The notes beneath the pieces are model-generated. The model made no database searches and was not told where the DNA came from. It saw only the letters and a program-made list of their open reading frames with translations. A stretch of DNA of 64,000 nt. Source: Cyanidioschyzon merolae. Lineage: Eukaryota. The translations under genes were made by a program, and so were the position numbers. Positions 1-64,000 of the stretch are shown one piece after another (positions within the stretch are counted from its first letter, which is position 1; the number at the start of each line of letters is the position of its first letter). The DNA lies in assembly GCA_000091205.1 (NCBI GenBank), contig AP006488.2. One strand, written 5' to 3'.

Positions 1-677
1 TGGGACGCGCTGTGGGAGGATTATACAAAGCCCAGGTGGGCTCGTTTGCGAATGAATCTGTACTGTGGGAAGCAGCGGGCGTTCGCCAACTTTTTCAATC
101 AGGTGGGCGCCCTCAAGGAGATTGAAAGTCAGAGGCTCGTCGTAGCGTACGGAGCAACGCGCTGGAAGACCCAAAAACGGGACTATGCCAGCTCCAACGA
201 CAAGAACGTACAAGGAGTGTGCACGGCGTTTCGCTGCGATACCTGCAGATGAGTTTCGAACATCGTATACACACCACGAGCTGGGATTTACACTTCAGAG
301 AGTCGAGATGGAAACGTGCCAACGAAGCCATGAGGAAATAGCAAACTACGGACCGCTGATGGGAGAGCAAATGGATAAGAGAGCGAAAGTTCGTGGACTA
401 CTTGCGCTGGTGAGCGCAACCAGTGATGGCAAGAAACGTATGGTATTAGGGAACCGAGACTTTAACGCCGCTACCAATGTAAAGAGATGTACGGTGACAG
501 AAAGAAGACCTCCAGAGTCGACAAGAGAGAACTTTGTTAGACAATCACTCAAAGTGGAACTATATGAGAAACAGTTGGAAGCAGTTGTAGGTGACCGGTC
601 CGAAAAGGCTGGGAGGCGTCTGCACGTCAGGTGGAGACGTCGTGTCTAGGGCGTGTTTGCCACTACTGTACACCGCT
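1..677 (+). mobile_element. Fanzor/TnpB-like element, family A copy A1. This is the 3' portion, truncated by the window start. It encodes the C-terminal RuvC-III region and the conserved 3' tail.
   Basis: ORFs 46..252 and 185..649 translate to '...NRDFNAATNVKRC...ESTRENFVRQSL', homologous to A2/A3 at roughly 85-90% nucleotide identity. Conserved tail 'GGCTGGGAGGCGTCTGCACG...CCACTACTGTACACCGC' ends near 676. Frame switch around 185-252. Confidence 0.6.
600..677 (+). ncRNA. Candidate omega-RNA/fRNA scaffold: the conserved 3' tail of family A copy A1.
   Basis: About 80-100 nt are conserved in A1, A2 and A3 downstream of the shared stop position, which is unexpected for neutral sequence. The location matches where omega-RNA is encoded in TnpB/Fanzor systems. 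Confidence 0.3.
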
Positions 678-954
678 GGCCGCAGCATTTTTCTTTTGAG
701 TGGCGCTCGTTATTGGTTTGCGGTGCAGGCTCACTCCTCAGTGCAATCTCTAATCCGTTGGCACTTATCTGCCGCAGACTCGAGTGGACACGCTGAGAAC
801 TGGTGTTGAAAAAGGCCGAAGCTGAGAGCCGGCTCCCAAGCTGCTCGCACTCGACAGCGTTTCTCGTTTGCACTTTGGCTACGGCCAGCGCTGTTCTCGG
901 CTGATGCGTTCCTCCACAGGGTGTCGCACGGAGTTTTCATAACCGCCTCCCTTC

Positions 955-2745
955 ATGGCTGCGAACACGGAAGGTGACGAAGTTTCGCTGCCAGTGGCGA
1001 AAACGCTTCGCAGTATACTGGAGCTGACGGACCCCAGAGAGGCTGCAGATGCCTTCGCCGCTTTCATCGGCCTGCACACCCAGCGTATGGAAGACACATA
1101 TGGGCCACAGAACAATTGGGGAAAGCTCAAGGATGAACTGTATAAATGGCAACTTAGCCTCGCGGAGGTATTGGTAGCCACCCTCCAGCAGCGAATCTTT
1201 GAAACGTATCCACCGCATGGCTCGGGGGCAACCCACGGCCTTCGGATACCTCGTCGAAATGCATGGCTGCTTTTGTCGCAACTCGTATACTACGTCTCAA
1301 AGCGAGGTCTGTTGAGACCCCATGCTCGTAGCGTTCTCAGCGCTGTTCGCTACGAGCTCTGGAAGGAAATGGGATGGGTCTACTTTGCGGAACTGGCGTA
1401 CTTTCTTGTTCGTTGGCGGCAGCAGTTCGTTGGGCTGCTCACCACCAGAATGAGTTCGACTGCTTCTGGTTGTGATCGCCGCACCAGCTACCCCACCGCT
1501 CGTGATTACGAGGCCTCTCATGTGATCGTAGCGGTACTGCCGCAGGTGCTGCGCTACGTTCCCGCACAGACGTGGTCCGCTCTCGGCGCAAGAGCGCCGT
1601 ACACTGGGACACAGTCGGGACAAATTGATCTTCAACAGAATGCAGTTCCGGCAACGCGAGAGGCGCTGCTCAGTTGTTTCGTTGCGCATACGGCTTGGCG
1701 ACATCCGGAACGCCTCGTAGAAGCCACGCTTGTTCCGAATCAATGGAGAGATATGGTAACGCATGCTTGGCTCGATGAAATTCTCCTTCGGGAGCAAGCT
1801 ATTTTGCGGCCGTGGATGATGCCTGCAATCACGGCCATGGAAGACGATAAGACTGCCCTTGAGGACGCTGTTCTACGCGAAACGAATCGAGAGCAGTTTG
1901 AGGTGGACGCTTTGCGGGCGCTGGCCAGCTTACGTATCTGCCGTGAGTTGTTTGTGCCAGGACCTTTGCATTGCCCTCCGCTAGATATGACGTTGGCGCC
2001 CAGGGTCACCTCGGAGACAGGATCTGGCCTCCGAGAGCTGCGTGTATGGAAAGCGATCTTCCTCGAGAGGGCCTCATCGCTCGATGAGGAACGGGTTCCA
2101 CGCTGTCTTCGAGTCGACGGAGGAGCCGCAGCTCGCCTCGTTGATGTCATTCATGGAGCATCTCTTTCGCCCCTGGAGGCAGACACCATCCTGGACCGCC
2201 TCATCGACGCTGATGAAACCCTGATTCACCGGCTTCACTTGAGTCCGGAGGATCTTCTGCGCTTCCACGAGAATCACAGCGTTCGGCATACAGCCCGGAT
2301 CTTGCAACACCTGGTTGATACGTGCACCAACCGCTTGCCAGAATATATGGACGCATTCACGTTGCTTCCGGTAACGATTTCGAATCTGTCTCTTGTTCAC
2401 GCAGTAGATCGGGAACTCTTCTTTCGGCTGTACACAAGCCGAGTTTGTGCTCAAGGACGCACACTGGTCTCGTGGAATGACACGGCTTCGGAGCGCGTCG
2501 CTGAGCTCTTCGCGACCTTTGTTCTACGCATGCTCGATGAACGTCCCACCTGGATAACGAATGAGATCTCCGTAGAACTTGAAGCCTGGGCACTTTGTGC
2601 ATCCAGGGTGATGCGCCCTGTGGAACTTTATCGTTGCCTTCGGCGACGACGTTTAAGTCCCAGTGCACGCCCACAAACAAGCACGGCGGTAGCAGCGTCT
2701 GGCGAGTACATCTCGTTCCAGTTGCTATCGTCGGATGCACAGTAG
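955..2745 (+). CDS. Hypothetical protein, 596 aa, no recognised domain.
   Basis: Uninterrupted 1.8 kb ORF with an ATG at 955 and GC-rich codon usage. Confidence 0.55.
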   Translation: MAANTEGDEVSLPVAKTLRSILELTDPREAADAFAAFIGLHTQRMEDTYGPQNNWGKLKDELYKWQLSLAEVLVATLQQRIFETYPPHGSGATHGLRIPRRNAWLLLSQLVYYVSKRGLLRPHARSVLSAVRYELWKEMGWVYFAELAYFLVRWRQQFVGLLTTRMSSTASGCDRRTSYPTARDYEASHVIVAVLPQVLRYVPAQTWSALGARAPYTGTQSGQIDLQQNAVPATREALLSCFVAHTAWRHPERLVEATLVPNQWRDMVTHAWLDEILLREQAILRPWMMPAITAMEDDKTALEDAVLRETNREQFEVDALRALASLRICRELFVPGPLHCPPLDMTLAPRVTSETGSGLRELRVWKAIFLERASSLDEERVPRCLRVDGGAAARLVDVIHGASLSPLEADTILDRLIDADETLIHRLHLSPEDLLRFHENHSVRHTARILQHLVDTCTNRLPEYMDAFTLLPVTISNLSLVHAVDRELFFRLYTSRVCAQGRTLVSWNDTASERVAELFATFVLRMLDERPTWITNEISVELEAWALCASRVMRPVELYRCLRRRRLSPSARPQTSTAVAASGEYISFQLLSSDAQ

Positions 2746-3595
2746 GAATGTGTCAGCGTGTTTGCTGCGGATCCCGGTGGGATCTGTCACGTACTCGCTA
2801 TCGTCAAGTTGCGAAGCATCCGCACATACTACTGCTATGCGCTCTGCCGTTCTGGCACCTTAACATACGCCGTTCATGCATGCGAATTGCATGCAGTCTG
2901 TCTTTTATCCAGAAGAGATCTCATCGCCATCACTGTTGCGACTCTACGGTCTTGCTGCTGAACCAAAGGCCGGCGACCTGGTATTTGCTCCAGTGCGCTC
3001 TGTGCCGTTCTCTGTCGACGAAGACAGACGCATCCATGGAGCTCGCTGTCAATTGATGCCTTCACACGAAGCTGCCTTTTGGAAGCGATGGTATGGACGA
3101 AGAGCGCTACGAGGCATCGGGATCTTGAGGAATGCACGCTCAGCGCGATTCTTGCTGAAATCCTTGCTGTTTGCGCGGAGTCTTGGTATTTGGGGCTTCT
3201 GGTGGATAGGGTTTCGCCTTTCGAGTCATTCCCCGAGGCCTGATGCTATATTCTTTCCGTGTTCTGCCATGGAAACACAAGCTCATTCTTCGTGCTATAG
3301 CAGCGATCCATATGTCTTTTGAGGGAGCCTCTTGGGCGACCGCCAAGGGAGTCGGTCGTCATACAGCACCGAGCTGAGCAAGCAGCAAGGTATTGGATGC
3401 GAGCACGAATCCACACGGCAAATAGGGAACAACGATGTGAAATTGTTCATAAAGCAGCCAAAGTGCTTCATGGTATGAATCGCTTCGGGCTAGCATAGTT
3501 AACTCAGGATGACTTCCAATACCTGCATATGCACCAGGATCGATGTAAAATGGCGTGCCTCGTGCACCTAAGGGGGAGCGCATATGTCTTTTAGT

Positions 3596-3812
3596 GATGT
3601 TCTTTGACAATACGGACACTACCAGGTGTGTCGGGGTTCGTGTCCCATACTCATTCTCTGCGACAAGACGAACACTACCAGGTGTCTCGGGGTTCGTGTC
3701 CCATACTCATTTTCTGCGACAAGACGAACACTACCAAGCGTCTCAAGGTTCGTGTCCCATACTCGTTGTCTAGAACAATACGGACACTACCAAACGCCTC
3801 AGGGCAAATGCG
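3596..3812. repeat. Tandem repeat of a roughly 57 bp unit in about 3.7 copies. Each unit contains 'GGGGTTCGTGTCCC', which resembles a tRNA B-box (T-loop).
   Basis: Direct reading shows units starting near 3607, 3663, 3719 and 3775, for example 'acaagacgaacactaccaggtgtctcggggttcgtgtcccatactcattttctgcg'. Confidence 0.8.
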
Positions 3813-4422
3813 CGGCGGCGCCTGCTGTACCCCAATCTATATGTGTTGTGGCTCGCACGTCACCGTGGACCGGAACATACCTGTCACTCACAGGAACGGG
3901 CGACGCATTGGTGCAGGTTTGGACCAGTGGACAGACACGATTATCTGCCAGATCGTGCAGACCCTGGTCCCTTAGCAGCCTTCTCTGGCAGTCAGAGCTC
4001 GCTACACTTGCGGAAACTGCTGGCCCGTTTCCGGCGATAGCAACGTCCGGACTGCGCGGTGTGCGAGCCCAAGGCCGTGAGCTGAACCTGTGCGGCTCGC
4101 TATACGCTGCGTGTACTGGAAACTCGCTCGACGCGTGTTTTCTTTGAGTCATAGCTCGGAATCGTGTTCTCTGCCTTGAACGAGCACAGGGACTAAAAGC
4201 CGATTCGGCAGCCTACAAGGCAGGATCGTCGCAGGTTTGTTCTGGGGTGCCACCGAGTGCTGGACGGCGATCTACGCACAGCGCAGTCCGCAGTGGTTAT
4301 ACGGCATAGTCGCTCTCTGTCGGTGGCCTAGAGAGACACGCATAACCAGGAAAAACCAGCGAACAGCACGTCTGCTCTCTACCGCACAGCGCAGCCCGCA
4401 GTTGTGGTAGTGGCGACGCGGC

Positions 4423-5097
4423 ATGGGGGCGTGTTTCGGAAAGCCTTCCGAAGCTGGAACCAGCGCTCGAGACGCCAGCTCAACTCGTCGACGCGGAAGC
4501 AGAGGTGATGGTGGTGGTGGTGGTGGCGGTGGCGGCGGCGGAAGGACGAACGCGCATCGCCCCGGCCAACGCATAGAGCTGCTTCTCTTGGGCTTGGATG
4601 GGGCTGGTGCAACCACCATTCTGTATCGCCTCAAGCTACAAAAGTTCATCATTACCGTTCCGACTTTGGGATCTGTAGAGGAAACCATTCGTTGGGGCTC
4701 TGAGGAAATTCTCTTCCATGACCTTGGCGGCACAGATAAACTGCGCCCGCTCTGGCCCATGTATCAGGATGGCATTCAGGGAGTCATCTACGTGGTGGAC
4801 GCTGCCGATCGCCGCCTTGTGGACGCCAACCGTCGTGAGCTGCGACGGTTCTATCGTGCTGCCGTGAAGCTCCACGACGCACCCTTGCTCATCTTTGCCA
4901 CGAAGCAGGACCTGTCTGACGCGATGACGAGTGAGGAGCTGCAGCGAGAGCTTGGACTCGAAGAAATCCCGTGCCGATGTTATCATGTCGCTGGCTGCTC
5001 GGCGGTTACAGGGGAGGGTATTCACGAAGGCATCGACTGGATCGTCGGAGAAATCCGGCGCGGAGGTTCACGGGCGGCGAGCACGTTGCGGAAATGA
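4423..5097 (+). CDS. ARF-like (ARL) small GTPase paralog with an N-terminal MGxC motif (likely myristoylation) and a Gly13 tract. The P-loop Lys, the catalytic Gln and the NKxD Asn are all substituted, so it is probably a pseudo-GTPase.
   Basis: 'LGLDGAGATTILYRLKL...TVPTLGSVEE...DLGGTDKLRPLW...IFATKQDL...CSA' is collinear with the Arf motifs GLDAAGKTT / DVGGQDKIRPLW / NKQD / SAK. ATG at 4423. Confidence 0.85.
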   Translation: MGACFGKPSEAGTSARDASSTRRRGSRGDGGGGGGGGGGGRTNAHRPGQRIELLLLGLDGAGATTILYRLKLQKFIITVPTLGSVEETIRWGSEEILFHDLGGTDKLRPLWPMYQDGIQGVIYVVDAADRRLVDANRRELRRFYRAAVKLHDAPLLIFATKQDLSDAMTSEELQRELGLEEIPCRCYHVAGCSAVTGEGIHEGIDWIVGEIRRGGSRAASTLRK

Positions 5098-5927
5098 ACG
5101 GCCTGAGCAGGCAGTCCGAGTAGAGCATTTTTATTTCGTGGCGCTCTGGAAGGGAACCGGTGCGATCGCGACAGGGATTTCGGGTCCACGGCGGCCTAGA
5201 AAATCATAGAGCAGAATACGTCAACGTAAATAGGCATGCTAGACAACACGAAAGTAGGCCAAGCACATTCCTATGTGAATCAGGCCTGCATGCGGACACT
5301 ATTTTCGGGCTATGAACGGCATGAAGCCAGGGTAGGTGACAGCCCGGCACGAAACTGCTGAGCACGGTAGATATTGCGGGCACGTCGGCACCGGAGCGAC
5401 ACCATCGCTGCAGCGCTGCGGATCGAAACATCTTCGATGACCGCACTGGTATGATGGTTACGCTCTAGGAAGCGTTTCGGGTATGGAGCGGATGCTCAGG
5501 CCACGAAATCAGGAGCGTTATCGCACCAAGCGCCGGCCGGTGGACGCACCGCCCAGCTTCAGTGAGCACCTTGAGAGCGACCATCGCCGAGACACCACAA
5601 AACCCTTCGATCTCCGTGCGGCAATAGCGGTTGCAAAGGCTTCTGCAGCGCCACAGCAAGCGTCTGGGGCAGGTCAGATAACGGTCTATCTAACGAATTT
5701 GCGGACCACGCAGATTCTATTTACCGCAGTAATACTGGACTGGAGCATCTGGAATACGGACGCGTCTTCACGAAGACGCCAGTCCCTTCCAAAGTTACTG
5801 GACGCTTTTCAGCACTTGCGCGTACCTGGTTCGACTCCCAAGCGCCAAATGAGGAGATAAGTGTACGTGCAGCATCGTCTGACGGAAGCGCGCGATTCTT
5901 TGTACCGCGCGGGAGACTCCGGAAGTC

Positions 5928-6058
5928 AGATGAGCACCCGCAGCAACTATCCGTTTTGTCGCTATCCAGCGCTCGCGGGTGACTGGCGACTCTAGATGAG
6001 CACCCGAAGCGACGCTGTCCGTTTTGTCACTATCCAGCGCTCGCGGGTGACAGACGCC
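5928..6058. repeat. Direct repeat of roughly 66 bp x2, about 100 bp upstream of the 6161 gene start.
   Basis: 'agatgagcacccg(c/a)agc...tccgttttgtc(g/a)ctatccagcgctcgcgggtgac' appears twice in tandem. Confidence 0.7.
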
Positions 6059-6160
6059 CGACCATCGGCATCTCGCGACGTGTGTTGCGCGATGGCGGGC
6101 GAACGGCGCAGAAATCACTCTTGAAAGTCCTCGAGTTGGTGGTCTATTCACACTCTGGGG

Positions 6161-7027
6161 ATGGTTTGCAAACGCTCGCCCAAACGAGCCGTATCTTCGG
6201 GTTTCATAGGAATCTCTCTATCTGTATCGCGTATTCAGTCTGTAGTACGCCAAACTTTACAGAGAACTTCGTGGCTGCCTAAAGCGACGAACAACAGGTT
6301 CGCTCGCGACGATGGGGCAACAACGGTGCAACGGCGCTGGCGGCGACGGGGACCGCGTCCGCATCAGCCGCAGTCCCCCTGCGCCTTGATTACGAGCAGC
6401 TTCAGCGTGGTAGGTGTTTCCCAGGCGGCAGCGGGCCAGCACTTGGCCTATGCCTTCGGGGTGAGTCTGCCGCCGACAATGTTGGCCTGGTTCGGAAGCA
6501 CTGGCACGAGCATGACGACGGAGTTTGACGGCGCGAACTCGCTAACGCCGGTCGTGTGGGTACTAGGTGCGGTCGCTGGCCTTGTGGTATCCCACTTGGC
6601 GCAGCAGTCTCCAGCAGCAGTCCGGAAAGCGTGGCTCCGGTTCATTCGAGGTGCGGACGCTCGAGAGGCGAACCCAACTTGTCCAGCGTGCGAGGGCGAG
6701 GGCTCCATCGACTGTCTCTGCCAACGCTGGCGGGTGCCTGACGCCAGCAGCGACAGTTCAGAAAGCAGAAGCGAGCCAAAGGGGCCCCTTCAAAAGGCTT
6801 CGCGGGGTTGGAACCTCTTCTCAAAGAGCAGGACAAGGGTCGCGTTGACAAAGAGCACCTGCTCTCGCTGCCACGGAACAGGACGTGAGCCATGTCCCCG
6901 CTGTGGCGGTGGGGGCATGCTCGTGCACAGCGACGAGGCGTCGCTCCGAGGCGACACCGTGCCCGTGCACCTCGAGGATGGATATGACTGGGAGCGAGCT
7001 GCACGGCTGAAGCGAGACTCGAGATGA
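6161..7027 (+). CDS. DnaJ-type zinc-finger (CxxCxGxG x3) protein with a hydrophobic segment. Its architecture resembles small organellar DnaJ-like Zn-finger membrane proteins such as LQY1/BSD2.
   Basis: Motifs 'CPACEGEG', 'CSRCHGTG', 'CPRCGGGG'; TM-like 'LTPVVWVLGAVAGLVVSHLAQ'; ATG at 6161. Confidence 0.6.
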   Translation: MVCKRSPKRAVSSGFIGISLSVSRIQSVVRQTLQRTSWLPKATNNRFARDDGATTVQRRWRRRGPRPHQPQSPCALITSSFSVVGVSQAAAGQHLAYAFGVSLPPTMLAWFGSTGTSMTTEFDGANSLTPVVWVLGAVAGLVVSHLAQQSPAAVRKAWLRFIRGADAREANPTCPACEGEGSIDCLCQRWRVPDASSDSSESRSEPKGPLQKASRGWNLFSKSRTRVALTKSTCSRCHGTGREPCPRCGGGGMLVHSDEASLRGDTVPVHLEDGYDWERAARLKRDSR

Positions 7028-7289
7028 ATTCGCGTCCGAGCGACACGGAAGGTTTTCCCGTGCGCAAGTGTTTTCAACCATGTATATTTTTGACAATAAC
7101 CGGATACGTCTGTTAAAGGCGGCAAGCCAGATGCATGTTCCGCTTGGTTTGGTGCAGGTTCTACGCTCAGTGCATATAAACATGTCTATACACCAATGTA
7201 ACAGGTCATCCTACTTGGGTGTACAAACTAAACTTTGGGCCTCTTCCACCTACCATCAACACTAGTATTTGCGGGCTTTTTCTGCAACT

Positions 7290-8301
7290 GATTTCTTTTC
7301 CTTTTTCCAACCTCCGGCTTTAAATGCGCTGGTGTCTCTTGTCCCTGTCGCTCCGTTGTCAGCAGTCGAAATACGCTGATGGCAGCGTTCCGGTCCCGAT
7401 TTTGAAGCTTCCGGCTGTTTCCTTTGAATTCCATCTACATGCACAAGTTGCGATATAAGCATCGCTTGCCCTTTTCATCTTATTCGTTATCAGTCTCGGT
7501 GCGCCGTTCTCACTGTGATACCTGATTGTGGGCAGCTGTTCCCGTATGTCTCTACCAGACCTGCTCCTTCGCGTGCCGCCACCTGGCGCCTGAATGCTTG
7601 CTTCAGCGCTCCGTACGTGCCCATGATTGGTACAATAGACTCCAGTCGATGCCGTTCTCAGTTTCCGGGCCCAGTGCCGTACACTGCGATCACAGGTGTG
7701 TTCTTGGTGATCCGCTTTGCGAGTACGCGGTCTGTCGCACACACAAGCGCACGATGTCCCATTCGGCAGATGATTTGTGGAACGCAAGGTTGTCCACGTT
7801 GGAACAAACACATAAAAGACAATCCATGCTGGAGATGCAATCGAGAAATTTCGATCCGTCTACGCTCCATTCGGGCAATGCGGTGACGCAGGCTCCGGTG
7901 GAAGCGAGCGCCGCGATGCCTGGACTCGGGATCCAAGAAACTTTTCCATGCAAACTCTCGCCGCCGTGAATGCGAATCAAGAACTGCGGTACTCGATCGA
8001 AAGCCCGGCTCCTTCGGGAGTGTGTCGCCATCTAGAGATGATACCGCATGCACTACGGTTCCCAGTCCGCGACAGCTGCATCCTGTCTCGCTGCAGTTGC
8101 CGTATCGTACATCGACGCGCATCCGCCTGTGAGCAATTACAGCGACATAAACCGGGCCACTTGCCATGGAAAGCCACTAAAGACGAGAGGCTGGAGGTTC
8201 CCATTCCGGAACACCCGAACATGGCGGCGGAAAACGGCCGCGGTCGCAGCGCTATTCTTAGCAGCATGACGTATCGATCGAGCGGGAATCTCCGTCTACG
8301 G
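7290..8301 (-). mobile_element. Small TnpB-like element, family B copy B1 (about 1.0 kb), with a degenerate ORF.
   Basis: Minus-strand ORF 7228..7434 contains 'KLQNRDRNAAISVFRLL', a RuvC-III-like DRDxNAAxN motif. Nucleotide homology to B2 and B3 covers the whole length, for example the inverted match to 'gagtcatcgcagcgatcgcttcc'. Confidence 0.5.
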
Positions 8302-9300
8302 CACTTCCAGTGACCAGCTGTGCACCAATCTAGACTCATCAAAAAGTATGCAGCTGTCTTTTAGCTTAATTGTTTGGGTCTTTACCAACAATACGATAGA
8401 TACGGAGCGACAACGGAACAAATCTCGTCGGCAGAATCAAGCGCGCTGAATGCGATCGAAACCAGCCGCAAAGTCGTGCCGCTCTCATCCACACGTCTCA
8501 TAGATCACACACGAAAGAAAAATGCTCGCCACCTAGACGGTTCTTAGAGAGCCCCCGGGGAAATGTAGCGAACGCCACTGGGAGCCCGCTCGACCGAAGC
8601 TCTCCCGCGGTGCTCTCTTGTGTACAAAAGGGGCACCAACGAGCATGCGGCATGCTGGTGGCCTGCAACGCGTGTCGCAAGTAGACTTTGTCTTGAGTCA
8701 ATGTGCGATTCGCTCTACCGCGGGTAGCTTCCTTCAAATCACATACTATATTTCGGATAGCGTTGTTCGTAACGACTGCGCGTTCCGTACAGCATCTGTG
8801 CAGATGCACATGCTTCGTGTACTGTTGGTCCACTCACGTGCGCATTCAAGGATCATAGATTGGACAGGCACCACGAACCGTAACAGTGACTTGGCAGGCA
8901 TCGGGCGCGGTCCTGGTGAAAGTGGGCTCATCGGCTCTAGACGATGCTTCGATGCGATGCCCAGCAACGCCCGCAGGCTCACGACATAAACGACGCTCGT
9001 GCGTTCCATGCGTGCCGCGTACTAGCCTAGCGGTAGCGGGATTCTGCGCGCTCGCTCTAAGCTTTGATGCTTGCCCCATGCATTATCGTCTGTCTAGCGT
9101 TCGCCATTTTCTCCACGTGTGCAGCGAAAACTGCCGCAAAGACTGCTCTTGGAATCATGGTACAGTGCGCACGGAGTCTCACGAGCAACCGCGACTGAAA
9201 GCAGCACGCGGTTCGACCAGCCTAGAGAGAACCTTGCGTTGCCGCTCATCAAACTTCCAGTGACATTTGAGCGGTTCTCAAAGAGCCGTGCGTTAGGATT

Positions 9301-9642
9301 TCAAGCGTGGGCGATACCGGACTCGTCGAGAAGCGGCAGCAGGCGGCCTGTTCGGTGCAGCTCCTGGACAGCATCGTTGCCTCCGAGGTGGCGTCCCCGC
9401 ACCCAGACACTCGGAACCGTTCGTTGCCCGGTCATTTCGTACAATATCCGCTGCATAGCTGAACCCAGGGGTAATATGTCCAGTTCCAGCGCTCTATAGC
9501 GGATCCCAAGACGCTCAAAGAGGCGCTTCACCGCTGCACAAAAGCCACAGTAGGTTTTACTAAAGATGACAACAACATCTCGCTCCGCCAACGCGCCTTT
9601 CACTTGTTCCTCAGCCTGAACATCGACACTGGAACGACCCAT
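9301..9642 (-). CDS. Glutaredoxin with a dithiol CGFC active-site variant.
   Basis: 'VVIFSKTYCGFCAAVKRLF...TVPSVWVRGRHLGGNDAV' matches the Grx fold motifs. The track start at 9648 is GTG; the first ATG is near 9642. Confidence 0.8.
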   Translation of the reverse strand: MGRSSVDVQAEEQVKGALAERDVVVIFSKTYCGFCAAVKRLFERLGIRYRALELDILPLGSAMQRILYEMTGQRTVPSVWVRGRHLGGNDAVQELHRTGRLLPLLDESGIAHA

Positions 9643-9996
9643 GAGCACAACTCGAAATACCAGCGCCGCAGAACACGTCTCGAAACACAGTGCCTACGAC
9701 GACATCAGGCGAGACGTCGCGCCAGGCCTTCCTCAGGACGTACGGAGGGTACGCTAATCTGCGATGAACATGCGGCAGATGGAGTAGTTGCCATTAAATG
9801 TACAATACGGACTCCAGTGACGCATATCCTTCGTGGGTGGATGCGCGCACCTGTTTGCAGGAGGCATCGTCTCCCGTATGTGCGCAACCCCGAGAAGCGC
9901 CGCCTTCGACCAGCTGTTGTTCAGGTTCGGGATATACCACGAGACGGCTCACAGCGTTGCAGCACCTGAACGCATGTTCCGCTTTCCAGTCCGCGT

Positions 9997-10749
9997 ATGT
10001 GGGTATCGGGCATTGCGTTGTGCACGGTAGGCAATATGAGTCGCGGCTCGTTCAACTGTCAGCGGGTTGGGGTCCTGCTCAGCGCTGGCAGTTTCTCGCC
10101 CCCGACACTGATGCACCTGCTCTCTCTCGAGCAAGCTCGCGAGTACGTTGAAAATACTTTGCATCATCCAGTTTGGAAAGGGTTTCTCTCACCAGTGCAC
10201 GACGCTTATCAGAAACCTGGTCTGGTGGCGGCGAAACACCGGCTACAGATGTGTGCGCTCGCTGTGAAAGACTCGGACTGGGTCCAAGTCGATGCCTGGG
10301 AAGCCCAGCAACCCTGCTACTCTCCGACGTTTCAGGTTGTGCAGAGCCTGCGAGAACGTTTGGAGGCCCAGCGACGCCTGCCTGACCCTGGTCCGAGTGT
10401 TTTCCTTGTTTGTGGTGCTGATCTCGTTGCCTCGATGAACAATCCCAGTATCTGGCCTGTTGAGCACTTGCAGAAACTATTCGCGCTCTGTGAGGTGGTG
10501 GCGCTTCCACGCCCTGCTCTCGATGCAACTGACGAAGAAGCACTAGAACGGGTCCTAAGACAATATCCTGCTGCAATCCATTACTGGAAAGACGCACCCG
10601 TCCAGTGCAATATCTCATCGACGCTGGTACGCGAACGCGTCGCACATGGGCGCTCGATACGCTACCTCACGCCCCGTGCCGTGGAGAACTACATCTGGGA
10701 GCACGGATTATATAGACAAACAAACCCTAGTATTGAATCCGCCCAATAA
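9997..10749 (+). CDS. Nicotinamide/nicotinate mononucleotide adenylyltransferase (NMNAT).
   Basis: 'LLSAGSFSPPTLMHL' matches the (H/T)xGH nucleotidyltransferase motif region (GSFNPITNMHL in NMNATs). 'SSTLVRE' matches the ISSTxxR motif. Confidence 0.85.
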   Translation: MWVSGIALCTVGNMSRGSFNCQRVGVLLSAGSFSPPTLMHLLSLEQAREYVENTLHHPVWKGFLSPVHDAYQKPGLVAAKHRLQMCALAVKDSDWVQVDAWEAQQPCYSPTFQVVQSLRERLEAQRRLPDPGPSVFLVCGADLVASMNNPSIWPVEHLQKLFALCEVVALPRPALDATDEEALERVLRQYPAAIHYWKDAPVQCNISSTLVRERVAHGRSIRYLTPRAVENYIWEHGLYRQTNPSIESAQ

Positions 10750-13700
10750 CCTCGGAGACACGCACATTGCTACCAGAGGAAAGACGCAATCTCGAAATCA
10801 CTGGCGGAGCAGCCTGCGCACCTGTGTCGAGAAGCCAGCTCCATGCAGGACAAACGTAACAAGCGCATTACCGTATGGGACTGTTTGCAGCATCGTCGGA
10901 CGTGTCCCTGGAGCACTGTAGGAACTGGAATCCGTGTACGCAGAAATATTGAACGATGGAAAGTCGTGATTTTCGAACATTTGCCCCGGAAAGTTGTTCT
11001 CGGTGTGTGAATGGATGTGGCGCTTGAGCCTTTCGTGATCGCGGGCCATACTGTGCCAAAAACTTGCTCCAGGCGAGGTTCTAATGCCGCCTTGCCTGGC
11101 CATTGGTATTGTTCCATCGGGAGTTTTCCACACTTCTTCACAATGCCCGTGCTGAATCCTAAAGGATTTCTTTGAGGAATCGCTCGACACGAGGACGTTG
11201 GACCCACCGGAAGCGCCAGGCATTTCCAGATGTTGATCGCTTCGTTCAAGCCTCGGTGTGCATAGTGCCTACGCGTATTGTTGCACGTGAAATCACCCCA
11301 TACCGAAAAGCAAGCATGTGGCCTTCGATTGCCTCGCCACCCGACGATCGCCCAACTTACAGTACACAATCACGTGCATGCTTCTCCGTTTCACTCGCAT
11401 CATTTACGGACCGATATCGATGTGGTCCTGTACTCGTGATACGTATACGTTGTTCCGAACTCACGGATGGAAATCGTACCGGATCGATTCCTGCACTCGT
11501 TACAGGCGCGACTCGAAGGAGCAAGAATGCGGCCCCTGAACTGAGCAGAATGTACAGCGCCATTGAGTATCACGAAACGACGCGACCTGTCGGTCAGTTC
11601 CTTTATGTTTTGCAGAAGTTTGCAAATGCATATCCATTGCCTCCGCACAGCAGCAACCGTTGGCGAAGCCAGCGCGGTGGCAGGTACTCCTGCCTAGAAT
11701 CGCATGCATGAAATGTTCGAACGCTAACGTGCGCTCTGAATGGTGTATCCGAACCACCCCCGGTGCTCGATACGGTTGCCAGAACCTCGAAACGGCTCCT
11801 GGTGCCGTCAATCAACTTGTTGGTATGACTATTGGCGTCCATAAAACCCGATTCTCGACGCCACCTAGCCCTAGAAAATATGAACAGATCGACCAGCATA
11901 ACATTCCGATTTTTGACTCCGTCCTTTTCACTTAGACGTCTGGCGACGGTGTTCGTAGTTCCTCAACCCGGGATCGACATCAAGGACCAAGTCTTGTTCT
12001 TCTTGTGCATTGAGCAATTTAAAGAACGTCGTGCTGTTAGACTCAGGACTAGGCCTCACGAAGCGCATGCAGACCGATATTCCGGCCGTTTCTATGATCC
12101 CTGTACACTTCTGTCCATTTCCCCGTGCAGACGAGAAGCCTGGAACGACCTCCGCCAGTGCTCTTCGTGAAGGTGTTCGATTCGCTCGCACATGCTCGCA
12201 GAGACCAGCCGTTCCCCATTATGGAGGCTATTCAATACAGAAGAATATTGTCTAGGGTGATGTCAAGGCGCTTGATGTGACACTCGGGGATCGCATCGAC
12301 CAGAAGCTTGAGGAGGCAAGGACGCCCGACTAGAGGAGCGAGCCTGCTATGCTCTGGAGCGCTCTATTCAGGAGCACTTGGTCCCGCACGATGGGCAGAA
12401 GAAAGGCATCCCGTTTCATTCGTTCTTTGGATACGACGTGCGTCGGTGCGGGGCAGAGAGCGACATGAAGCGCATAAACGAACCGAACCAAAGCTCGCAC
12501 TCGTTGCGACTCGGCTGCCGAAGGCGCCACAATATCAATCTTTTCCGTAACCGCCGGCTCGTCATTTGCCTTTGCCAACATCCCAAGAATACCTTCCGTA
12601 GGTAACATTTTTTGTATTCCAGTCATCTGAAGCCACAGTGGCTGCAATGCCTACGGTGTGCGCATCATGAGTCGCTCGCGATTGATCCGCATCTGGTTTA
12701 CAATACTGGCTTGATATTTTATGACATCCGCGCTGTAGACTTTTTTGAACGTCTGAGATGGCTCGGCAACGTCTCAAGGTACTCTGGGAAGCGTGTGTGT
12801 GCAAATCGCCGATCCCATGATCACGCTGTGTGTCACGTTCTATACAGAGCCTCAGCTATGGGGTCGCACGAAGGTTTGATCGAAATTTTCCGGGAAAATG
12901 AGTACGGCCAGCAGGCCGCTGCTTCCGAAGCTCTCACAAACTGTTGAACGATTAGGTACGTCGAGACGCGGGATGCCCAGCTTGCCGTGTGCGAACAGGG
13001 AGCTGCACGACCCTTACTGCAGTCCTTATACTAACTTTAGGAAGATTATTTCCGTCGACGTGGTTGAATAGAGAGGATTTGAAAATGGTTCAGGACTGAT
13101 GTTCCGCTCGGATCGTTTGCTTTCTGTTTTTCGTGGACCTCTGTTCCAATGGATCTTTCTCTTTTTTGGCCTGGGGTGAGTTGGCCTCCAACTCGACCAG
13201 GTGATCTTGGGCAGGGATATATTCGCTATGCACCATATCTCTAGTTTACGTTGGATTCAGACGCACTGGCTGCGCGCTGGGACTGAAACTTGCATTTCCT
13301 TCAAACGCATCTGCTATTCTCGCAGTGCTTTTTGGTTAGCTTCTTCGTCGCGAGCACACCAACGAACCGAAGCGCACCTTTGCGCTCCCTTCCGCGCTCG
13401 AGCAGCGGCGCGAAGCAGCAGTTCAGTGCTCGTGAACCTCGATTATGATTCATTGAAGACCGGTGACACGGATTCGAGTGGCCCCTCGGTTAGTATATCA
13501 GCCTGAGAATGACGTTCACGAATGATGCAGACGCCTTCGACCCGACTGATCCAGGGATATGAGCTGCCGCGAAGCGCAACACAACGCCAATCCCAGCTGG
13601 ATACCCCCAGACTTGTTTATCGCGATGAAGAGCGACACTTTCTAACAGCAGGCCAGAATCATCTGCGAAGGAGCAGCCACGAAGCGTGCTCCCACGAAGG

Positions 13701-14224
13701 ATGCGTTCTTGAAAGATCCTATCCGTTTGGTGATTTGTCGGCGATCACGTGACTGAATCGTAGCTCAGGCTGATGTTGTTCGAATGCTCGCTTGTGTCTT
13801 CTTTGGGAACAATGGTAGTAGTTCCAGTAGAAAATATGGAGCAAAAATTGATTGACAAGAAGACAGTGGTGTAGATACATTCAAAAAAGCTCAGGTTTGA
13901 GCGTATGCCATGCAGGGTACGGACCAAAAGACGGAGCAAAACATACGCACCTGCACACCGTGAATCATTGTCTTGTCGTACTTCACGAGCTAGCTGTTCT
14001 ACCAGAGAATCTGCACGTGACCCGCGTCCAGTCTAAAGGACGCATTCCTTTTGTTGAATACATATGAACCAGGCAAACAAAAACAAAAACGGCAGGCTGG
14101 TACATGTATTCCAGCATTCGCTCCTCTGAATATCGCGACCGGCGCTGGTGACATGATCACCTTCGCTCAACCGTGGGGCCTATATAGGAGGGCGCTTCTC
14201 GAATGCGGTTTATGGAGGAAACTG

Positions 14225-14335
14225 CATAGAGATAGACGCATACACGCAAACACGCAAACACGCAAACACGCACACACGCACGCACACACGCAAACACGCA
14301 CACACGCATACACGCACACACGCACACGCATGCAA
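14225..14335. repeat. Microsatellite (CACGCAAA / CACACGCA)n.
   Basis: Direct reading of 'cacgcaaacacgcaaacacgcaaacacgcacacacgcacgcacacacgc...'. Confidence 0.8.
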
Positions 14336-14530
14336 GTCCGCCTGCTGTGCGGCTGCCAACATCATGCGTCTCCGCCGACGCCTCACTTTGCCGCTGGAAA
14401 ACGCGCTCTGCCAGGACGTTCTTCGTCGGGCAGCACTTGAACGCTTTCGCAGGAGCATGCGCCCGCGCATCCTCGTATTTGCGGTCGCCACAATGCCGAA
14501 AAAACGGCGGTCATTGCATCTAAACCAGTT

Positions 14531-16258
14531 TCAGTCCCAGACCTCTACCATGTATCGGCCTTGCATGGCCATGAGACTGAGCATTTGCTCAGCCTCTGAG
14601 GCGCTGAGACCAGCGCGGCTGCAGAGCACCGCTTCCAGGATCGCTCGACGCACTTCAGCTGGCATGCTTGTGCTCGAGCTGCCTGCCACCATGATATGGA
14701 CTCGCTGCGAGCGATCCGTACCCTTGAAACAGGTCTCGTAAATCAAGTCTGCATCTTGCCGAATACGATCCTGTACATAGCATTTGGGGCGACCGTCTCG
14801 CGGTCGAGAGTACGCGGGTAGTCGCTGTACCACGGACGACGGCCAATTCTCCCGGAATAAATCATCCGCGGTATCGTTCCGACAGCCGTACACAAGGATC
14901 TTGTTCGACGGCAGCCGTGTTGTCGAAATCGTTGCCAGGTGCGATGTCATGCAACGGAAGACGCCAATACCGGTACCAACTGCCACCATGAGCATCGGAC
15001 ACTCCGGATCTGCGGGTAGTCGAAGCGTTCCCGGTTGAATCCAAAGACATACCGAGTCGCCGCTCTGCAGATTACGCAGGCAACCACTCATTGTTCCGAT
15101 CCGGAGACGTCGCAGAGGTGTTGCGTAGCGCACCAGGCGGACGCATATCTCTACAAGTGCATTGTCTTCAGGCGAGGCTGCTTTTGCTGCATCGCGCATG
15201 TCGGTGGCAATCGAGTAGCCACGCGGTTGCATTCTCGGCATGACCTCGAGAGCATGTGCGAGGCTCGGGAAACGTGCAGATGGGAAATCGCGCAGCACAA
15301 GCAGCACCGTTCGCTGTTCATGGAGGATATAGCTGGCGTACGCGGCGGCACTGTCCGCGATTTCCAACAGACGACGCTGCTCGTGAGCCTCCGTCGCGAA
15401 GCAGGCAAGTTGACGTAGAAATCGACGTCGGGGAATTCCGTTCAAGTCGAAGAGGCGTTGCACCAGCGATCGCGCCCTGACTCGCTCTCCAGTCAGATTT
15501 TCTATCCAGAACACTTCATTCGGATCCCATGATGGGAATAACTGAAAGAAAGCATCCACAGCGCTGGGCCGATTCTGAGGAACAAGGTACGCAACGTCTC
15601 CAGGCATGAAAATGGGCCCCGCTGACCCCGAGCGACCCACGAGGAAACGAAAGAGCACCACGTGCTTTTCATCAGGATAAGTATCATCGAGGGCCAGTTC
15701 CCGTGCGTCCAGAAAGACTGCTTCCCGGTTCACAGGCCGGAGATGCCAACGAGACGGTGCTATTCGTTGCTGCCTCTGCTGCTGACGGCGTCGATAGGCC
15801 TCCATGCGCTGGGCGCCCAGGAGACTCGTCAACCACTCGTTAAAGGCATCTTCCCAGAGCGCACCATCGCCCAGACCAATGGGTTGGATGCGGGTGGCAC
15901 CCAGCTGGGCGAGCCGCACATCGAGGCGTCGTGCTACCGCGTTGAACTTGGGATAGCTACGATCACCAAGTCCGAACACTGCGTATCGCACGGCTCGCAG
16001 CCAGTTGGCGGGGAGACGCCGCTTTCGCAGAAAACGCCAGAACGCTGCAAAGTTATCCGGCGGCTCTCCGTCTCCATAGGTGGAGACAACGAACAGGACA
16101 ACAGACTCGAACGGAAGATTCTCCGGATCATAGAACTGAGCGCTTCGGCAGTCAGCACCAGGACCTATAGCTTCTGCGAGCGTAGCTGCGGCGTCTGCAG
16201 CGTTACCCGACTGTGAGCCGTAGACGACCAGTGCGTGCTCCAGGAATTCATCGTCCAT
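14531..16258 (-). CDS. NADPH-dependent diflavin oxidoreductase (NDOR1/Tah18-like) with flavodoxin, FAD and NADPH domains.
   Basis: N-terminal flavodoxin 'VVYGSQSGNAADAA...VVSTYGDGEPPDN', FAD motif 'RGYSIATD', NADP site 'GTGIGVFRC'. ATG at 16258. Confidence 0.75.
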   Translation of the reverse strand: MDDEFLEHALVVYGSQSGNAADAAATLAEAIGPGADCRSAQFYDPENLPFESVVLFVVSTYGDGEPPDNFAAFWRFLRKRRLPANWLRAVRYAVFGLGDRSYPKFNAVARRLDVRLAQLGATRIQPIGLGDGALWEDAFNEWLTSLLGAQRMEAYRRRQQQRQQRIAPSRWHLRPVNREAVFLDARELALDDTYPDEKHVVLFRFLVGRSGSAGPIFMPGDVAYLVPQNRPSAVDAFFQLFPSWDPNEVFWIENLTGERVRARSLVQRLFDLNGIPRRRFLRQLACFATEAHEQRRLLEIADSAAAYASYILHEQRTVLLVLRDFPSARFPSLAHALEVMPRMQPRGYSIATDMRDAAKAASPEDNALVEICVRLVRYATPLRRLRIGTMSGCLRNLQSGDSVCLWIQPGTLRLPADPECPMLMVAVGTGIGVFRCMTSHLATISTTRLPSNKILVYGCRNDTADDLFRENWPSSVVQRLPAYSRPRDGRPKCYVQDRIRQDADLIYETCFKGTDRSQRVHIMVAGSSSTSMPAEVRRAILEAVLCSRAGLSASEAEQMLSLMAMQGRYMVEVWD

Positions 16259-16906
16259 CGCTTGGCAGTAGCCTTAACGACGCAAGCCGCTCGTGCAGTC
16301 CACGAGAGCGTCGTTGCGAGCGCTGTCAAGCAGCTCTGTGGTGCCAGTGCCGCCTGCCAAACGGCCAAGCCGCAAGCAGGTTCACAGGCAGGGCGTGCCT
16401 CCTCAGAAGCGGCGGCCAGTCAAGAATAATGGATGAAGGCTTCGATCCAGCTCCACGAAACTTGTGTTGGGACTTGCACTATGCCTAGCCAATAGGCATG
16501 CAGTGCGATAAAAAACCTTGGTCGTCACAGATCCTGTCTACGTACAGCACAAGCACAAGCACAAGCACAAGCTTCACCAAAAGCCAGCTAGCTTAGTTAG
16601 CTAGTCAAACAGGCTGGGTGCGCTACGCGTGATCCGCATACTGGGACAGTCAACGGCGAGCGTTGCGAACGCTTTCTTCTCGAGTGATCGTGATAGGTCA
16701 GAGCTCGTGCTCTATCGCGCAGTGCAGCACTCAACGACGCTCTCTTACTATACTCCACTCAAGCAATCCACTTACGCAACGAAGCCGGACGGAGTACCGC
16801 TTCGCCTATAAGCAACTTATTGCTACACTAACCGGGGCTGGCGGAGGACTTTTTTTGACCGCAGCTTTCGTGGACACTGCAGCACTATGTGCGAAAGTCT
16901 CGTTGG

Positions 16907-17857
16907 ATGCTGAAACGCAACGGTCAGAGCCGCGTTTCGGCAACGACGGAGCCACCGGCGACGACAAACTCGGTCGTGGACGTTGAGGCAGGGCGGGACT
17001 CGCCACCGAACGTGTGCCTGCAGCCTGCACTTGAACACTGGGGCGACCACGCGTACGCCGAACACAATGCACTGTCTGAGAGAGGCCGTGCTGAGCGGGA
17101 AACTTCTGACGCTGGAGCGGTAGCGCTCAGTGACTGCACCAGAGGGTCCAGGCAGAGCGCAGGTGCGACTGATGCACCAGCAGCGTGTGCAGGAACAGCA
17201 AGTACCCACGAGACAAGTTGCGCTTTATCTAACGCTGACCGGCCCGAAGGTCAACGAACCGACAAGCAAACCTCGCATACTATGCGCGTCCAGGCGAGTG
17301 CGAGCTGGACACACGCTGTAGACGAGAACCCGCAGCGATCAAAGGACTCGTGTGAGCGACAGCAGCCCGCTTCGGATGGACGCAAAGCCTCTCCGCCGAA
17401 CTCGGGACCTGCACTGGGGTCAACGAGCCCACAGACGGATCATAGCAAGCCCGGGGGTACAGGAGCTGCACAAACGCCAGCACCGAATCAGAATCCTGTT
17501 GATAGCTTTCGCTGGCAACAACTTCTCCAGTATCATGCGTCGCGTAACGTAGGATCCAGAGCGCGAGATCTTTTAGCCCTGGAGAGGACTTTTCTTTCCA
17601 TGATTCGGACGAGCCTCTCATCCGTGGCGCTCGGGGTTGCCATTGCGAAACTCATTGGAACCCGCCTAGCGGATGCTACCGGCACGGTGTTCATTAGCCT
17701 CGGGCTCCTGACGCTGATAATTGGACTCTGGCGGTATTACACTCAAATTTTGGCCATTGAGCGGGGCCAGTTCGCAGCCGACACCGTATTTCCTTGGATT
17801 GTGGTGGTTCTGCTGCTCACGTCCGGTGTGGTGTCGCTGGTGCTTATCTTCAAGTGA
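16907..17857 (+). CDS. DUF202 (YidH/VTC1-type) membrane-domain protein with a low-complexity N-terminus.
   Basis: C-terminal 'ARDLLALERTFLSMIRTSLSSVALGVAIAKL' plus two further TM segments matches the DUF202 core. The track start at 16889 is GTG; the first ATG is near 16907. Confidence 0.6.
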   Translation: MLKRNGQSRVSATTEPPATTNSVVDVEAGRDSPPNVCLQPALEHWGDHAYAEHNALSERGRAERETSDAGAVALSDCTRGSRQSAGATDAPAACAGTASTHETSCALSNADRPEGQRTDKQTSHTMRVQASASWTHAVDENPQRSKDSCERQQPASDGRKASPPNSGPALGSTSPQTDHSKPGGTGAAQTPAPNQNPVDSFRWQQLLQYHASRNVGSRARDLLALERTFLSMIRTSLSSVALGVAIAKLIGTRLADATGTVFISLGLLTLIIGLWRYYTQILAIERGQFAADTVFPWIVVVLLLTSGVVSLVLIFK

Positions 17858-18147
17858 GGCATCGGCGGAAGCGTGACACCCGAGACTAGATTGACATTGC
17901 CTCGAATATTCTACTCGTCTAAAGAGTCTTGACGTAACCAGCGCATGCCGTCGTCTGGCTCGGAATCGAAGGCGTCTGGCGTCGCCTGAGCCTGCGCTCC
18001 GGAGCTCTACACCGGTGTCCAATGGGACTGAGGCATGGAACTCCAGACGCTGTTCCTGTCTTGCGAGTTTCCGCAGCGAATTTTCGAGGCACAGCCACGA
18101 AAATGAGATGTACCAGAGTCAGAGCTCATGGAAACATATGTAGTTTT

Positions 18148-19250
18148 ACGATTCTCGGTCGTGATTGTGGAGTAGGTTCTCTCACGCCCTCTGACACTGG
18201 ACCTTGGCTCGTCATCCGGGACCAAGATGATTCGCGACGTCCTCGAAAAATTGTTTAGAGAACAACCGATGCCATAATCTAGTTCATGTGGACAAGAATC
18301 CAGGCGTCTCGTTTTCGAATTGTTCTCTGTTTCTAGGCACTTCTTGGGTGCAGGAGTCTGCGCATTTGGATGGACGAGGAAGAGGAAAACTCAACGCCTT
18401 GCCCTGATAAGTTGTCCAGAAGCTCATGCAGAAACTTTGCTGAACGTATCACATTCATCCGTGGATTTCGTTCGACAGACAAATCGTCCTCTGTTTGTAG
18501 CCGCCGTCGAAAAGCGATTCGGTACCAGCATCATGCATCGCACGGGATATGCTCTGGAAGGTTCGCAGCTCTTTCTCTTTGCATGGACATGGGTTTTGGA
18601 CTCGGACTCGGACTCGAGTCATCGCAGCGATCGCTTCCAATAGAATGTGCGCCAATGCTTTGCATGATGAGAGTGTAGACGGATCGACGCTTCTCGACAT
18701 GATTTCCAGGCTGGATTTTTCGTGCGGTATCTCCATCATCGTGAACACCATCGCTTGGCACAAATCCTTTCTTGAATAGGATAGGGGGCGCTTGCGCACA
18801 CAGCAAACAGAGTACTCTCCGAGTGGGTCATTTAGAAGAGGTCCATGATCATCGTGTACGTTACCGGGCGCGGAAAAGAATGAGTGCGCCAACGGGGCGC
18901 CTCTGTACCCATCAAGGACATGTAGCCGGTGGTGAAGCAGATGTTCACGGGCGACAAGGCAACGCTCGGTGAACGAGGTACCCTAGGCACACGAGACCAG
19001 CGGACTGCAGTCAAAATACCGCTGCTGCAAAAGGTACACGGACGGTATTTATAGATATAGAAGACGAAAGTGGCAAGCAACGCTTCGATTCCAAATCCCG
19101 CATGTCCATTACAAGAAAAGGAACAGACGGAAGTTGCGAAATCGAGACTTGAAAGTTGCCGTCCACGACCTTCGACATCTGACTTCAGAGCTGGGGGCAC
19201 AGGAGCGGCTGACGCATTGAAAGCCGGAGATGAGGGAGCGGAAACCGTAA
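18148..19250 (+). mobile_element. Small TnpB-like element, family B copy B2 (about 1.1 kb), degenerate.
   Basis: Collinear nucleotide homology to B3 over its whole length. The RuvC-III-equivalent region is 'RNRDLKVAVHDLRH' (frame of 'ggaagttgcgaaatcgagacttgaa'). Shares the 3' tail 'cgcattgaaagccggag' with B1. Confidence 0.5.
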
Positions 19251-20286
19251 TAGCGATGTGAGCATTCCGCACGGGCTGCCGATGATGTACATGAGAAGAG
19301 ACCCAATCTTTACTTATTCCGCCCGTGGTAGCTGCGTGGATTCCTTGCATTCTACTCTGGTGCGAGCCAAAATGATGGACATTCAGAAACATGACCGCAA
19401 CCGATGCGTCATTTTGGTAGAGTATGAAAACGAACATTTCGTGCTGCGATCATCTTTGGAACCTGACCATGTCCAAAATTTCCGTCTTCGTTCAACGAAA
19501 ACAGGTCTGCTGTATCTTGTTACAGGCACGGTGCCCAGAAACGGACGCGTGCTGCACTGCAACCCGCAGTCGTCAACGAAGCGCTTGTCGTACCAAATGC
19601 GAGTGTGCTCACGAACAGACAGCCGGCGTTGTCTACTGATGCACACTGCGCAGTTCCACATCTTCGATGACGACTGACGATGAAAAGCCGCGGCTATATG
19701 GCACATAGACGAATGCGCTTCGGCGTTTCTCATCACAGAATACCGAACGAGATCCGAGTTTCGTTTTCCGTCCACGTTCATCTATGTGCGCCATCTCCCG
19801 GACAGCCTGAGCAACGAGCGTTCAGCCGCAAAAGTCGTCGTTCGGTGCTCTGTTTTTTTAACCAGTATAGCGGAAGAGGCAGCGTCCATCAGGAACACGA
19901 ACTGTTCGCAAGCGAGTGCGAGCCGACGCTGATCCCTCGCCGCTCTTGTGCCGACCCAAAAATCCTTCGGTTCATGCGCGTCATCGCCGTTGACTGCGTC
20001 GACTCCCAGCGAAATGCTCTCAACTCGCACCATAACGGAGCTGAGGTTTCGAATTTGCATACGGACCGTAGCCTGGAAACCAAATACCCTATTCCGAATG
20101 AATCAGTATCGCGAAGTTTGCCTTTCAAGTCGCTGATGTCTCGAATACGTTCAGGGCCGGCCGCCCAGTCATCCTGATCCAGCCTGGTTGGATCAGCATC
20201 AAGACGTTGCCGTTGCCAGACTTGCTCTAGCAGCATCGGCTCCCAGAAGGCCATTGGTACCTTCACTCGATGGATTGGCTCCAGCA

Positions 20287-21390
20287 TTATGCCGCAGAAG
20301 ACGGAGGTTTCGCTACCGGCGACGATGCGGGCTGAGGTGCAGTCACGGAGACTGCTTGCAAACAGCTGAGAATCTTCTCGGGATTCGAGAGCTCTTTCTC
20401 TGTTTGCAGACACGGCATGGAGACGTCATCAAGAGCGTACGGACCGACGCGAAGTCGAACCAGACTTGTCATGTGCGCGTGCGTGCCGAGAGCTTTCCCC
20501 AGGTCGTCAATGTAGGTGCGGATATAGGTTCCCCCCGAGCAGTCCACGAACAAGGTGCCTGTGCCCTGTCTCGCGTCGAATGCCTCGCAGCGTGCTTCGA
20601 AGACGTAGACCGTTCGAGAAGGCAATTCACCGATCGCATCGGCTTTACCGGCCCGAGCGAGGTCATACAGCCGTTCACCTTGCACGCGAACTGCGGAAAA
20701 GGCTGGTACTCGCTGCACGATTGCACCGTGGAATGCCTCCGACTGCAGGAGGCGATTCAGCGCCTCAACGTCATATTCACGGAGATGCTCAAAACTCGAG
20801 CGCGCTATCACTTCACCAGTGCAATCTTGAGTATCCGTCGCTGAGCCGAGTTTGAACGTTGCCCGGTACTGCTTGCGTCCGCGTTGGAACTCCCAAAGCT
20901 GCCGCGTGTACTGCGCGCCTACCGCTAGAACGAGTACACCACTCGCGAGCGGGTCCAGCGTTCCACCGTGTCCGACGCGAAGTCGAAAACGACGTGAGCG
21001 CCGACCTGCACCAGACCCAGATGACGACTTGCCGACACCCGCAGGAGGACTAGCAGCGGTGGGCGCCTCGTGTTGTCGTAGGTACTTTTCCAGGGTTGCG
21101 CGTACCTTGTTCACGACGTCGAACGACGTCCAGTTCTGAGGTTTATTGACGATCAAGATGCCACTGGGTTCTTTCGGCGAACGAGCTGCGCAGCGCAGGT
21201 CACTAACAGCACGAGAGCGCTTCCGGGAGCCAGGCATGGACCCAAGCGCTGGCCCAAGTGCAAAACCAGAAACACCGCTGCCACCGACGGCGGAGGCAGC
21301 AAAAGCAGTCGTCGAAACAGCAGCAGCAGCGCCAGGAGCAGTGGTTCGCAGGGGACGCACCAGGCTCAGAAACGCCAACTGAGTTCTCAT
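20287..21390 (-). CDS. tRNA pseudouridine synthase, TruB/Pus4 family.
   Basis: 'GHGGTLDPLASGVLVLAVG' is the TruB catalytic-Asp motif region. ATG at 21390. Confidence 0.8.
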   Translation of the reverse strand: MRTQLAFLSLVRPLRTTAPGAAAAVSTTAFAASAVGGSGVSGFALGPALGSMPGSRKRSRAVSDLRCAARSPKEPSGILIVNKPQNWTSFDVVNKVRATLEKYLRQHEAPTAASPPAGVGKSSSGSGAGRRSRRFRLRVGHGGTLDPLASGVLVLAVGAQYTRQLWEFQRGRKQYRATFKLGSATDTQDCTGEVIARSSFEHLREYDVEALNRLLQSEAFHGAIVQRVPAFSAVRVQGERLYDLARAGKADAIGELPSRTVYVFEARCEAFDARQGTGTLFVDCSGGTYIRTYIDDLGKALGTHAHMTSLVRLRVGPYALDDVSMPCLQTEKELSNPEKILSCLQAVSVTAPQPASSPVAKPPSSAA

Positions 21391-22925
21391 AGAAAGTACA
21401 AAGAGTTGATTGGTAACTGCTATGCCGCTCCAAACTCACTCAGGTGCGTTATGGGGTACACTACGTAAACGAGTCGGTATGCGAGCGAACAACAGCGCGA
21501 GCGACTCAGTTTTCTCGATGCCAAAACGTTTAGATTGACCAAAGATCCCAGATTGCGGGATGCGTATTGATGATCGAAAAAGCGTCCACCATGCTGCAGC
21601 ACCCTACCTCCAAGTTCTATTTTTCGCACTTCCTTTCAGATATACTGGTTATTTCTTAGGTTCTGATTTGCACCTAACATGCCATGAGCACCCGTCCTGG
21701 CGCATATACCGCTGGTGCAGATGCATCACGGAGACGGAAAAGCTTTTCCAGCACCACCACTGAGGGCGTCGAATCGAGGAACGCTTCACCTGGTACGGAT
21801 TCGCAGTACATAGTCATGCTGAAGGCCTGCGAGCAGCGCAGACAGACCTACAGCCTGCGGCAGCGAGAAGCGGCATGCCAGGTGTCCACCGCGAACAGGG
21901 CGACGCTCAGAGGCGTCATACCCGCTGCGAGCTCCTGAATGAACTGCGTTGCGGACAAACTGCTCACATCTCACTACAGCATCCGTCAATTGCGGGGGCG
22001 GGAGGCGGGTATGCAGCGCTAGCCCGGGAGACTCGTTCAGCTCGCGGGACCTTCCGCTAGTACAGTGAACTTTTGACAATATGGAAACTTGTTCCCCATG
22101 TAACGTTTCTTGTGGTGGTGAAAAGAGATTCTAGTCTCGTTGCTATCTAGTGGTTAGTTTCTGTTCTTCTCTCTATAGAGCGGTCCGTACGTGCTCTCCG
22201 ATATCAGGAAGGTACGAAACGCGACGCGCATCTCGCCGTTACACATCAACGCTATCCTGATGATTAGCGTGTTTCTCTATCGTACAAGATGTGTTTCGGT
22301 TGAAGCCATAGCAAATTATCGTCTTTCGATTCAGCTGTGCTCCAGCCCTAGCATTAGCGTTTTCAAGTGCTTTTTCGTGGTTTATAGCAGAAGCGTTCGT
22401 AGCGGGTTCGTTTTCAAAAATAAAAAAAGAAAAGCCATGGGGAAGGAAATGGAGGATCCGGTAGGCTCGGCGCCGCCGATCGCCGAAAACAAAAACTAAA
22501 AACACTGCCAAGCCCAGAGGATCAAGACAAGGCGAATATGAAGAAATGGGAGGCTCGACCTCAAAAGCGACACAAAAGGCGACAGTACGACGAGAATGTA
22601 GTGAAAGCATTTCTTCTACTCAAGACCAAGAATCCCTACAAGCAGGAGTTGCGAAAGGCCATCAGAAACCGTGTCGCGTCGTACTCCATCAGTATCATTA
22701 AGGCTTCTTCAGGACTGATGCATAAGGTGAGCGAGACGTATCGCGACATCACGGACAGCAGAACAGTCGAGGTTCCGGGAGAATTCTTCAGCGAGGCCTT
22801 CATCAAGCACCTGCTACGTGGCACAGGGGAAACTTCGAGGAGAAATGAGCGAGTGTATGCCCTCCAGGAAAATTATATCGTCTAACGCTTGAACGGTACG
22901 ATATAAAGGTGAGCTCGAATTTTTA

Positions 22926-23100
22926 CATCTACGGGGCGGTGAAGTACACCACGAATCTGAAGAAACATTTGAGCATGAACCTAAAACGCTTCACGAAACG
23001 CTGCATCATATTTAAATCTACGGGGCGATGAAGTACACCACGAATATGAGGAACCATTTGACCATGAACCTCAAACGCATCATGAAACGCTCCATCTTTG
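22926..23100 (+). repeat. Tandem duplication of roughly 88 bp x2 inside A2, absent from A3.
   Basis: 'atctacggggcg(g/a)tgaagtacaccacgaat...' appears twice in tandem. A3 encodes this segment ('YTYGAMKYITNLKN') only once. Confidence 0.7.
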
Positions 23101-24599
23101 CGCTGTACCCGGACCTCTCACACAAAGGGAAATGGGCCACCATGAGTAGCATCACGAACGATCGACAGCATGAACAGGAGATCGAATTCGCCGGTGAGGA
23201 GGCATCGCCCAGTACCATGAATGAAGCTCCTGTGGTCCGTGCGGCTGTCCAAGAGCACCGCGGAGGTCTGGGGCTGGCCAATCCAGAAGAAAAGGTATCA
23301 GAGATGGAAAAAGATGCTATCCCCTGAACCTGCGGTATTTCGTGTTTTTGGAACGAAGAACTCGAACGCAAGGCGCATATGGATCTGGGCATGGAGGTAT
23401 GTTGAGAGTCTTTGAAACGGATGGCTGGGCTTCTGGAGAAGCGCTTCAACGTCGTTCCGTTATGAAAGATCATGTCGTACTGTGTCACAATCGATTCCAG
23501 AGTCCTTCATGGCATCATGAGGAAGATTTGTTCGTAGTTCGATTCAGGCAGGGAGAGGTTCACCGGCGAAACCGGGAGACTTGTCGGAAGAATATCTTTG
23601 ATTTCAAATGTCTTAAAAGGAGCACAAAAAATGTATTCAGGGGTACGATTGGGAGCGATGGACTACCCATACGTTTGCACTATCGGCGCTTGATGGCGGA
23701 TCGTACGACGCAGGAGGTGCAGAAGAACGACTTTGTCGTTGACGTGGATTCTGCGAAATCGAATGTCAAGACCACCGCAGCACCCAAGTGTGCGCAAGAT
23801 GGTATCGACGGCAACTTATGCCAGAAAGGCATGTGTCTTATAACGTTCGCGAGAGCGAGACACTAACGAGAATCAGGAATCATGAACATGAGGAAAAAAA
23901 GTGAGACTTCGAATACAGATGTGAAGAAGCACCTGGAAGTGATCAGCCAGGCCACTTGCCATGGAGCGGACTTGCAAGCCTCTGTAGCGTTCATGAAAAT
24001 TCGAGCTGCTCATAACGAGTTGCTGTGGGAAAAGTACTCAATGACCCGGCGAGTTCGCCAGCGTCTCAACCTGCACTACGGAAAGCAGCACGCACTTGCC
24101 AATTTCCTCCATGAGGTGAGCGCCCTCACGGAGTACATGAGTCTAAGCCTCCTAGCAGCATACGTAGCATGGCGCTTGGCCTTCCAAAAAAGGGATCATA
24201 CGCTCTCCATCGACGAGAGCGTACCAGGCGTGCGCACAGCGCGTTGTCACAATACCGATGGATGAGTTCCGAACGTCATGAATACAGCATGAGCTGGGAA
24301 GTACACTTCAGAGGGTCAAGACGGAATAGTGCCAGCGGAGCCCTGAGGATATTGAAAAAGCATGGAGCGCCGACAGAACAGGAAATGGCACGGAGGGCAA
24401 AAGTTCGAGGAATCCTTGCATTAGTGAGTGCAAGCGACAGCAAGAAACTGATGGAGTTTGCGAACCGGGACTTTAACGCCGCTATCAATATCAGACGATG
24501 TGCCGTGCCTGAGACGAGCGCCGAAGAGCTGAGACGATCCAACTTCATGGGCAGCCCCTCAAGGCGGATTTGTCGAAGAAGAAGTCGAAACCGATAGTA

Positions 24600-24705
24600 G
24601 GTGGCCGGTCGCAATAAGCCGGGAGGCGTCTGCACGTGGGCGGCCAGACATATGGTCTATGGCGAGCGGAGCCTAGCGCGCTGCTCGCCACCACCGTACA
24701 CCGCG
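24600..24705 (+). ncRNA. Candidate omega-RNA/fRNA scaffold: the conserved 3' tail of family A copy A2.
   Basis: 'ggccggtcgcaataagccgggaggcgtctgcacgtgg...ccaccaccgtacaccgc' is homologous to the A1 and A3 tails downstream of the TAG stop. Confidence 0.3.
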
Positions 24706-25568
24706 TGCAAACCTGCGCCGCTCGCAAGGCGTTCGTTGTTGACGGCCGTGGTCGAATCCGCAGAGGCATGCAACACCCCTCGATGATATGTCATCTGCAG
24801 GAGCAGCATCGTCGTACACAGTCGCATCGACGATAAATGAATCACCTGTTTGTCGGGAATGATGCGCTCTGAGGCGTTCATTTCCCTGACGCGTACCGAG
24901 CGCACCTGTTTCCCTTTGCGATACCGGACCAGGTTCAGTTCAAGCGAAAGCGACCCTGTACAGAGTACCGTTTGATCCCTCGGAAACTGGCCGCGTTTGC
25001 GCTCTCGGAAGAGACAGGTTCGATGATTCGTTTCTGTATCGTCTAGAAAAATCGATCCCGAGACCTGCGAATCACACCCAAGACCCTACTGAGTCCTGAA
25101 ATCGACGACGAAACGTACAGGAACACCGGTAGTGAGCGGCATCCGCTGGCGTCTGGTCAATTCTGGAAGCATACCAGGGAGCGCCTGTGCTAGCATCCAT
25201 ACATGCCCATATTGGATCCGATGCGCTAGCGTCACAATACGCGTCGTTTCCGATTCGGAGTTCCAGCTTTGAACATCGTGGATCACACTCGCGCTTCGGT
25301 GGTTTCCAGGGTTCTCGCCTGAAACGGCGCCGATGCAGCCGCACCGATGTCTTTCGATGCTCCTTCGAACAAGAATCATTTTTGAATATAATACTGGTGC
25401 TGTTTTTGTGTTGCTTATCGTGACCAAATCATCTGAGTGACATGCTCTGCCATGCGCGCTGCGCGCGCATCGAAATCGTCGATTATTCAATGCTGCATCA
25501 CGAACGCAGACCCGGCGCCATGTGTCGTAAGGAGGCGTCGCTGATCCACAAGCGCTGCACCTGGCGTA

Positions 25569-26444
25569 CTATCGAGCGCCCGCGTTTCCTGAGCCGAGTC
25601 TGAAGCCCTTCAATCGACGCCAATCACGTCGATTCATCTCGCTCAAGATCTCTCGCATCAGTTTATAAAACCTGGAATCGTGCTCTGCGTGCTCATTGTG
25701 CGCAAGCTCGTGTGCCAGTACTTCCCGAATAGCGTCATATCGGCGAAATCCGGCCAAATCATCGGTTCGCAATCGCAGATAAATCGCAGCACCGCGACCT
25801 TGATTCAGTCCAAGGACGCAAACCGGATCGACGCCGACTCGACCGTCAGGAGCCATTTCACAGAGTGCACCCACTCGCCAGTGCCATTTCTGCATAACGT
25901 AATTAACACCGGGATCTCTAGCCAGCTGTTCTAACAAAGAATGGGCCTGATGAGCATCGGCAAAGTTCCCGAGCACCCGAAGCTCGGAGAAGCCCCAACG
26001 CGAGCAGCTCCCAACCGGTGCGCGCGGATACAGCTCGCCATCGAACGGCCGAGCCGGACGCCGTCCAGGCCCGTCAAAATCCGCCGGCCGCACAAGCGGG
26101 TCTGGTCGAGCGAGTTGAACGCGCTCCAGTGCAAACGAAGCCGTGCCGATGACGCGAAGCGGTTGCTGCTTCTGAACAGCCGCGAGGAGCGCGTCCCCAG
26201 TGCGAAGAACACGTCCTTGTGCGATCAGTTTCACAGTTTCTCTGGCAAAGTTCCAAGCTGAAGCCACCTGCTCCCGCAACTCCTCGTAAAGAGCCTCTGG
26301 ATCGGCCGCAGACACCCGCAACACGCGGTCGTTCACCCGCACCTCCAGCGACGACGCAGCGTCTGTGCAGGGTGCCCTCAGCTCTGGACTGTCCCCGGAA
26401 GCTCCGGCACCATTCGTCCCTATCTGTGCCACAGCAGAGGTCAT
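25569..26444 (-). CDS. WLM-domain (Wss1-like) zinc metalloprotease.
   Basis: 'LAHELAHNEHAEHDSRFYKLMREI' matches the WLM HExxH...H...FY signature. ATG at 26444. Confidence 0.6.
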   Translation of the reverse strand: MTSAVAQIGTNGAGASGDSPELRAPCTDAASSLEVRVNDRVLRVSAADPEALYEELREQVASAWNFARETVKLIAQGRVLRTGDALLAAVQKQQPLRVIGTASFALERVQLARPDPLVRPADFDGPGRRPARPFDGELYPRAPVGSCSRWGFSELRVLGNFADAHQAHSLLEQLARDPGVNYVMQKWHWRVGALCEMAPDGRVGVDPVCVLGLNQGRGAAIYLRLRTDDLAGFRRYDAIREVLAHELAHNEHAEHDSRFYKLMREILSEMNRRDWRRLKGFRLGSGNAGAR

Positions 26445-26711
26445 TCTAAGTCCCGCAGATCACTGGTTGCAATCTGAAGGGAACCTCGGGTCTAAAACAG
26501 CGATTTTAGCGCTCGTATCAGAATATTCCTACCTCGCACGTGAACGTACAAGCTATGCGGTACGCGTGTGGTACTGCTGAAACTGCAGTGAGCGTAGACA
26601 CGTATCGTTGGAATGAGCGCGCTGCAATCGGAACATGCAGCATGCCCGCACCGCTCGTGCGCGCTTTCGATCATCACGTCCCATCGATGGAAGCTGCGCT
26701 CGGTTTCCGCA

Positions 26712-26880
26712 GATGCGTGCGTGCGTGCGTGCGTGCGTGCGGCAGCGACACTGTGACGCCCTGGACCGTACAAAGCGTCTTAGATTCGTATCATCAGAAT
26801 TTTACCGGCAGCGACATCCTGAAGCCCTTGACCGTGCAAAGACCCTTAGATTCGAATCATCAGAATTTTATCCCGACCTG
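26712..26880. repeat. (GTGC)n microsatellite followed by a direct repeat of roughly 57 bp x2.
   Basis: 'gtgcgtgcgtgcgtgcgtgcg' followed by '...ttagattcg(t/a)atcatcagaatttta(c/t)c...' twice. Confidence 0.7.
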
Positions 26881-26887
26881 AAATCAT

Positions 26888-27559
26888 CTATTCAGAGGCT
26901 GCATTCGTGCCGTTGTCGCCGTTTTCTGGAGAACGTTGCGACTCGGGCGGCTTGCGACGCCGTCCAAATACCTTACCCATGATATCTGCGTCTTCATCAA
27001 CGTAGCCCTCGTCAACGTAGGGCAAACGGAGGTCAAAGCGTTCTCCATAATCGAAGCGCGGTATACCGAAGGACGGCCAGGGCAGTATAATGCCCCGTTT
27101 TGGTTCTTCGCCGTACCCGACCTCTTTCCAGGTCCCAGCAGTACGCTCCTTCTCTCGTTGCCGCTCCCAGGCTATTAGCGGGTCCTCGCCCGGTTTTGGT
27201 TTCTCTTTGGCGTTGAGCTGCTCCTGCACAGCTTGACGCCGCTCTGCAACGCCTTCGAGGTGCCGCCCAGCTCGGCGCGCTTCCAGCTTCTCCCGCATAA
27301 TTCTCTGTTGCTCTGCAATTTCACGCTCCCTTTGACTTTCAAGTTGTTTGTTCTGTGCGCGGTCATTCTCTCCGTCGCCGAAGAGTGGTTTGAACGCGTC
27401 AAACAAACCGGCGATAACAGCTCGGGATGTTGCCCGCGTTCGAGGTGCACGTCGCCAGTGACGTCCTGGGGCAAGGCACGCTCCTCGAGCCTGCCAACGA
27501 CAGTCCAACGCGCTCCGTACCACAGGCAAACGACTTGCTGCGAACGCGTTTACGGTCAT
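26888..27559 (-). CDS. Hypothetical protein, 223 aa, with an Arg-rich N-terminal presequence (organellar-targeting-like) and a charged coiled region.
   Basis: ORF with ATG at 27559. N-terminus 'MTVNAFAASRLPVVRSALDCRWQARG...'. No domain recognised. Confidence 0.5.
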   Translation of the reverse strand: MTVNAFAASRLPVVRSALDCRWQARGACLAPGRHWRRAPRTRATSRAVIAGLFDAFKPLFGDGENDRAQNKQLESQREREIAEQQRIMREKLEARRAGRHLEGVAERRQAVQEQLNAKEKPKPGEDPLIAWERQREKERTAGTWKEVGYGEEPKRGIILPWPSFGIPRFDYGERFDLRLPYVDEGYVDEDADIMGKVFGRRRKPPESQRSPENGDNGTNAASE

Positions 27560-28465
27560 GAAGCAGTTGCAAGAGCGCTCTGTGCGCGCTTACCCCCAGC
27601 ACTACATGTGCCTTTCTGCTACGGATGGGGCGCAAACGTGCATTCCGCAACAGGCGCAAGCCTACCATCCATTGCGGATGCGCGCATCAGGGGCGTGCGC
27701 AGCCCGCGCACTGGCGGTGCCTGCCAGCTCGGACGGCAGCATCCTCCGCGATGTACCCACAGTGGCTTCGTACGGAACAGATCCTCCACGTTACCTCCGG
27801 CGTATAAACTGAGGTTAGGGGCTATTCCTACCGCCACCAACGTAATGCGTATACAGACAGAAGATGCAAAATCAGTACATAACTTTACCACCAATACTCT
27901 TCGATTGCGGGCAACAGAGTCGCATGAATGGAAGACACCATTCTATTTAAAGCCACAGCAAAGAGAGATGTAAAGGAAGCAGTCACGGAACAAGCCCCGA
28001 GTGGCTGATGTTGATGAGCGTGTGCATCGCTGCGTCGAACACACGTGTGTATGCGCCTGTGGCGACGACACGTATCTGTCCAATTTGTGCAGATATGGAT
28101 CTATTGTGTACCATTCGGATACACGTCGCTATGTTCAAAAAGAGCCATATATACACTTTTTTCCCTAAAATAGCCGAAGTCGCCTCAGAACGATCGTGCG
28201 CCCGCTGGGCTTGTCCCGGGTGCCGACTCGGGAAGCAGCTTCGTGCACAGGCAAACATCGAAAAGCACGTGCTGCTGCTTCTGTACGGCTCCAGGCATAC
28301 GCTACACGCTTTTCTGCTCATAGACAGCGGAAGCGACAAGTTCGGTTACTGCCTTGAAGACTTAGACGCTTTAGAGAGACCATCATATCGATTGTTTCAG
28401 TTTTCTGACCTCCTCGTAACCACCACGCTCGCATCTCTGTTGCAACGGCACGCGCAGCAGCTCTC

Positions 28466-29446
28466 ATGGCAGCCAAAGCTGAACCCGGGCATCCAGAGAG
28501 TGGAAAGCTGCATCAAAGGTGGCGCAAAGCCAAGGAAGCCGGTAATCTGAGCACGTTTGCATCACCTGCAGAGCTGCGAGCACTCGTCCAAGCGAAACTG
28601 ACACCCGAGGAGCAAGTGCGTTTCGGGATGCAGTGTGCAGGGCTGGCAGCCAAGGCACTTGAGGTACTCGACAAGTCGCTTACATCTTTAGAGCAAGACA
28701 TTGAAAACGAGTCCTGTGACTGGGAAATAGAATCGGACGCTGCCATGGACCGTGTTGCCAGGCGATTCCTTGCCGATCTCGAACAGCTAAAGCAAACTGG
28801 CAGCGCGCGTCGACTCACCCAACTCAGTATTTGGCGTCGCATCAGTCGCTATGTCGTCCTGGCGGAAAGGCGAGCAGCGGAAGCGTCGCGCCAACGCGAG
28901 CATGAACTGCAGGCTGAAGGCAGTCCTTTTGTGAGGCAAGTCGCGAAGATCGCGGACCAGGCATCCAAGACTCCGGGATACCGCCAGGTCGTTGCCTGGG
29001 AGCATCTGGAAGAGCTTGCAGACGCGGCAACTGCAGATGGTGCATTCGGTTCGCAGTCGCGGTCGATGTCACGTATCTTACGTCGCCCAGAAAGTCGGTT
29101 TCGACTCTTGCTCACGAAACTAGAGCTTGGCGAGGAGCTCTGCACACCCGAGGAGCGGCGTTTGATGCTAGCATTGGATACCTCTGATGCGAGACTTGAA
29201 CCCGAACGCATGCGCTCGAGGAAGAGGGCACCTGGTGGAGCGCAGGATGGCGCCTCTGCAAAGCGCGACCACGGGAGGTCTGCATCCGTTTCGTCGTCGT
29301 CGTCGTCATCGTCGTCGTCGTTAGATCCAGAGCACGAGGACGACGTGCACCCAGCGGCCAAGAACGCGTCTTCCGTGAGAAAGAAAAGACGACATCACCG
29401 GCGACGATCATCCAATAAAAACGAAACACTGGAGAATCCTCAGTGA
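28466..29446 (+). CDS. Hypothetical coiled-coil protein with a poly-Ser tract.
   Basis: ORF with ATG at 28466. (TCG)n encodes 'SSSSSSSSSS' around 29290-29320. Confidence 0.55.
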   Translation: MAAKAEPGHPESGKLHQRWRKAKEAGNLSTFASPAELRALVQAKLTPEEQVRFGMQCAGLAAKALEVLDKSLTSLEQDIENESCDWEIESDAAMDRVARRFLADLEQLKQTGSARRLTQLSIWRRISRYVVLAERRAAEASRQREHELQAEGSPFVRQVAKIADQASKTPGYRQVVAWEHLEELADAATADGAFGSQSRSMSRILRRPESRFRLLLTKLELGEELCTPEERRLMLALDTSDARLEPERMRSRKRAPGGAQDGASAKRDHGRSASVSSSSSSSSSSLDPEHEDDVHPAAKNASSVRKKRRHHRRRSSNKNETLENPQ

Positions 29447-30440
29447 GCTAGCATTTGAGCGAGATTGCCGCTGAATCATCGCCGTGCCCTGGCCCTGTGG
29501 ATATCGCATGATGCCTCGTTTACAGCGGTTCAGTCATGATACTGGGTGGTGATTATCGCCGCCGGAATACCTCAGGACTAGACCGCGGATCGTTGGAGGC
29601 TACGCTCGCGTCCATCGCGTGTACCATGCGCTGCAAAAGTGGTGCTTGTCTGCAGCTCCACAAAGAGCACATGATCGCGTGCTGTGCTGCGAGCACCACG
29701 GCGCCGGCCTCTGTCGGCAAACGCGCTCAAAGGCGTACTCGCGACAAGCATGAATTCAGCAGGAATATTGGCGCTGGTTGAGGCACTACGACTGACTATC
29801 GAGAGACCAATCTCAGCAACCGCAGCATGCGTCGATCACTGGGGCGCAGCTTAAACTCCAGCATCGATGCGGCCGCGTCAGAGCCAGACCTGCAGACTAG
29901 TGGACAGAGCGCAGCATGCCTCATTCTGGATTTCGCAGAAGTACCCGCCAGAGACGCTTCTCATGGTAGCCAGTGGCGGATCGCGTCTATTTCGGTACCG
30001 GGAATTCGGACGGATTCCGCGTCCAGTCGACCGGGGACGGTTCACGCTCTCCACTCGGACGTCAACGCGTTTCAGTTTGGTGATGAAGGTGCTGCATTCA
30101 TCGACCGACCAGTCTGCATGACGATTCGACGAACATCGGGCGGAACCTTTGATGCATACCTCTGGAGCATGATTCGCAGAGGTGTACTTTTTTGCAGGTC
30201 GTCGAGGTGGAGCGTGTGGCGAGAGCCACATATTTGAGCGACCTCGCACCGGGCGTGATCCAAGACACCATTCGGCTGATGCTCAAGCGTGCCTCGCGTA
30301 CCCGACATGTCGTTGCTCACCTTCGTGATGCTGGTGTGCTTCTATGGGTAGCGTACTTGCGCTCGTTTGCGAAGCGTAGCGGACCTTGAGGACAAATGGC
30401 ACGCTCCAGCAGCCATGCGCTTGCATAGGTCATGCATTCA

Positions 30441-33128
30441 TCATGTGATGCTTTCCAAAGCAGCACCTAGGGCGTGGTCATCAAACACGTCGTGGAAATC
30501 CCAGAACTGCACATTCCAGCGGGGGTGGTAGCGCCGACACCAGCGCTCAAAACCCTGGATATATGCGGGTCGCAGGTGCGCATCCAAAGAGTTCCGAAAC
30601 GCCACCATGGACTCCTCGATGATCGAGGGATCCATGAGAATGCTCCCCGACAACGGATCCAGCATCACCTTGACCGGAACATGCTCATAACCCCAGAAAG
30701 GCAGTTTCGTCCCGATATCGCCGACCGCTGCCCATCGGAATGAAAACGGCACATGTCGCTGGAACGCTGCAGCGAAAGCGCGATTCCCGACTCGAGGCGA
30801 CCCAAAAGTCACACACATTACCAGATCCGATGACAGACGCAACGACTGTGAATTCTCAAAACACGTCATATCGAGGGCAGCGATGCTTGCCAGGGCCCCG
30901 CCGAGAGAGTGACCTCAAAAGATCACCGGTTTGTGGTTGCAAGATGCACTATCCAAGGAGTTCATCGCACTACACGGTTGCGCTTCGCTCGCATCTGCTG
31001 CTGCTGCTGCTGCTGCTGTAGCAGTTTCGCTTCGACACCGCGCTGCGGTCTCTGTACCCGCTAAGCTCAGCTGCTGTTGCTGCTGCCCGTGTTCACAACC
31101 GCCACGAATATCCGCACTGGACACCTCGGGAAAGCGGTTCGATGGTTGCACGCGCCTATCCAGGCTGGTAGCGACACCACAAGTGGTATCGCCGCAGGTG
31201 CTGCTCAAGGGCGCGCAAGCCGCATCCACTGCGGTTGGTGCAGTGCTCGAGGGCTCTGCAACAAGCGGTTTCAGCGTCTCCATTAACTCTTCATGCACGG
31301 ATAAATAGGCGTGCAAAAATCCACCGTGCACCATTGTAGGCACTCGTCGCCCTATGAGATACGAAAAATCCTCACCAGCCTGAGCGCGAAAATCACCAAA
31401 GCGCAGGGAACGGATCCCGCGTACGCTCAGCATATACTGCCACCATCGTCGATGTGCAAAACGGCCTCCAGGATCTAAACCGAGTTCCTGTGACAGGGCA
31501 TCATCAAGACCGCGCTCTATATGCGAATCGTCCTTGGCAAAGGCCTCCACTGATGCCTGGTGCTTCCTAGTCGAATCTATTTCGCGCTTGCTGTGTGTTG
31601 CGGGCGGTATTTGCGAACAAGTCGCAGCCGAGGTGCCGCTACGCCCGGCAGCCAAGGCAGTGGTGCTTACAGCATTCGTCGTACGAGGCATTCGAGTTGT
31701 ACCGTCGACCGTCGCTTTCGCCGGTGACTCCCGCAACGACCCGCGTTGACCGTGTTTGCTGCAGGCGCTCAAGCGCCACGTATCCTGTATTTGCGGACAT
31801 TCACGTGCATGCAGGTGCTCCTTGAGAGGAACCCGTCGGACATTCATATCTGTGCGTAAATTTCTGGTGCTTTTGGTACCGCGAAAGCTCACCACAATCC
31901 TATCCGCCAAGTCAATGACGAGCACATGTACATCTGTAACGGCGCTGGAGATATGCCGCACGACTCGTGCTTGCAGGGGGTCCATTTCGCCCACACCATA
32001 ATGATTGAACATCTCTGCATACATATGCGGGTCATGCCACGGTCGATAGGACAGGTACGCCATGTTGAAGATCAAAACATGCGTCTCGAGGACAAGTGAG
32101 CGCGAGAGCCAGCTGTCTCCATTTCGCAGTGCTTCCTGCTCTGTCTGGTAGTAGAGGTTTGCTTTGCGCAGCTCTCGCTCTGCATCCAGTGCGTCCGCTG
32201 GCCACGGTGCCGCCTGGCTGGCGCTGTGCGCGGACAACTCCCACTCGGAGGAAACGCTCCTTTGTGGGGCTCGCTTTTCTTGATATGCAGCTGGGTCCGG
32301 AGCCAGCGCAACGATCCAGGGCAGCCAAACACCCAGCACTGTCGGAGGTAAATGCACATAGAGCAGGAGCACCGATTATGTAAAGAGCATCGCGAAGGCA
32401 CCACCATTGAATCGTGCAATACCCAGCAACCGCAACGGTACGCCATCGAGGGACGCGTTCGCGCTTGGTAATGGTACCAGGCCCACTGCGATGGTATCGT
32501 TTGCAATCACGAATATATAGGATATCGCAGTAAAGACACGGTAGAAACGAGCACCCATTTGTTTGTGATGACAACAGGTATACGGCAGCTGCTGGAGCAC
32601 TCGGAAGGTGCGGTAGAGCTCCATGGCAATCCAGCCATCGAGGAAAATGCGCATGGTAACCACGAGCGCAAACGTAAGCGAGTAGGCCACTTGTTGTTGG
32701 TGTCCACGCATAGCAAACTGAACCAACATGCCCGGCCAGGTGAGTCCTAACGTCGTTCGAGACCAGCCGCAAATGGCTGTCTCCACGGCGGCGATGATCA
32801 AACAGAGACCAAATACCACGCGGTTTCGTTCTAGAAACGTGTGGCGATCCTTCATATCACGATAGAGTCGTAGAATAGCCATGGCGTGTCCATAAAAACC
32901 AAATATCCAGAACCATTGCCAGACCAGGTCGGAGACATAGAGAATGGCGATCGTGGTGCCGCTCGCTTCTCCGATATCGTTCGTGCAATTTTGCCTATCA
33001 TATTCATCGTAAAGAAAATAAATAGACCTTGTAGGAAGCAGCTGCGCATTTCGAAGGTGCGACGGATTCATCCATACCGATAGAGACGCAAAAAGTAGAC
33101 GATCGTGAAAGTAAGCTGGAGCACGCAA
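30441..33128 (-). pseudogene. Sn1-diacylglycerol-lipase-like gene: an N-terminal multi-TM domain followed by a class-3 lipase domain. One reading frame is interrupted by two in-frame stops, TAA at 32376-32378 and TGA at 30915-30917.
   Basis: Three collinear same-frame ORFs. 32376..33128 has 4-5 TM helices. 30915..32372 contains 'IVVSFRGT' and 'VHGGFLHAYLSV' (lipase_3 motifs) with long low-complexity inserts. 30441..30914 begins exactly with 'GHSLGGALASIAALD', the nucleophile elbow, and continues the lipase C-terminus. Confidence 0.55.
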
Positions 33129-34699
33129 AAGCAGTACACGACGACGCGGTCAACGAGGTTGCGTGCCGGGAGTGCCGCTTCGAAACGGCGTGCAAACAGA
33201 CTCATTGCTAGCGTGTAGGTGACGGAGAGCACGATTGCACTGCATAAGTTGAGAATTTGCCAAGTTACCTGCTTCGAGGATAGCGTCTCAAGGAGGAACT
33301 TGGCTTCCTTTGGATCGCTTCGATCTGTGGTGGAGCAAAGAAACCCGACAAACGACTGCGGTGACGTGCACTGCTTCGACGTGTGCGCGTGCCTCGTTCC
33401 TGTCCATTGATGAGTTCGCTGCTGCCTCTTAGCGTGCTGTCTCCAAATGTCTCCGACTCGAACGAGGAGACGGAGGTACCACGATCAGCCATGAGGGCAG
33501 CGTGCAAGCAGAATTAGAGTTGCATATTGTTCGGTACCCGTGCACTGCAGTGCAGAGTATACGGACCACGAAGCATGAATATGGCAAAGAAGGTTCGTTT
33601 TTATGTATGGAGCGGTGCGTATGCGCATACGCTCACACACGTTCACAAGCCCCAAGTCGGCTAGCTGAGGATTCCTGCACTGCACTGTACTGCACTGCCG
33701 TTCTTGGTCGTTCGAATTCTGTCCATCCAGAAACGCATCCCATGCGGACGCTCGAGACGCTCTCTGCTCACCAGCGCGACTCCATGAGGCTCCATTCCTG
33801 CTATGCATATTCGTATGCTATGTTGATGTGTATAGCAGAAGGTCGAGATGTAGAAGCAATGTGCTGTATAGATCGTAGACGAATAGAATGTTAGATATAT
33901 ATTCTTTACTGAACAGTGCAAGGTGGACTGCATTCCTCGTTCAGGTACGGTTCACCACAGTATTCAGATGGACGAGGAACACTGAAATAAAGAAGCAAGT
34001 ACATGCGATCCGCACCGAAACCAGATATACTCATAGCGTGCTTGCGTTCACTGGTAGAAAAACGACCCGTTGATTACTTTAGGGAAGGGGAAAGCGACGA
34101 TGATACCCATCACCTCTATCTGTTTTTCTCGCCAGCTAATTCGTGTGATCCTGAATGCACTGGCATACAGTCGCGATAAAGTCCTGGTTCATGCACAGCC
34201 GTCTTGTATCGAATTCGCAACGACAGCGTTCCCGGAACGTCCCGATCGGCACGAGGCACAGAGACGTAGCTCTGTCTTTTTCAGACGATGCGACTTTCTT
34301 TGGCCGAAATGGTCGGGGCGTACATGGGTAGTCGCGGGGATGGAGCCAGCTGTATGTATGATCGAACTTGATGAGAGCGAGGACATCATCAACTGTTTGA
34401 GCTGCAGTGGATTCATTTGGCGGCCGCAGTTTCGCTCAGAGGGAAGGCTCGTAGAACAGCACACACTGTACCGAATCATGGAAGAAATTTCCCCTGACGT
34501 CTGACGACGTCGTCCGGTTGTACGGCTTGGTATTTCACCATTCCCCTTGCGTTCGAATGTTTGCTGATTCGATCGGGGAATAGAGCTGCTTTTCATTCCT
34601 CGATATAATCCGTGGTTGAGCCCCGTAGAAAGTGTTTTCTCTATTGTGAGACGTTTTTAATGCTCAACGGGGCGAGTCGCTGAAGCGTTCAGCACACAT

Positions 34700-35210
34700 T
34701 GGTACCTGGCCACATTGCGTCCCTCGTCTGCAAGCCCTTTTTGCTCCGCTTAGCTCCTCATCTAACGGCATAAAGAAGCGCGCCATTTGAAGAAATAAGA
34801 AATCCAAGGGATGAGCTGCGGTGTACACTTCAGAACATCGAGATAGAGAGAAGGCAGCGGAGCGCTTCGCGCGATAGAAAAGTACGGAGAGCTGGCAGAG
34901 CAGCCAATGGTACTGAGTACTCGTGTTCTGGCAATCCTTGCATGGATGAGTTCAACAAGCGGCAATATATGCGAGGAGTTCGTGAAACGAGACTCCAACG
35001 TCACCTTCAGTATCTGACGATATGTAGTGCTGAAGAAGAGAACCGAGGAGCTGACGCGATACAGGTTTATGGGGCAGTCTCTCAGACTTGAAGTGCACAA
35101 GGAGAATCTGAGAACACGATACGAGTCTGCCGATCAAACAAGACTTGGAGGCGTCCTCGGATGGGTATTCATGCACCCCACATGATCGAGGAACTTTTTC
35201 GCTCCACTGA
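34700..35210 (+). mobile_element. Fanzor/TnpB-like family A fragment A4: a degenerate C-terminal region plus the tail.
   Basis: Plus-strand translation '...IEKYGELAEQPMVLSTRVLAILAWMSSTSGNICEEFVKRDSNVTFSI*...ENLRTRYESADQ' aligns to A1/A3 'EEIAKYGPL...KVRGLLALVSATSDGKKRMVLGNRDFNAATNVKRC...ESTRENF'. The tail 'aagacttggaggcgtcctcgga' matches 'aaggctgggaggcgtctgcacg'. Confidence 0.5.
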
Positions 35211-36507
35211 TTATATAAGCACGACTGCAGTCTATGGGAGAAGTATCTTCATGCTTTGTCGTTCGAATCATCTGCTGAGATCGTGCGAGTGAGCGGAGCT
35301 TCCATGGGAAGACGCGCGATACTACAGAGACCCCGGTGAAACGTCTAACGCTCTCCCATACGTCAGCGCATGCAACGTCTGTGTACGCCCGAGCGGTGTC
35401 TAAAGGTCAACGCTCCACGCTCCGAAACGCTTCGCTTCGTCTGCAAAGCCTCATGGGATGACGGAAGCTCCCTGATCATGGAACGGAGGCCTGGCTCTCC
35501 TGTTTTCTTCCAGTATCCTGGATCGAGTCGTGAACCCGACTCGTTATTGCGCTAAGCACTCGTGGATACACCGTGCCAAAGCTGCCGCCAAGTTGGTTCA
35601 TGTATACTCAGGGAAACAAGTCGATCATGTTCAGTTATAAAGAATGTCCCGTTTTCGCATGACGATCTCGTATCCTCGACTTGGAAAAGCACACGGAGCA
35701 AGTGCGCTGTGCTGATGGCTCAAGGCAGCGCTGCAAGCTCGTGTTCCGCACCTTTTGTACAGCGCGACGCGCTTTCATTTTAAAGAACGTGAGCGGGGCT
35801 CCTGATTTGTCCACAGTCTCACCTACAATCATCACCGCTTATCTGCCGCTTCAGGATCTGGAACGATCGACCTGCGCTCATCCTGCACGAGCAATTGTTT
35901 GCATCGTCTCCTAGACGTGAAACGGTGTCGCGGGAGCGTGTTACCGCCTGACGCCTTTCGTTCCCAGAAAACAAATCCGCGACTCCTGGACTTGCTCCCG
36001 AGAGGCTGTCAAAAGTTAATGATCGACGCTCTGGACTCACTGAAGCCGCTCAGCGGGTGGTCAAAGCGTCAGCCGCACAAAGCGCTCCCAAGGCTATGGT
36101 GCCTCAAACAGCATCATTCCCTAGGTACGTGTTCGAGAGAGCCAGACTTGAACGCGAGTTCTACGTTATCCTAAGAAGACGCTGTGGTGTGTCACAGACT
36201 TCAACGGCGGCGGCAACTAGCAGGGCGCAGCGATATATGGTAGGTCCCTCAGCGTTTGAGTGAAACTCACTCATCCTGACATTGTCAGACAAGTGCTCAC
36301 CACTGGTGGCCAACGCTCACGTAAAGCACCGCTCTCTTCTGTACACTGCTGAAAGTTAGCGTCCCAGACGCAACAAACAGCCGCGCTACCAACGAGAACG
36401 CTACTGAGGCCGTCGTGCCCCAGGCGCGACACACCCCGCGTACACGAGTACAACAGAGCAATGAGCCAGTGTCGCTCGCTGCTGCTTCGTTCCTGAATCT
36501 GCCTCGA

Positions 36508-38802
36508 ATGTGGCTGCAAGTTCGCGGTTTCCGAGAGGCTTCCTTCCGTCTGGGATATTCTCACAGCGCAAGCAGCTCCACTCTGTGGCCACCAGCCGAT
36601 TACCCCACGCTGAGGATCGCCTGGGACCTAGAGGCTTGGCTCCAGCAAGCGCTGGTTGCGGAGCCGCTGACGCCAGCGCTCGCTCTTCGCCCAGCAGACC
36701 GAGCTGCCTGGCAAGTCATCGACGACTGTGCTTTACTGAACGCTTACGGTTGGCTGTCACCGAGCTTCATAGAACGCGCGATCGCTGACCTGGAACGCTG
36801 GCTCTCAGCACTCGGGCGCGAAGTGCAAGAACCTCCGGGTACAGGACGTGGCCCGCACTTGCAGGTTGTACTCCTTGCACCGTCGTCTCACTATATTCAC
36901 TGGGGAGCACAACTACAGCACTTTCGAAAACAGGAGCATCAACAACGTCAAGCACTGGAAAAGGCATGGAACCTGCTAAAGATCGGAACCTCCACAGGAG
37001 ACCAGGCAGCGCTGCGAGCAGGCAAGCGACGTATGGCCGCTATCCAGCGCCTGGTCTATCCGCGCTCGGTTTGGTGGCAGTTACAGCAGGCCCTGTTGCA
37101 GCATGATTGGAAAGGGGCCCGACTTGACTTTTTGGACCCGGCCATAGACCTGGATGTGCCCGAGGTACCAACATGGCTGGTCGCTGCAGACCTCTACGCT
37201 GCAGGTCTGGTGGATGGGGTCTACGCTCCGCACCGAGAAGCGCTCGTTCTCGCCAATGCCCCTTGGGCGCTGCTTTTACTCCGAAACCGCCAAAAACTTC
37301 TCGAAAACGATCGATTTGTATCGTTGATCGACATTATAGCAGGCTGGCCCCTGGACTTTGGACGCTATGGTGCTTTAGCCTGTGCCATCAGTGGACTGGA
37401 TCCTTTCTGTCGACCACATTGGAGCATGGCAAGGAGTGGTGCGTCGTCCATGTCCTTTGAGGAGGCCATGGCACGAGCTCAGTCCATGTTGCTGAGCCAA
37501 CCTGATAACGATTCCACCGCACAGGCAAACGAGCATGTTGAAGATGAGCGTACCGCGCTGAAGTGTGTCACTTTCGTGATATCGGGGTCAGCGTCCATGT
37601 GGTCTCATACAGCACCCATGTCAGGCGAGCATCCCCGACGGCATGCTTTCGCTTTGGAAAGCGCTGCTCTGGAGTCGTCACCAGTGCCTGGCGAGAAAAC
37701 CGTCAGCGCGAACGTGCCAGGCACCGTCACCGCCGAGTCGTACGCGACGCTGACTCCAGGTCAAGCGCCGGACGTTGCACCCGAGGCATCCAGAGATGCA
37801 GCCGATACTTTTCCCACTCCAACGGCGGTGACGTCTTTCGGCGAGACATTGACCGGGACGCGTCTGAACGAGTCAACCCCGACTCGAGCTGGGTGCGAGC
37901 GCTGGACGGCGGACCCCGTTGTCACGCCAACAAGTGCCGGAGACGCATCCAACCAGGGCAAGCAACAGGCGACATCAAACAAACTGGGCGCAAGCTCACC
38001 CGTGACTACTCGGTCGTCCGTGGCAGAGACATCCCGCACGGACCCCGAACAGGAGGCACTGCGGTGGCATCAGCATATATGGCTCCCAGTGATCGATACA
38101 CCCTATCTCCGTCGCCTTTCTGAGCAGATACTCGGCTGGCGCAGGGCCAACGACACCCAAGGCAGCCTTAGTCTGTGGTTTCAACATCGTCGTTACACTT
38201 GGCAAGCGAGTCAGGGGCGTAGTTTGCGAGCAACGCTGTCGCAGTTGCCCCACTGGTTGCAGCGAGTTCTTGTCCGTGCTCGGTTGACGGATAAGGTGCC
38301 ACTTATCCAAGGACTGGAGAAACTCGTCCTCCCAAAAGCTGAGTCGAGCTCGGAAGTATCGACAGCGGTGCTGTTGTGGCCATGGGCGCTCTTATTGCTG
38401 TCACTTGCACTGGGCTGGTTTGCCACCGATGCGGATCACTGGCATGATCGAGTGGTTTGGTGGGTATCCCCAGATAGCGTTCTCGGGGGCGAAACGAACG
38501 CTTCGGCCTGGACCAATTACTTGGTGAAGAACTGGCCCCCGTTTCTCGCGGAGCAGATTGCAGCGAGTGAGATCATGAACTTGATCCTGGGTGTTGAGCT
38601 ACCCGGTCTGCATCTGGCATCCTGCCTGACCTTGGAAGTATACGCTCAACTTCGAGTCGCGTTCACAGAAAGCTACCGCAGTATTCGCTGCTATCTGGAC
38701 GAAGGCACGTGGCGAGCATTGGAGGCACTGCTGTCAGAAACGCTGAAGCCTGTGCAGAAACAAGCGCCTACTTCGGAGCATCACGCACAGCATGCGTTGT
38801 AA
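36508..38802 (+). CDS. Hypothetical protein, about 765 aa, with a C-terminal hydrophobic segment.
   Basis: Long ORF. The track start at 36415 is GTG; the first in-frame ATG is at 36508. No domain recognised. Confidence 0.55.
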   Translation: MWLQVRGFREASFRLGYSHSASSSTLWPPADYPTLRIAWDLEAWLQQALVAEPLTPALALRPADRAAWQVIDDCALLNAYGWLSPSFIERAIADLERWLSALGREVQEPPGTGRGPHLQVVLLAPSSHYIHWGAQLQHFRKQEHQQRQALEKAWNLLKIGTSTGDQAALRAGKRRMAAIQRLVYPRSVWWQLQQALLQHDWKGARLDFLDPAIDLDVPEVPTWLVAADLYAAGLVDGVYAPHREALVLANAPWALLLLRNRQKLLENDRFVSLIDIIAGWPLDFGRYGALACAISGLDPFCRPHWSMARSGASSMSFEEAMARAQSMLLSQPDNDSTAQANEHVEDERTALKCVTFVISGSASMWSHTAPMSGEHPRRHAFALESAALESSPVPGEKTVSANVPGTVTAESYATLTPGQAPDVAPEASRDAADTFPTPTAVTSFGETLTGTRLNESTPTRAGCERWTADPVVTPTSAGDASNQGKQQATSNKLGASSPVTTRSSVAETSRTDPEQEALRWHQHIWLPVIDTPYLRRLSEQILGWRRANDTQGSLSLWFQHRRYTWQASQGRSLRATLSQLPHWLQRVLVRARLTDKVPLIQGLEKLVLPKAESSSEVSTAVLLWPWALLLLSLALGWFATDADHWHDRVVWWVSPDSVLGGETNASAWTNYLVKNWPPFLAEQIAASEIMNLILGVELPGLHLASCLTLEVYAQLRVAFTESYRSIRCYLDEGTWRALEALLSETLKPVQKQAPTSEHHAQHAL

Positions 38803-38982
38803 ACCCGCCTGGTTTCTTTGGATTCAAAAATGCAACGTCAGCGGCTCGACGAGTCCCGAGTAACACGTCGATGAGGTTTCCATGCTCTGAAACCCCCGCC
38901 TGGTTTCTTTGGATTCAAAAATGCAACGTCAGCGGCTCGACGAGTCCCGAGTAACACGTCGATGAGGTTTCCATCCCGCAGA
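38803..38982. repeat. Direct repeat of roughly 88 bp x2 beginning at the stop codon of the upstream gene.
   Basis: 'aaacccgcctggtttctttggattcaaaaatgcaacgtcagcggctcgacgagtcccgagtaacacgtcgatgaggtttccat' appears twice. It contains the short inverted repeat cgacg...cgtcg. Confidence 0.8.
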
Positions 38983-40293
38983 GACAACCGGTGCCAGCGT
39001 CCGGGTAGAGTCGAAGCGCAGAGGGCGAACAACTATCCGGTGCGAAACGGAGCTGCACTGCTGCCAGAACCAAAAGTATCGAGAGCGTCACTCGCGGAAC
39101 ACTGCTTCGGTAACCGTAGACAGGGTACGACTTTCTCCAGAGGAACAGGTGTCTAGTTTCGTTGCCGATAGTTTTTTCTCTATTTCGGGTGTGTCCAGGT
39201 CAATTTATGGATAGATTGGGAGAGGAAAATATCGGAGTAGTGTGCGGCTCTGGTACAGCATGCACGAGCGTCACATGATGATCGACAAGGTTGCAGTCAG
39301 CGACGTTCGCATACTGCAGAGGCACGGCGTTTTCGGTGCTCATGTCAGCGTCGTGCCCAGATGCGTATCCAGACGCACCTGTGCTTTTTCTTATAAGCGA
39401 CATTGCTCCGCTTGTCGACCAAGTGCTCGCATGCCGGAGAGCGACGCTCGCACCCGGTAAGCGTCTCTTCGGATGTGTTATCAGGCGGAAACAGCGCGCA
39501 ACGGCTTCACTGAAACCTGCGAGAATTCCTGTCCCAGTACCACTGTGTGCCATGGGGGAAATAATGAATATTCTTGCTGTGCAGCGTGGGAACGCATCTT
39601 CGCCGCAAATGCTGCCCGCGTTACTCCTCAGATGCATACCCCGGCGGGAGAGCGCGCGTTATGTGCGCTTTGTGTCGCTCGACGAGCGTTCAGCATTCCC
39701 AGAACGACACCTACATCAGCAGTGAACAGTCAACAGAGCTGCACTGCCGCTAGTAAGCGCCGGAGTACCCGCGGATGCAGAACGAGAACTTGCAGCATCG
39801 GCAATGAACAGGCAACCGCGCTACAGTGTCGTTTGGGCTTGCACCAAGAACTTCGGATGCAGAATCGGAGCGCACTGCAGCGTCAATGGATACTTTCCCA
39901 AAGCAGCAGTGCCGTGTATGTGTACGCTGCAGAGTCCGCGACAGCAGTGCACTGCTCGTGACGTGCACGTGACTACCCCAGAGGAGCTTTCAGCGCTTTC
40001 ATATGTTGCTAGCGAACCTGCGATACGCTTTGCAGTGCCGCCGAACCTTACTGCATCTCGCTGAGCGGATCACAGCACCCAGATACGCTGGTAAACTGCG
40101 TCCTCAAATGATACTAGCTATCGGATACGGTAGCCGGCAACCGCTGAAAGCAGTTGTTGCTGCTCGTCGAGACATCGTGGATGCTCTGGTGGCCCGAGCG
40201 CGCCCCCGTCACCCCACAAAACCATAATGATGTCTCTGTGGTGAAACGTGTGCCCCAAAACGATAACATATCCTAGGTATATGCACGAGGCAT

Positions 40294-42645
40294 TCAAAAC
40301 GCGAACGAACTATACACGGTCTGAACGAATACGGTATTTGTAAACAGACCATGTGGTGCCAGGGCTTGCAGCACCTCCTGGACATCGACGGTGCTCAACA
40401 TCTGGGCAGCAGTTGCTCCAGCAGCAGCAAAGGCAGCGCTTCTGTTCAGGTTCGCCGCAGAGCGCGCAACACCTATCGTGAAAAACAGGTCGTACTTGGC
40501 CGGTGGTGCACTGTCTGGAGAGGCACGGTACAACGAGCACTCGCTTCGACCTGGCACAAGCGACAGCTGTGCCGTTCCGAACCTGGAAGTGTTCAGCGCC
40601 TTGCTGATAGAAAATTCTAAAACCACCAGAGTTGCACTCTGAAGCAGCGATTGGAAGGATGTATGAGCGCAGAATGCTGTCTGGTTCACCACGGTTCCGG
40701 GAGCGGCCTCGACTCGCCAGTGCACATCATACGCACCGGCATACGACAACGCTGTCTGCAGCGGGAGCGGTGGCGGCATGACCGGTGCCAGCTCGCCGGT
40801 GCGGTCGTAAAGACGGACCACAACGACCGGGTCCAGCGAGAGACTCGTGCCGAGCGCTACCTGCATCGAAACAGCAATCAGAACACCGGTGGTATTGGCA
40901 CTGTCAAGGAGTGTGGCACGCACGCTCCCCAGAGCGGACATGTCGAGGCCCAGGATCGCTGCGCTCAGGAGGTAGCGTTCCGTGGTCTCGTTGAGGTGGC
41001 AGTGCATCGGTGCTACGGCACTGTTGCTGTAGTTATAGGCCTGCAAAACGTTCTGGAGCGCACTCGCGAGCGCCTTTCGAACCTTGCCGCAGGATGGTAA
41101 CAAAGCGTTCGGAAGTCCTGATGTCGAAGGCAACGGTTCGGGTACCAACGGCACGTAGACGTTCTTCCCTTTTTCGAGGCTCGAAGCACCTGCTTCCTGG
41201 TTTCCGGACACCGCTCCTCTCGATGGGGCACTACTTGGCACCAAGTGCATCCACGCAGGTACGTCTGCATCCGGCACGTTCAGGAGCGACGTCGAGAACG
41301 CATCCATACGGCCAATGGAGATGCGTTCCGTGGGTGATCCCAGGTGAGCACGCTCCTGGTCGACGGCTGGTGTGTCCAGTGAAGCGACGCGCCCGGCATT
41401 TACCCCCGGAGCGTCGTCCTGAAACGCTGCAATCGCCTCCGTCACGATGACCGCATTGCTACTGCAGGCCGTTGTGCAGTAACTTGGAAGCGGCGACGGA
41501 AGCGTGTCGTTGCTCATCAGCAGCTCGAGCACCGCGAGTGTATTCGCGCCTATCTCATAGTTCTGTTCACCGGGGACGGCATAGGGTGTAACCAGGGAAC
41601 TGCAGCGCTGGGTCTGGAATCCCGCCGCGACGCAGTCCCACAGCCAGGTCGTCGGCGAAAACTGGTACGTGTTTGTCCCCGCACTGTACGGATTGGGGCT
41701 GAAGAGCATGAACGGATTTCCAGCCCGGTCCCGAATAAGGACATTGTTCAGGGTTGTCAGCGCCTGATAGAGACCGCCGCCGCCGAACGGTCGGCACGAT
41801 TCAATCAAACTGCAGCCTGCAGCATCGGTGAGCAATGAATCAAAGCGTCCAGGAATGGAAAATGCCGGGTACCCGTAGTGTGTGTCGTACGAAAGGCCGT
41901 AGTGCGCGGTTTTGGTCTGAGGGTTCGCGGTGATCGTCCCGCTGAACCCGAGTCCTGCCGCAATCTGCCGCATCACCGTCGTTGCCAAGTCGATTGCGTG
42001 CGGCTCCGACAGCGGATCAATGGTGGTGTACGGATCAAAGTGCCATGGCGCTGCGCTGTTCAAGTCGATCTGCATATCGAAGGGCGTTCCTGCGACGACC
42101 TGCGGGCCCGCGATCGCTCCTGCCAAGGCAGTGTTATACCAAGTCCGGTTCAGGAGGCCGTTGGTGCCATTCCCAAACACCAAGTAGGCGAACGTTGAGC
42201 CCAGATCGCTATTCGTTGCAGATGATACCGCCGCCAGCGCGGCATAGCGGGTGACGACTCGAACAGGAGCGCTGGAACGAAACACGTTTGCCCACTGTAG
42301 TGCCGCGAACGCGAACGCCTCCTTTGCCCGCACGTCGTAAGGCTCCACAAAAGTAATATTAAAAGTAGACTGCGAGCCGTGCACGAGCACCGAAGGCGAA
42401 CCCGGTACGACGCGAAGCGTGTTCGATGTCGAAGATGTCGCTGGGAAGCTGGTCAGCAGCTTCCCAGCCGCGACAGCAGACACACTGCCCAGTACGAGGA
42501 GTGCCACGAGCCACCAGCGTGCCCACGCGAGTACGGTGTTCCGTGGACCGCGCCACGAGTGTTTTCGCCGTACCCAACGGGATTGAGGAAGAGAGCGTCC
42601 AGTTGTACATTGTTCTACTTGGCACTTTGTAGCTAGTCTCTGCAT
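40294..42645 (-). CDS. Hypothetical secreted or type-II membrane protein, about 780 aa, with an N-terminal hydrophobic anchor, many N-glycosylation sequons and a Ser/Thr-rich region.
   Basis: Uninterrupted 2.4 kb ORF. The track start is TTG; the first ATG is near 42645 ('MQRLATKCQ...WWLVALLVLGSVSAVAAG'). Confidence 0.6.
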   Translation of the reverse strand: MQRLATKCQVEQCTTGRSLPQSRWVRRKHSWRGPRNTVLAWARWWLVALLVLGSVSAVAAGKLLTSFPATSSTSNTLRVVPGSPSVLVHGSQSTFNITFVEPYDVRAKEAFAFAALQWANVFRSSAPVRVVTRYAALAAVSSATNSDLGSTFAYLVFGNGTNGLLNRTWYNTALAGAIAGPQVVAGTPFDMQIDLNSAAPWHFDPYTTIDPLSEPHAIDLATTVMRQIAAGLGFSGTITANPQTKTAHYGLSYDTHYGYPAFSIPGRFDSLLTDAAGCSLIESCRPFGGGGLYQALTTLNNVLIRDRAGNPFMLFSPNPYSAGTNTYQFSPTTWLWDCVAAGFQTQRCSSLVTPYAVPGEQNYEIGANTLAVLELLMSNDTLPSPLPSYCTTACSSNAVIVTEAIAAFQDDAPGVNAGRVASLDTPAVDQERAHLGSPTERISIGRMDAFSTSLLNVPDADVPAWMHLVPSSAPSRGAVSGNQEAGASSLEKGKNVYVPLVPEPLPSTSGLPNALLPSCGKVRKALASALQNVLQAYNYSNSAVAPMHCHLNETTERYLLSAAILGLDMSALGSVRATLLDSANTTGVLIAVSMQVALGTSLSLDPVVVVRLYDRTGELAPVMPPPLPLQTALSYAGAYDVHWRVEAAPGTVVNQTAFCAHTSFQSLLQSATLVVLEFSISKALNTSRFGTAQLSLVPGRSECSLYRASPDSAPPAKYDLFFTIGVARSAANLNRSAAFAAAGATAAQMLSTVDVQEVLQALAPHGLFTNTVFVQTVYSSFAF

Positions 42646-43008
42646 CAATACCGCTACGTTCCAGAGTGAACACAACTACAGCGCCCTGTTTGGCGGGAGG
42701 CGAGTTTCTCTGGACCTCTGCAGTGGAGCGAACCCGCAGGAGCCTTACGGCGTCTGGGGTAGGAAAGCCTTGACCTCGATCGGTGCTGATTGCAGATGCT
42801 GGTCGGAAACAAGCCTGTCCAAATTGAAAAAAGAACAGTGCAGATCGATCGACGGCGTCGAGGCCGACGGTTGTAGGAGAAACGTATCTTGGATCGTTTC
42901 CCAGCCGAATAGCATACAAAAGTGCTCTGTAGTTTTCGGACTTTTGTTACTTTTCCGGAGTTTCATCCAGGCTTGATAATTGAAATGCAGTTTCAAGGGC
43001 TTAAGGGT

Positions 43009-44110
43009 TCGTAGGTTGCTTTGGGATTCTCGGTCGTCTATTCGGAGTGGCTCGTTCTACACGACGTCGCTGCAACGAGTTCAAAGCAAGAAAGCAAGAT
43101 GATCTCCGACGTTCTGGAACAGGGGTTCGTAAAATAACCGAAATCTCTATACAAATCATATGCAAAAGTTATTCCAAGTTTCCGACTCGCTGTTTCAACG
43201 CAAGTCGTGTGCGCAGGGACACGCTGGCCGCTGAATTGCCGGGCAGAGAATCTCCACGTGGTCCTTTGAAGACTTGTTTTCCAAAACTCCTCCCTATTGT
43301 TCACTGAACTTGTCAAGATAAAAAATCGGTTCGTTTCGAAACACAATTTCTCTACGCCTCTTGGCTATCAGCGAAACGGCTTTCCACAGGCGCATCAAAC
43401 ATGTCGTGGGATATGCTTCCAGAGCCTGTCGTCTATTCTGTGTGCATGGAGAAGCATCTTGGACTCGGTGTTGAGTCATCGCAGTGATCGCTTACAGCAG
43501 AGATTGCGTCACCGCTTCGCATGAAGAAAACGTAGATGGACCGAAAATTCTCGACGTGATCTCTAGCCTGGATTTTCCTTTCGGTACTTGTTTTCTCGCC
43601 AACAACATCGCATCCAACAAAGCCCTGATCAAACGGGAAAACCTGAGCCTGTGCATACAGCGGACAGGCTGATCGCAGAGGAGATCGTCCAGAAGAGGTC
43701 CGTGCGCCAAGGGCACGGCATCGGGCGTGGAAACGCTGGAGGGCATCGAGGACAGCCTTCTCCGTCCGCCAAGCGCATGGACGATGCGATGAAGCAAATG
43801 CTTACGCAACACCGAACGAATACCCGAGGAGGAAGAGAAAATATTGGTATACGTTTGGGAGCACGTGAAGATGGCCAAGTGTGCCCTTTCCAAAGGCACA
43901 CCGAGGCTGTATACAAACGAGATGAAAATCGCCAGCGAGGCGTACATCGCAACTTCCGCTTGTGCTGGGAAGGCGTCGACAACAGTTGGAAGCCGCGAAA
44001 TCGGGACTTGAACGCTACCATAAACACGCTTCGAGTGCTGATCATGGGTCTACGGGGAACGCAGAGACTGGCGCATTGCAGTCGGCTACGAAAGAGAAAG
44101 AGTGGGAAAG
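43009..44110 (+). mobile_element. Small TnpB-like element, family B copy B3 (about 1.1 kb).
   Basis: ORF 43588..44193 contains 'CPFQRH...FRLCWEG...WKPRNRDLNATINTLRV' (Cys cluster plus RuvC-III-like motif). Nucleotide homology to B2 from 'gtag...gattctcggtcgt' through 'cgcattgcagtcgg'. Confidence 0.5.
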
Positions 44111-45450
44111 CATGCTCAGACAAAATCGCAAAGGCTGGTATCGTCGTTGACATCGGGCGCCGAGCCAAATTCGGGTGCCTATACCCATTTTAGGAAACCT
44201 GTTCCATGTTGTTCTGGAATGAGCATAGGCCTGCGACGGGAGCTATGGCCCTCGAGCTGCTTCGAGAAAATCTACGCACAAGTTGTCGAGTCTCTACCCT
44301 GATCAGTGATGGAATATTCACTTCGGCAGGAGCCTGCCATGGTACCAGCACCCTTTTCGAGACATCAGCGAATCTCCGTTGCCCGAAATATTCGCGAGGG
44401 CATGCCGCATCGGGCTGCCGCACTCCGCCTCGATCATGCCGGTCACTGCGAGAAGCGTTCATATTGGATACCTAGGATACATGCGCCCTGCAATGCGCTT
44501 TGACGATCATCACTGACACCGCATTCACAGAGACTCTATGACACGTTGATCGCAAGCAGCGCGATCATAAAGTGTGTCAGTTTGCCGGTAGCTCGACAGT
44601 CGTGTTCGACAGACGCTGGCGAACGCGCTGTCGCGTGTACCACCAGTTCCACGCTGCCTCAGCGTTGAACAGACCAGGTGTGTCGCAGACATGAACCATT
44701 GTGCTCGCTCAAACAGACCGCAACCTGCTGGGCCGAAATCCAAACAAAGATTCGACCGCGTGAATGATACCGACGTCACAGGATGCATCCGGAAACTGTT
44801 CTGGATACGTGTAGCGTTCCCCGGGCAACGACATTTCAGCAGAATTCGTGACAGTACACGCACGCTCGCTCGCACGCACGCACGCATCGAGCACTACACG
44901 CTTTGAGAAAATCCTGAACATACCTGGATAAACCAGATGCTTTTTGCGACGCCTCCTCCCAGCGCGCAGCGATATCGTGTGCACCCCACAGACACCGCCG
45001 CGTCTCTTCTGGTGACCAGCAATGCTCCCAGCTCCACGGTACCCGAGGTAGATGCGTCCAGCACCGGGTACGACCCGAGCCCAGTACGCTGCTCCAGCGG
45101 AACCAGCGCCTCCGATCACCCACAGCGCTGGTACCGACGCGCTGGATTCGCGGGCACGCGACGCTGCGCACCGAACCGAAATGCCCTACTGCGTACCGCG
45201 CGATGAACGAACGCGAATCTGGGCCCCGCGACACGATTGAATTCGGGATTCCAGCTGGTACTCGCGACGCACCAGGTATGCTAGGAACACTAACGAACGA
45301 AAAGCGAAGCTAGACTTTCGGTTTGCTAACTCGGATTTCTTGTTGATTGAAACGGATTGAAAGCGGCTTTTAGTGTCTTGCTCATCGCGGAACGGGGGTC
45401 ATCTCGAACGAGCGTGGTAGGGTTCGTGTCTCTCCCCTGTTTTGCCGCGA

Positions 45451-48400
45451 ATGCGCGTCTCTCGCGGCCCAGCCGCCTACCACAGTCCGGCGAGCACGAA
45501 CGCTTCACCACTTCGTTATGGGTCGGTTCAGGGGAGTTTGGGGCACCAGGGTTCACTGTTTATGGAGCGTTCGCGGTCCGCTGCGGTGGTGGTGGCACCA
45601 ACCGGCATGGTATACTGTCCGCGTGCGCCACGCTGGATCATGAAGGCGGTGCGCGCTATCGGTGTTGCGGGCTGGGGCGGCAGCGGCGGCGGTCGCTCCT
45701 GGACGCTGAGTGGGGCGCGGGGTCCCCTCGAGACTGCGCAAGAGTCTGGTGAGGAGCAGTTGAGCGAAGAGAACCCAGAGGGCTCTGAGCGACCAGCCGA
45801 GAGAGACAACGGCGCTGGCAGCGCTGGTAGCCTCACAGCACACGACGTTGTGGTCAGTATGGGCGGCGGGAGTCTCGGCGCGACCGTTTTGGGTAATGAG
45901 TCTTTCATCTGGACCCTGAGCGGATGGAGACAGTCGGTACGAGAGGCTCAGGAGCGAGAGGATGCGAGGCAACTACGTTCCGCTTTCGACCGAGAGGAAA
46001 TGGTCAGTGGTTACGAAACTCCGGCTACTGGCACGTCGTTGCTGTCGACTTCCATCGAGCGGCGCGGGGGTGCTGCGCTCGGCTCGGCGTTGAGCTTGAC
46101 GACTCGCTCACCGTGGGCGATCATTGGCGCGCTAGCGTCCTGGCTTGAGGATCGCTTCTTTCCTCTGTTTGGAGCCGAGGAAGCAGAGAATATCATGGCT
46201 GCCGCAGAAGGCGAAATGCCACGCGCGGCCCGCACTGTCGCCAGCTCGGCAAGCAGTATCACAGGTAGCATGATCGACGAGGAAACCGCCGCTAACCGAC
46301 GCCTCCAAGCCGCACTGCTTCGTCAGAGCGGGTCTACCAGAGACAGACGGGTCGATGCCTTGCAGTACGTTCTAGATCAAATGATTGACCCGTTTTGCCG
46401 CGCTGTACTGGCGAGCTTCGCCGCCGCAGCGACAGATTCAGCTGCGTCAATTCTGGGACCGCTTCTGTTCCTCTACGGGCACGCCTACCATATGCAACGA
46501 GGGGAGATGCAACTAGGGAGCGAAGGAGATCAGGTTTTAATGGAGGAGGACTTGGCAAACATGCCGCGGGCAATCATGGCGCTACGAACGCTAACTGAAT
46601 TGTACAGTGAACTGTTCTCTACGTCAAATGCGGGTTTCGGTAGATCAAGGGGCAACAGCTCAAGTACGCTGAATCAAGCAGGGACACCACAGCATGCTGC
46701 CTTGATCAGCACCAATGCGTCGTCGGCGAATATTGCCGTTGTGCCGTCAAGCAGAAGCAGATTGGGACGAACGTTATCAACGCAATCGGGGAACAAGGCG
46801 TCAGCCCAAGGATCGCTCTCCGATGCTGGGGAGGTTTTGGATGCATTTGCCACGCGGGCGGAACTGCTGGCTGGGACCACAGAAGCCATGGATCCACCGC
46901 TGGCGTCGTCCTTGACAACGGAACCAGCGGTTGGGAGGGCGAGATCGCCAGCGGACGCTGCGGCTGCGATTGCGTCCAGCAGCGCAACCCTACCGCTGAC
47001 GGGCGCATACGGTCGGGAAAGTGAGCCGGCTGATTCTGCTGCAACGTCGAGTGACACCGATGCGGCACTGTCGGAAGCGGTCAAGTCGCTGCGCCATGCG
47101 CCCGCCACGGAGACGGAACGCCCGGAGCTCCGTGCAGCCGCTGGCGCTAGTGCTGCTGCTGCTGCTGTCGGTGCTCCAGACGTTGCTACGATGCCGCAGG
47201 CGGCGGCGGCGGCTGCGGCGGCGGTGTCTCAATGCGCTTTTTCGGAGAACGATCGAACAGCGCTGCTCGAGGCGGCACTGGCCCGCATTGAAGCGCTGGA
47301 GCGAGAGGTGGACTTTTTGAACCGCGAGCTTGCAGCATTCCGTGATGACTGCGTATCGAGCAATCGCGACCTGCACAATTGCGTCGACGCTTGGACGGCA
47401 ATCGTGCTCTCAGAGACGCGCAGTGTTGCGGCAACAGAGCGTGCAACCATTCGAGCACTCGCACGACGACTGCGTAAGCTAGAGCGCCAAATTTTCTCGG
47501 AGAACGTTGCAGCAACTGCTGCTACATCGCCGGAACACTCGAATCGAGGTGAATCTAGAAGGGCAACCCGAGCTAGCAGTGAGCGAGCAGAGGTGCAGGC
47601 GGAAGGCTACGGGACAGCCTCACGGTCAGCGGCGCAGCCGTGGCCAGCAACCGCGACAGCCACGGAGGCTACAGAGACATTAGAATTCGTGGCGGGAAAG
47701 CAGGGGCCGCCCACAGCGTCGCCTTCAGCTCAGGATTCGCGGCTCTTGTACAGTGAGATCTCCAGCGATGACCCTACGGAAGCGCCAAGTCGAGCGATGC
47801 AACCGGGTAGTGGCGCGGCGCGTGGCGCACCGACTGTTACGGTCCGCTCTCCGTCGGCGGGGCCCGTAGCCGCTTTGTCATATCTCCTCAGTGAACACGG
47901 GAGTTTCGGCAGCGACGAAGACCCTCTTCTTACGGCTTTCCAGCGCGCAGTCGGTCTCGGTAACGCCTTGGGCAGCGGCGATGACACCGGTGAGTCCGCC
48001 TCGTCGACACCACGGGGCGGCACACCGCGATCCGGCGGCCTGCATGGCCCTGGTGCCGGCTCACTGCAAGCACCTGCGCAACAAAGCACATATCCAAGCG
48101 TACGCGGTGCCCAGAGAGCAATCATCGGCAGCCTGCCCCGCTCGACGAGTGGCTCGAATATGGTCCGTATTTCATCGCCGATGCTTTCGGATCCCATGTC
48201 CGGCTCCGGTGCGCTATCGAGCTCGCTACCAGTGACGAGTTCACTGCGAACCCGGGTGGCACCTACGGTGAGCATTGCGACCGGCGGGCTGCCCGAAAAC
48301 CCGCACACTTCGCGTCGCATCCTCCGTGACGGTAAATGGGTCCACGAGGAGGCAGCGTCTAGTCCGGGCGCTGCCTGGGGTAGGGCATCGGCTTCGCGAG

Positions 48401-48516
48401 CAAGTCGCCGAGAACGAGAGGCCGTCCTTCGACGCCAGATAGAGAGTATGCAAGTGGCACTGGAAGAAGAGCGGCAACGAAGGCAGATCCTCGAAGAGCG
48501 GCTCCTCCGTCAGTAG
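45451..48516 (+). CDS. Hypothetical large Ala/Ser/Gly-rich protein with C-terminal coiled-coil segments.
   Basis: 3 kb uninterrupted ORF. The track start is TTG; the first ATG is at 45451. Coiled-coil-like 'LEAALARIEALEREVDFLNRELAAFRDD'. Confidence 0.55.
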   Translation: MRVSRGPAAYHSPASTNASPLRYGSVQGSLGHQGSLFMERSRSAAVVVAPTGMVYCPRAPRWIMKAVRAIGVAGWGGSGGGRSWTLSGARGPLETAQESGEEQLSEENPEGSERPAERDNGAGSAGSLTAHDVVVSMGGGSLGATVLGNESFIWTLSGWRQSVREAQEREDARQLRSAFDREEMVSGYETPATGTSLLSTSIERRGGAALGSALSLTTRSPWAIIGALASWLEDRFFPLFGAEEAENIMAAAEGEMPRAARTVASSASSITGSMIDEETAANRRLQAALLRQSGSTRDRRVDALQYVLDQMIDPFCRAVLASFAAAATDSAASILGPLLFLYGHAYHMQRGEMQLGSEGDQVLMEEDLANMPRAIMALRTLTELYSELFSTSNAGFGRSRGNSSSTLNQAGTPQHAALISTNASSANIAVVPSSRSRLGRTLSTQSGNKASAQGSLSDAGEVLDAFATRAELLAGTTEAMDPPLASSLTTEPAVGRARSPADAAAAIASSSATLPLTGAYGRESEPADSAATSSDTDAALSEAVKSLRHAPATETERPELRAAAGASAAAAAVGAPDVATMPQAAAAAAAAVSQCAFSENDRTALLEAALARIEALEREVDFLNRELAAFRDDCVSSNRDLHNCVDAWTAIVLSETRSVAATERATIRALARRLRKLERQIFSENVAATAATSPEHSNRGESRRATRASSERAEVQAEGYGTASRSAAQPWPATATATEATETLEFVAGKQGPPTASPSAQDSRLLYSEISSDDPTEAPSRAMQPGSGAARGAPTVTVRSPSAGPVAALSYLLSEHGSFGSDEDPLLTAFQRAVGLGNALGSGDDTGESASSTPRGGTPRSGGLHGPGAGSLQAPAQQSTYPSVRGAQRAIIGSLPRSTSGSNMVRISSPMLSDPMSGSGALSSSLPVTSSLRTRVAPTVSIATGGLPENPHTSRRILRDGKWVHEEAASSPGAAWGRASASRASRREREAVLRRQIESMQVALEEERQRRQILEERLLRQ

Positions 48517-49060
48517 CATGCGGTACGGTGATCATGCGTGCATACGAATATCCTAGTTCAATTTTGTCTGCATTTATGTAGCCTTGCACCAATGCCCCGA
48601 ATACGTAGCATGCGGTACGGTGATCATGCGTGCATACGAATATCCTAGTTCAAGTTCGTCTGCATTTATGTAGCCTTGCACCAATGCCCCGAATACACAG
48701 CATGCGGTACGGTGATCATGCGTGCATACGAATATCCTAGTTCAATTTTGTCTGCATTTATGTAGCCTTGCACCAATGCCCCGAATACACAGCATGCGGT
48801 ACGGTGATCATGCGTGCATACGAATATCCTAGTTCAATTTTGTCTGCATTTCTAAAGCCTTGCACCAATGCCCCGAATACGTAGCATGCGGTACGGTGAT
48901 CATGCGTGCATACAAATATCCTAGTTCAATTTTGTCTGCATTTATGTAGCCTTGCACCAATGCCCCAAATACACAGCATGCGGTACGGTGATCATGCGTG
49001 CATACGAATATCCTAGTTCAATTTTGTCTGCATTTATGTAGCCTTGCACCAATGCCCCGA
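48517..49060. repeat. Satellite-like tandem array: a roughly 92 bp unit in about 6 copies.
   Basis: Unit 'agcatgcggtacggtgatcatgcgtgcatacgaatatcctagttcaattttgtctgcatttatgtagccttgcaccaatgccccgaatac' with a few point variants. It starts at the TAG stop of the upstream gene. Confidence 0.85.
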
Positions 49061-49861
49061 GGGCATGCGAACGTTCATATTGTGATGGTTTGCGCGCTCT
49101 CTCTACCCGAACGAGAACATCGCGAGCACATCACGACACGATCATAGAATCGTGGCACCTGTGCCCTAGTCGTCATGGAGCGGCATCGTTGCGGGTATTC
49201 ATCGGGAGAACGCGCCAGTGTTCCGCTACATGGAGTTGCTCGTGCCAGCATCACGCGTCGCACTGTGGATTCAGTGTGTTCATCGGCGTGTCGCAAGCGA
49301 AGACTAGAGCGCAGGCTCAGACCTAAAGCCGGCGATTGTGCCCATGCGCGCCTCGTTGGTACCGTGTGCGCGTGCCATGCGCTCGCTCACTGTGCACCGC
49401 GAGCCTGCAACAGGCTCGGCATTTCACAACGTTCCTCGTCAGAGTCGCGCGGTCGTGTCCAGCGCTTCGGCCCCGCGGGGAAATCCTCGACGAGGCCGCG
49501 AACATGTGCTTTCCCGGATCATGCGCAACGGATCAATGCACAGGTTTCCCAGCGAAAGTGTCGCGTGCTCTGATGGAGCGTTGGTCGGTGTGTATGCGTA
49601 CGCGTATGCACACGTATGTGTGTGCGTATGTGGACACGGGTGACGCCGTTGAACAAGAGCCACAAGGATGCAGCGTCGCCCAGCGTGCACGTTTAGGCAT
49701 GCTGAGGCGAACAGGTACTGTATGCATGTCCCGCGAACAGAGCGAGAACGAAACACCCTGCACCTTATGCGCCCTCTCACCCAAAACATTTACAATCACC
49801 CAACACTACCAGTTTAACTTGGATAAAGGGATCGAGTATTGAACGTGCTGCTGGTCCTCGT

Positions 49862-52108
49862 CTACTGCACGTCACGGGTGTAGGAGATGGAGCGTCGCCG
49901 CTGCGGTCGACCGCCTCGCACTCGTGACGAGCGCTCGCGCCGCCCGGTACGACCACCGGGCCCATCACGCGTGCGTCCGTTCAGAGACTGACGATCAGAG
50001 TCGTCGTCAAGCGAGCGGCCGCGTCTACGCTCCAAGTGCCCGGAGCTGAAGCGATAATCATCAACACGCAGTTCTGGAAGCGCGGCACACACCTCAATGG
50101 TAAAGTCTGGGTAGCGGGTGCGTCGATCACCAGTACCTCCACCGGCAGCAGCGCCTGTTGACGCATGTGATGCCGTTGTTCCGTTCTCTGCGTCCGACGA
50201 GGTGGCGTCTGTGGTTGATTGCGGTTCCATGCACCGCAGAATCTCATCGGCAGCCTCGACGGAGACATCGAAAACTGCCTGACGAGGGTCGCGACACAGG
50301 CGCACTTTGCCAATATCATCGGTGAAGAGTTTTCCGGACTGGCTCAGACGCCGAACGATGCCGAGCACATCACGAGGCGTTACTCCCGCCCGGTTCATTG
50401 TCAGGAGCAGGGTACGCAGGCCAGCCTCACCTGTCAACAGGGAGCGGTGCTCGATATGCGTCCGTCCAGAAATGACGGCTAGTGCTGCAGCCAAAGCTCG
50501 ACGCGCATCGCCCTCGAACTGGGCTGCAGCGAGCTCATCGGCGGCCCGTTGGAAATAGGGCACAACGCGATTGGTGCTGGCTTCACCGACTGCACGAGCG
50601 GCATTCTGTGCAGCGACATCCAGCACCCGTTCCAGCGTTGGTGGCCCCGCTTGCTCGAATCGAATCGAAGCACCTCGTTCAAGGGCACGCAAAAGGCCGC
50701 GCTCAGAGTCACTGTACATGATCACTGCTGTGCCACTGCGTCCCGCCCGGCCAGTGCGACCCGCACGATGAATGTAGGTGTCGACGTCGCGCGGCGGGCG
50801 CATCTGCACAATTACGTCTACTTCATGGATATCTAATCCGCGGGCGGCAACATCCGTGGCCACCAGGATAGAGAAACGACCGTCACGAAACTGTTGCAAT
50901 GTGAGCTCGCGTTGCCGTTGACTCACATCGCCATGTAAGACCTGTGCTACACTGCTACGAAAGATGGACGCGGTCATGGCAATCTCGTCGGCTTCACGCT
51001 TTGTATCCGTAAACACGATGCACCGCTGATTTCCCGTCTCTGCGTGGGCAAACACGATATCCTCCAGCATTGCGAATCGGGCAAAATCCGCATCCGGTAC
51101 GCGAACTGCCACATGGCGAACATTCTTTGCGGCCCTGGTCTCTGTTCTGCCGACAACGTCGTGAACCACCGGCGCTCGTTGATGCTGCGCGGCAATCTTC
51201 TGCACCCATGGTGGAATCGTCGCGGAGAAAAGCACCGTTTGCCGCTCCTCCTTCGGCGGCATCTTTTGAAAGATGCGCTCCACGTCCTCAGCGAAACCGA
51301 GCGACAGCATTTCATCCGCTTCGTCGAGGACAGCGATCCGTATATTACTCAGGTTCAATGTTCCCCGATCCAAATGATCGAGAATGCGACCAGGTGTGCC
51401 AACCAGAACGTCAAAGCCGCGACGCAGCGCTTCCTCCTGTTGTGTGTACGATGCGCCGCCATAGAAACAGTCCACCGCTAAGCCGTGCGGTTGCCCAATC
51501 AAACGCAACTGCTCTGTTACCTGTTTTGCCAACTCACGAGTGGGTGTCAAGACCAGTGCACAAGGCGAGCGACCCGGAGCACCGCGTCGGCTACCGTTCG
51601 AAACCCGCGCCTCCACCATACGCTCAACAAGCGGCACGCCAAACGCAAACGTCTTTCCCGTGCCCGTATGCGAACGACCTATGACGTCACGACCGCTGCG
51701 CATGTCGTTGAATGTTATCGCCTGAATCTCCGTCAGTTCCGTGATTCCTTTCTTACGCAACGCTGCTGCAGTGGCCTCGGATAGCGGGAAGCGCTCAAGG
51801 CTCCAGTCCCGGTGCTTGCTCTCGGAGGTGGCGTTCTCCGCTTCGATGACGACGCCGTCCTGTTTGGTCGACTCTAACTCTTCCGATGGCAGGGATAATT
51901 GCATTTTTAGAGAGCACTGGTGCCGACGGGAGGCGCCCCCGAACCGGCACGCAACCGGAGTGAGTTTGCCGCGCGGTACGAAACCGCTAGTGGTGCTGAA
52001 CCAGGACGGCCGGCCGCAAAGGCGGGTCACCGGATCGCCCCAGCAGCTCGCCCGAGAAAACAGACACGTGGACTGTATTCCCGAAATGACATTGGATATA
52101 AAGGTCAT
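49862..52108 (-). CDS. DEAD-box ATP-dependent RNA helicase with an N-terminal presequence and a GUCT-like C-terminal domain. This is the architecture of plant RH3-type organellar helicases.
   Basis: Motifs 'GRSHTGTGKTFAFGVP' (I), 'PTRELAKQ' (Ia), 'LDEADEMLSLGF' (II), 'SAT' (III), 'HRAGRTGRAGRSG' (VI). ATG at 52108. Confidence 0.9.
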   Translation of the reverse strand: MTFISNVISGIQSTCLFSRASCWGDPVTRLCGRPSWFSTTSGFVPRGKLTPVACRFGGASRRHQCSLKMQLSLPSEELESTKQDGVVIEAENATSESKHRDWSLERFPLSEATAAALRKKGITELTEIQAITFNDMRSGRDVIGRSHTGTGKTFAFGVPLVERMVEARVSNGSRRGAPGRSPCALVLTPTRELAKQVTEQLRLIGQPHGLAVDCFYGGASYTQQEEALRRGFDVLVGTPGRILDHLDRGTLNLSNIRIAVLDEADEMLSLGFAEDVERIFQKMPPKEERQTVLFSATIPPWVQKIAAQHQRAPVVHDVVGRTETRAAKNVRHVAVRVPDADFARFAMLEDIVFAHAETGNQRCIVFTDTKREADEIAMTASIFRSSVAQVLHGDVSQRQRELTLQQFRDGRFSILVATDVAARGLDIHEVDVIVQMRPPRDVDTYIHRAGRTGRAGRSGTAVIMYSDSERGLLRALERGASIRFEQAGPPTLERVLDVAAQNAARAVGEASTNRVVPYFQRAADELAAAQFEGDARRALAAALAVISGRTHIEHRSLLTGEAGLRTLLLTMNRAGVTPRDVLGIVRRLSQSGKLFTDDIGKVRLCRDPRQAVFDVSVEAADEILRCMEPQSTTDATSSDAENGTTASHASTGAAAGGGTGDRRTRYPDFTIEVCAALPELRVDDYRFSSGHLERRRGRSLDDDSDRQSLNGRTRDGPGGRTGRRERSSRVRGGRPQRRRSISYTRDVQ

Positions 52109-54674
52109 ACTTGATTTTTCAACCGCTCTTACGGAGCGTACGATACGAAGTGACGGTGCTCGATAGCCTGCAGCACACGAGCGACGTTAACGTTCGAGAG
52201 CGCAGCGGCTTCATCGCCGCCGTCGTCGACGCCGTCGTCAACGTCGTCGCCAGTTTGCGCTGCTGCATCCGGCGTGTTCGCTCCATAAGATTATCGTCCA
52301 GCGCCCGTGTCATTCGACGGTGGAGCGCTCGGGGCGGGCTGGTGGCGGCTCGCCCTTGAGCAGGTACAGAAATGGGTAAAAAGTTATCTGCTTGTCCCTG
52401 GCGATCTCCTTGCAGGAATCTCTTTTGTACTACCATGTACGTAAATATACAGTTTAGTTCAGTGCCGGTCCGTGGCGACGCGCATGCAGCGCCTGGGGCG
52501 GCACCCGCGCGCGCCTATCGAAGCGCGGGGCACCATTGATTGTTCAGCAGGTGCCCGACTCAAGTCCTTCCTGCTATCTTCATGCGGAGCTAGTGCATTT
52601 CTAGTTCGCTGTAACGCAGCGTATTCGTGCGTGGATTCGGGCGAGAATTTGAATAACGCTCTCCTGGCCACTTATTTTTTATTCGATACCTGGAGCGTTT
52701 CAGCAGAGTGCCCACACTGCATGCGGTGCAGTACCCTCGAAGGTTCGCTCGATACGAAGCCGCTGGATGCTCCAGAAACACAACACTTTTTCCGGATGCT
52801 GGGCGAGACCTTCAATTCTTGGTGCGCAAAGTGCTTGCGCGATTATGGCTCGTAGACTCATGCCATGGTAAGTCGCTTACTGTTCAATGCCTTGCCATCT
52901 GAGGTCCGGTCAGCTTCGCGTGAGGAATCTTTTGCATGCGGCGCTGTTTGGCGGTCTTCTTCTTTACCATTTTGAATCGTGGGACTGTGCTCGTGATTCG
53001 TATATGTCGTCCTGAACGCGTCAATGAGCATCGTACAGAATCAAGTCCTGCACTTGTTGTACGCTTTCGTCGAAGGACCAGGAGCGCAGGGGCCTTTGCT
53101 TGCTCGTCACCGCATCCATCGCGAGCACGCCTACGGGCCGATGCGCGTCTTCCCGTTTCGTCCTGTGCACGATCATAGAAGCAGCGCGGGCGTCCAAGGT
53201 CGGTGAAGGTAGAGAGCGACCTGTCCGAGTATGGTATCAAGAGGCGGACGAATCATCTATAGATCGATGAATGTGAAAATGGCGTTTCGTGTCCATAAAG
53301 ATTTATAGGACTGTGTTGAACAAGCGCTAATAGGCTGGCATGAAGAGCAGCTGAACGCCAATCTAAGCTGCATACTCCTCGACCGATTGGAGTGATGGAA
53401 ACCGACATTGCCCGAGACCCGGACAGGAGAATGTTCGCAAGATAAACATGAAACGCTCTTCGACGAAGGATGACGTGTTCGTCGATGTCATCCGTATGAT
53501 GATTTGGAGGCGAACAGACGATTGCATCGAGGCTAGGGTTCATGTTGTCGTCATGGGAGCATGACCCTTCTTTACGAACAGCGGTTTGAACCCCCATCCC
53601 TGCTTACCCATATACTGGTCTAAAGATTCTCCCTAATAACGTCTCATCGAATGGATCAAACACCCTTCGCTTCTGTAAAAAGCGTTCGCGTTTCGGTACC
53701 TACTCGATCATGTCTACTCCAACGCGCGCAAGCGTCCCAATGAAGCGTACGTTTCCCCTTGTCTGTGCGGGTCCGTCCGTGCCCGTTCGTATCCAAGGCA
53801 CGGAAACTTGACATCCTCTGGCTTTTTTGGTGATATTTTTTGCAGAACGTTTGGAGTGGAATGTATTGACAAGGAGACGATCGTGTTGGTATGGCAGAAT
53901 ATGTTCTGTTTTGAGTACACGACGTTCAGAATGAGAACGATGAGAAGGGTGCTTTATCAAACCCGCTAACCGAAGAATGGCGAACGTCTACAATAATGGC
54001 CGTCTTCCGCAGGCAACGAGTGACACGACCAAGTCTCTTCGCGACGTTTCTCCGATCTTCTGGAACCATTCATATAGTTGAATACTCCCAGAAACACGAA
54101 TGAACATGGGAAGTGGCGTGCCGGTACAGGTGTACCAACATGCACTGTTCTGAATGTCAAGCTTCTCGACCACTGACACCTCCGATGCATACGTTCTGAT
54201 AGGGCATCGGTGGCCGTCAGTGTTCGTCGCCCATATTCTCGAAATCCACTGCCAAGCACCAGAACAACAACATCGCCAACAGGACGTTTCTCGATACCAA
54301 GTATTGTCAAGCGTGCATCCATGGACCGCGTAACGCGTGCAGGCCGCTCCTGAGACGACTCACAGTTCGTACAAGCGCACTCCTGACGCCATCGGAGGTA
54401 CTCAAGGAGACGACCTCGTCACAAGTTAAACTTATAGGACCCGAAAATCTGCGTCAGGGTGTATGACGCTCCGCTGGAACCCGAAGAAGCGTTCTTAAGG
54501 AACGCGCAACGCAAGCCACTCCCGGAAGTCATGCGAGCACTTGACAGACCCAGACTAGGCGGCACGTCGCGCCACCAGCGGTATCGCAACATGAATGCCC
54601 AAGCAGCGTGCGTCAACTTATCCCTGAACAACCAGCCAAAAACGACATTCGGTTGCCTCGGCTTGCAAACATCT

Positions 54675-57602
54675 TTACGCCGACCCGGACTTGTCCTCGA
54701 GGTCGCCTTGGAGCTCAACCATCACCTGAGACTTGCTGCGGCTTTTTCCTCGCTGTGCTTCCCACTCCTCTTGTCGACGACAGAATTCAAGCTGTTGCTC
54801 GCGAGCAAGTTTTTCCAGCTCCTCGATCTCGCGCTGTTCGACTTCGCGACGTTGCCGTACGGCGTCGGCCTGACGAGCGGCAGCAGCCTCCCGCTGCTGC
54901 TGGCGTTGCTGCAGCTCTTCGTGACGGCGCCGGGTGCGCTCCTGCGCTTCAGCCAGCAGCCTACGTGCATATGCCAAGCGATGTAGGCACCAGCTGCTAT
55001 TGGCGTGCGCAGCCTCCGCGGTAACCACTTTGTTTGTCGGACCAGCAAGCGATGGTTGCCATTGTCGAACGACATCGGTAGACACGGAACGTTGCATCTG
55101 ACGGAGGCTCATTTCCATGGCTCGGAAACAACCGCCAGCGCATTCCAGGAGAACCGTAGCTACCTCCGGGTCCGTACCGTGATCAGGACGGCTGAGTCGA
55201 ATGGAAGACTCTTGAGCAAGGGTCAATGACAAGTCGAACCATACCGACAAAGCGGAAGGTTGCAGGTGCAGAGCGCGCTGCAGGGTCTCCATGCAAGCCG
55301 CATACTGGCCAAGGCCGTAGTGTGCAGCTGCGAGTGCCATCAAGGCCCCAGCATCGTACGGGGCGCTTTGAAGACGATCATCAAGAAGACGTATGGCGTT
55401 TCGGAGCGAGGCCACGACAGCGGAACCACGCGACAAGTGCACAGCTATGAGATTCGCCCGAGCACATTCCATGATTTTGGGTTCCGCCGAAGCAACTGCA
55501 CCTAACTGGGCCACCGCACAGAGGGCCTCCTCGGCTTCACTCAAGAGATTCATTTCACGGAAGTAGACTCCGAGAAGTTGCATCGCAGCGACATTATCAT
55601 GCGCGCGCTCTAGAACACCCAATAGCAGGTTTCCCGCAGCTACGAGAAACTTGTGACGGCGGCTCTGATGATGGCGAGCAGTCGCTCGTGCCAAGGTTAC
55701 ATAATACGCAGCAGTGACGAGATCGCAGTAATTTCGAGCTTGGTATCGCGTTTCCAAGTCCTTGCGTAGTTTCTTTCGACGGATAAAGTACTCGAACCAT
55801 GCTTGTGCCTCGTCAACACGGCCACGAGACTGTGCCAAAAAAGCCAAAGCCGTCACAGCTCGCGGATTCGGGAGCACTTGACGATACAGGTCCTCGGCAG
55901 TGTTCAAGTTCCGGTGAAGGTGCTCGGCTAAGACGCCTAGACGCAGCGTGGCATCCTCGTACTCAGGAAATTGTTCATGGATCGTGCGGTAGATGCTCTC
56001 GGAGCGCGTTAGATCGCCCAGTGACTCAAGCAGCCGCCCGAGGTTGTAGCTCAGGGTCAGGTGCCACGGACGCTTGCGGATGAACGCCACCTCAGGGAGC
56101 CAGGTTCGCAACGACAGCCCCTGATCGCCGGTAACCAACTGAAGCGCCCGCTCCAAAGCAATATATGCCTCGTTATACTGACCGAGGCGTACTCTCAAGG
56201 CAGCAATGTTGTTCCAGACAATCGGATCATCCCAGTGTTTCCCCAAGCGCGAGTAAAGCTGCAGCGCGAATGCCGGATCCAGTCGATCCATCAGTTCCGC
56301 GTACACAGCGAGCGCCTCTGCCGGTAGCTGCTCCAAATCCGTGCCCTGCAGTAACTCGAGTGCATGCTGCTGCGCCTGCTCGAGTGCCTTGCGTGACGCC
56401 TGCTCATCCGCTGCTTTCTCCTGGAGAATAACAGCAGAAAGCGCCCGGAGATAGGCATCCAGCCGAGCGGGGAGCGCACGCGACCCCTGTTGGCGAACCC
56501 GCTCTATTTGATCCATTGCTTGATCGAGCGCGTTTCTCCGCAACAGCGAATACGCAAGTGCCAAGCGGGCAACTGCCATCTCAGTCCAATGCTGGATACT
56601 GGTACCGTAGTGCGTTTCAGCCTCAATCCAGTCGCCGCGTCGTTCTCGCCAGCGACCGAGCAGGTATTCGGTACGTGCTGCGGCCCTGTGTGTGGCGGCT
56701 TTCCAGGTGTCCGGTTCAACTGCTCCCAGGAATCGAAACGCACGCTCTCGATGCTCGTGTACGATCGCATTACGGATTCGAAGCTCTTGGGGATAGAGCA
56801 CGAACGCCTCGCGAAGCAGCTCCTCAGCGACAGCACGTGCAGCTGCGGTATCCTTTGCCTCCGACGATGGACCGTGCGTCGGGGCCTCGAGAGCTCGCAA
56901 GCACACCCAGAGGCCCAGTAACGTATCTGGATGTGGATATGCGTCGTCTGCATCCGAATAGTGCATAACGCTCCGATCGATCCGCTCGCACTCCATCGAA
57001 AGACGCCAGCTGAGCACGCGTGTAGCGTCGAGCAACTTGCCGGCGGCAGCGAGCGCGTATGCGTATGAACACCACCATTCCGCTGGTGATGCCTCACCGT
57101 ACATCCAGAGCGCATCCGCATACCAGGCTGCAGCCTGCTGGGCTAGGTGCGGCTCGATGACGCTCCGTTCGAGGAGCACCCGCCCGAGGCCAACTCGAGT
57201 CAAGAGCAGAACAACAGGGCTTGTCTGCGGTTGGACTGCACGAGCGCTCGCTTCGAAGAGTTTCTGTGCCCCCAGGGTGTCCTCCTGAGCGAGGTGAACG
57301 AAGCCTTGCCAGACTGGTGCTAACTGCGCAGCTGCACGGTCGGTTTGAGCGAGTAACGAGGGCTCGAGCTCGACCTGCTCGGCTGCCAGCGTCACACCGA
57401 GTGCAGCCTCCAGCACTGCCGCAGCTTGAGGCCATGTTGAGCGTGCGGACTGCACAAGACGCACGGCTTCGTCCCACTGACGCTCTGCACAGGTGTTCAG
57501 GAACCTGGAACGCCACTGGCTCCAGTTCGTCAACTGCTGTTCGGGCACGGCGACCTCGACGGTGCTGCTGCGTGCCTCGACGCCCGCACGAGGTGCGTTC
57601 AT
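54675..57602 (-). CDS. Large TPR-repeat protein, about 975 aa, with a C-terminal charged coiled-coil tail (Ctr9/Paf1-complex-like architecture; family assignment uncertain).
   Basis: Repeated TPR-like helices throughout. C-terminus 'RRRHEELQQRQQQREAAAARQADAVRQRREVEQREIEELEKLAREQQ'. The track start at 57611 is TTG; the first ATG is near 57602 ('MNAPRAG'). Confidence 0.65.
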   Translation of the reverse strand: MNAPRAGVEARSSTVEVAVPEQQLTNWSQWRSRFLNTCAERQWDEAVRLVQSARSTWPQAAAVLEAALGVTLAAEQVELEPSLLAQTDRAAAQLAPVWQGFVHLAQEDTLGAQKLFEASARAVQPQTSPVVLLLTRVGLGRVLLERSVIEPHLAQQAAAWYADALWMYGEASPAEWWCSYAYALAAAGKLLDATRVLSWRLSMECERIDRSVMHYSDADDAYPHPDTLLGLWVCLRALEAPTHGPSSEAKDTAAARAVAEELLREAFVLYPQELRIRNAIVHEHRERAFRFLGAVEPDTWKAATHRAAARTEYLLGRWRERRGDWIEAETHYGTSIQHWTEMAVARLALAYSLLRRNALDQAMDQIERVRQQGSRALPARLDAYLRALSAVILQEKAADEQASRKALEQAQQHALELLQGTDLEQLPAEALAVYAELMDRLDPAFALQLYSRLGKHWDDPIVWNNIAALRVRLGQYNEAYIALERALQLVTGDQGLSLRTWLPEVAFIRKRPWHLTLSYNLGRLLESLGDLTRSESIYRTIHEQFPEYEDATLRLGVLAEHLHRNLNTAEDLYRQVLPNPRAVTALAFLAQSRGRVDEAQAWFEYFIRRKKLRKDLETRYQARNYCDLVTAAYYVTLARATARHHQSRRHKFLVAAGNLLLGVLERAHDNVAAMQLLGVYFREMNLLSEAEEALCAVAQLGAVASAEPKIMECARANLIAVHLSRGSAVVASLRNAIRLLDDRLQSAPYDAGALMALAAAHYGLGQYAACMETLQRALHLQPSALSVWFDLSLTLAQESSIRLSRPDHGTDPEVATVLLECAGGCFRAMEMSLRQMQRSVSTDVVRQWQPSLAGPTNKVVTAEAAHANSSWCLHRLAYARRLLAEAQERTRRRHEELQQRQQQREAAAARQADAVRQRREVEQREIEELEKLAREQQLEFCRRQEEWEAQRGKSRSKSQVMVELQGDLEDKSGSA

Positions 57603-57780
57603 TAAAGCCAAAGACTAGACAAGACTTAAAGAACCTCCTGCAAAGAGCGGAATCACAGACTCGAGAACCGGAACAGAGTACCAAACAGCTGTGAAGGAAC
57701 AACCCAGGAGTGTCCACGGAAACGCCTTTATAAGGACGTGGAGCACACACCACCACCGCCGTTCTAAGTCGAACGACGTC

Positions 57781-57875
57781 GGGCGTGTACAGTAGTGGCG
57801 AGAAACCCGCCTTGGACAAGAAATCTTCCACTGCGGTGTAGACGCCTTCCAGCCCTTTGAGAACGGCCACCCACT
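57781..57875 (-). ncRNA. Candidate omega-RNA/fRNA scaffold: the conserved 3' tail of family A copy A3.
   Basis: 'tgggtggccgttctcaaagggctggaaggcgtctacaccgcagtggaagatttcttgtccaaggcgggtttctcgccactactgtacacgcc' lies downstream of the TAG stop and aligns nearly base-for-base with A1 over 600-676. Confidence 0.3.
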
Positions 57876-58734
57876 ACTGCTTCCAAATTTCTATCATATA
57901 GTTAAACATGAAGAGGTGTCCAATGAAGTTCTCTCTTGTCGACTCTGGAGGTCTTTTCTCCAGCACCGCACATCTCCTTATATTGATTGCGGCATTAAAG
58001 TCTCGGTTCACAAACTCCATACGTTTCTTGCAATTGATTGTACTTCCTAATGCAAGTAGCCCTCGAACTTTCGCCCTCCTTTCCATTTGCTCGTCTGTCA
58101 GCGGTCCGTACTTTGCGATTTCCTCAGGGCTCCGTTGGCACTTTTCCATCTCGACCCTATGAAGTATACAGTCCAGTCCATGGTGTATATACGATGTTCG
58201 AAACTCATCTACAGGTATTGTAACAAAACGCCTTGCCCACTCCTTGTACGTTCTTGTCGTTGGAGCTGGCGTAGTCCATTTTTTGGGTCTTCTAGCGCCC
58301 TGCTCCGTACGCTTCTACTAGCCTCTGATTTTCATCCTCCTTCAGGGCACTCAACTGATTGAAAAAATTCGCGAACGCCCGCTGCTTCCCACAATACAAA
58401 TTCATTCGCAAACGAGCCCACGGGGGTTGGTATACTTCTCCCACAGCGCATCCCAATGCGCCATGCGAACTTTCATGAACTCCCGAAAAGCTTCAAAGTC
58501 CGCCCCTCGGCTCGTCACCTCGCTCAAAGCTTCCAGGTGATCCTTCGTTCCTGAATTCCATGTAACGATTTTCTTCCTCGCATTCATGGTGCCCGATTCC
58601 CGATTGTATCTCGCTCTCGAGAACCTCAAAAGACGCATGTCTTTCTGACGTAAGTTACCATCAGTCCCATCTTCCGCACACTTTGGTACAGAGATGGTTA
58701 TGATATTTGTATTCCCAGGGTCCGCGGCAACGAC

Positions 58735-59012
58735 AAAGTCGTTATCTTCCACTTTCTGGGTCGCAGGATCCGCCTCCTTCTTTTCTTCATCCTTCGCCGC
58801 GTCAAAGACAAAGTCGTTATCCTGCACTTTCTGGGTCGCAGGACCAGCCTCCTCCTCATCTTCATTCTTCGCCGCGTCAAACATAAAGTCGTTATCCTCC
58901 ACCTCCTGCGTCGCAGGACCAGCCTCCTCTTTGTTTTCTTCATGCATCGCCGTGCCAACGACAAGGTCGTTATCTCGCACCTCCTGCGTCGCAGGACCCG
59001 CCTTCTTCTCAT
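58735..59012 (-). repeat. In-frame 72 bp tandem repeat (4 units) inside the A3 ORF, encoding acidic 24-aa repeats.
   Basis: 'EEAGPATQEVEDNDFMFDAAKNEDE' appears 4 times; the last unit runs into the RuvC-I strand. A2 has a single copy. Confidence 0.8.
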
Positions 59013-60899
59013 CTTCATGGTTCGCCGAAGGCGGAACTGGCCGATCTTTCTTCAACCGCCGATAGTGTATACATAAGGCCACTCCATCGGTTTCGATCAC
59101 CCCCGTGAATACCTTTTGTTTGCTCACGTTGAGACGTTTGAAATCGAAGATACTCCTCCAGTACGTCTCCCGTTTTTCACCGGAGAATTACTCCCTGCTG
59201 ACATCGAACTCGGGACTGATCTCCCTCATGATGCCATGAAGGACTGCGGAGTCGGTAGTCACAAAATGTGACTTGATCTTGCACACTGGAACCACGTCGA
59301 AGCGCTTACCCATTCGGAAAGCCTTCCGTCTCTCCTACTCTTCATTTGTCTCTTCACTCAGCTTCATCTCTGCCTTGCGTTCGAACTCTCGCTCCAAAAA
59401 CACAAAATAGCGCACGATGAGGCGATAGTATCTTTCCTTACCTTTTTTTCAACACTGATATCTTTTCTGTTGGATTCGCCAGCCCCAGTACCGCACGGTG
59501 CTCTTGTATAACCGCGCGGATGACGGAGTCCTCATTTGTGCTCCTGCGTGACGTCTTCTTGTCGACGAATTCGACCTCACCTTCATGCTTGCGATCTTTC
59601 GTGATGCCATTGATAATCGCAAATTTTCCATTGCGAGACAGACCCGGGTAGAGTGCAAACACGGCGCGTATCATGAAACGTTCGAGGTTCGTTGTCAAAC
59701 GGTTCTTCAGGTTCGTAATGTACTTCATTGCCCCGTATGTGTAAATATCCTGGTCACCCTTGTATCGAGTACCATTGAAGCTGTAAAAGGGATGTTTTCC
59801 GTGGAGGGCATGCACCCGCTCATTTTCCATCCGCGCTTCCTTTGTACCAAGCATCAGCTGACGAATAAACTTCTTATCGAAAAACTCGTCTGGAATCTCG
59901 ACCGTTTCCATGTGCGTCACGTCGCGATACATCTCTCTCACCAAATGCATCAGTCCTGACGACGCCTTGACGATACTCTTGGAGTATGACGCAACACGTT
60001 TTTCGATAGCGTCTCGCAACTTTTCCCTGTAGGGATCCTTGATATGTCCAAGAAGAAAGGTTTTCACCACCATCTCGTTGTACAGCCGTCTTTCTTGCCG
60101 CCTTCGACGTAGGGCCTCTCCCTTTAGGTCCTTCTTCGCTTCCTTGTCTTCTGGACTCGGCACAGTTTTCGTTTTTTTCTGGTAGTCGGCGACCCTCGGC
60201 CTCCAGGATCGTCGACTTGCTTTTTCATAACTTTCCTTTTTTAGTTTTTTTTTGAAAAAGAAAGCTCCTGGAACGCTTCTGTTATATACTGCGAAAAAAC
60301 AATTGAATACACATGTTTGAGGTTTGAGACTCAAATGAACTGAAAACTATACTTGGCTATGAAGTTAACGAAAATACAACTTTTACATTAGAGCTACATG
60401 CTAGATATCAAGATCACGTTTTCCTTCGACGGCGGCATTTTTTTCATAAACAAAACGTTTCCTTTGGCCAGCGTTCTCCGACTATGCGCGTTTCTCTTTT
60501 CTTACTTTTTTGTGTTTTCCAATGTGCGGTGAAGTATCCATCAAACAGCCTACTTCCAAGTTCCATTACCTATACTTCTTCTAGGATATTCTGGTCGTTT
60601 CATACGTCCTATCGGGTGTGCCTCGTACCTGCCTTTCTGTATTCGCCTTTGCACCTTAAATGCTGGAGCAGATACCTCATAGAGACAGAACGGCGTTGCC
60701 GTACCACAGAGGGCGTCGGCTCAAGGCGTGGTTCACCCGACGTAGAATCGGGTGTCGTTGTCTGTTTGTGCTCGGACAGTCTGCGGATGCAGGCCTGTCT
60801 TCGCTGTACGACACGCTGGAGACACTTGGCTGTTAGGATAAATCGAGGGAGTCGCCTCCCTCCTTTGTGATCATGCATGGAATGCGTTGTCGTCGGTTG

Positions 60900-63800
60900 G
60901 CAATGCGGATTTGTGCTTGACACCCACCACAGTGGGTAGGCGCAGAAAGCGCACTGGCCCCGTGTTCGCATCCGATCCGCTGGACCTTCCGCCCAGAAGG
61001 TAGCATGTGAGTTTGTTCGCCATTAATGAGCGCTGAGGCTCCGTTAGCGGACCATCAGTTGCCAGTGCTGCACTCAAAGTGAGTGTCCGGCCTTCGCCTA
61101 TCACGGCGATGTCCAGCTGCTGCTGTCCTTCAAGGAGCTCGCTGCGCTCCTGTTTCCAGTGCGGGCACTATAAGCCTAAATATGTCAGCGTCTCGGGGGT
61201 CTGGTCTCCAGAGCAGGGACAGTGTGATTCCCAGTGCGATTCCGGTGTTTCCGTACGGCTTAGAGACGGTGCTAGTCAGAAACCACCAACGCGGATTTCG
61301 GCGATCCACTGGGTACCTCGAGCAAGTCCCGGGAATTCCAGCACCCACTACCAGTACTTGCATGTGTATGCTAGGGTGTAGTTCCGGATAGGGTCAAGCC
61401 GGCGTTACTTGCGCGACTGGTTCCATGTCTACATTCCCGTACTGTTGTTTGGACCGTTCGCTTCAGGCGACGGGAGAATTCTATATTTCTGGGGAACGAT
61501 TGGGTAGCGTGTTTTCGCGTAAGAGGCGCTTCAGCCAAATCTGCGCTGATTTCATCCAAGTGTTCTAGCGGTGCGTTGGGGTCTGCATGAAAATCCGACT
61601 GAACCAGGTGTACATGGTGGGCCCTTTGGCCCACACACGTGCCTGGCAGCCTGCTGCTATCGCTTCTATTGAGGGTATTTGGAGTTCAAGTCCGAGTGCC
61701 AGGCAGGTTGGTTGCTCTGCTCTGCATTGAGCATCCAACAGCAACAACGAGTCGCATTGCCCTGTTGGCGGCTATCTGCAGACGTGAGATATTTGTGTGG
61801 TTCATGCCGCACCATTCAGCACCCCAGGTCGCAGGCTGGATGATACACATCCTTAGCGCCCTGGTACGAATTGCTAAGGGGATAGAGGGGTCGGATGGGA
61901 ATGGGCGTGCGATCGCTGTACGTCTATGCATCTTGGCGATCATCTCGTCGATGTGTGCCTTTTCGTCGAGCGTCGGCGTGAGACAGACCCTGCAGATAGC
62001 GATATTTTTCCACGATTGGAATTTCCTGATTCTGCAACCGCCACGAGCGATTGCGAATGCTCTGCGAGTCTCCATGGATGAGCATGACGCCGCACTTCGA
62101 TGCTCCTACGTTCATCTTCCAGCGATCGACCCAGGTGCTGACTTGTTCCATGCTAGCCGCAAGCGTTTCCGGGGCGGATGCCAACAGCACGACATCGTCC
62201 GCAAGTAGAAGGCCTGCGAGGCGGTTCGTATGTGAGGGCTCCTCATCGGGCATCTCCACAGTCTATCCACGGCACCTCAAGCCCGTATTGTCTGCAGTTG
62301 TTCAGCAGATCGTTGATGAAGATGTTGAAAAGGAGCGGGGATGCGGGGTCGCTCTGTCGCAGTCCACGGCGGATTCTTATACGAGGGATTCATGAGCCGT
62401 CGCCCAGTCGGATGCGCATCCATGAGTCTGCATAGAGCGCCCGGAAGAATGCTAAGCACTTTTCGGAGACTCCGGCGCGTTCCATCTTGAGAAATAGAGC
62501 CTCATGCGGGACCGTGTCAAAGGCCTTTTGAAAGTCGATGAAGCATACATGAGGATCGGTGCGACCTCAACACTCCTACATACATCAGGGATGTATGCTT
62601 CTTCGAACATGCGTTGGATGAGCTCCAGAAGGCGTTTGCCCAGGATTCTGTCAGATTCATCTGGTATCGATGGTGTCCCTGTTGTCTCGTCTTTTGGGGT
62701 CGCCAGTTTCATCCACTCCGTCGCGATACCGTCGATGCCAGGTGTTTTGCGGTTGCTTGAGCATAGCAGGGTCCGAACAGATTCAGGCCAGAAGATTGGG
62801 TCGTTCCATACCGGTACCGGTTCGAGGCGCGGTAGTTCTGCAGCATATTGGTGCCGATAGATTCGGTTTTGGCAGTGCCCAGTTGCGTCTTCATGCAGCT
62901 CTGTCCCGTGGTCTGTGCAGGCCTCATTCACTGAGGCACTCTCCGTCCTCAGCGCTTCCTCATAAACGATTGGTGTGAGCCCCAGGCACTTTTTTGGTGG
63001 GTCAAGTCTCGATCGGATGTAGCGCCAGGTCTCATCTTCGTTGGTGCTCTCTAGCATAGATTTCGCCAGGGCGGCGATTTTGCGGCTTCGATCCTCTCGT
63101 TTGTCTTCTCTGGAAAGTTTCTTCTCTCTTTTGATAGCTTCCTCATGTTGTGCCTGTAGCGCCGGTAGCGCTGCCTTCGCTTCCATGTCTCCGGCGTTGG
63201 CGCGTATGGCGGTGCGGTTGACGATCTTATAGAGTCGGCGGTATTCATCAATCCGAGTTTTGGTACGTCGTTTCAGGAACTGAGGTTTGCAACTGTTGTG
63301 TTCTGGTCCAAGCAGTCCCAGCTCTCTGGCGGTCTTCTGATTCCCAGCTACAAACTCGCGTGCCAATTGGTCTAAAGATTTGCATGCACGGCTTTTCGGA
63401 TCTACAGCGCTGTGAGTAGGTGACTGGGTTTGGCGACGGCTTTCTTGAGTTCCTGCTCGGGTGCTCTTTCGGGGGATCACTCATGATGGGCTCGTTTGGG
63501 AGTTCTTCTTTCTATTCTTCTGTTTTTTTCTTGCTGGTCTTTTTCTTCTTCGGGCTCTTTCCTGAGCTGCATTCTCTGCTTATTTTGCATCTAGGTGGAT
63601 CATGAGGTTTCTGTGCCTCCTTCTCCGTATCCCGTTGGGTCTCTTTCGCTATTGTAGATCCCTCTATTGTTGTCTCTTCTTCGTTAATGTACTGATAATT
63701 CGTTATCTTTTCTCGGAAGGCTGCAAGTGACTTGTTGGTTAGCATCCGGGCTTGGTATGTTGAGGGTGCACTTGCTGGTAACCCTTGCTGTGCGCTCTGA

Positions 63801-64000
63801 GTCGTGTCGGCTGCTGGTTCAGCATTTTGGTTCCTCGGGCGCGGGTACCATCTGCAATGGATGGGCCAGTGATCTGAGGCATCCCAAATTCGGTCAACGG
63901 CGGTTTGTAGGAGTGCCGGGTCGCATCGGTCGCTTAAGATGTGGTCTATCGATGAGCGAAGCAAACGTTGGTCGGTAATGCGGTGCCACGTCAGGGGTGA
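60900..64000 (-). mobile_element. Non-LTR (LINE) retrotransposon fragment containing the APE-endonuclease C-terminus and the RT domain. It is frameshifted and continues beyond the window end. The 3' boundary is uncertain (between about 60500 and 61370).
   Basis: Minus-strand ORFs: 63512..63964 'IDHILSDRC...DASDHWPI' (end of the EEP/APE domain); 62452..63480 'NRKTPGIDGIATEWMKL' (RT motif 0/1, PGPDGI-like); 61924..62259 'LLADDVVLLA...KMNVGASKCGV' (YxDD box). Confidence 0.65.

Follow-up and report, generated by a model that had tools for sequence, protein, structure and literature searches.

The window, meaning the whole 64,000-nucleotide stretch analyzed here, is placed by exact protein matches on Cyanidioschyzon merolae 10D chromosome 6. 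Three copies of the Fanzor1 element CMe-1A lie in it, all of them decayed and frameshifted. These copies, designated A1, A2, and A3, belong to a family that is already published as a C. merolae element (PMC3627910): CMe-1A was described as a Fanzor1 element of ~3 kb present in ~150 copies, with a 5′ 635-bp portion corresponding to TE-N2_CMe and with copies that are ~80% identical to the consensus. Bao and Jurka left the classification and ends of CMe-1A open in 2013, and their paper, which predates the discovery of RNA guidance, contains nothing on the 3′ tail, the hairpin, or an RNA (PMC3627910). The anatomy of A2, in which the 5′ module is TE-N2_CMe and is followed by the Fanzor unit, agrees with the published element. 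The features of the three copies are as follows.

1-649 (+): 3′ part of the A1 Fanzor1 (CMe-1A) pseudogene, truncated where the window begins and assigned by the match of the family profile to solved Fanzor1 structures; frameshift near 175, RuvC-II-like DEFRTS, RuvC-III NRDFNAA, and family-frame stop TAG at 647-649
582-588 (+): 5′ strand of the proposed A1 long-range helix H1 (consensus CAGUAGU; A1 CAGUUGU, with one mismatch), within the ORF (codons A V V)
607-625 (+): most conserved block of the ORF-overlapping A1 tail, GGCTGGGAGGCGTCTGCAC, coding for ...AGRRLH...
650-725 (+): truly noncoding A1 tail, comprising a GGCG...CGCC stem remnant, GCCACTACTGTACACC, and the terminal hairpin
659-674 (+): GCCACTACTGTACACC of A1, containing the H1 3′ strand ACUACUG at 662-668
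671-725 (+): A1 terminal right-end hairpin, CACCGC...GCGGTG, with 20 predicted pairs; a decayed variant 2
about 1-725 (+): extent of the A1 element, with the right end at ~725
726-745 (+): putative A1 guide flank, caggctcactcctcagtgca, placed from the right-end position and Fanzor ωRNA anatomy (PMC10432273)
21496-22175 (+): A2 5′ module of CMe-1A (TE-N2_CMe; PMC3627910), about 670 nt, its start at 21496 being marked by a run rich in T and a hairpin of the CGTTTT...AAAACG type
22175-24750 (+): Fanzor unit of A2, which is an older copy interrupted by numerous stops and frameshifts
24580-24748 (+): A2 match to the tail model, with GCCACTACTGTACACC at 24687-24702 and the right end at ~24748-24752
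57740-60438 (-): A3 Fanzor unit, lacking about 55 nt at its 5′ end and interrupted in the RuvC half by 5 stops or frameshifts
57740-57891 (-): A3 match to the tail model, with GCCACTACTGTACACC at 57784-57799, the hairpin at 57743-57790, and the right end at ~57740-57743
58722-59024 (-): four tandem repeats of 75 to 78 nt within the A3 Fanzor ORF, encoding acidic repeats of about 25 aa

The acidic repeats of A3 lie directly upstream of the RuvC-I motif, and their copy number differs among family members.

Judged by profile comparison, the ORF family that bears the tail is Fanzor1. A 12-member family profile matched the solved Fanzor1 structures of SpuFz1 (8GKH; E = 5.2e-23), PpFz1 (9CF0; E = 2e-14), and GtFz1 (9CER; E = 8.8e-8), and in the profile alignment the RuvC motifs ADPGNTNI, VDEFRTS, and NRDFNAAIN align with DPNKRDI, DEYKTS, and NRDM of SpuFz1. 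The profile was needed because a single conceptual protein found no match in the PDB and only a weak TNB match in Pfam. These results, with the RuvC D/E/D motifs aligned, bear out the sequence-only reading, which had called the ORFs TnpB/Fanzor-like and had placed three such 3′ ends with a common tail where we also find them (A1 and A2 on the plus strand and A3 on the minus strand). By inspection, the zinc-finger region reads THHELGC...(10)...KC, i.e., two His and two Cys without a second CxxC pair; the Fanzor1 motif of Bao and Jurka is a C4 zinc finger that lies between the TS and RD motifs, and the published classification includes CMe-1. All three RuvC motifs are present in A3 and the last two in both A1 and A2, with the DPG motif (RuvC-I) not detected in A2. 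No intact ORF is present in A1, A2, or A3, each of which needs frameshifts or carries stops (within the 250-codon RuvC half, 5 in A3 and 3 in A2). The three, whose tails are also partly decayed, are dead copies of a catalogued repeat, at best relics or trans-acting “ghost” loci.

The wider family looks different. CMe-1A had at least 421 matches in metagenomes, with insertions that differ between lineages and many RuvC halves that are open. For comparison, we used 49 independent insertions from related hot-spring Cyanidioschyzon, the flanks of which all differ. The 250-codon RuvC half was open in 18 of 48 independent copies at ~80% identity, and open halves at this level of divergence (~20%) indicate that the divergence arose within active, selected lineages.

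The tail itself is not a chance similarity. GCCACTACTGTACACC occurs in the window at 659-674 (+), 24687-24702 (+), and 57784-57799 (-) (shuffle expectation, 0.25), and GGCTGGGAGGCGTCTGCAC occurs at 607-625 (+), 24617-24635 (+), and 57836-57854 (-) (shuffle expectation, 0.01). A covariance model of the tail matches exactly three places in the window, the tails of A1, A2, and A3. The tails had been described as nearly identical, which overstates their similarity: pairwise identity is 57 to 67% in the tail versus 62 to 79% in the adjacent ORF.

The tail is also partly coding. Read literally from RuvC-III, A2 and A3 indeed run to a common TAG, where A1 has TTG, as the sequence-only reading stated; this TAG, however, lies outside the family frame, which reads GCA GTA GTA GGT at that position and meets a stop 22 codons later. 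About 45 nt before the TAG, A2 and A3 have each lost 1 nt, and these deletions shift the frame and so account for the common stop. Among the 49 copies, the most frequent first stop (18 copies) lies 22 codons past the TAG, corresponding to 647-649 in A1. The tail is thus not wholly noncoding, as had been proposed: ~66 nt past the TAG are the ancestral C terminus of the ORF, and only ~77 nt are noncoding, the distance from the consensus stop to the right end being ~77 to 85 nt. Beyond the stop, the blocks GGGCG and CGCCACTACTGTACAC match the conservation of codon positions one and two, and the loops between them vary at or above the level of third codon positions.

The right end lies farther out than first thought. 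Similarity had been taken to end abruptly at 676, 24704, and 57783. Family conservation runs ~45 to 50 nt farther, through a terminal hairpin; across the 49 independent insertion sites it holds to the hairpin base (...GGTG) and then falls to the background level. The corrected right ends are ~725 in A1, ~24750 in A2, and ~57742 in A3. The hairpin has 14 to 23 bp and extends from the CAC of GTACAC to ...GGTG, and position 676, the former A1 boundary, is within its 5′ arm. Since the true right end is ~50 nt beyond the boundaries first given, the three 20-mers proposed as guide flanks are wrong and lie inside the element; the one assigned to A3, cgacgtcgttcgacttagaa, is an arm of the hairpin, conserved and found again in other copies. 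By analogy with other Fanzors, the A1 guide, if an ωRNA is made, would be 726-745 instead of 677-696. Relative to PMC3627910, the description of the terminal hairpin is new, as is a right-end position accurate to a few bases.

The hairpin is kept in most copies despite differing sequence, e.g., in L013 (19 bp), in L001, in variant 2, and in L071, where it consists of 15 perfect base pairs of unrelated sequence. The sense strand folds better than the antisense strand in 43 of the 49 tail copies (P = 1e-7), the sense hairpin folds better than the downstream flank (P = 9e-7), and G·U appositions outnumber A·C appositions in the hairpin (145 versus 40). When the alignment was fitted to the model, all 19 of 19 hairpin pairs had changed on both sides, and none of 500 shuffles reached the observed covariation; in a purely sequence-based alignment, the covariation was modest (reached in 4 of 500 shuffles for cells with changes on both sides and in 45 of 500 for the covariation score). 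A covariance and secondary-structure analysis over genomic copies had been suggested as a check, and with these 49 copies it supports a covarying, strand-biased terminal hairpin, whereas helix H1 and the GGCG/CGCC stem barely covary.

We considered whether the tail is conserved by common descent only, its copies being decaying relics of one burst with no further function. The pseudogenes of the window and the ~80% identity of copies to the consensus (PMC3627910) would fit, as would the finding that whole-tail conservation is not above that of the ORF, either between window pairs or in the 49-copy family. Descent alone does not readily explain the compensatory, strand-biased variation of the hairpin arms across subfamilies, the block-wise conservation that keeps stems and lets loops vary, the sharp drop in conservation at one defined end in 49 different flanks, or the RuvC halves that have stayed open, and we regard this explanation as quite improbable. 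Constraint on the tail is instead suggested by conserved stems, variable loops, and hairpin covariation and not by overall identity. Equal identity across element and flanks had been named as the sign of a segmental duplication; tail identity indeed does not exceed that of the ORF, but the flanks are unrelated for all three window copies and for the 49 loci, which rules out segmental duplication.

Inward of the hairpin, the structure is less sharply defined. In H1, CAGUAGU(GG) pairs with (CC)ACUACUG; it is paired in 84 to 94% of copies and nearly invariant, with an A·C mismatch at its outer end in half of the copies. The GGCG/CGCC stem is conserved and complementary. Two different folds are equally compatible with the inner domain; one of them includes a CCGGUC/GACNGG helix, retained with a majority G·G mismatch and few compensated variants. 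Two local hairpins, AGAC-GUUUU-GUCU and GUCU...AGAC, were dropped, as variant copies break the pairing without compensation. The whole unit, an H1-closed domain plus the hairpin, gave folding z-scores of -3.0, -5.6, -4.6, and -3.0 (the last for A3), within an overall range of -1.5 to -5.6. RNAalifold returned a weak consensus for the 49 tails with flanks (-5.5 kcal/mol) because MAFFT misaligns the hairpin variants. Rfam gave no matches at the gathering score for the window and four loci, and a tRNA scan gave no match. The tails of three distant homologues (L082, L083, and L084) are structured but, as single copies without defined ends, uninformative; the tail covariance model left L082 and L083 unmatched and matched L084 weakly.

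At the other end of the element, we placed the left end of the Fanzor unit at approximately CATCG-CGCTC-GGT-GAGCG, with a 5-bp CGCTC/GAGCG hairpin; a further same-strand hairpin, CGTTTT/AAAACG with a loop of 8 to 10 nt, stands at the 5′ end of TE-N2. The sequences upstream of the left end of the Fanzor unit differ, with no TAM-like motif beside it, and we found no inverted repeats or recognizable target-site duplication (TSD) in CMe-1A. By inspection, the reverse complement of the block preceding the right-end hairpin, GCCACTACTGTACAC, is not at the 5′ ends. No empty site was found. Contigs orthologous to the A2 locus all carry the element. The left flank of L001 matches window positions 60438-61703 without being continued there by the L001 right flank; in L048, a match to 28258-29822 is followed by two element fragments in inverted arrangement, plus ~45 further bases that we could not account for.

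These ends raise the question of whether the tail is a DNA-level transposon end only, composed of C-terminal coding sequence, the right-end block, and a hairpin read on single-stranded DNA (ssDNA) by an HUH-type enzyme (IS200/IS605 TnpA-like or Helitron2 RepHel-like), with no guide RNA. The element ends exactly with the hairpin, which is strand specific, and G·T pairs in such a hairpin would suit an ssDNA transposition signal equally well. The TE-N2/CMe-1A 5′ hairpin resembles right-end variant 2, ACGTTTTTC-TTTT-GAAAGACGT, and same-strand hairpins at both ends are the layout of IS200/IS605 and Helitron2 ends. Furthermore, Chlamydomonas Fanzor1 has been captured by hairpin-ended Helitron2 elements (PMC3627910), and the perfect 15-bp palindrome of L071 has no G·U pairs, as expected from a DNA fold-back event. 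Yet no transposase ORF is apparent in or beside the examined elements, the ORF lists of two upstream modules (L041 and L053) containing only short ORFs of 50 to 132 aa, and Bao and Jurka could not classify the element (PMC3627910). Helitron termini (5′-TC and CTRR-3′) are also absent, the right end being ...GGTG with the hairpin foot at the terminus. The hairpins carry four or five ancestral G·U pairs each, which is more RNA-like than DNA-signal-like, and the left-end hairpin is almost without covariation support (a single compensated variant, in L053). We consider a purely DNA-level role unlikely, though with an appreciable chance of being correct. It is, in any case, compatible with a scaffold, since in characterized TnpB and Fanzor elements the right-end DNA signal overlaps the ωRNA.

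A third explanation takes the tail as an ordinary element of the Fanzor mRNA 3′ untranslated region (UTR), a nonguiding hairpin for stability or 3′-end formation. A sense-strand-specific structure directly downstream of the stop codon could be read this way. The structure, however, terminates exactly at the element boundary and not at a signal resembling a poly(A) site or terminator, the hairpin is not followed by a T-run, and every characterized Fanzor uses this region as ωRNA. Such a role appears very improbable.

The reading that we favor, and hold to be reasonably probable, is that the tail is the ωRNA/fRNA scaffold of the CMe-1A Fanzor, overlapping the ORF end and the right end. Our analysis establishes the family membership, the ORF frame, the right-end position, and the covariation and strand bias of the hairpin. 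Published scaffolds of Fanzors run from the 3′ end of the ORF to the right end on the same strand (PMC10432273, PMC10530073); they adjoin the right end, and their conservation extends into the ORF. The original proposal of a scaffold and right end holds up insofar as the candidate occupies this stretch in the sense orientation; its boundaries, its guides, and its fully noncoding status do not. In active members, the last ~140 to 150 nt of the sense strand would most likely form the guide RNA scaffold, starting within the last ~22 to 25 ORF codons. A first domain would be closed by the long-range helix CAGUAGU(GG)/(CC)ACUACUG and followed by a guide-adjacent hairpin of 14 to 23 bp, the 3′ arm of which (...GGUG) would supply the last base of the element. 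Adjacent host DNA would then provide a guide of ~15 to 20 nt, and the Fanzor would bind the RNA and cut flank-matching DNA next to a TAM, as other Fanzors do. The enzyme that mobilizes the element may, in addition, recognize this hairpin at the DNA level. That the RNA is transcribed, processed, bound by the protein, and used for guiding is inferred, as is the TAM; a literature search found no published study of C. merolae Fanzor RNA.

The closest match to the copies described here is the published CMe-1A with TE-N2_CMe (PMC3627910), which has the same host, a single Fanzor1 ORF, a length of ~3 kb, ~80% identity between copies, a 5′ stretch of ~635 to 670 bp that is the separate repeat TE-N2, and neither terminal inverted repeats (TIRs) nor a recognizable TSD. 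Among characterized systems, SpuFz1 of Spizellomyces punctatus (8GKH; Saito et al. 2023, PMC10432273) belongs to the same protein family, and its ωRNA, with a 75-nt scaffold and a 14- to 15-nt guide, resembles the ~77 to 85 nt between stop and right end in CMe-1A. The SpuFz1 guide is the flank just past the right end, the placement that we propose for CMe-1A. ORF-less “ghost” end copies also occur in both systems (here, L037:227-390 and L041:317-459). Unlike CMe-1A, in which neither is detectable, Spu-1 elements have 30-nt inverted repeats and a left-end CA/TAM motif. There is no sequence similarity between the CMe-1A tail and the SpuFz1 ωRNA, and expression and binding have been demonstrated for SpuFz1, whereas the CMe-1A RNA is a candidate predicted from sequence. 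In apparently reaching ~25 codons into the ORF, the candidate scaffold is nearer to GtFz1, the ωRNA of which overlaps the ORF by a similar 17 aa, or to ISDra2 TnpB than to SpuFz1.

In IS200/IS605 elements such as ISDra2, as in the CMe-1A candidate, the TnpB ωRNA overlaps both the 3′ end of the nuclease ORF and the right end; both kinds of element have a right-end hairpin on the gene strand, a possible left-end hairpin, and no inverted repeats or TSD. CMe-1A departs from IS200/IS605 in several ways: in the elements examined we found no Y1 TnpA gene and could identify no conserved cleavage or target tetranucleotide, the hairpin foot of CMe-1A is at the element end and not ~10 nt inside, and CMe-1A encodes a Fanzor1-clade protein in a eukaryotic host. 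The nonautonomous Helitron2 elements CRe-1, -2, and -3 of Chlamydomonas (PMC3627910, PMC10530073) share with CMe-1A a Fanzor1 cargo, a hairpin (in CMe-1A a putative one) near the 5′ end, and a 3′ hairpin with compensatory changes, and the Chlamydomonas Fanzor1 fRNA has been mapped to the 3′ UTR (PMC3627910, PMC10530073). They differ from CMe-1A in that the latter lacks an asymmetric TIR, variable TSDs, and a known RepHel partner in C. merolae. More speculatively, and with rather little likelihood, CMe-1A could be a Fanzor1 element organized like IS200/IS605 (with hairpins on one strand at both ends and without inverted repeats or TSD) that is, or was until recently, active in populations of hot-spring Cyanidioschyzon; its fast-evolving right-end hairpin would double as the guide-adjacent stem of the ωRNA and as an ssDNA transposase signal.

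For the three window loci, the finding is ordinary. It does bear on follow-up work, as small-RNA mapping, scaffold design, or a target search based on the earlier coordinates would use 20-mers of the scaffold and not guides. The growth conditions of C. merolae are about 42 °C and pH 2. A confirmed RNA would give both the red algae and the thermoacidophiles their first described Fanzor guide RNA, and, should the IS200/IS605-style layout prove true, CMe-1A would be a source of a Fanzor-ωRNA pair naturally adapted to heat and acid. Confirmation of the RNA would also help to explain the puzzle noted by Bao and Jurka, namely, the long-kept coding capacity of a diverged “nonautonomous” family.

By exact look-ups of four long open reading frames (ORFs), the window is part of C. 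merolae strain 10D chromosome 6 and runs from CMF014C onward. Self-comparison of the window yielded three related segments, each with a broken TnpB/Fanzor-like ORF in six-frame translation.

A1: 1 to about 725, plus strand, start cut by the window edge
A2: about 21496-24750, plus strand, from self-comparison
A3: about 57740-60438, minus strand, from self-comparison

The motifs VDEFRTS and NRDFNAAIN occur in all three translations, and ADPGNTNI also in A3. A search with the conceptual A3 protein matched metagenome proteins only; the top match was P0001 (752 aa; 71% identity). A profile built from 12 of these proteins matched solved Fanzor1 structures, with alignment of the three RuvC motifs: SpuFz1 (8GKH; E = 5e-23), Parasitella Fz1 (9CF0; E = 2e-14) and Guillardia Fz1 (9CER; E = 9e-8). 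The C. merolae Fanzor1 element CMe-1A has been described as ~150 copies with ~80% identity to a ~3-kb consensus, without inverted repeats or a determinable target-site duplication; its 5′ 635 bp are a separate repeat, TE-N2_CMe (Bao & Jurka 2013, PMC3627910). A2 has exactly this published layout, with a ~670-nt module (about 21496-22175) followed by the Fanzor unit. The module is common to many loci and is solo or inverted elsewhere: TE-N2_CMe adjoins the Fanzor unit at its left end, with one orientation shared by many loci (21496-22175 in the window) and the opposite one seen in metagenome locus L067 (840-1464), and it stands alone in L057 (6124-6740).

A metagenome scan confirmed at least 421 relatives. 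The best 80 of these, together with a single locus reached through a protein look-up, gave 49 distinct insertion sites, told apart by their downstream flanks. The sources are hot-spring-type JGI samples containing Cyanidioschyzon lineages, with flanking genes 87-94% identical to those of 10D. All statements on family conservation are based on this set of 49 independent copies, which includes those of the window. The 250-codon RuvC half is open in 18 of 48 family copies. In the window, by contrast, stops or frameshifts in this half number five in A3 and three in A2, and the A1 ORF is frameshifted.

The Fanzor ORF itself contains 75- to 78-nt tandem repeats (58722-59024, minus strand; about 5120-5450 in metagenome locus L001) just upstream of the RuvC-I motif. 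They encode ~25-aa acidic units (...EEKKEA.PATQKV.DNDFVVDA.K...), and their number varies within the family: A3 has four, A2 about one, and P0001 and metagenome protein P0018 have more than A3. The sole ATG near the 5′ end (MKKQ(V/I)DDPGG...) lies in the +1 frame with respect to the main ORF in A3 (about 60300-60340, minus strand), A2 (22420-22500, plus strand) and L001 (3937-4000); the Fanzor start may involve an ATG further downstream, or else a frameshift or an intron. The A2 pseudogene also carries an internal 89-nt duplication (22919-23096).

The sequence-only reading had started a noncoding tail at a TAG shared by A2 and A3. Both copies do stop there, but in a frame shifted by upstream 1-nt deletions. 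In the family consensus, the codons over this TAG are GCA GTA GTA/G GGT (A V V G), and third-position variability runs on to about ...GGC CGG TCC. When the 49 copies were translated from the NRDFN codon, this TAG was the first stop in only four (A2, A3, L036 and L069), all with a frame-shifting 1-nt gap upstream (in A2 and A3, a deletion near ...TTCA-TGG / GGAC-ACC). A common later TAG/TAA, after ...GRRLHVSWRR(F/L)V*, was the first stop in 18 of 49 (in A1, the TAG at 647-649). Because first stops in the family frame fall later, ~66 nt of the supposed noncoding tail are ancestral C-terminus, a basic extension specific to the family, before which SpuFz1 and P0043, a distant homologue, already end. 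The genuinely noncoding tail in A1 is 650-725. A TAG directly after ...RPPE was the first stop in eight of 49. The codon at this place is hypervariable (TCG, TTG, TGG, CTG and others; alignment column 74-76, about 518-520 in A1), and the eight copies are independent, with differing hairpin types; either a stop has arisen repeatedly at the same site, or there is an alternative short C-terminus that ends just past the RuvC-III region.

At the other end, similarity had been said to stop at ...GTACACCGC (676, 24704 and 57783). Across 49 copies, column conservation extends about 45 to 50 nt further, reaching background only after a ...GGTG motif. The added stretch is a long imperfect hairpin with a 5′ arm that starts at the CAC of GTACAC and a 3′ arm that is the end of the element. 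The three flanking 20-mers proposed as guides are all hairpin sequence. As conservation and hairpin run to ...GGTG, the right ends are at about 725 (A1), 24748-24752 (A2) and 57740-57743 (A3); the BLAST match between L001 and A3 independently stops at 57740.

Terminal hairpins at the right end of family copies
L013: CACCGUUGGCGUCGUUCGA-CUU-UCGAACGGCGUUGAUGGUG, 19 bp
L001: CACUGCUGCC.GUUCGA-CUU-UCGAA.GGCAGUGGUG
Variant 2: ...GCAACGUUUUUC-UUUU-GAAAGACGUUUG...
L071: perfect 15-bp hairpin, unrelated in sequence

In 43 of the 49 copies, the hairpin region folds better as sense strand than as antisense (P = 1e-7), and it outfolds the 58 nt of flank that follow (P = 9e-7). Among appositions, G·U outnumbers A·C (145 versus 40). 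An alignment made on sequence alone gave a modest covariation signal: 51 cells were changed on both sides versus 38 ± 4.6, a count reached by 4 of 500 shuffles. When a covariance model was used to fit the alignment, which then leans towards structure, all 19 hairpin pairs had two-sided changes, and no shuffle or slid control matched the observed values. In L071 (about 2400-2436), a perfect GC-rich palindrome, CCGGCGAGCACGCGC-TCGT-GCGCGTGCTCGCCGG, replaces the usual G·U-rich hairpin, which would be explained more readily by DNA fold-back or replacement than by stepwise compensation. L021 and L055 are identical through ...GGCGTT and then differ, with the full outer stem in L055 alone; L021 is either 3′-truncated by about 12 nt or recombinant.

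Each of the two sequence blocks named earlier in the tail has exactly three occurrences in the window (0.25 and 0.01 expected from shuffles), and within the window a covariance model of the tail matched these three places alone. The tails are not "nearly identical", however: their identity within the window is 57-67%, versus 62-79% for the adjacent ORF. Family-wide, too, the tail is conserved no better than the ORF, so conservation alone is no proof of constraint. The pattern of conservation shows constraint: the post-stop GGGCG and CGCCACTACTGTACAC vary as little as the first two codon positions, and the variability of the intervening loops equals or exceeds that of third positions. The block CCACUACUG is exactly complementary to CAGUAGUGG, ~95 nt upstream within the ORF. 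Averaged base-pair probabilities single out this pairing as a long-range helix (H1), together with the terminal hairpin and a GGCG/CGCC stem. H1 pairing is 84-94% versus 33-55% in slid controls; compensated variants are two only (L021/L055 and L004), and in half of the copies the outer end carries an A·C mismatch. The tail interior has two alternative folds with similar support. Folded alone, the ~140-nt unit gave an H1-closed domain plus hairpin in every copy tried (z-scores: L001, -3.0; L013, -5.6; L075, -4.6; A3, -3.0; A1, -1.5).

Published Fanzor ωRNAs (fRNAs) occupy the stretch from the 3′ end of the ORF to the right end, at times overlapping the ORF, and the guide is the 14- to 21-nt flank just past the right end (PMC10432273, PMC10530073). 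The SpuFz1 scaffold is 75 nt, the GtFz1 ωRNA overlaps its ORF by 17 aa, and conservation in ApmFz reaches into the ORF. Since its position, strand, size and structure directly against the flank fit these systems, the CMe-1A tail is probably a Fanzor ωRNA, which we rate the likeliest reading. The original observation is confirmed in part and the scaffold interpretation supported in part, with its extent, frame and guides revised. In addition to this role, or in place of it, the hairpin could act as an end signal in single-stranded DNA: the 5′ end of TE-N2_CMe, and so of CMe-1A, carries a T-rich run and a same-strand CGTTTT-N8-10-AAAACG hairpin like right-end variant 2. Yet no transposase was seen in the ORF lists of two upstream modules (L041 and L053), Helitron termini are absent, and in bacterial TnpB elements DNA end signal and ωRNA roles coexist.

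Published Fanzor systems include "ghost" ends without an ORF. Element 3′ fragments lacking the ORF, from GGAAGCGTCTGCAC to the hairpin, occur in L037 (227-390) and L041 (317-459), ~800 nt upstream of another full Fanzor unit in a ~1.1-kb module common to several loci, and recall the Spizellomyces ghost loci. L048 (1-1533), from a related strain, is 94% identical to the window over 1.5 kb (about 28258) and holds an inverted pair of 3′ fragments, right end towards host DNA, at a place that is free of the element in 10D; the hairpin foot and the shared host sequence are separated by about 45 additional bases. The site is a polymorphic insertion, yet not a clean empty site. A 1.27-kb host segment (60438-61703; L001:2401-3668; L046/L049) has an inverted Fanzor copy on its left in 10D and L046/L049 and a direct one on its right in L001-L003. 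Its breakpoints are the truncated left end (60438) and 61703, which points to rearrangement or to independent insertions at both borders.

Other repeats in the window are about eight 92-nt tandem units (48423-49152; core 96-97% identical) at and beyond the 3′ end of a 1,024-codon ORF (45442-48516); a perfect 80-nt direct duplication (38804-38883 and 38895-38974; spacing, 91 nt) that begins at the stop of ORF 36415-38802; three overlapping tandem copies of a 56-nt unit (3585-3804); and two of a 66-nt unit (26740-26870).

Tail-model scores are 132 bits for A3, 128 for A1 and 87 for A2, against 140-157 bits for the best copies outside the window. The window loci are relics, with tails usable in trans at most. 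The CMe-1A element and this kind of RNA are already known, and no paper in the literature searched describes an RNA for the CMe-1A family; the new details are a specific RNA candidate, a corrected frame and a right end defined by a hairpin.

What the first reader, a model, noticed from the sequence alone, without database searches (positions are those of the whole stretch)
4423..5097. ARF-like GTPase with all three nucleotide-handling residues replaced, plus a Gly13 insertion
The sequence is otherwise very Arf-like and includes an N-terminal MGAC (myristoyl/palmitoyl-type) start. The P-loop reads GLDGAGATT, losing the Lys of GxxxxGK[ST]. Switch II reads DLGGTDK, losing the catalytic Gln of DxGGQ. 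The guanine motif reads ATKQD, losing the Asn of NKxD. The losses coincide, which argues for a nucleotide-independent pseudo-GTPase paralog rather than random decay, since the ORF and fold motifs are intact. A (GGN)13 tract encodes a poly-Gly linker after the lipidation motif.
Basis: partly seen in the sequence, partly recalled or inferred. Interest (0 to 1): 0.55.

Follow-up and report, generated by a model that had tools for sequence, protein, structure and literature searches.

The report
Red-algal Arf-like protein ArlRhodo, lysine-less P-loop
The ORF is the already catalogued Cyanidioschyzon merolae gene CmeArlRhodo, a lipid-anchored Arf-family protein found only in red algae; its missing P-loop lysine and catalytic glutamine are real, old and kept by selection, but they more likely make it a hydrolysis-dead, weak nucleotide binder than a nucleotide-free protein.

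Summary
Window 4423..5097 (+) is an intact 224-aa Arf-family ORF (Pfam Arf, E=8e-46) reading GLDGAGATT, DLGGTDK and ATKQD, with an MGAC start. The glycine run is 11 contiguous Gly, not 13.

It is not new. The protein is identical to CmeArlRhodo (XP_005535694.1) of Vargová et al. 2021, a red-alga-specific ARF-family paralogue predicted to be N-myristoylated and S-palmitoylated. That paper's main text does not discuss the G-motif changes.

The gene is not decaying. In the G domain pN is 0.03-0.07 while pS is 0.67-0.76, and the locus is syntenic across Cyanidiales.

The three changes did not arise together:
- Gln loss is family-wide.
- Lys loss (to A/S/G/T) occurs in every major red-algal lineage sampled.
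- Asn-to-Thr is recent and confined to Cyanidioschyzon/Cyanidiococcus. It is probably harmless, because Rac1 uses TKLD.

All other nucleotide and Mg contacts are invariant in 19 Lys-less members. This argues against a nucleotide-independent protein.

Best reading: a permanently membrane-anchored, GTPase-dead Arf-like adaptor. Interest is moderate to low.

The parts
4423..5097 (+). Complete intronless CDS (224 aa plus stop) of CmeArlRhodo, an ARF-family protein
   Evidence: ORF list. Pfam Arf E=7.9e-46. Sequence identical to CmeArlRhodo / XP_005535694.1 in Suppl. dataset 1 and Table 1 of PMC8358228.
4423..4443 (+). MGACFGK: predicted N-myristoylation (Gly2) plus S-palmitoylation (Cys4) membrane anchor
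   Evidence: MG.C or MGC is conserved in all full-length Lys-less family members. Vargová et al. predict myristoylation 'yes' and palmitoylation at C4 for this protein. The modification itself was not tested here.
4444..4563 (+). Disordered low-complexity linker (aa 8-47) standing where Arf proteins have their N-terminal amphipathic helix
   Evidence: In the AF2 model almost all of residues 1-40 have pLDDT <50 (segments 1-4, 9-22 and 24-40), residues 41-50 average 79, and there is no helix before strand 51-57. The region evolves fast: N-terminal pN is 0.34-0.37 against 0.07 in the G domain. It is absent in Cyanidium caldarium.
4504..4542 (+). Gly tract G-D-G11 (12 GGN codons plus one GAT)
   Evidence: 11 contiguous Gly at aa 30-40. 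A near-identical metagenomic strain (99%, 97%) carries 10 Gly and lacks the G-D (L003/L004). Cyanidiococcus has a G/S-rich tract instead, and Cyanidium has none.
4564..5061 (+). Arf-fold G domain (aa 48-213)
   Evidence: AF2 10-residue block means are 91-98 for residues 51-210. Foldseek against GTP-form Arf1, Arl1 and Arf6 gives rmsd 1.3-1.7 A and TM 0.91-0.95; GDP-form Arf1 (1r8q, 1re0) gives rmsd 4.4-4.5 A.
4591..4617 (+). G1/P-loop GLDGAGATT: Ala63 in place of the P-loop Lys, with Thr64 and Thr65 kept
   Evidence: This position is A16/S2/G1 in 19 Lys-less ArlRhodo sequences, and K in canonical Arf/Arl and in the Porphyridium-type subgroup.
4654..4671 (+). Switch I core TVPTLG, keeping the Mg/gamma-phosphate Thr81 (Arf1 T48)
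   Evidence: T78, P80 and T81 are invariant in all 36 aligned sequences.
4720..4740 (+). G3/switch II DLGGTDK: Thr104 in place of the catalytic Gln, with the DxxG core kept
   Evidence: This position is T in Cyanidiales, L/M in other Lys-less members and S in the Lys-bearing subgroup. Among the Vargová-dataset and members it is never Q; one unplaced Lys-less representative, P0251, keeps Gln.
4897..4911 (+). G4 ATKQD: Thr160 in place of Asn, with Lys161 and the guanine-specificity Asp163 kept
   Evidence: Thr occurs only in the Cyanidioschyzon/Cyanidiococcus lineage; Cyanidium caldarium and all other members have NKxD. Rac1 uses TKLD.

Best explanation
The ORF is CmeArlRhodo, the single Cyanidioschyzon merolae member of ArlRhodo, an ARF-family paralogue found only in red algae. 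It is a functional gene.

Proposed mechanism, all inferred:
- Myristate on Gly2 and palmitate on Cys4 hold the protein on a membrane permanently. A flexible 40-residue spacer replaces the GTP-regulated amphipathic helix of Arf proteins, so membrane binding is uncoupled from nucleotide state.
- The G domain keeps a guanine-nucleotide and Mg pocket: the G1 threonines, the switch I Thr, DxxG, the Lys and Asp of [N/T]KxD, and SA.
- It lacks the P-loop Lys and the catalytic Gln. It therefore probably binds nucleotide more weakly and cannot hydrolyse GTP by the Arf/ArfGAP mechanism.
- The expected result is a GTP-like, 'always on' conformation that presents its strongly conserved switch/interswitch surface to one or more unknown effectors.
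- Control would come from expression or palmitate turnover rather than from a GEF/GAP cycle.

This corresponds to a class ii-like pseudoGTPase (binds nucleotide but does not hydrolyse it), not a nucleotide-free one.
For: Identity (shown). The sequence is identical to CmeArlRhodo / XP_005535694.1. ArlRhodo is described as red-alga-specific, with Gly plus Cys lipidation.

Functional gene (shown).
- In the G domain, pN is 0.03-0.07 against pS 0.67-0.76 within Cyanidioschyzon/Cyanidiococcus. Omega is at most about 0.05 there and about 0.06-0.12 against Cyanidium.
- Neighbouring genes are syntenic.
- Lys-less relatives occur in transcriptome assemblies: Eucheuma denticulatum P0139 and MMETSP P0016.

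Pocket still constrained (shown). In 19 Lys-less members T31, T48, D67, G69/G70, K127, Q128 and D129 are invariant. T32 has one Ser and A160 is mostly kept. Position K30 is always a small residue (A16/S2/G1).

No amphipathic helix and a GTP-like fold (model only).

Precedents.
- Irga6-K82A keeps GDP and GTP-gamma-S affinity but cannot hydrolyse, and is constitutively active. The natural GX4GMS IRGM proteins lack the P-loop Lys, and Irgm3 was reported to bind GTP (PMC2532785).
- Rac1 has TKLD.
- Rap1 has Thr at the Gln61 position.

Retention. It is one of only 7 ARF-family genes that C. merolae keeps (Suppl. table 3).
Against: - No biochemical, localisation or expression data for this protein were found.
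- The P-loop Lys contacts the beta and gamma phosphates, and its mutation abolishes binding in several GTPases, as noted in PMC2532785. Binding could therefore really be lost.
- The invariant G-motif residues could be kept for fold stability or partner binding rather than for a nucleotide.
- AF2 conformations are not reliable indicators of nucleotide state.
- Two of the three Arf1 effector-triad positions differ in Cyanidiales (F51 to S/A, W66 to H), so the effector surface is not Arf-like in detail.
- Lipidation is predicted only.
Confidence: 0.55

Rival explanations
1. True class i pseudoGTPase. ArlRhodo no longer binds any nucleotide and acts as a lipid-anchored, nucleotide-independent scaffold whose Arf fold is frozen in one conformation.
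For: - The P-loop Lys is missing in all Cyanidiales orthologues and in most of the family.
- The catalytic Gln is missing in nearly all members.
- In Cyanidioschyzon the G4 Asn has also gone.
- Loss of this Lys abolishes binding in several GTPases (cited in PMC2532785).
- A lipidated Arf-family putative class i pseudoGTPase, ArlEM, has been proposed in microsporidia (PMC13393502).
Against: - In ArlEM the G motifs are typically mutated and the GTPase domain is extremely divergent. Here only one to three positions changed.
- Every other nucleotide or Mg contact stayed invariant across the deepest red-algal splits.
- The Asn-to-Thr and Gln-to-Thr states are compatible with nucleotide binding in Rac1 and Rap1.
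- Irga6-K82A still binds GTP.
Confidence: 0.3
2. Partner-completed or re-purposed pocket. The small residue at the Lys position makes room for a basic 'finger' supplied in trans by a binding partner, or for a different ligand. Nucleotide binding would then occur only inside a complex.
For: - The replacement is always small (A/S/G/T), never bulky or charged.
- The rest of the pocket is invariant.
- A family-specific Lys replaces Arf1 E41 at the alpha1/switch I junction in all ArlRhodo: K17/R1/Q1 in Lys-less members, K10 in the Lys-bearing subgroup, E7 in canonical proteins.
Against: - This is purely inferential. No partner is known.
- The E41-equivalent Lys is also present in the Lys-bearing subgroup, so it is not a specific compensation.
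- Model coordinates could not be inspected for distances.
Confidence: 0.1
3. Decaying pseudogene, assembly or sequencing error, or a strain-specific oddity.
For: None beyond the unusual motifs. The trinucleotide Gly tract is slippage-prone and varies in length between strains.
Against: - The ORF is intact in five independent assemblies.
- Omega is at most about 0.05-0.12 with saturated synonymous sites.
- The A63 and T104 codons each differ by two bases from the canonical codon.
- The same substitutions are found across red algae.
Confidence: 0.01

Closest known systems
ArlRhodo (Vargová et al. 2021, Genome Biol Evol 13:evab157; PMC8358228)
   Same: The sequence is identical to the listed CmeArlRhodo (XP_005535694.1). 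It shares the red-algal restriction, the ARF-family G domain, and the predicted Gly2 myristoylation plus Cys palmitoylation.
   Different: Nothing differs; this is that protein. However, the paper's main text contains no mention of glutamine, and mentions 'P-loop' and lysine only in unrelated contexts. The atypical G1, G3 and G4 motifs documented here appear not to have been remarked on.
ArlEM, Arf-family putative pseudoGTPase of Eumicrosporea (BMC Biol 2026; PMC13393502)
   Same: A lineage-specific Arf-family member kept in a strongly reduced gene set, with an N-terminal extension predicted to be lipidated and a disrupted P-loop.
   Different: In ArlEM the canonical G motifs are typically mutated, the domain is extremely divergent, and some members carry deletions within it. 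ArlRhodo keeps every G-motif residue except Lys and Gln (plus Asn in one lineage) and gives a near-perfect Arf-fold model.
IRGM 'GMS' immunity-related GTPases and the Irga6-K82A mutant (Hunn et al. 2008; PMC2532785)
   Same: A natural replacement of the otherwise universal P-loop Lys (GX4GMS) in membrane-bound regulatory GTPases. Irgm3 was reported to bind GTP. A K-to-A P-loop mutant binds GTP but cannot hydrolyse it, and is constitutively active.
   Different: They belong to an unrelated GTPase family (large IRG proteins). The replacement residue is Met rather than Ala/Ser/Gly. They act on paralogous GKS proteins, and no such partner is known for ArlRhodo.
ARL13B
   Same: An Arf-family member that is S-palmitoylated near its N-terminus and, from my own knowledge, lacks the catalytic Gln and acts as a GEF for ARL3 rather than as a classical switch.
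   Different: It keeps the P-loop Lys and binds GTP. It has a long C-terminal domain and is ciliary, whereas red algae lack cilia. ArlRhodo shows no phylogenetic affinity to any ancestral ARF clade.
Canonical Arf1/Arf6/Arl1
   Same: Best sequence and structure matches: 38-45% identity and rmsd 1.3-1.7 A. The G2 myristoylation site, the DxGG motif, the 'RPLW..Y' switch II region and KQD are shared.
   Different: ArlRhodo has no P-loop Lys, no catalytic Gln and no N-terminal amphipathic helix. It adds a palmitoylatable Cys. Triad residues F51 and W66 are replaced in Cyanidiales.

Membership tests
ArlRhodo (red-alga-specific ARF-family paralogue) | ARF-family G domain | tested here: met
   Pfam PF00025 at E=7.9e-46. 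The AF2 model superposes on Arf/Arl structures at TM 0.91-0.95.
ArlRhodo (red-alga-specific ARF-family paralogue) | Belongs to the red-algal clade named ArlRhodo | tested here: met
   The sequence is identical to the published CmeArlRhodo. In my NJ tree it groups with Cyanidium/Cyanidiococcus (100%) and Galdieria ArlRhodo (58%), inside the group of other ArlRhodo sequences. Bootstrap for the whole clade was below 50% in this crude tree; the published ML tree recovers it.
ArlRhodo (red-alga-specific ARF-family paralogue) | N-terminal Gly2 plus nearby Cys (predicted myristoylation and palmitoylation) | tested here: met
   MGACFGK in the window. MG.C or MGC is present in all full-length Lys-less members. 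The chemical modification itself cannot be tested here.
Canonical Arf/Arl molecular-switch GTPase | P-loop GxxxxGK[ST] | tested here: not met
   GLDGAGATT, with Ala63 at the Lys position.
Canonical Arf/Arl molecular-switch GTPase | Catalytic Gln in DxGGQ | tested here: not met
   DLGGT, with Thr104.
Canonical Arf/Arl molecular-switch GTPase | N-terminal amphipathic helix coupled to the interswitch toggle | tested here: not met
   Residues 8-47 are G/S/R/D-rich. In AF2 they are mostly pLDDT <50 with no helix before strand 1.
Class i pseudoGTPase (no nucleotide binding) | Does not bind nucleotide | not testable with these tools
   This needs biochemistry (mant-nucleotide, ITC or HPLC on purified protein).
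Class i pseudoGTPase (no nucleotide binding) | General degeneration of the G1-G5 motifs | tested here: not met
   Only K30, Q71 and (in one lineage) N126 equivalents changed. T31, T32, T48, D67, G70, K127 and D129 are invariant or nearly so in 19 Lys-less members.
Class ii pseudoGTPase (binds nucleotide but does not hydrolyse it) | Catalytic residue absent while the binding motifs are retained | tested here: inconclusive
   The Gln is absent and most binding residues are kept. The missing P-loop Lys leaves binding itself unproven. Irga6-K82A shows that binding can survive this change.

The most novel reading that the evidence does not exclude
ArlRhodo would be a natural small GTPase that lacks the P-loop lysine, has been kept since before the deepest sampled red-algal splits, and still uses its guanine-nucleotide pocket in a non-canonical way. 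Two versions are possible. In one, it is constitutively GTP-loaded and regulated by acylation turnover. In the other, a partner supplies the missing basic residue in trans. Either would be a new regulatory logic within the ARF family. The Lys-bearing Porphyridium-type subgroup sits inside Lys-less sequences in the tree, which hints that the lysine was either regained or lost repeatedly.
Probability: 0.15. Interest if true: 0.7.

Novelty: already known. Interest (0 to 1): 0.35.

Why it matters
The gene and its family are already catalogued, so the finding adds no new entity. What is apparently unremarked is how the family has evolved. ArlRhodo has dispensed with the 'universal' P-loop lysine and with the catalytic glutamine, yet has frozen every other nucleotide contact since before the deepest red-algal splits.

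That makes it a clean natural test of what the P-loop lysine is needed for in a small GTPase. It is also a candidate for an ARF-family protein regulated by lipidation rather than by a GEF/GAP cycle.

C. merolae keeps only seven ARF-family genes and is genetically tractable (the tractability is my own knowledge). The function of this one is therefore directly testable and would bear on the minimal membrane-traffic system of red algae.

Tried and rejected
- Exact look-up of the window protein in the assembly index found no record. Identity came instead from the supplement of PMC8358228.
- Literature searches for functional, localisation or expression data on this gene or on ArlRhodo found only the 2021 survey. 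Expression in C. merolae therefore remains unchecked.
- The Stiegler & Boggon pseudoGTPase review (PMC7544640) is not held. Class definitions were taken from PMC12722892.
- Cluster look-up named only one Lys-less relative, Eucheuma denticulatum. The rest are unnamed Logan or MMETSP sequences.
- In the representative-library search the top scores were tandem two-domain Arf proteins, inflated by double matches and irrelevant here. Only 9 of the 147 sequences I tabulated were Lys-less.
- A search for a compensating basic residue specific to Lys-less members found only K74 (the Arf1 E41 equivalent). It is shared with the Lys-bearing subgroup, so it was rejected as a specific compensation.
- The pseudogene or sequencing-error reading was rejected.
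- A tRNA scan of the window found none.
- Bacterial-style promoter or operon reasoning was not applied, because this is a eukaryotic nuclear locus.

Full report
**1. The observation**

Window 4423..5097 (+) is a single uninterrupted ORF of 224 aa with an ATG start. It matches Pfam Arf (PF00025) over residues 48-209 at E=7.9e-46. Its best PDB sequence matches are Arf6 and Arf1 at about 1e-42.

- GLDGAGATT, with Ala63 where Arf1 has K30.
- DLGGTDK, with Thr104 where Arf1 has Q71.
- ATKQD, with Thr160 where Arf1 has N126.

The start is MGACFGK. The glycine tract is G28-D29-G30..40. That is 11 contiguous Gly, or 12 GGN codons in a 13-codon tract, so 'Gly13/(GGN)13' is slightly overstated.

A non-Lys P-loop is rare in this family. 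Of the 369 mostly Arf-family proteins collected here, 25 matched my P-loop pattern with a residue other than Lys. All but one are relatives of this protein.

**2. What it is**

The closest database proteins are from cyanidiophyte red algae:
- An environmental strain, 97-99% identical.
- A second environmental lineage, 86-87% identical.
- Cyanidiococcus yangmingshanensis, 75% over the full length.
- Cyanidium caldarium, 67%.

The eukaryote-wide ARF-family survey of Vargová et al. 2021 (PMC8358228) lists in Supplementary dataset 1 a sequence 'CmeArlRhodo [Cyanidioschyzon merolae]' (XP_005535694.1). It is identical over all 224 residues. The window is therefore C. merolae nuclear DNA, and the gene is an already named member of ArlRhodo.

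The paper describes ArlRhodo as a red-alga-specific ARF-family paralogue with no affinity to any ancestral ARF clade. It is characterised by an N-terminal Gly and Cys predicted to be N-myristoylated and S-palmitoylated.

C. merolae has only seven ARF-family genes: Arf1, Arl1, Arl2, Arfrp1, Sar1, SRbeta and ArlRhodo.

The main text of that paper contains no mention of glutamine, and mentions 'P-loop' and lysine only in unrelated contexts. ArlRhodo appears in no other paper of the searchable library. The motif anomalies thus seem not to have been discussed.

**3. Is it a live gene?**

I recovered the orthologous DNA from Cyanidiococcus (L001), Cyanidium (L002) and three metagenome contigs (L003-L005).
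- All five carry an intact ORF starting MGAC. This includes L005 once its truncated gene call is extended upstream.
- Nei-Gojobori counts on the G domain give pN 0.03-0.07 against pS 0.67-0.76 within the Cyanidioschyzon/Cyanidiococcus group. Against Cyanidium, pN is about 0.23-0.25 and pS 0.71-0.82.
- Synonymous sites are saturated and omega is at most about 0.05-0.12.
- The flanking genes are syntenic: a 277-288-aa ORF immediately downstream, then glutaredoxin, a cytidylyltransferase-like gene, a flavodoxin/FAD reductase, DUF202 and TruB.
- Lys-less relatives occur in transcriptome assemblies of other red algae: Eucheuma denticulatum P0139 and MMETSP P0016.

Decay or sequencing error is excluded. 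Expression in C. merolae itself could not be checked.

**4. History of the three substitutions**

I used the ArlRhodo sequences from the paper's dataset, a profile search and a search of the representative library. I tabulated the G motifs.

- **Catalytic Gln.** It is absent from every ArlRhodo in the Vargová dataset and the census. It is T in Cyanidiales, L/M/V elsewhere, and S in the Porphyridium-type subgroup. One unplaced Lys-less representative, P0251, keeps Gln.
- **P-loop Lys.** It is replaced by a small residue in these members:
  - Cyanidioschyzon, Cyanidiococcus, Cyanidium and Galdieria (A)
  - Porphyridium ArlRhodo1 (S)
  - Chondrus ArlRhodo1 (T) and ArlRhodo2 (A)
  - Eucheuma (A)
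  - a dozen unnamed sequences (A/S/G)

  Only the Porphyridium-type 'ArlRhodo2a-c' subgroup has Lys.
- **NKxD Asn.** It is kept everywhere except in Cyanidioschyzon/Cyanidiococcus and the two related environmental lineages. Cyanidium caldarium still has ANKQD.

The three changes therefore did not coincide. They are nested events of very different age.

In a crude NJ tree the Lys-bearing subgroup sits next to Lys-less CcrArlRhodo1 and P0256 (79% bootstrap). This suggests either one ancient loss with a later regain, or repeated losses. The tree is too weak to decide.

**5. Is it nucleotide-independent?**

The column census is the key result. Across 19 Lys-less members, spanning Cyanidiophyceae to Florideophyceae:
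- The Lys position is always small (A16, S2, G1).
- T31 (Mg), T48 (switch I), D67, G69/G70, K127, Q128 and D129 (guanine specificity) are invariant.
- T32 has a single Ser, and the SA motif is largely kept.

A pocket that had been useless since before the deepest red-algal splits would not be expected to stay frozen like this. In the microsporidian Arf-family pseudoGTPase ArlEM, by contrast, the canonical G motifs are typically mutated (PMC13393502).

Rac1 has TKLD and Rap1 has Thr at the Gln61 position.

For the Lys there is direct precedent:
- Irga6-K82A keeps wild-type GDP affinity and GTP-gamma-S binding but cannot hydrolyse, making it constitutively active.
- The natural GX4GMS IRGM proteins lack the Lys, and Irgm3 was reported to bind GTP (PMC2532785).

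**6. Structure**

AF2, run with a 36-sequence family alignment, gives mean pLDDT 83.5.
- Ten-residue block means are 91-98 across residues 51-210, which covers the G domain.
- Almost all of residues 1-40 have pLDDT <50, and residues 41-50 average 79. There is no helix before strand 1, so there is no Arf-type amphipathic helix.

The model superposes on GTP-form Arf1, Arl1 and Arf6 at rmsd 1.3-1.7 A. It superposes on GDP-form Arf1 only at 4.4-4.5 A. This fits a permanently 'active-like' fold but is only a model.

The N-terminal linker evolves fast and varies in length. The window has 11 Gly, the near-identical strain has 10, Cyanidiococcus has a G/S-rich tract, and Cyanidium has none. It is a spacer produced by trinucleotide slippage, not a conserved element.

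**7. Most likely mechanism (inferred)**

- Dual acylation fixes the protein to a membrane independently of nucleotide state.
- The G domain still accommodates guanine nucleotide, but with reduced phosphate affinity and no Gln-dependent hydrolysis.
- It therefore behaves as a constitutively 'on' adaptor that presents its highly conserved switch I / switch II surface (TxPTLG, DxGG.DK.RPLW..Y) to unknown effectors.
- Family-specific signature residues are K74 (Arf1 E41), L82, A127 and P154.
- Two effector-triad positions differ in Cyanidiales, so the effectors are probably not those of Arf1.

I put about 0.55 on this reading. The nucleotide-free scaffold gets about 0.3, a partner-completed or re-purposed pocket about 0.1, and an artefact about 0.01.

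**8. Verdict**

It is already catalogued as CmeArlRhodo, so as an entity it is known.

The claims of coincident loss and of nucleotide independence are not supported.

The remaining interest is modest but real. ArlRhodo is an ancient, conserved small GTPase family that lacks the P-loop lysine while keeping the rest of its pocket. It sits in a genetically tractable organism with a minimal ARF set, and this property appears not to have been described.

Noticed in passing
window 3606-3792: A 56-bp tandem repeat (3.3 copies, 88% matches) lies in the intergenic region upstream of the gene. It produces several overlapping spurious ORFs with repeated peptides such as '...TLPGVSGFVSHTH...'.
   Followed up: partly
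window 6161-7027 (+): A 288-aa ORF lies immediately downstream. It has no Pfam hit but carries CxxCxGxG-type cysteine motifs (CPACEGEGSIDC; CSRCHGTGREPCPRCGGGG) resembling a DnaJ-type zinc finger. An ORF of 277-288 aa occupies the same position next to the ArlRhodo gene in the Cyanidiococcus and metagenome loci L001, L003 and L005. L002 has a 192-aa ORF there.
   Followed up: partly
window 9997-21390; L001, L005: A conserved synteny block is shared with Cyanidiococcus: a cytidylyltransferase-like gene (9997-10749), a flavodoxin/FAD-binding reductase (14531-16258, minus strand), a DUF202 protein (16889-17857) and TruB pseudouridine synthase (20287-21390, minus strand). Cyanidium caldarium keeps the reductase and the cytidylyltransferase nearby, but rearranged.
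   Followed up: partly
P0251 (representative library), 179 aa: This is an ArlRhodo-like protein with an MGAC start and a Lys-less P-loop (GLDGAGSTT) that still has Gln in switch II (HDIGGQVD). It could be an intermediate state. Its source organism is unknown.
   Followed up: no
Porphyridium-type ArlRhodo2a-c and relatives (P0122-P0134): This is the only ArlRhodo subgroup with a P-loop Lys. In the NJ tree it is nested beside Lys-less CcrArlRhodo1 and P0256 (79% bootstrap). That implies either a Lys regain or repeated independent losses.
   Followed up: partly
window 58001-64000: Base composition shifts at the end of the window. AT skew falls to between -0.17 and -0.28, GC skew reaches -0.20 at 58-60 kb, and GC drops to 0.50-0.53. 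Elsewhere skews are near zero and GC is mostly 0.51-0.61.
   Followed up: no
window 955-2745 (+): A 596-aa ORF upstream has no Pfam hit. A 575-aa gene in a similar upstream position in L005 has only a weak CNOT11 hit; I did not align the two.
   Followed up: no

Follow-up and report, generated by a model that had tools for sequence, protein, structure and literature searches.

A decaying membrane lipase gene on chromosome 6 of Cyanidioschyzon merolae 10D, probably a unitary pseudogene

The locus and its five lesions

Three minus-strand ORFs at the locus share one reading frame, namely 33128..32376 (250 aa, ending in TAA), 32372..30915 (485 aa, ending in TGA), and 30914..30441 (157 codons, with GHSLGG coming first). 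As described in the original prediction, they are split by a TAA at 32376-32378 and a TGA at 30915-30917, the latter directly preceding the GHSLGG motif. The window, i.e. the whole stretch of 64,000 nucleotides under analysis, is part of C. merolae 10D chromosome 6, as 14 of its ORFs match annotated 10D proteins exactly. Across the locus, the protein accessions of CMF026C and CMF030C follow one another directly, with no protein annotated between them, and a literature search found no paper on CMF027, CMF028, or CMF029. The locus may explain part of this gap in the locus tags.

The ancestral gene extends from 33492 to 30441 on the minus strand and comprises about 1017 codons, which encode approximately eight transmembrane (TM) helices followed by a class-3 lipase domain. 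Thus, it reaches further upstream than the continuous protein of about 890 aa that was first proposed. Its start codon ATG (33490..33492, minus strand; MADRGTS...) is the site at which the environmental full-length ORFs P0012 and P0014 begin, and its stop codon TGA (30441..30443, minus strand) is followed by a second TGA. The extent of the whole pseudogene (30441..33492, minus strand) is based on tblastn matches of the Cyanidiococcus protein P0003 in two frames, on the codon alignment with environmental alleles, and on synteny with the loci L002 and L003.

The positional orthologue of the 10D remnant is Cyanidiococcus CCYA01G0014. Comparison with orthologues in related genomes, suggested at the outset as a check, reveals intact syntenic copies in Cyanidiococcus (P0003/P0021, 963 aa) and in a third cyanidiophyte (P0002/P0019, 894 or 964 aa). 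In L002 and L003, the intact gene occupies the syntenic position, flanked by the orthologues of CMF030C and CMF031C on one side and by those of CMF026C, CMF025C, WLM, and TruB on the other. The intact orthologues align with the 10D locus over their full length (E = 0), and this homology rules out a chance arrangement of ORFs.

All other genes of the window had been regarded as intact. This holds for the 14 ORFs checked, but the window also contains unannotated, fragmented repeat-like ORFs. Those at 23-24.6 kb and 57-63.5 kb have no Pfam match, and neither tRNAs nor Rfam families were detected anywhere in the window.

Compared with the orthologues and with intact alleles, the 10D remnant carries three stop codons and two frameshifts. 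Both in-frame stops noticed at first are present in the sequence, but the total damage amounts to five lesions, three of which had been missed. Lesion 1, identified by alignment with the environmental contigs L001, L005, and L006, is a 1-nt deletion private to 10D (33322..33323, minus strand; TT>T in CAGATTCG). The reading frame changes at about codon 57, and translation from the ancestral ATG would therefore end after 75 residues; an 80-aa ORF at 33265..33507 includes this 75-aa reading. Lesion 2 (33068..33070, minus strand), located between TM2 and TM3, converts TGG (Trp) to TGA and is likewise private to 10D according to the orthologue and allele alignments, the codon being TGG in Cyanidiococcus and CTG in L002. 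Lesion 3 (about 32968..32970, minus strand) is a 2-nt GA insertion that shifts the frame (CGGAAGCG > CGGAGAAGCG). The allele alignment shows it to be common to L001, L005, and L006 and absent from the contigs L017 and L018. Lesion 4 (32376..32378, minus strand) changes TGG (Trp) to TAA in the last TM helix by a tandem GG>AA substitution, which the alignments again assign to 10D only. Lesion 5 (30915..30917, minus strand), the change of TGC (Cys) to TGA directly before GHSLGG, is common to nine environmental contigs. Exact look-ups of the ORF products specific to 10D (231 aa and 485 aa) gave no match, and that of the 142-aa C-terminal ORF matched one JGI contig only.

Short in-frame introns, initially offered as one explanation of the stops, or programmed frameshifts would remove or bypass the interruptions. 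Such a reading would fit the common frame of the three ORFs, and a few spliceosomal introns do exist in C. merolae, albeit in only 0.5% of its genes (PMC1955436). However, all three stops align codon-for-codon with Trp, Trp, and Cys of the orthologues: each replaces a single conserved codon, with no added sequence and no length difference to orthologues or intact alleles, and a comparison with intron-less homologues revealed no GT-AG-bounded extra sequence at the stops. Measured against alleles with an uninterrupted frame, the two frameshifts are a loss of 1 nt and a gain of 2 nt, and it is not credible that a single gene should need five independent recoding events, every one of which is missing from close relatives. 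The probability of in-frame introns or programmed frameshifts is practically negligible.

Some or all lesions might instead be sequencing or assembly artefacts of the 10D reference, with the gene being intact in the living strain. Indeed, three of them, i.e. the 1-nt deletion, which falls in a TT dinucleotide, the TGA at 33068-33070, and the TAA at 32376-32378, are known from the 10D reference sequence alone. Against this, the 3 kb that hold the private lesions also contain about 20 further substitutions private to 10D, the six neighbouring CDS are free of indels, and TGG>TAA is a double substitution atypical of base-calling error. Moreover, the reference genome has been presented as finished and 100% complete (PMC1955436). 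The GHSLGG-adjacent TGA and the GA insertion are each found again in metagenomes assembled independently from several samples, so that assembly error, as originally considered for the stops, is rejected for these two lesions. Consequently, the gene is broken whatever the status of the private lesions, and an intact gene hidden by reference errors is very unlikely.

Membrane and lipase domains

The N-terminal region (32349..33247, minus strand) encodes a multi-pass membrane domain of about eight hydrophobic helices rather than the four to five initially counted, as judged from hydropathy and from an AF2 model of the orthologue P0003 (pLDDT 80-95 in this region). The model was built with 68 sequences; an earlier run with three sequences was unusable (pLDDT 31.8). 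In Foldseek searches, the membrane domain matches GPCR16 (9kpd_R, E 4.6e-3) and human WLS (8tzr_B, E 5.3e-3) with weak target-normalised TM-scores of 0.32-0.43. Additionally, two red-algal homologues score 24.7-26.1 bits against PF06664 (Wntless), which is below the cut-off of 28.3, and the cyanidiophyte proteins give no score. The modelled TM domain may weakly resemble a GPCR or Wntless fold.

The architecture of Sn1-specific diacylglycerol lipases (DAGL), as first assigned to the protein, is not confirmed. The general plan of an N-terminal multi-pass anchor ahead of a Lipase_3 catalytic domain, possibly with a comparable inserted loop, is shared with DAGL-alpha and DAGL-beta. In contrast to the four TM segments of DAGL, including DAGLB (PMC9205912), the red-algal family has about eight TM helices with weak likeness to GPCR or Wntless. 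The 7-8 helices found by hydropathy and in the AF2 model do not match the four-TM DAGL architecture, and no DAGL structure is among the PDB matches listed for the P0003 model. The red-algal family also appears to differ from DAGL in the residue before the elbow and in its inserts.

The catalytic part matches Pfam Lipase_3 (PF01764) and is split by the second of the two stops first noticed (lesion 5), with profile positions 1-30 in the second ORF (17.7 bits) and 69-138 in the third (59.1 bits, E 5.7e-16). The gathering cut-off of 22 is exceeded by the third ORF and by the orthologues (83-84 bits). Homologue alignment places the nucleophile elbow GHSLGG at 30897..30914 (minus strand), where TCT at 30906-30908 encodes the Ser. 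The Asp (VGDIG) and His (LDAHLR) presumed to be catalytic are encoded at 30717..30719 and 30576..30578, respectively, both on the minus strand. These three residues, S809, D872, and H919, are invariant in an alignment of 68 homologues, and their codons persist in 10D. As all of them are located downstream of the TGA, a product ending at this codon contains none of the triad.

The lipase core of the P0003 model reaches pLDDT values of 85-95, and Foldseek aligns the model with 1usw, 4tgl, and 6a0w at E values of 1e-5 to 2e-4 and target-normalised TM-scores of 0.56-0.63. By profile and model, the domain is predicted to be a class-3 lipase domain with the alpha/beta-hydrolase fold of the fungal-lipase type. 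Two long disordered inserts in the catalytic domain are seen in the AF2 model at residues 566-666 and 720-797 of P0003. The HMM match, the GHSLGG motif, the Asp, the His, and the modelled fold (target-normalised TM-scores of 0.55-0.63) are shared with class-3 lipases (PF01764) such as Rhizomucor miehei lipase, Aspergillus feruloyl esterase A, and plant PLA1. Unlike in these enzymes, the domain is fused here to a membrane domain of about 350 residues and approximately eight TM helices, and the 10D copy is dead.

The same TM-plus-Lipase_3 architecture is found over the full length of a red-algal "Lipase domain protein" family, with members in Chondrus crispus, Gracilaria domingensis, Pyropia vietnamensis, and Cyanidium caldarium (CDCA02G0808). 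They are 21-37% identical to the Cyanidiococcus orthologue and conserve VSFxGT, HxGF, GHSLGG, and the Asp and His residues. In contrast to the 10D copy, the genes of this family are intact. Before GHSLGG, Cyanidiophyceae have Cys and the other members Thr. The family has no characterised member. A word-index profile search retrieved cyanidiophyte proteins only; more distant homologues came from a HMMER search of representative sequences.

Alleles in wild relatives and the in-frame TGA

Metagenome contigs with about 98% identity to the 10D locus display a graded series of alleles. Cys is kept at the site of lesion 5 in the contigs L007 and L010 and in the proteins P0015 and P0016. TGA is the commoner state at this site (nine versus two environmental DNA contigs). 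In L017, this TGA is the sole lesion in 1015 codons, while L001, L005, and L006 combine it with the GA insertion. Among the nine environmental contigs with TGA, six are damaged elsewhere as well, and L017 is the only full-length one that is not; L004 and L018 cover part of the gene only and are free of further lesions over that part. The truncated alleles L008, L009, and L011 cease to match at 31018, which is 2 bases upstream of a (GCA)n poly-Ala repeat (30996..31016, minus strand) whose length varies among alleles. L011 has an additional 2-nt deletion.

That 10D has TGA where the orthologues and some nearly identical alleles have Cys is the classic pattern of a selenocysteine (Sec) site, and an in-frame TGA opposite Cys in homologues is a shared feature of eukaryotic selenoprotein genes. 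The TGA might thus encode Sec, or be read through, in a protein specific to this lineage. Alleles with no other lesion, such as L017, would then be functional, and pseudogenisation would be due to the later lesions alone. The prevalence of TGA among the environmental contigs and the otherwise undamaged L017 would agree with this reading. Moreover, C. merolae keeps tRNA-Sec, SBP2, EFsec, SecS, and SPS2 without a known selenoprotein; to account for this, Lobanov et al. suggested either a selenoprotein peculiar to the lineage or a SECIS element of unusual form (PMC2375036). If this were so, the lipase would be the selenoprotein proposed by Lobanov et al. (2007) and would explain the retained Sec machinery, with the decay in 10D coming later; we attach hardly any weight to this prospect.

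The position itself argues against Sec. The residue is Thr in more than 90% of the 68 red-algal homologues and Cys only in Cyanidiophyceae, and is thus not a redox Cys. Further, TGC>TGA is a single-base nonsense change, and the additional lesions in six of nine environmental TGA contigs do not fit a functional codon. 10D is the strain used to describe the Sec machinery, and its copy of the gene contains four more lesions upstream of the TGA, including two stops that replace Trp codons. Rfam detects no SECIS element at E <= 10 in the region 28000-34500 or in L017, L004, and L007, and our own loose structural (kink-turn) scan of 29300-30920 found none. In agreement, no selenoproteins or SECIS elements have been found in C. 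merolae (PMC6627142; PMC7539508), and PSTK has been reported missing (PMC6627142). Thus, unlike eukaryotic selenoprotein genes, the locus has neither a SECIS element nor a conserved redox Cys, and its ORF is otherwise broken in 10D and intact only in L017. A Sec or read-through codon is extremely unlikely, and the TGA/Cys pair should not be taken for the missing C. merolae selenoprotein.

Divergence and proposed course of gene loss

Between genera, omega of the orthologues is about 0.08-0.11 at saturated dS. Within the C. merolae clade, where substitutions are few, the remnant has an omega of 0.6-0.87 and the pooled neighbours one of 0.42-0.68; neighbouring hypothetical genes also display high dN/dS. 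As the value of the remnant is not clearly above that of its neighbours, dN/dS at this shallow divergence is no proof of relaxed constraint. Between 10D and the environmental contigs, the remnant diverges by 1.18-1.35% and contains indels, compared with 0.60-0.65% and 0 indels in 5955 bp for the six neighbouring CDS (Fisher p = 0.015 versus the remnant). In divergence, the remnant is at roughly double the level of these CDS and does not differ from non-coding DNA (0.84-0.94%; p = 0.23). By our own reading, at least nine derived missense changes at residues common to both outgroups are private to 10D, e.g. HDGF>HGGF. A RIP-like or other mutational signature was also considered and rejected, as our reading of the 10D-private substitutions shows no excess of G>A or C>T.

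With a probability of roughly 0.93, we regard the locus as a non-processed unitary pseudogene, i.e. the decaying copy, in 10D, of a gene that is conserved in red algae and encodes a protein with about eight TM helices and a Lipase_3 domain. Pseudogenisation, one of the options originally listed, is supported by the five lesions, the graded alleles in relatives, and the intact syntenic orthologues. Since relatives carry intact, once-broken, and further-broken versions, ordinary gene loss is seen here part-way. In the most plausible order of events, the TGC>TGA nonsense change at the Cys codon before GHSLGG would have come first and removed the triad from the product. With selection gone, further lesions would have accumulated by drift, presumably as neutral changes, among them the GA insertion common to some wild relatives. 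Finally, the 10D lineage alone would have acquired the 1-nt deletion, TGG>TGA, TGG>TAA, and a series of missense changes at positions that are conserved between genera. We infer that the 10D locus, probably untranslated, does nothing and shows a very small genome in the course of losing a gene.

The locus has the features of unitary pseudogenes and of loss-of-function alleles that still segregate: the gene is single-copy, has kept its ancestral place by synteny, and is disabled by nonsense and frameshift lesions, its orthologues in sister lineages are intact, and null and intact alleles coexist in wild relatives. There is no difference in kind from other unitary pseudogenes, and no new mechanism is revealed. 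What distinguishes the locus is its 4775-gene host genome and a stepwise series of alleles, whose successive stages of loss are still visible in public hot-spring metagenomes. C. merolae serves as a minimal-eukaryote model, and its reference genome gains a pseudogene that had not been annotated. The ongoing loss, in the C. merolae lineage, of a membrane lipase conserved among red algae is a tidy case of reductive genome evolution.

Most TGA alleles retain an open 157-codon ORF past this stop, with about nine non-synonymous to nine synonymous polymorphisms by our own count. We attribute this to the youth of the alleles and to recombination among haplotypes rather than to continued translation. 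The occurrence of one TGA on several haplotype backgrounds likewise hints at recombination in natural populations.

A broken lipase gene and its five lesions in 10D

Three open reading frames lie in one frame on the minus strand: ORF1 (33128..32376) terminates at TAA 32376-32378, ORF2 (32372..30915) at TGA 30915-30917, and ORF3, whose codons after the TGA are GHSLGGALASIAALD, extends to a double TGA at 30441. The second stop divides the Pfam Lipase_3 domain, with profile positions 1-30 in ORF2 and 69-138 in ORF3 (59.1 bits). The original prediction had described these ORFs, both in-frame stops and their coordinates correctly, but placed the start at 33128. Homology extends ~120 codons further upstream in another frame and includes one more in-frame TGA (tblastn of the Cyanidiococcus orthologue P0003 against the window).

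Alignment to environmental contigs of ~98% identity sets the gene bounds at 33492 (ATG) and 30441 and reveals five lesions in 10D, all given for the minus strand. A 1-nt deletion (33323/33322), TGG>TGA (33068-33070) and TGG>TAA (32376-32378) are private to 10D, while a 2-nt GA insertion (near 32968-32970) and TGC>TGA before GHSLGG (30915-30917) are shared with wild relatives. At the three stop sites, Cyanidiococcus carries TGG, TGG, and TGC, and the third cyanidiophyte (L002) CTG, TGG, and TGT. Short in-frame introns, proposed earlier to account for the stops, are excluded because each stop stands for one conserved codon and adds no length; moreover, only 0.5% of C. merolae genes contain introns (Nozaki et al, 2007; PMC1955436).

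From the ancestral ATG, 10D would encode a predicted 75-residue peptide. S809 (in GHSLG), D872, and H919 are invariant in a 68-sequence red-algal alignment and are all located downstream of the TGA at 30915-30917; a product ending there therefore lacks every residue of the triad.

The locus is very probably an ordinary unitary pseudogene, previously unannotated. Fourteen ORFs of the window match annotated Cyanidioschyzon merolae 10D proteins exactly, and CMF026C (28466-29446, BAM79417) and CMF030C (36508-38799, BAM79418) have consecutive protein accessions; thus, no protein is annotated at the lipase locus. The tags CMF027-029 are without protein, and a literature search on them gave no match.

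Graded alleles in wild relatives

Intermediate states of the pseudogene are well documented in wild relatives. TGA precedes GHSLGG in nine environmental contigs (L001, L004, L005, L006, L008, L009, L011, L017, and L018), while L007 and L010 carry TGC (Cys) and the proteins P0015 and P0016 likewise have Cys. In L017, a full-length allele, this TGA is the sole lesion. The GA insertion is present in L001, L005, and L006 and absent from L017 and L018. Most parsimoniously, the TGA before GHSLGG would have arisen first, followed by the GA insertion and finally by the lineage-private lesions. Sequencing or assembly error, also raised originally, cannot account for the two lesions shared with relatives; the three private ones are known from the 10D reference only. 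With five lesions in 10D, an intact syntenic orthologue and graded alleles in relatives, pseudogenisation is the option of the original prediction that is supported.

Selenocysteine at the TGA before GHSLGG is a very improbable reading. The TGA/Cys pair fits the pattern sought by Lobanov et al (PMC2375036), who found no selenoprotein in C. merolae but did find tRNA-Sec, SBP2, EFsec, SecS, and SPS2. However, neither Rfam at E <= 10 nor our own scan detects a SECIS element, the site is Thr in >90% of homologues, the upstream part of the 10D gene has two Trp codons turned into stops as well as two frameshifts, and PSTK is reported missing in C. merolae (PMC6627142). On these counts, the selenocysteine reading fails.

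In L008, L009, and L011, which come from three metagenome assemblies, the match to the window ends at 31018, 2 bases upstream of an internal (GCA)n repeat. Only the last ~190 lipase codons are left, and they abut, at its 5' end, a 976-aa gene that is unrelated and occurs nowhere in the window; this junction (within L008 1-3004) is a structural rearrangement. L011 has an additional 2-nt deletion at 30713-30712.

Within 30441-31018, the TGA allele is found in several different haplotypes, and TGA and Cys alleles have variants in common at codons 896, 930, and 992. This pattern points to recombination or gene conversion among wild Cyanidioschyzon populations, or to recurrent mutation. The environmental protein P0011 (contig of 3414 nt) is without the GA insertion and terminates after 'GDATC' in 'DDCLQWCTVDFCTPIYPCVKS', which resembles the RRVPTMVHGGFLHAYLSV region copied out of frame and suggests duplication, rearrangement or chimeric assembly.

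The ancestral protein and its constraint

A protein search yields three homologue clusters. P0003 (Cyanidiococcus yangmingshanensis CCYA01G0014, 963 aa) and P0002/P0019 of the third cyanidiophyte are intact, the locus L002 of the latter is syntenic, and P0001 belongs to a 70-member metagenome protein cluster with 96% identity to the query. Full-length homologues occur across red algae, e.g., CDCA02G0808 in Cyanidium and a 'Lipase domain protein' in both Chondrus and Gracilaria.

Hydropathy and the AF2 model built for the orthologue from a 68-sequence alignment (mean pLDDT 69, TM domain 80-95, lipase core 85-95) indicate ~8 TM helices followed by a class-3 lipase domain with two disordered inserts. 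In Foldseek searches against the PDB, the catalytic part resembles feruloyl esterase A and the Rhizomucor and Rhizopus lipases, and the TM part gives weak matches to GPCRs and human Wntless; two red-algal homologues show sub-threshold matches to PF06664. Since DAGL has four TM segments (PMC9205912), the DAGL architecture originally assigned is a loose analogy rather than membership.

Between genera, the gene evolves under purifying selection (omega ~0.08-0.11), although dS is saturated. Between 10D and environmental alleles, omega is 0.6-0.87 for the remnant versus 0.42-0.68 for the pooled neighbours; these values are so close that the test is not decisive. Divergence and indels are more telling: the remnant diverges by 1.18-1.35% with indels, compared to 0.60-0.65% and 0 indels in 5955 bp for six neighbouring CDS (Fisher p = 0.015), and is indistinguishable from non-coding DNA (0.84-0.94%, p = 0.23). 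Additionally, at least nine 10D-private missense changes, compared by eye, are derived at residues common to both outgroups.

Surroundings of the locus

Between the pseudogene and CMF030C, 3 kb without ORFs (33493-36400) correspond to a ~1 kb spacer in Cyanidiococcus (L003) and diverge by 1.5-2.2% from environmental contigs, the highest value among the stretches compared. CMF026C, whose hypothetical product carries poly-Ser and basic tails, is far more variable than the other neighbours (93.5% identity to L007, 38 gap columns). The intact WLM-domain gene (25569-26444) shows 8-9.5 non-synonymous versus 1-2.5 synonymous changes between 10D and four environmental contigs, and its omega of 1.2-2.8, based on small numbers, is an outlier among the neighbours.

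The gap between TruB and WLM (21400-25560) comprises ~4.2 kb without annotated protein, compared to ~1.6 kb in L002. Fragments of plus-strand ORFs lie there in differing frames (23342-23866, 23882-24265, and 24169-24597), and Pfam returned nothing for them. The last contains 'FANRDFNAAINIRRCAV', which is reminiscent of the RuvC-III motif of TnpB/Fanzor.

L004, L007, and L012 track the window down to 28258 and then continue with sequence 75-84% similar to 25-312 and 58112-58873, which indicates a family of interspersed repeats and a break in synteny beside CMF026C. ORF 58402-59127 (minus strand) and ORF 23342-23866 have a 'DG..L.IHYRRL' stretch in common. An interspersed element whose ORF is truncated, present in 253 copies, is mentioned by Nozaki et al (PMC1955436). 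Unlike the rest of the window, 58001-64000 has a strongly negative AT skew (-0.17 to -0.28) and 58-60 kb a GC skew of -0.20; the skewed 58001-64000 stretch coincides with minus-strand repeat-like ORFs.

Follow-up and report, generated by a model that had tools for sequence, protein, structure and literature searches.

Chromosome 6 of the red alga Cyanidioschyzon merolae carries a repeat that resembles an RNA-guided nuclease gene. Is it a young family that might still work, or what is left of an old one? The initial annotation of the 64,000-nucleotide stretch analysed here (the window, to which all positions refer) described four recently amplified copies of a TnpB/Fanzor-like gene, and held that such a layout is not expected among ordinary nuclear genes. 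We conclude that the window repeats are almost certainly dead copies of CMe-1A, a C. merolae transposable element with a Fanzor1 gene. The assignment is based on host, size, absence of terminal inverted repeats (TIRs), copy divergence and protein family, matched to the Repbase family by its description. CMe-1A has been on record since 2013, and its presence here is not unexpected: the Fanzor1 family of C. merolae was already known, is not new and is not active in the window.

Setting and family membership

The repeats sit among ordinary host genes. Eight ORFs of the window are exact matches to C. merolae 10D proteins (CMF014C and its neighbours) on chromosome 6, and blastn and tblastn located six Fanzor1 remnants scattered between these genes (Table 1). 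The four loci listed by the initial annotation are indeed homologous, but four is not the full count: copy B and a short internal fragment have to be added. The motifs it quoted were all found where it placed them, whereas the limits of A2, A3 and A4 had to be redrawn. The string NRDLNAT at 43999-44019 was also checked and proved to be a chance match.

Table 1. Fanzor1 remnants, their parts and the repeats beside them, in window coordinates
Feature	Position	Strand	Remarks
A1, 3' third; window edge cuts the element	1-700	+	One frameshift; ADEFRTS and NRDFNAA kept
LVVAYGATRWK in A1	136-168	+	
Copy B, older divergent remnant of a second Fanzor1 lineage	11133-12800	-	27-35% identical to P0051; DVDPG kept; RuvC-III Asp replaced by Gly (HRGLNEAINIW)
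676-bp repeat module (modD) on the 5' end of A2	21510-22185	+	A2 plus module: 21510 to ~24745
A2, full-length core, heavily decayed	22181-24745	+	17 frameshifting indels, 8 stops
RuvC-III NRDFNAAINIRRC in A2	24463-24501	+	Intact
A3, 3'-terminal 230-280 bp only, RuvC-III region (KRDSNVT)	34813-35095	+	Internal stop codon
Short internal Fanzor1 fragment, ~50-60 aa	52939-53130	-	Contains a stop codon
A4, Fanzor1 core pseudogene	57757-60438	-	84.5% identical to L001 5726-8434
A4 3' tail, beyond the premature stop codon	57757-57873	-	Consensus ORF end plus ~55 nt non-coding
RuvC-III motif NRDFNAAINIRRC in A4	57970-58008	-	Asp aligns to SpuFz1 D606; weak PF07282 match
VDEFRTS, relocated RuvC-II Glu	58192-58212	-	Aligns to SpuFz1 E541
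Canonical RuvC-II position, LVEAYGAGR	58295-58321	-	No catalytic Glu; frame differs from neighbours
A4 ORF fragment 2, 241 aa	58402-59127	-	IETDGV strand, acidic 25-aa repeats, RuvC-I
RuvC-I motif VVAADPGNTNIITIS	58690-58734	-	Asp aligns to SpuFz1 D383
Tandem repeat within the ORF, 75 bp x 4.0	58722-59027		Codes for acidic 25-aa repeats immediately before RuvC-I
A4 ORF fragment 1, 298 aa	59438-60334	-	Helical N-terminal (REC-like); 80% identical to P0001 residues 1-240
X, LINE-like/retroelement-like repeat, 1.27 kb, 5'-truncated	60438-61703	-	A-rich 3' end borders A4 on its 5' side

Intact relatives outside the window are the loci L001 and L003. We took L001 5671-8418 (2748 bp) as the reference core, of which A4 covers ~56-2748; the 3' end of A4, which we placed where conservation falls off among 43 non-redundant copies, carries an uncertainty of up to ~25 nt. 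The smallest of the four loci, A3, gave no nucleotide match to A4 when one was sought; it shows ~66% identity to L001 and, as protein, 43% to P0001.

Aligned over 95% of its length, the stitched A4 translation shows 66% identity to P0001, an intact protein of 752 aa, with E reported as 0. This match excludes chance similarity. Altogether 62 homologues of the stitched protein were found, together with 249 related stretches on metagenome contigs. Most of the metagenome copies are likewise broken, and therefore there is no intact gene set for selection tests. A profile built from 13 homologues, P0001 among them, reached 5587 cluster representatives at E ≤1e-3, and its sole matches in the PDB were the Fanzor1 chains 9cf0 (PpFz, 1.6e-15), 8gkh (SpuFz, 5.4e-8) and 9cer (GtFz, 3.4e-4). 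For structure, the protein modelled was the homologue P0051, 38% identical to the stitched A4 protein, and not the window sequence itself. With its AF2 model (pLDDT 70), the top seven Foldseek matches in the PDB were SpuFz, PpFz and GtFz (E 2e-15 to 1e-13, TM 0.47-0.66), whereas Cas12 and Fanzor2 came lower in the list, at E 2e-4 or weaker.

Judged by sequence profile and modelled fold, the window repeats encode a member of the Fanzor1 (eukaryotic TnpB-like) protein family, with a predicted WED-REC-split RuvC fold. The proposal of a TnpB/Fanzor-like family in a eukaryotic nuclear genome is thus borne out, in the form of Fanzor1; comparison with Fanzor profiles and structures had been set beforehand as the refuting test, and both the PDB profile search and Foldseek returned Fanzor1. 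The Pfam families suggested for the same purpose were of less help. When eight ORF pieces and as many homologues were scanned, PF07282 stayed below threshold (E 0.04-0.5, 11-14.6 bits; gathering score 26.3) and PF01385 gave no match.

What of the RuvC-II acid, for which the initial annotation could find no clear candidate? It was right that the canonical site has no Glu, but published work had already settled the question: in Fanzors the Glu in use stands downstream of the canonical RuvC-II position, which has none (PMC10530073). By alignment, the "missing" acid is this published rearrangement, with the Glu placed in VDEFRTS. In the homologue alignment, P0051 D422, E593 and D662 are invariant, and they fall on residues 777, 935 and 1000 of the 8gkh chain, which are SpuFz1 D383, E541 and D606, all three of them metal ligands (PMC10432273). 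The codons of the triad are present in A4 and A1; A2 has lost the Glu (SSERHEY). Bao and Jurka also included in their Fanzor1 motif a C4 zinc finger between [TS][TS] and RD (PMC3627910). In our alignment, CxxC...CxxC is absent between DEFRTS and NRD in C. merolae-type proteins and in their relatives P0051-P0062. The number of acidic 25-aa repeats differs from copy to copy, and the same protein alignment shows 0 to >4 of them in homologues.

Ends of the core and routes of spread

How would an intact element work? Its core, for example that encoding P0001 in a related hot-spring alga, would be ~2.75 kb long and would encode one intron-less protein of ~750-790 aa, with a basic NLS-like N-terminus, a helical REC region, a WED strand and a split RuvC nuclease. 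The predicted catalytic triad is the D of DPG, the relocated E of VDEFRT and the D of NRD. If the protein behaves like its homologues SpuFz1, PpFz1 and GtFz1, it would bind an omega-RNA that is made from the element's 3' end and whose 3' part would run into flanking DNA and serve as the guide. The complex would then cut matching DNA flanked by a TAM, which may favour retention or homing of the element. We infer the omega-RNA, the TAM and the transposition route.

Conservation at the 3' end of the core extends ~55 nt beyond the consensus stop codon, to L001 position 8418, and is then lost. The corresponding tail of A4 is where one would look for the scaffold of a Fanzor omega-RNA, and it holds the palindromes GGCG..CGCC and CGTCGTTCGA-CTT-TCGAACGGCG. 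Two 3' sub-types exist. Three hand-drawn hairpins had 75% of cells paired, but 474/500 shuffles scored at least as high and there was no covariation support. For 33 aligned 3' ends, RNAalifold returned a consensus of -2.66 kcal/mol with a single weak helix, a test of little power on such decayed copies, and an Rfam search of 57500-60700 at E up to 1 returned no match.

At the 5' end, cores are bordered by four recurrent classes of repeat (X, upA, upB and modD). The 676-bp module modD occurs in many metagenome loci, either beside cores or apart from them, and probably corresponds to the TE-N2_CMe-like 5' part of CMe-1A, as we infer from the description by Bao and Jurka. On the corresponding side of A4 lies element X instead. 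X is outside the Fanzor1 core and not part of it. Its ORF had no match in Pfam or the PDB, and an RVT_1 segment was found in more distant X relatives only. This recurrent junction, in which the 5' end of the core meets a LINE-like element or one of three other modules, is a modest lead on how the element moves.

One conceivable route of spread is transposition in trans as DNA, with the core as a non-autonomous element of rolling-circle or HUH type (Helitron2-like or IS200/605-like). There are palindromes close to both termini (GCGCTC-AGT-GAGCGC at the 5' end and the CTT-centred one at the 3' end), and both 3' sub-types retain a foldable stem, though in shifted register. No terminal inverted repeats were found within A4, and the TSD search around X+A4 and modD+A2 gave no shared 7-mer, a search of low power at such divergence; both results would suit an element of this type. 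Moreover, Fanzor1 occurs inside Helitron2 elements of Chlamydomonas (Bao and Jurka, PMC3627910). However, Helitron2 is defined by asymmetric terminal inverted repeats, and these are absent: the best inverted match between the consensus ends scores 14 against a shuffle mean of 14.9, and Helitron2 termini were rejected on this result. The hairpins also lack covariation, and the four 5' neighbour classes leave the actual 5' limit of the mobile unit blurred. We consider an HUH-type route unlikely.

A different idea starts from X. We give little credence to the proposal that Cyanidiales cores spread with the LINE-like X and without a DNA transposase and, as a separate matter, that the intact environmental P0001 type, a Fanzor1 without zinc finger from a thermoacidophile, works as an RNA-guided nuclease adapted to heat and acid. 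The routes of an X-linked spread may be read-through, 3' transduction or targeting of the 5' end of the core by X. If true, either X-linked spread or an active P0001-type nuclease would add to a family whose transposon class has stood as "unknown" since 2013.

In its specific form, this idea has the cores hitch-hike on X by read-through transcription and 3' transduction, which would make them retrocopies. In A4, and likewise in several diverged loci from metagenomes, the core directly follows the A-rich 3' end of X, X lengths of 175, 194, 562, 1039 and 1267 bp are what 5' truncation would give, relatives of X carry the RVT_1 segment, and the cores are without TIRs and TSDs. In most cores, however, the 5' neighbour is upA, upB or modD, and X can also point the other way, as in L001-L003. 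The core lacks an A-tail at its 3' end, and no TSD flanks X+A4. A comparison of the two 3' ends scored 15 against a shuffle mean of 15.2; SINE-like dependence, in which X and core would share a 3' tail, was rejected on the same score. Hitch-hiking of this kind is highly improbable.

Decay and age of the window copies

The initial annotation credited the copies with an ORF layout of ~600-700 aa, 85-90% nucleotide identity and recent amplification. None of this survived measurement. No window copy has such an ORF, and none is continuous: the reading frame of A4 is in pieces, with ORFs of 298, 241 and 91 aa and further unlisted ones. Relative to intact L001, A4 has three indels that are not multiples of three, ~3 stops in the reference frame and a frame change near the start codon. 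Because of their frameshifts and stop codons, the window copies are unable to make the protein. A4 is 82% identical to A1 and 70-72% identical to A2, and identity among the copies ranges from 66 to 82% overall. Copies that are this dissimilar and this broken are old relics, and their amplification was therefore not recent. All window copies are pseudogenes.

Could at least one of them nevertheless be a functional or domesticated Fanzor gene, with introns, programmed frameshifts or sequencing errors behind its apparent breaks? A4 has kept all three catalytic motifs, and some genomic copies of CMe-1A are still intact according to Bao and Jurka (PMC3627910). However, A4 would need at least 3-4 frame changes and has ~3 stops, the 17 frameshifts and 8 stops of A2 go far beyond this, and the positions of the breaks differ from copy to copy. 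Among the 62 homologues of stitched A4 there is no NCBI C. merolae protein. The C. merolae genome is also finished and nearly intron-free. A functional or domesticated window copy is close to refuted.

As a discovery, these relics are of small value, and the main worth of the analysis lies in its corrections: the repeats are dead relics and not a young family, and their RuvC-II arrangement is normal for Fanzor. Fanzor biochemistry and structures have been available since 2023-24. The intact relatives without a zinc finger, found in hot-spring metagenomes and belonging to a thermoacidophile lineage, are a further lead that could interest seekers of compact heat-tolerant editors.

Comparison with known systems

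There is next to no chance that the repeats are prokaryotic TnpB/IS200-IS605 insertion sequences brought in by contamination or recent horizontal transfer: a weak PF07282 (Cas12f1-like TNB) match at the RuvC-III motif and hairpin-like palindromes at both ends without TIRs, as in IS200/IS605, would fit this origin, but the copies are flanked by intron-less eukaryotic genes on chromosome 6 of C. merolae, Fanzor1 and not TnpB gives the best matches in sequence and fold, the protein of ~750 aa has a large REC region, and there is no adjacent tnpA gene. With TnpB of IS200/IS605 (e.g. ISDra2) and Cas12f, the window family has in common the RuvC fold with a RuvC-III of DRDxNAAxNI type; a guide RNA derived from the element's 3' end would be a further property of the family. 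TnpB differs in its canonical RuvC-II Glu, its zinc finger, its length of ~400 aa, its associated TnpA and its prokaryotic hosts. Cas12f is distant from the P0051 model (Foldseek E 6e-4 to 4e-3), and the Pfam match is not significant.

The Fanzor1 proteins of known structure, SpuFz1 (8GKH), PpFz1 (9CF0) and GtFz1 (9CER), are closer. They share with the window family the fold and the order of WED, REC and RuvC, as predicted from the homologue, as well as the relocated RuvC-II Glu, a basic N-terminus and carriage by transposable elements. However, sequence identity is only 12-15%. The CxxC...CxxC zinc finger between DEFRTS and NRD is missing from the window family, which has variable acidic 25-aa tandem repeats inserted before RuvC-I. 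The elements and hosts differ too: SPu-1 has 33-bp TIRs and TA TSDs while the C. merolae element has no TIRs, and the host of the window family, unlike those of SpuFz1, PpFz1 and GtFz1, is a thermoacidophilic red alga.

The closest system is CMe-1A itself (Mobile DNA 4:12; Repbase), from which, as far as the published description allows likeness to be judged, the window elements show no essential difference. Both belong to the same host genome and consist of ~3 kb with a single Fanzor1 ORF; both are without TIRs, with TSDs undetermined, and high in copy number, their old copies being ~80% like the consensus. Bao and Jurka (2013, PMC3627910), who classed CMe-1 under Fanzor1, reported ~150 copies of CMe-1A in C. 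merolae, so that the high genome-wide copy number predicted from the window was correct. The 5' ~635 bp of CMe-1A is common to a separate repeat, TE-N2_CMe (PMC3627910), and in the window the 676-bp module joins A2. Where Bao and Jurka described one Fanzor1 family in C. merolae, the window adds a second, much older lineage, represented by copy B.

Identity and decay of the Fanzor1 copies

We found that the family call made in the initial annotation from raw sequence was correct and that the repeated coding sequence is that of a Fanzor1 nuclease. The stitched translation of A4 retrieved 62 homologues. The closest of these is P0001, whose 752-aa ORF is intact; the 49-kb metagenome contig encoding it bears eukaryotic genes as well. 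Of the Pfam profiles proposed as a check, PF01385 gave no match and PF07282 only a sub-threshold one, at the RuvC-III motif. However, the only PDB chains matched by a profile of 13 diverse homologues form three sets, each of them Fanzor1: Parasitella PpFz (1.6e-15), Spizellomyces SpuFz (5.4e-8) and Guillardia GtFz (3.4e-4). Structural comparison agreed. The homologue P0051, which is intact, was modelled with AlphaFold2 (mean pLDDT 70); in Foldseek this model matched the same three nucleases best (TM up to 0.66, E from 2e-15 to 1e-13), and matches to Cas12 variants and Fanzor2 were far weaker. The family comprises 5587 cluster representatives at E <= 1e-3.

Within the window, this is an old, locally dead transposon family. 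The quoted motifs each lie where they had been placed, and sequence comparison bears out the homology of the four loci A1-A4. However, the continuous 600-700 aa ORF ascribed to them is present in no window copy. A4 retains three ORF pieces (298, 241 and 91 aa), with further stretches shifted to other frames, and measured against an intact relative it carries three frame-breaking indels, about three stops and a frame change at its start. A2 has eight stops and 17 frame-breaking indels, and A1, which extends past the window edge, has one frameshift. No pair reaches the proposed 85-90% nucleotide identity, as A4 shares 82% with A1 and 70-72% with A2. A3, taken for a full-layout copy, does not match A4 at the nucleotide level; its homology is seen mainly via protein comparison. 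Nor is four the total, since two further remnants are present; the longer retains DVDPG and has Gly in place of the RuvC-III Asp.

Fanzor1-related features and adjoining repeats, in window coordinates
Feature	Position	Strand	Remarks
A1	1-700	+	Fanzor1 copy
modD	21510-22185	+	676-bp repeat module joined to A2 5' end
A2	22181-24745	+	Fanzor1 copy
A3	34813-35095	+	Fanzor1 copy; only 230-280 bp tail remains
A4	57757-60438	-	Fanzor1 copy
Older remnant	11133-12800	-	Second Fanzor1 lineage; 27-35% identity to homologues P0051/P0052
Isolated fragment	52939-53130	-	~50-60 aa, with stop codon; shortly downstream of DDX21-like helicase gene
Relocated glutamate motif of A4	58192-58212		VDEFRTS
Tandem repeat	58722-59027		75 bp, four copies, inside Fanzor ORF; encodes acidic 25-aa units directly before RuvC-I
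X	60438-61703	sense on minus	1.27-kb repeat ending in A7-8; abuts A4 5' side; also metagenome locus L001, 4401-5668

The RuvC-II glutamate

Three acids are invariant in the alignment of homologues: the D of DPG, the E of (V/E)(D/E)EFR(T/S) and the D of NRD. By HMMER alignment they correspond to residues 777, 935 and 1000 of chain 8gkh_P, which after subtraction of the 394-residue MBP offset are D383, E541 and D606 of SpuFz1, the magnesium ligands in the SpuFz1 structure paper (PMC10432273). Jiang et al. reported that in Fanzors the glutamate of the canonical RuvC-II site is generally missing, that a conserved glutamate further downstream serves in its place, and that mutating the latter abolishes cleavage (PMC10530073). 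Given this relocation and the alignment to E541, LVVAYGA is the expected inert canonical site, and the glutamate of VDEFRTS is the predicted catalytic RuvC-II residue. The initial annotation found no clear acid at the canonical site; this apparent oddity is the Fanzor norm, with the glutamate moved to VDEFRTS. This relocated glutamate is retained in A4 and A1 and is gone from A2 (SSERHEY).

Element anatomy and 5' neighbours

When set against 80 metagenome loci, the window copies share a conserved, Fanzor1-encoding core of 2748 bp (L001 5671-8418). The core starts at the palindrome GCGCTC-AGT-GAGCGC. Across 43 non-redundant 3' ends, conservation stays at ~0.8-0.9 up to the palindrome CGTCGTTCGA-CTT-TCGAACGGCG and then drops sharply, ~55 nt downstream of the consensus ORF stop. 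We looked for terminal inverted repeats in A4 and the consensus ends and found none. Asymmetric inverted repeats of the Helitron2 type are likewise absent from the element ends. No TSDs were detectable around X+A4 or modD+A2, though the divergence of the copies leaves this search little power. Within the ORF, P0051 and A2 lie at the low extreme, with no 25-aa acidic unit or one, and at the high extreme other copies have more than four, making the array a length-variable disordered insert before RuvC-I. The 10-25 nt past the terminal palindrome are GT-rich and TTTGTTGTTG-like, for example at window 24733-24750 and 690-705 and in L044, L058, L073 and L033; these flanks fall into a few shared classes, independent of the 5' module classes, and may contain the true element end or reflect a preferred target.

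By analogy with the Fanzor family, a guide RNA should derive from the element's 3' end. Rfam gave no match for the element. RNAalifold on the 3' ends yielded only -2.7 kcal/mol, and three candidate hairpins were mostly paired, with shuffled controls scoring equally high, but these tests have little power, given that almost every copy is a pseudogene decaying independently.

Four recurrent classes of sequence neighbour the core on its 5' side: upA, upB, modD and X. Elsewhere, modD occurs detached from cores or ~49 bp past a core 3' end (metagenome loci L030, L040), and it contains a stretch ~70% identical to X positions 107-313. L001 preserves the 255-aa ORF of X intact; the window copy of that ORF is broken. 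More distant relatives of this ORF match the last (C-terminal) third of the RVT_1 reverse-transcriptase domain (E ~3e-6, just under the cut-off), so that X appears to be the 3' portion of a non-LTR retroelement. X portions of differing length adjoin the core 5' side in A4 and several diverged loci; in L001-L003, X lies there in opposite orientation. L003 carries a single X (899-2169) between two inverted cores (1-849, 2172-4916), both with their 5' ends facing it. These X-core junctions could reflect simple nesting of transposable elements, or they could reflect targeting. Co-mobilisation could also produce them, but X and core 3' ends share no similarity and no TSD was detectable around X+A4.

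Genomic setting and relation to CMe-1A

The repeats are flanked by eight ORFs that match annotated C. merolae strain 10D proteins at every residue, including CMF014C, CMF016C, CMF026C, a DDX21-like helicase and a TruB pseudouridine synthase. The host genes are eukaryotic, long and intron-less, consistent with C. merolae. Locus tags indicate chromosome 6, and their numbers (CMF014C and upward) suggest that the window lies near one chromosome end. Fanzor-related sequence occupies ~8-9 kb of the 64 kb, several-fold above the genome mean by a rough estimate (~150 copies x 3 kb in ~16.5 Mb).

A Fanzor1 family in C. merolae was already known. Bao and Jurka (2013) described one, CMe-1A, with ~150 copies, each ~80% identical to a ~3 kb consensus and some still intact; it has no TIRs, its TSDs are undetermined and its transposon class is given as unknown (PMC3627910). 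Its 5' 635 bp are also present in a separate repeat, TE-N2_CMe (PMC3627910), which is probably our modD. Whereas those authors listed a single C. merolae Fanzor family, the remnant at 11133-12800 belongs to a second, much older Fanzor1 lineage. Compared by published description, CMe-1A and the window element agree in host, size, divergence and architecture, and on this basis the window copies are assigned to that known family. The Fanzor1 motif of Bao and Jurka includes a C4 zinc finger, whereas in the homologue alignment this C. merolae-type clade is without one.
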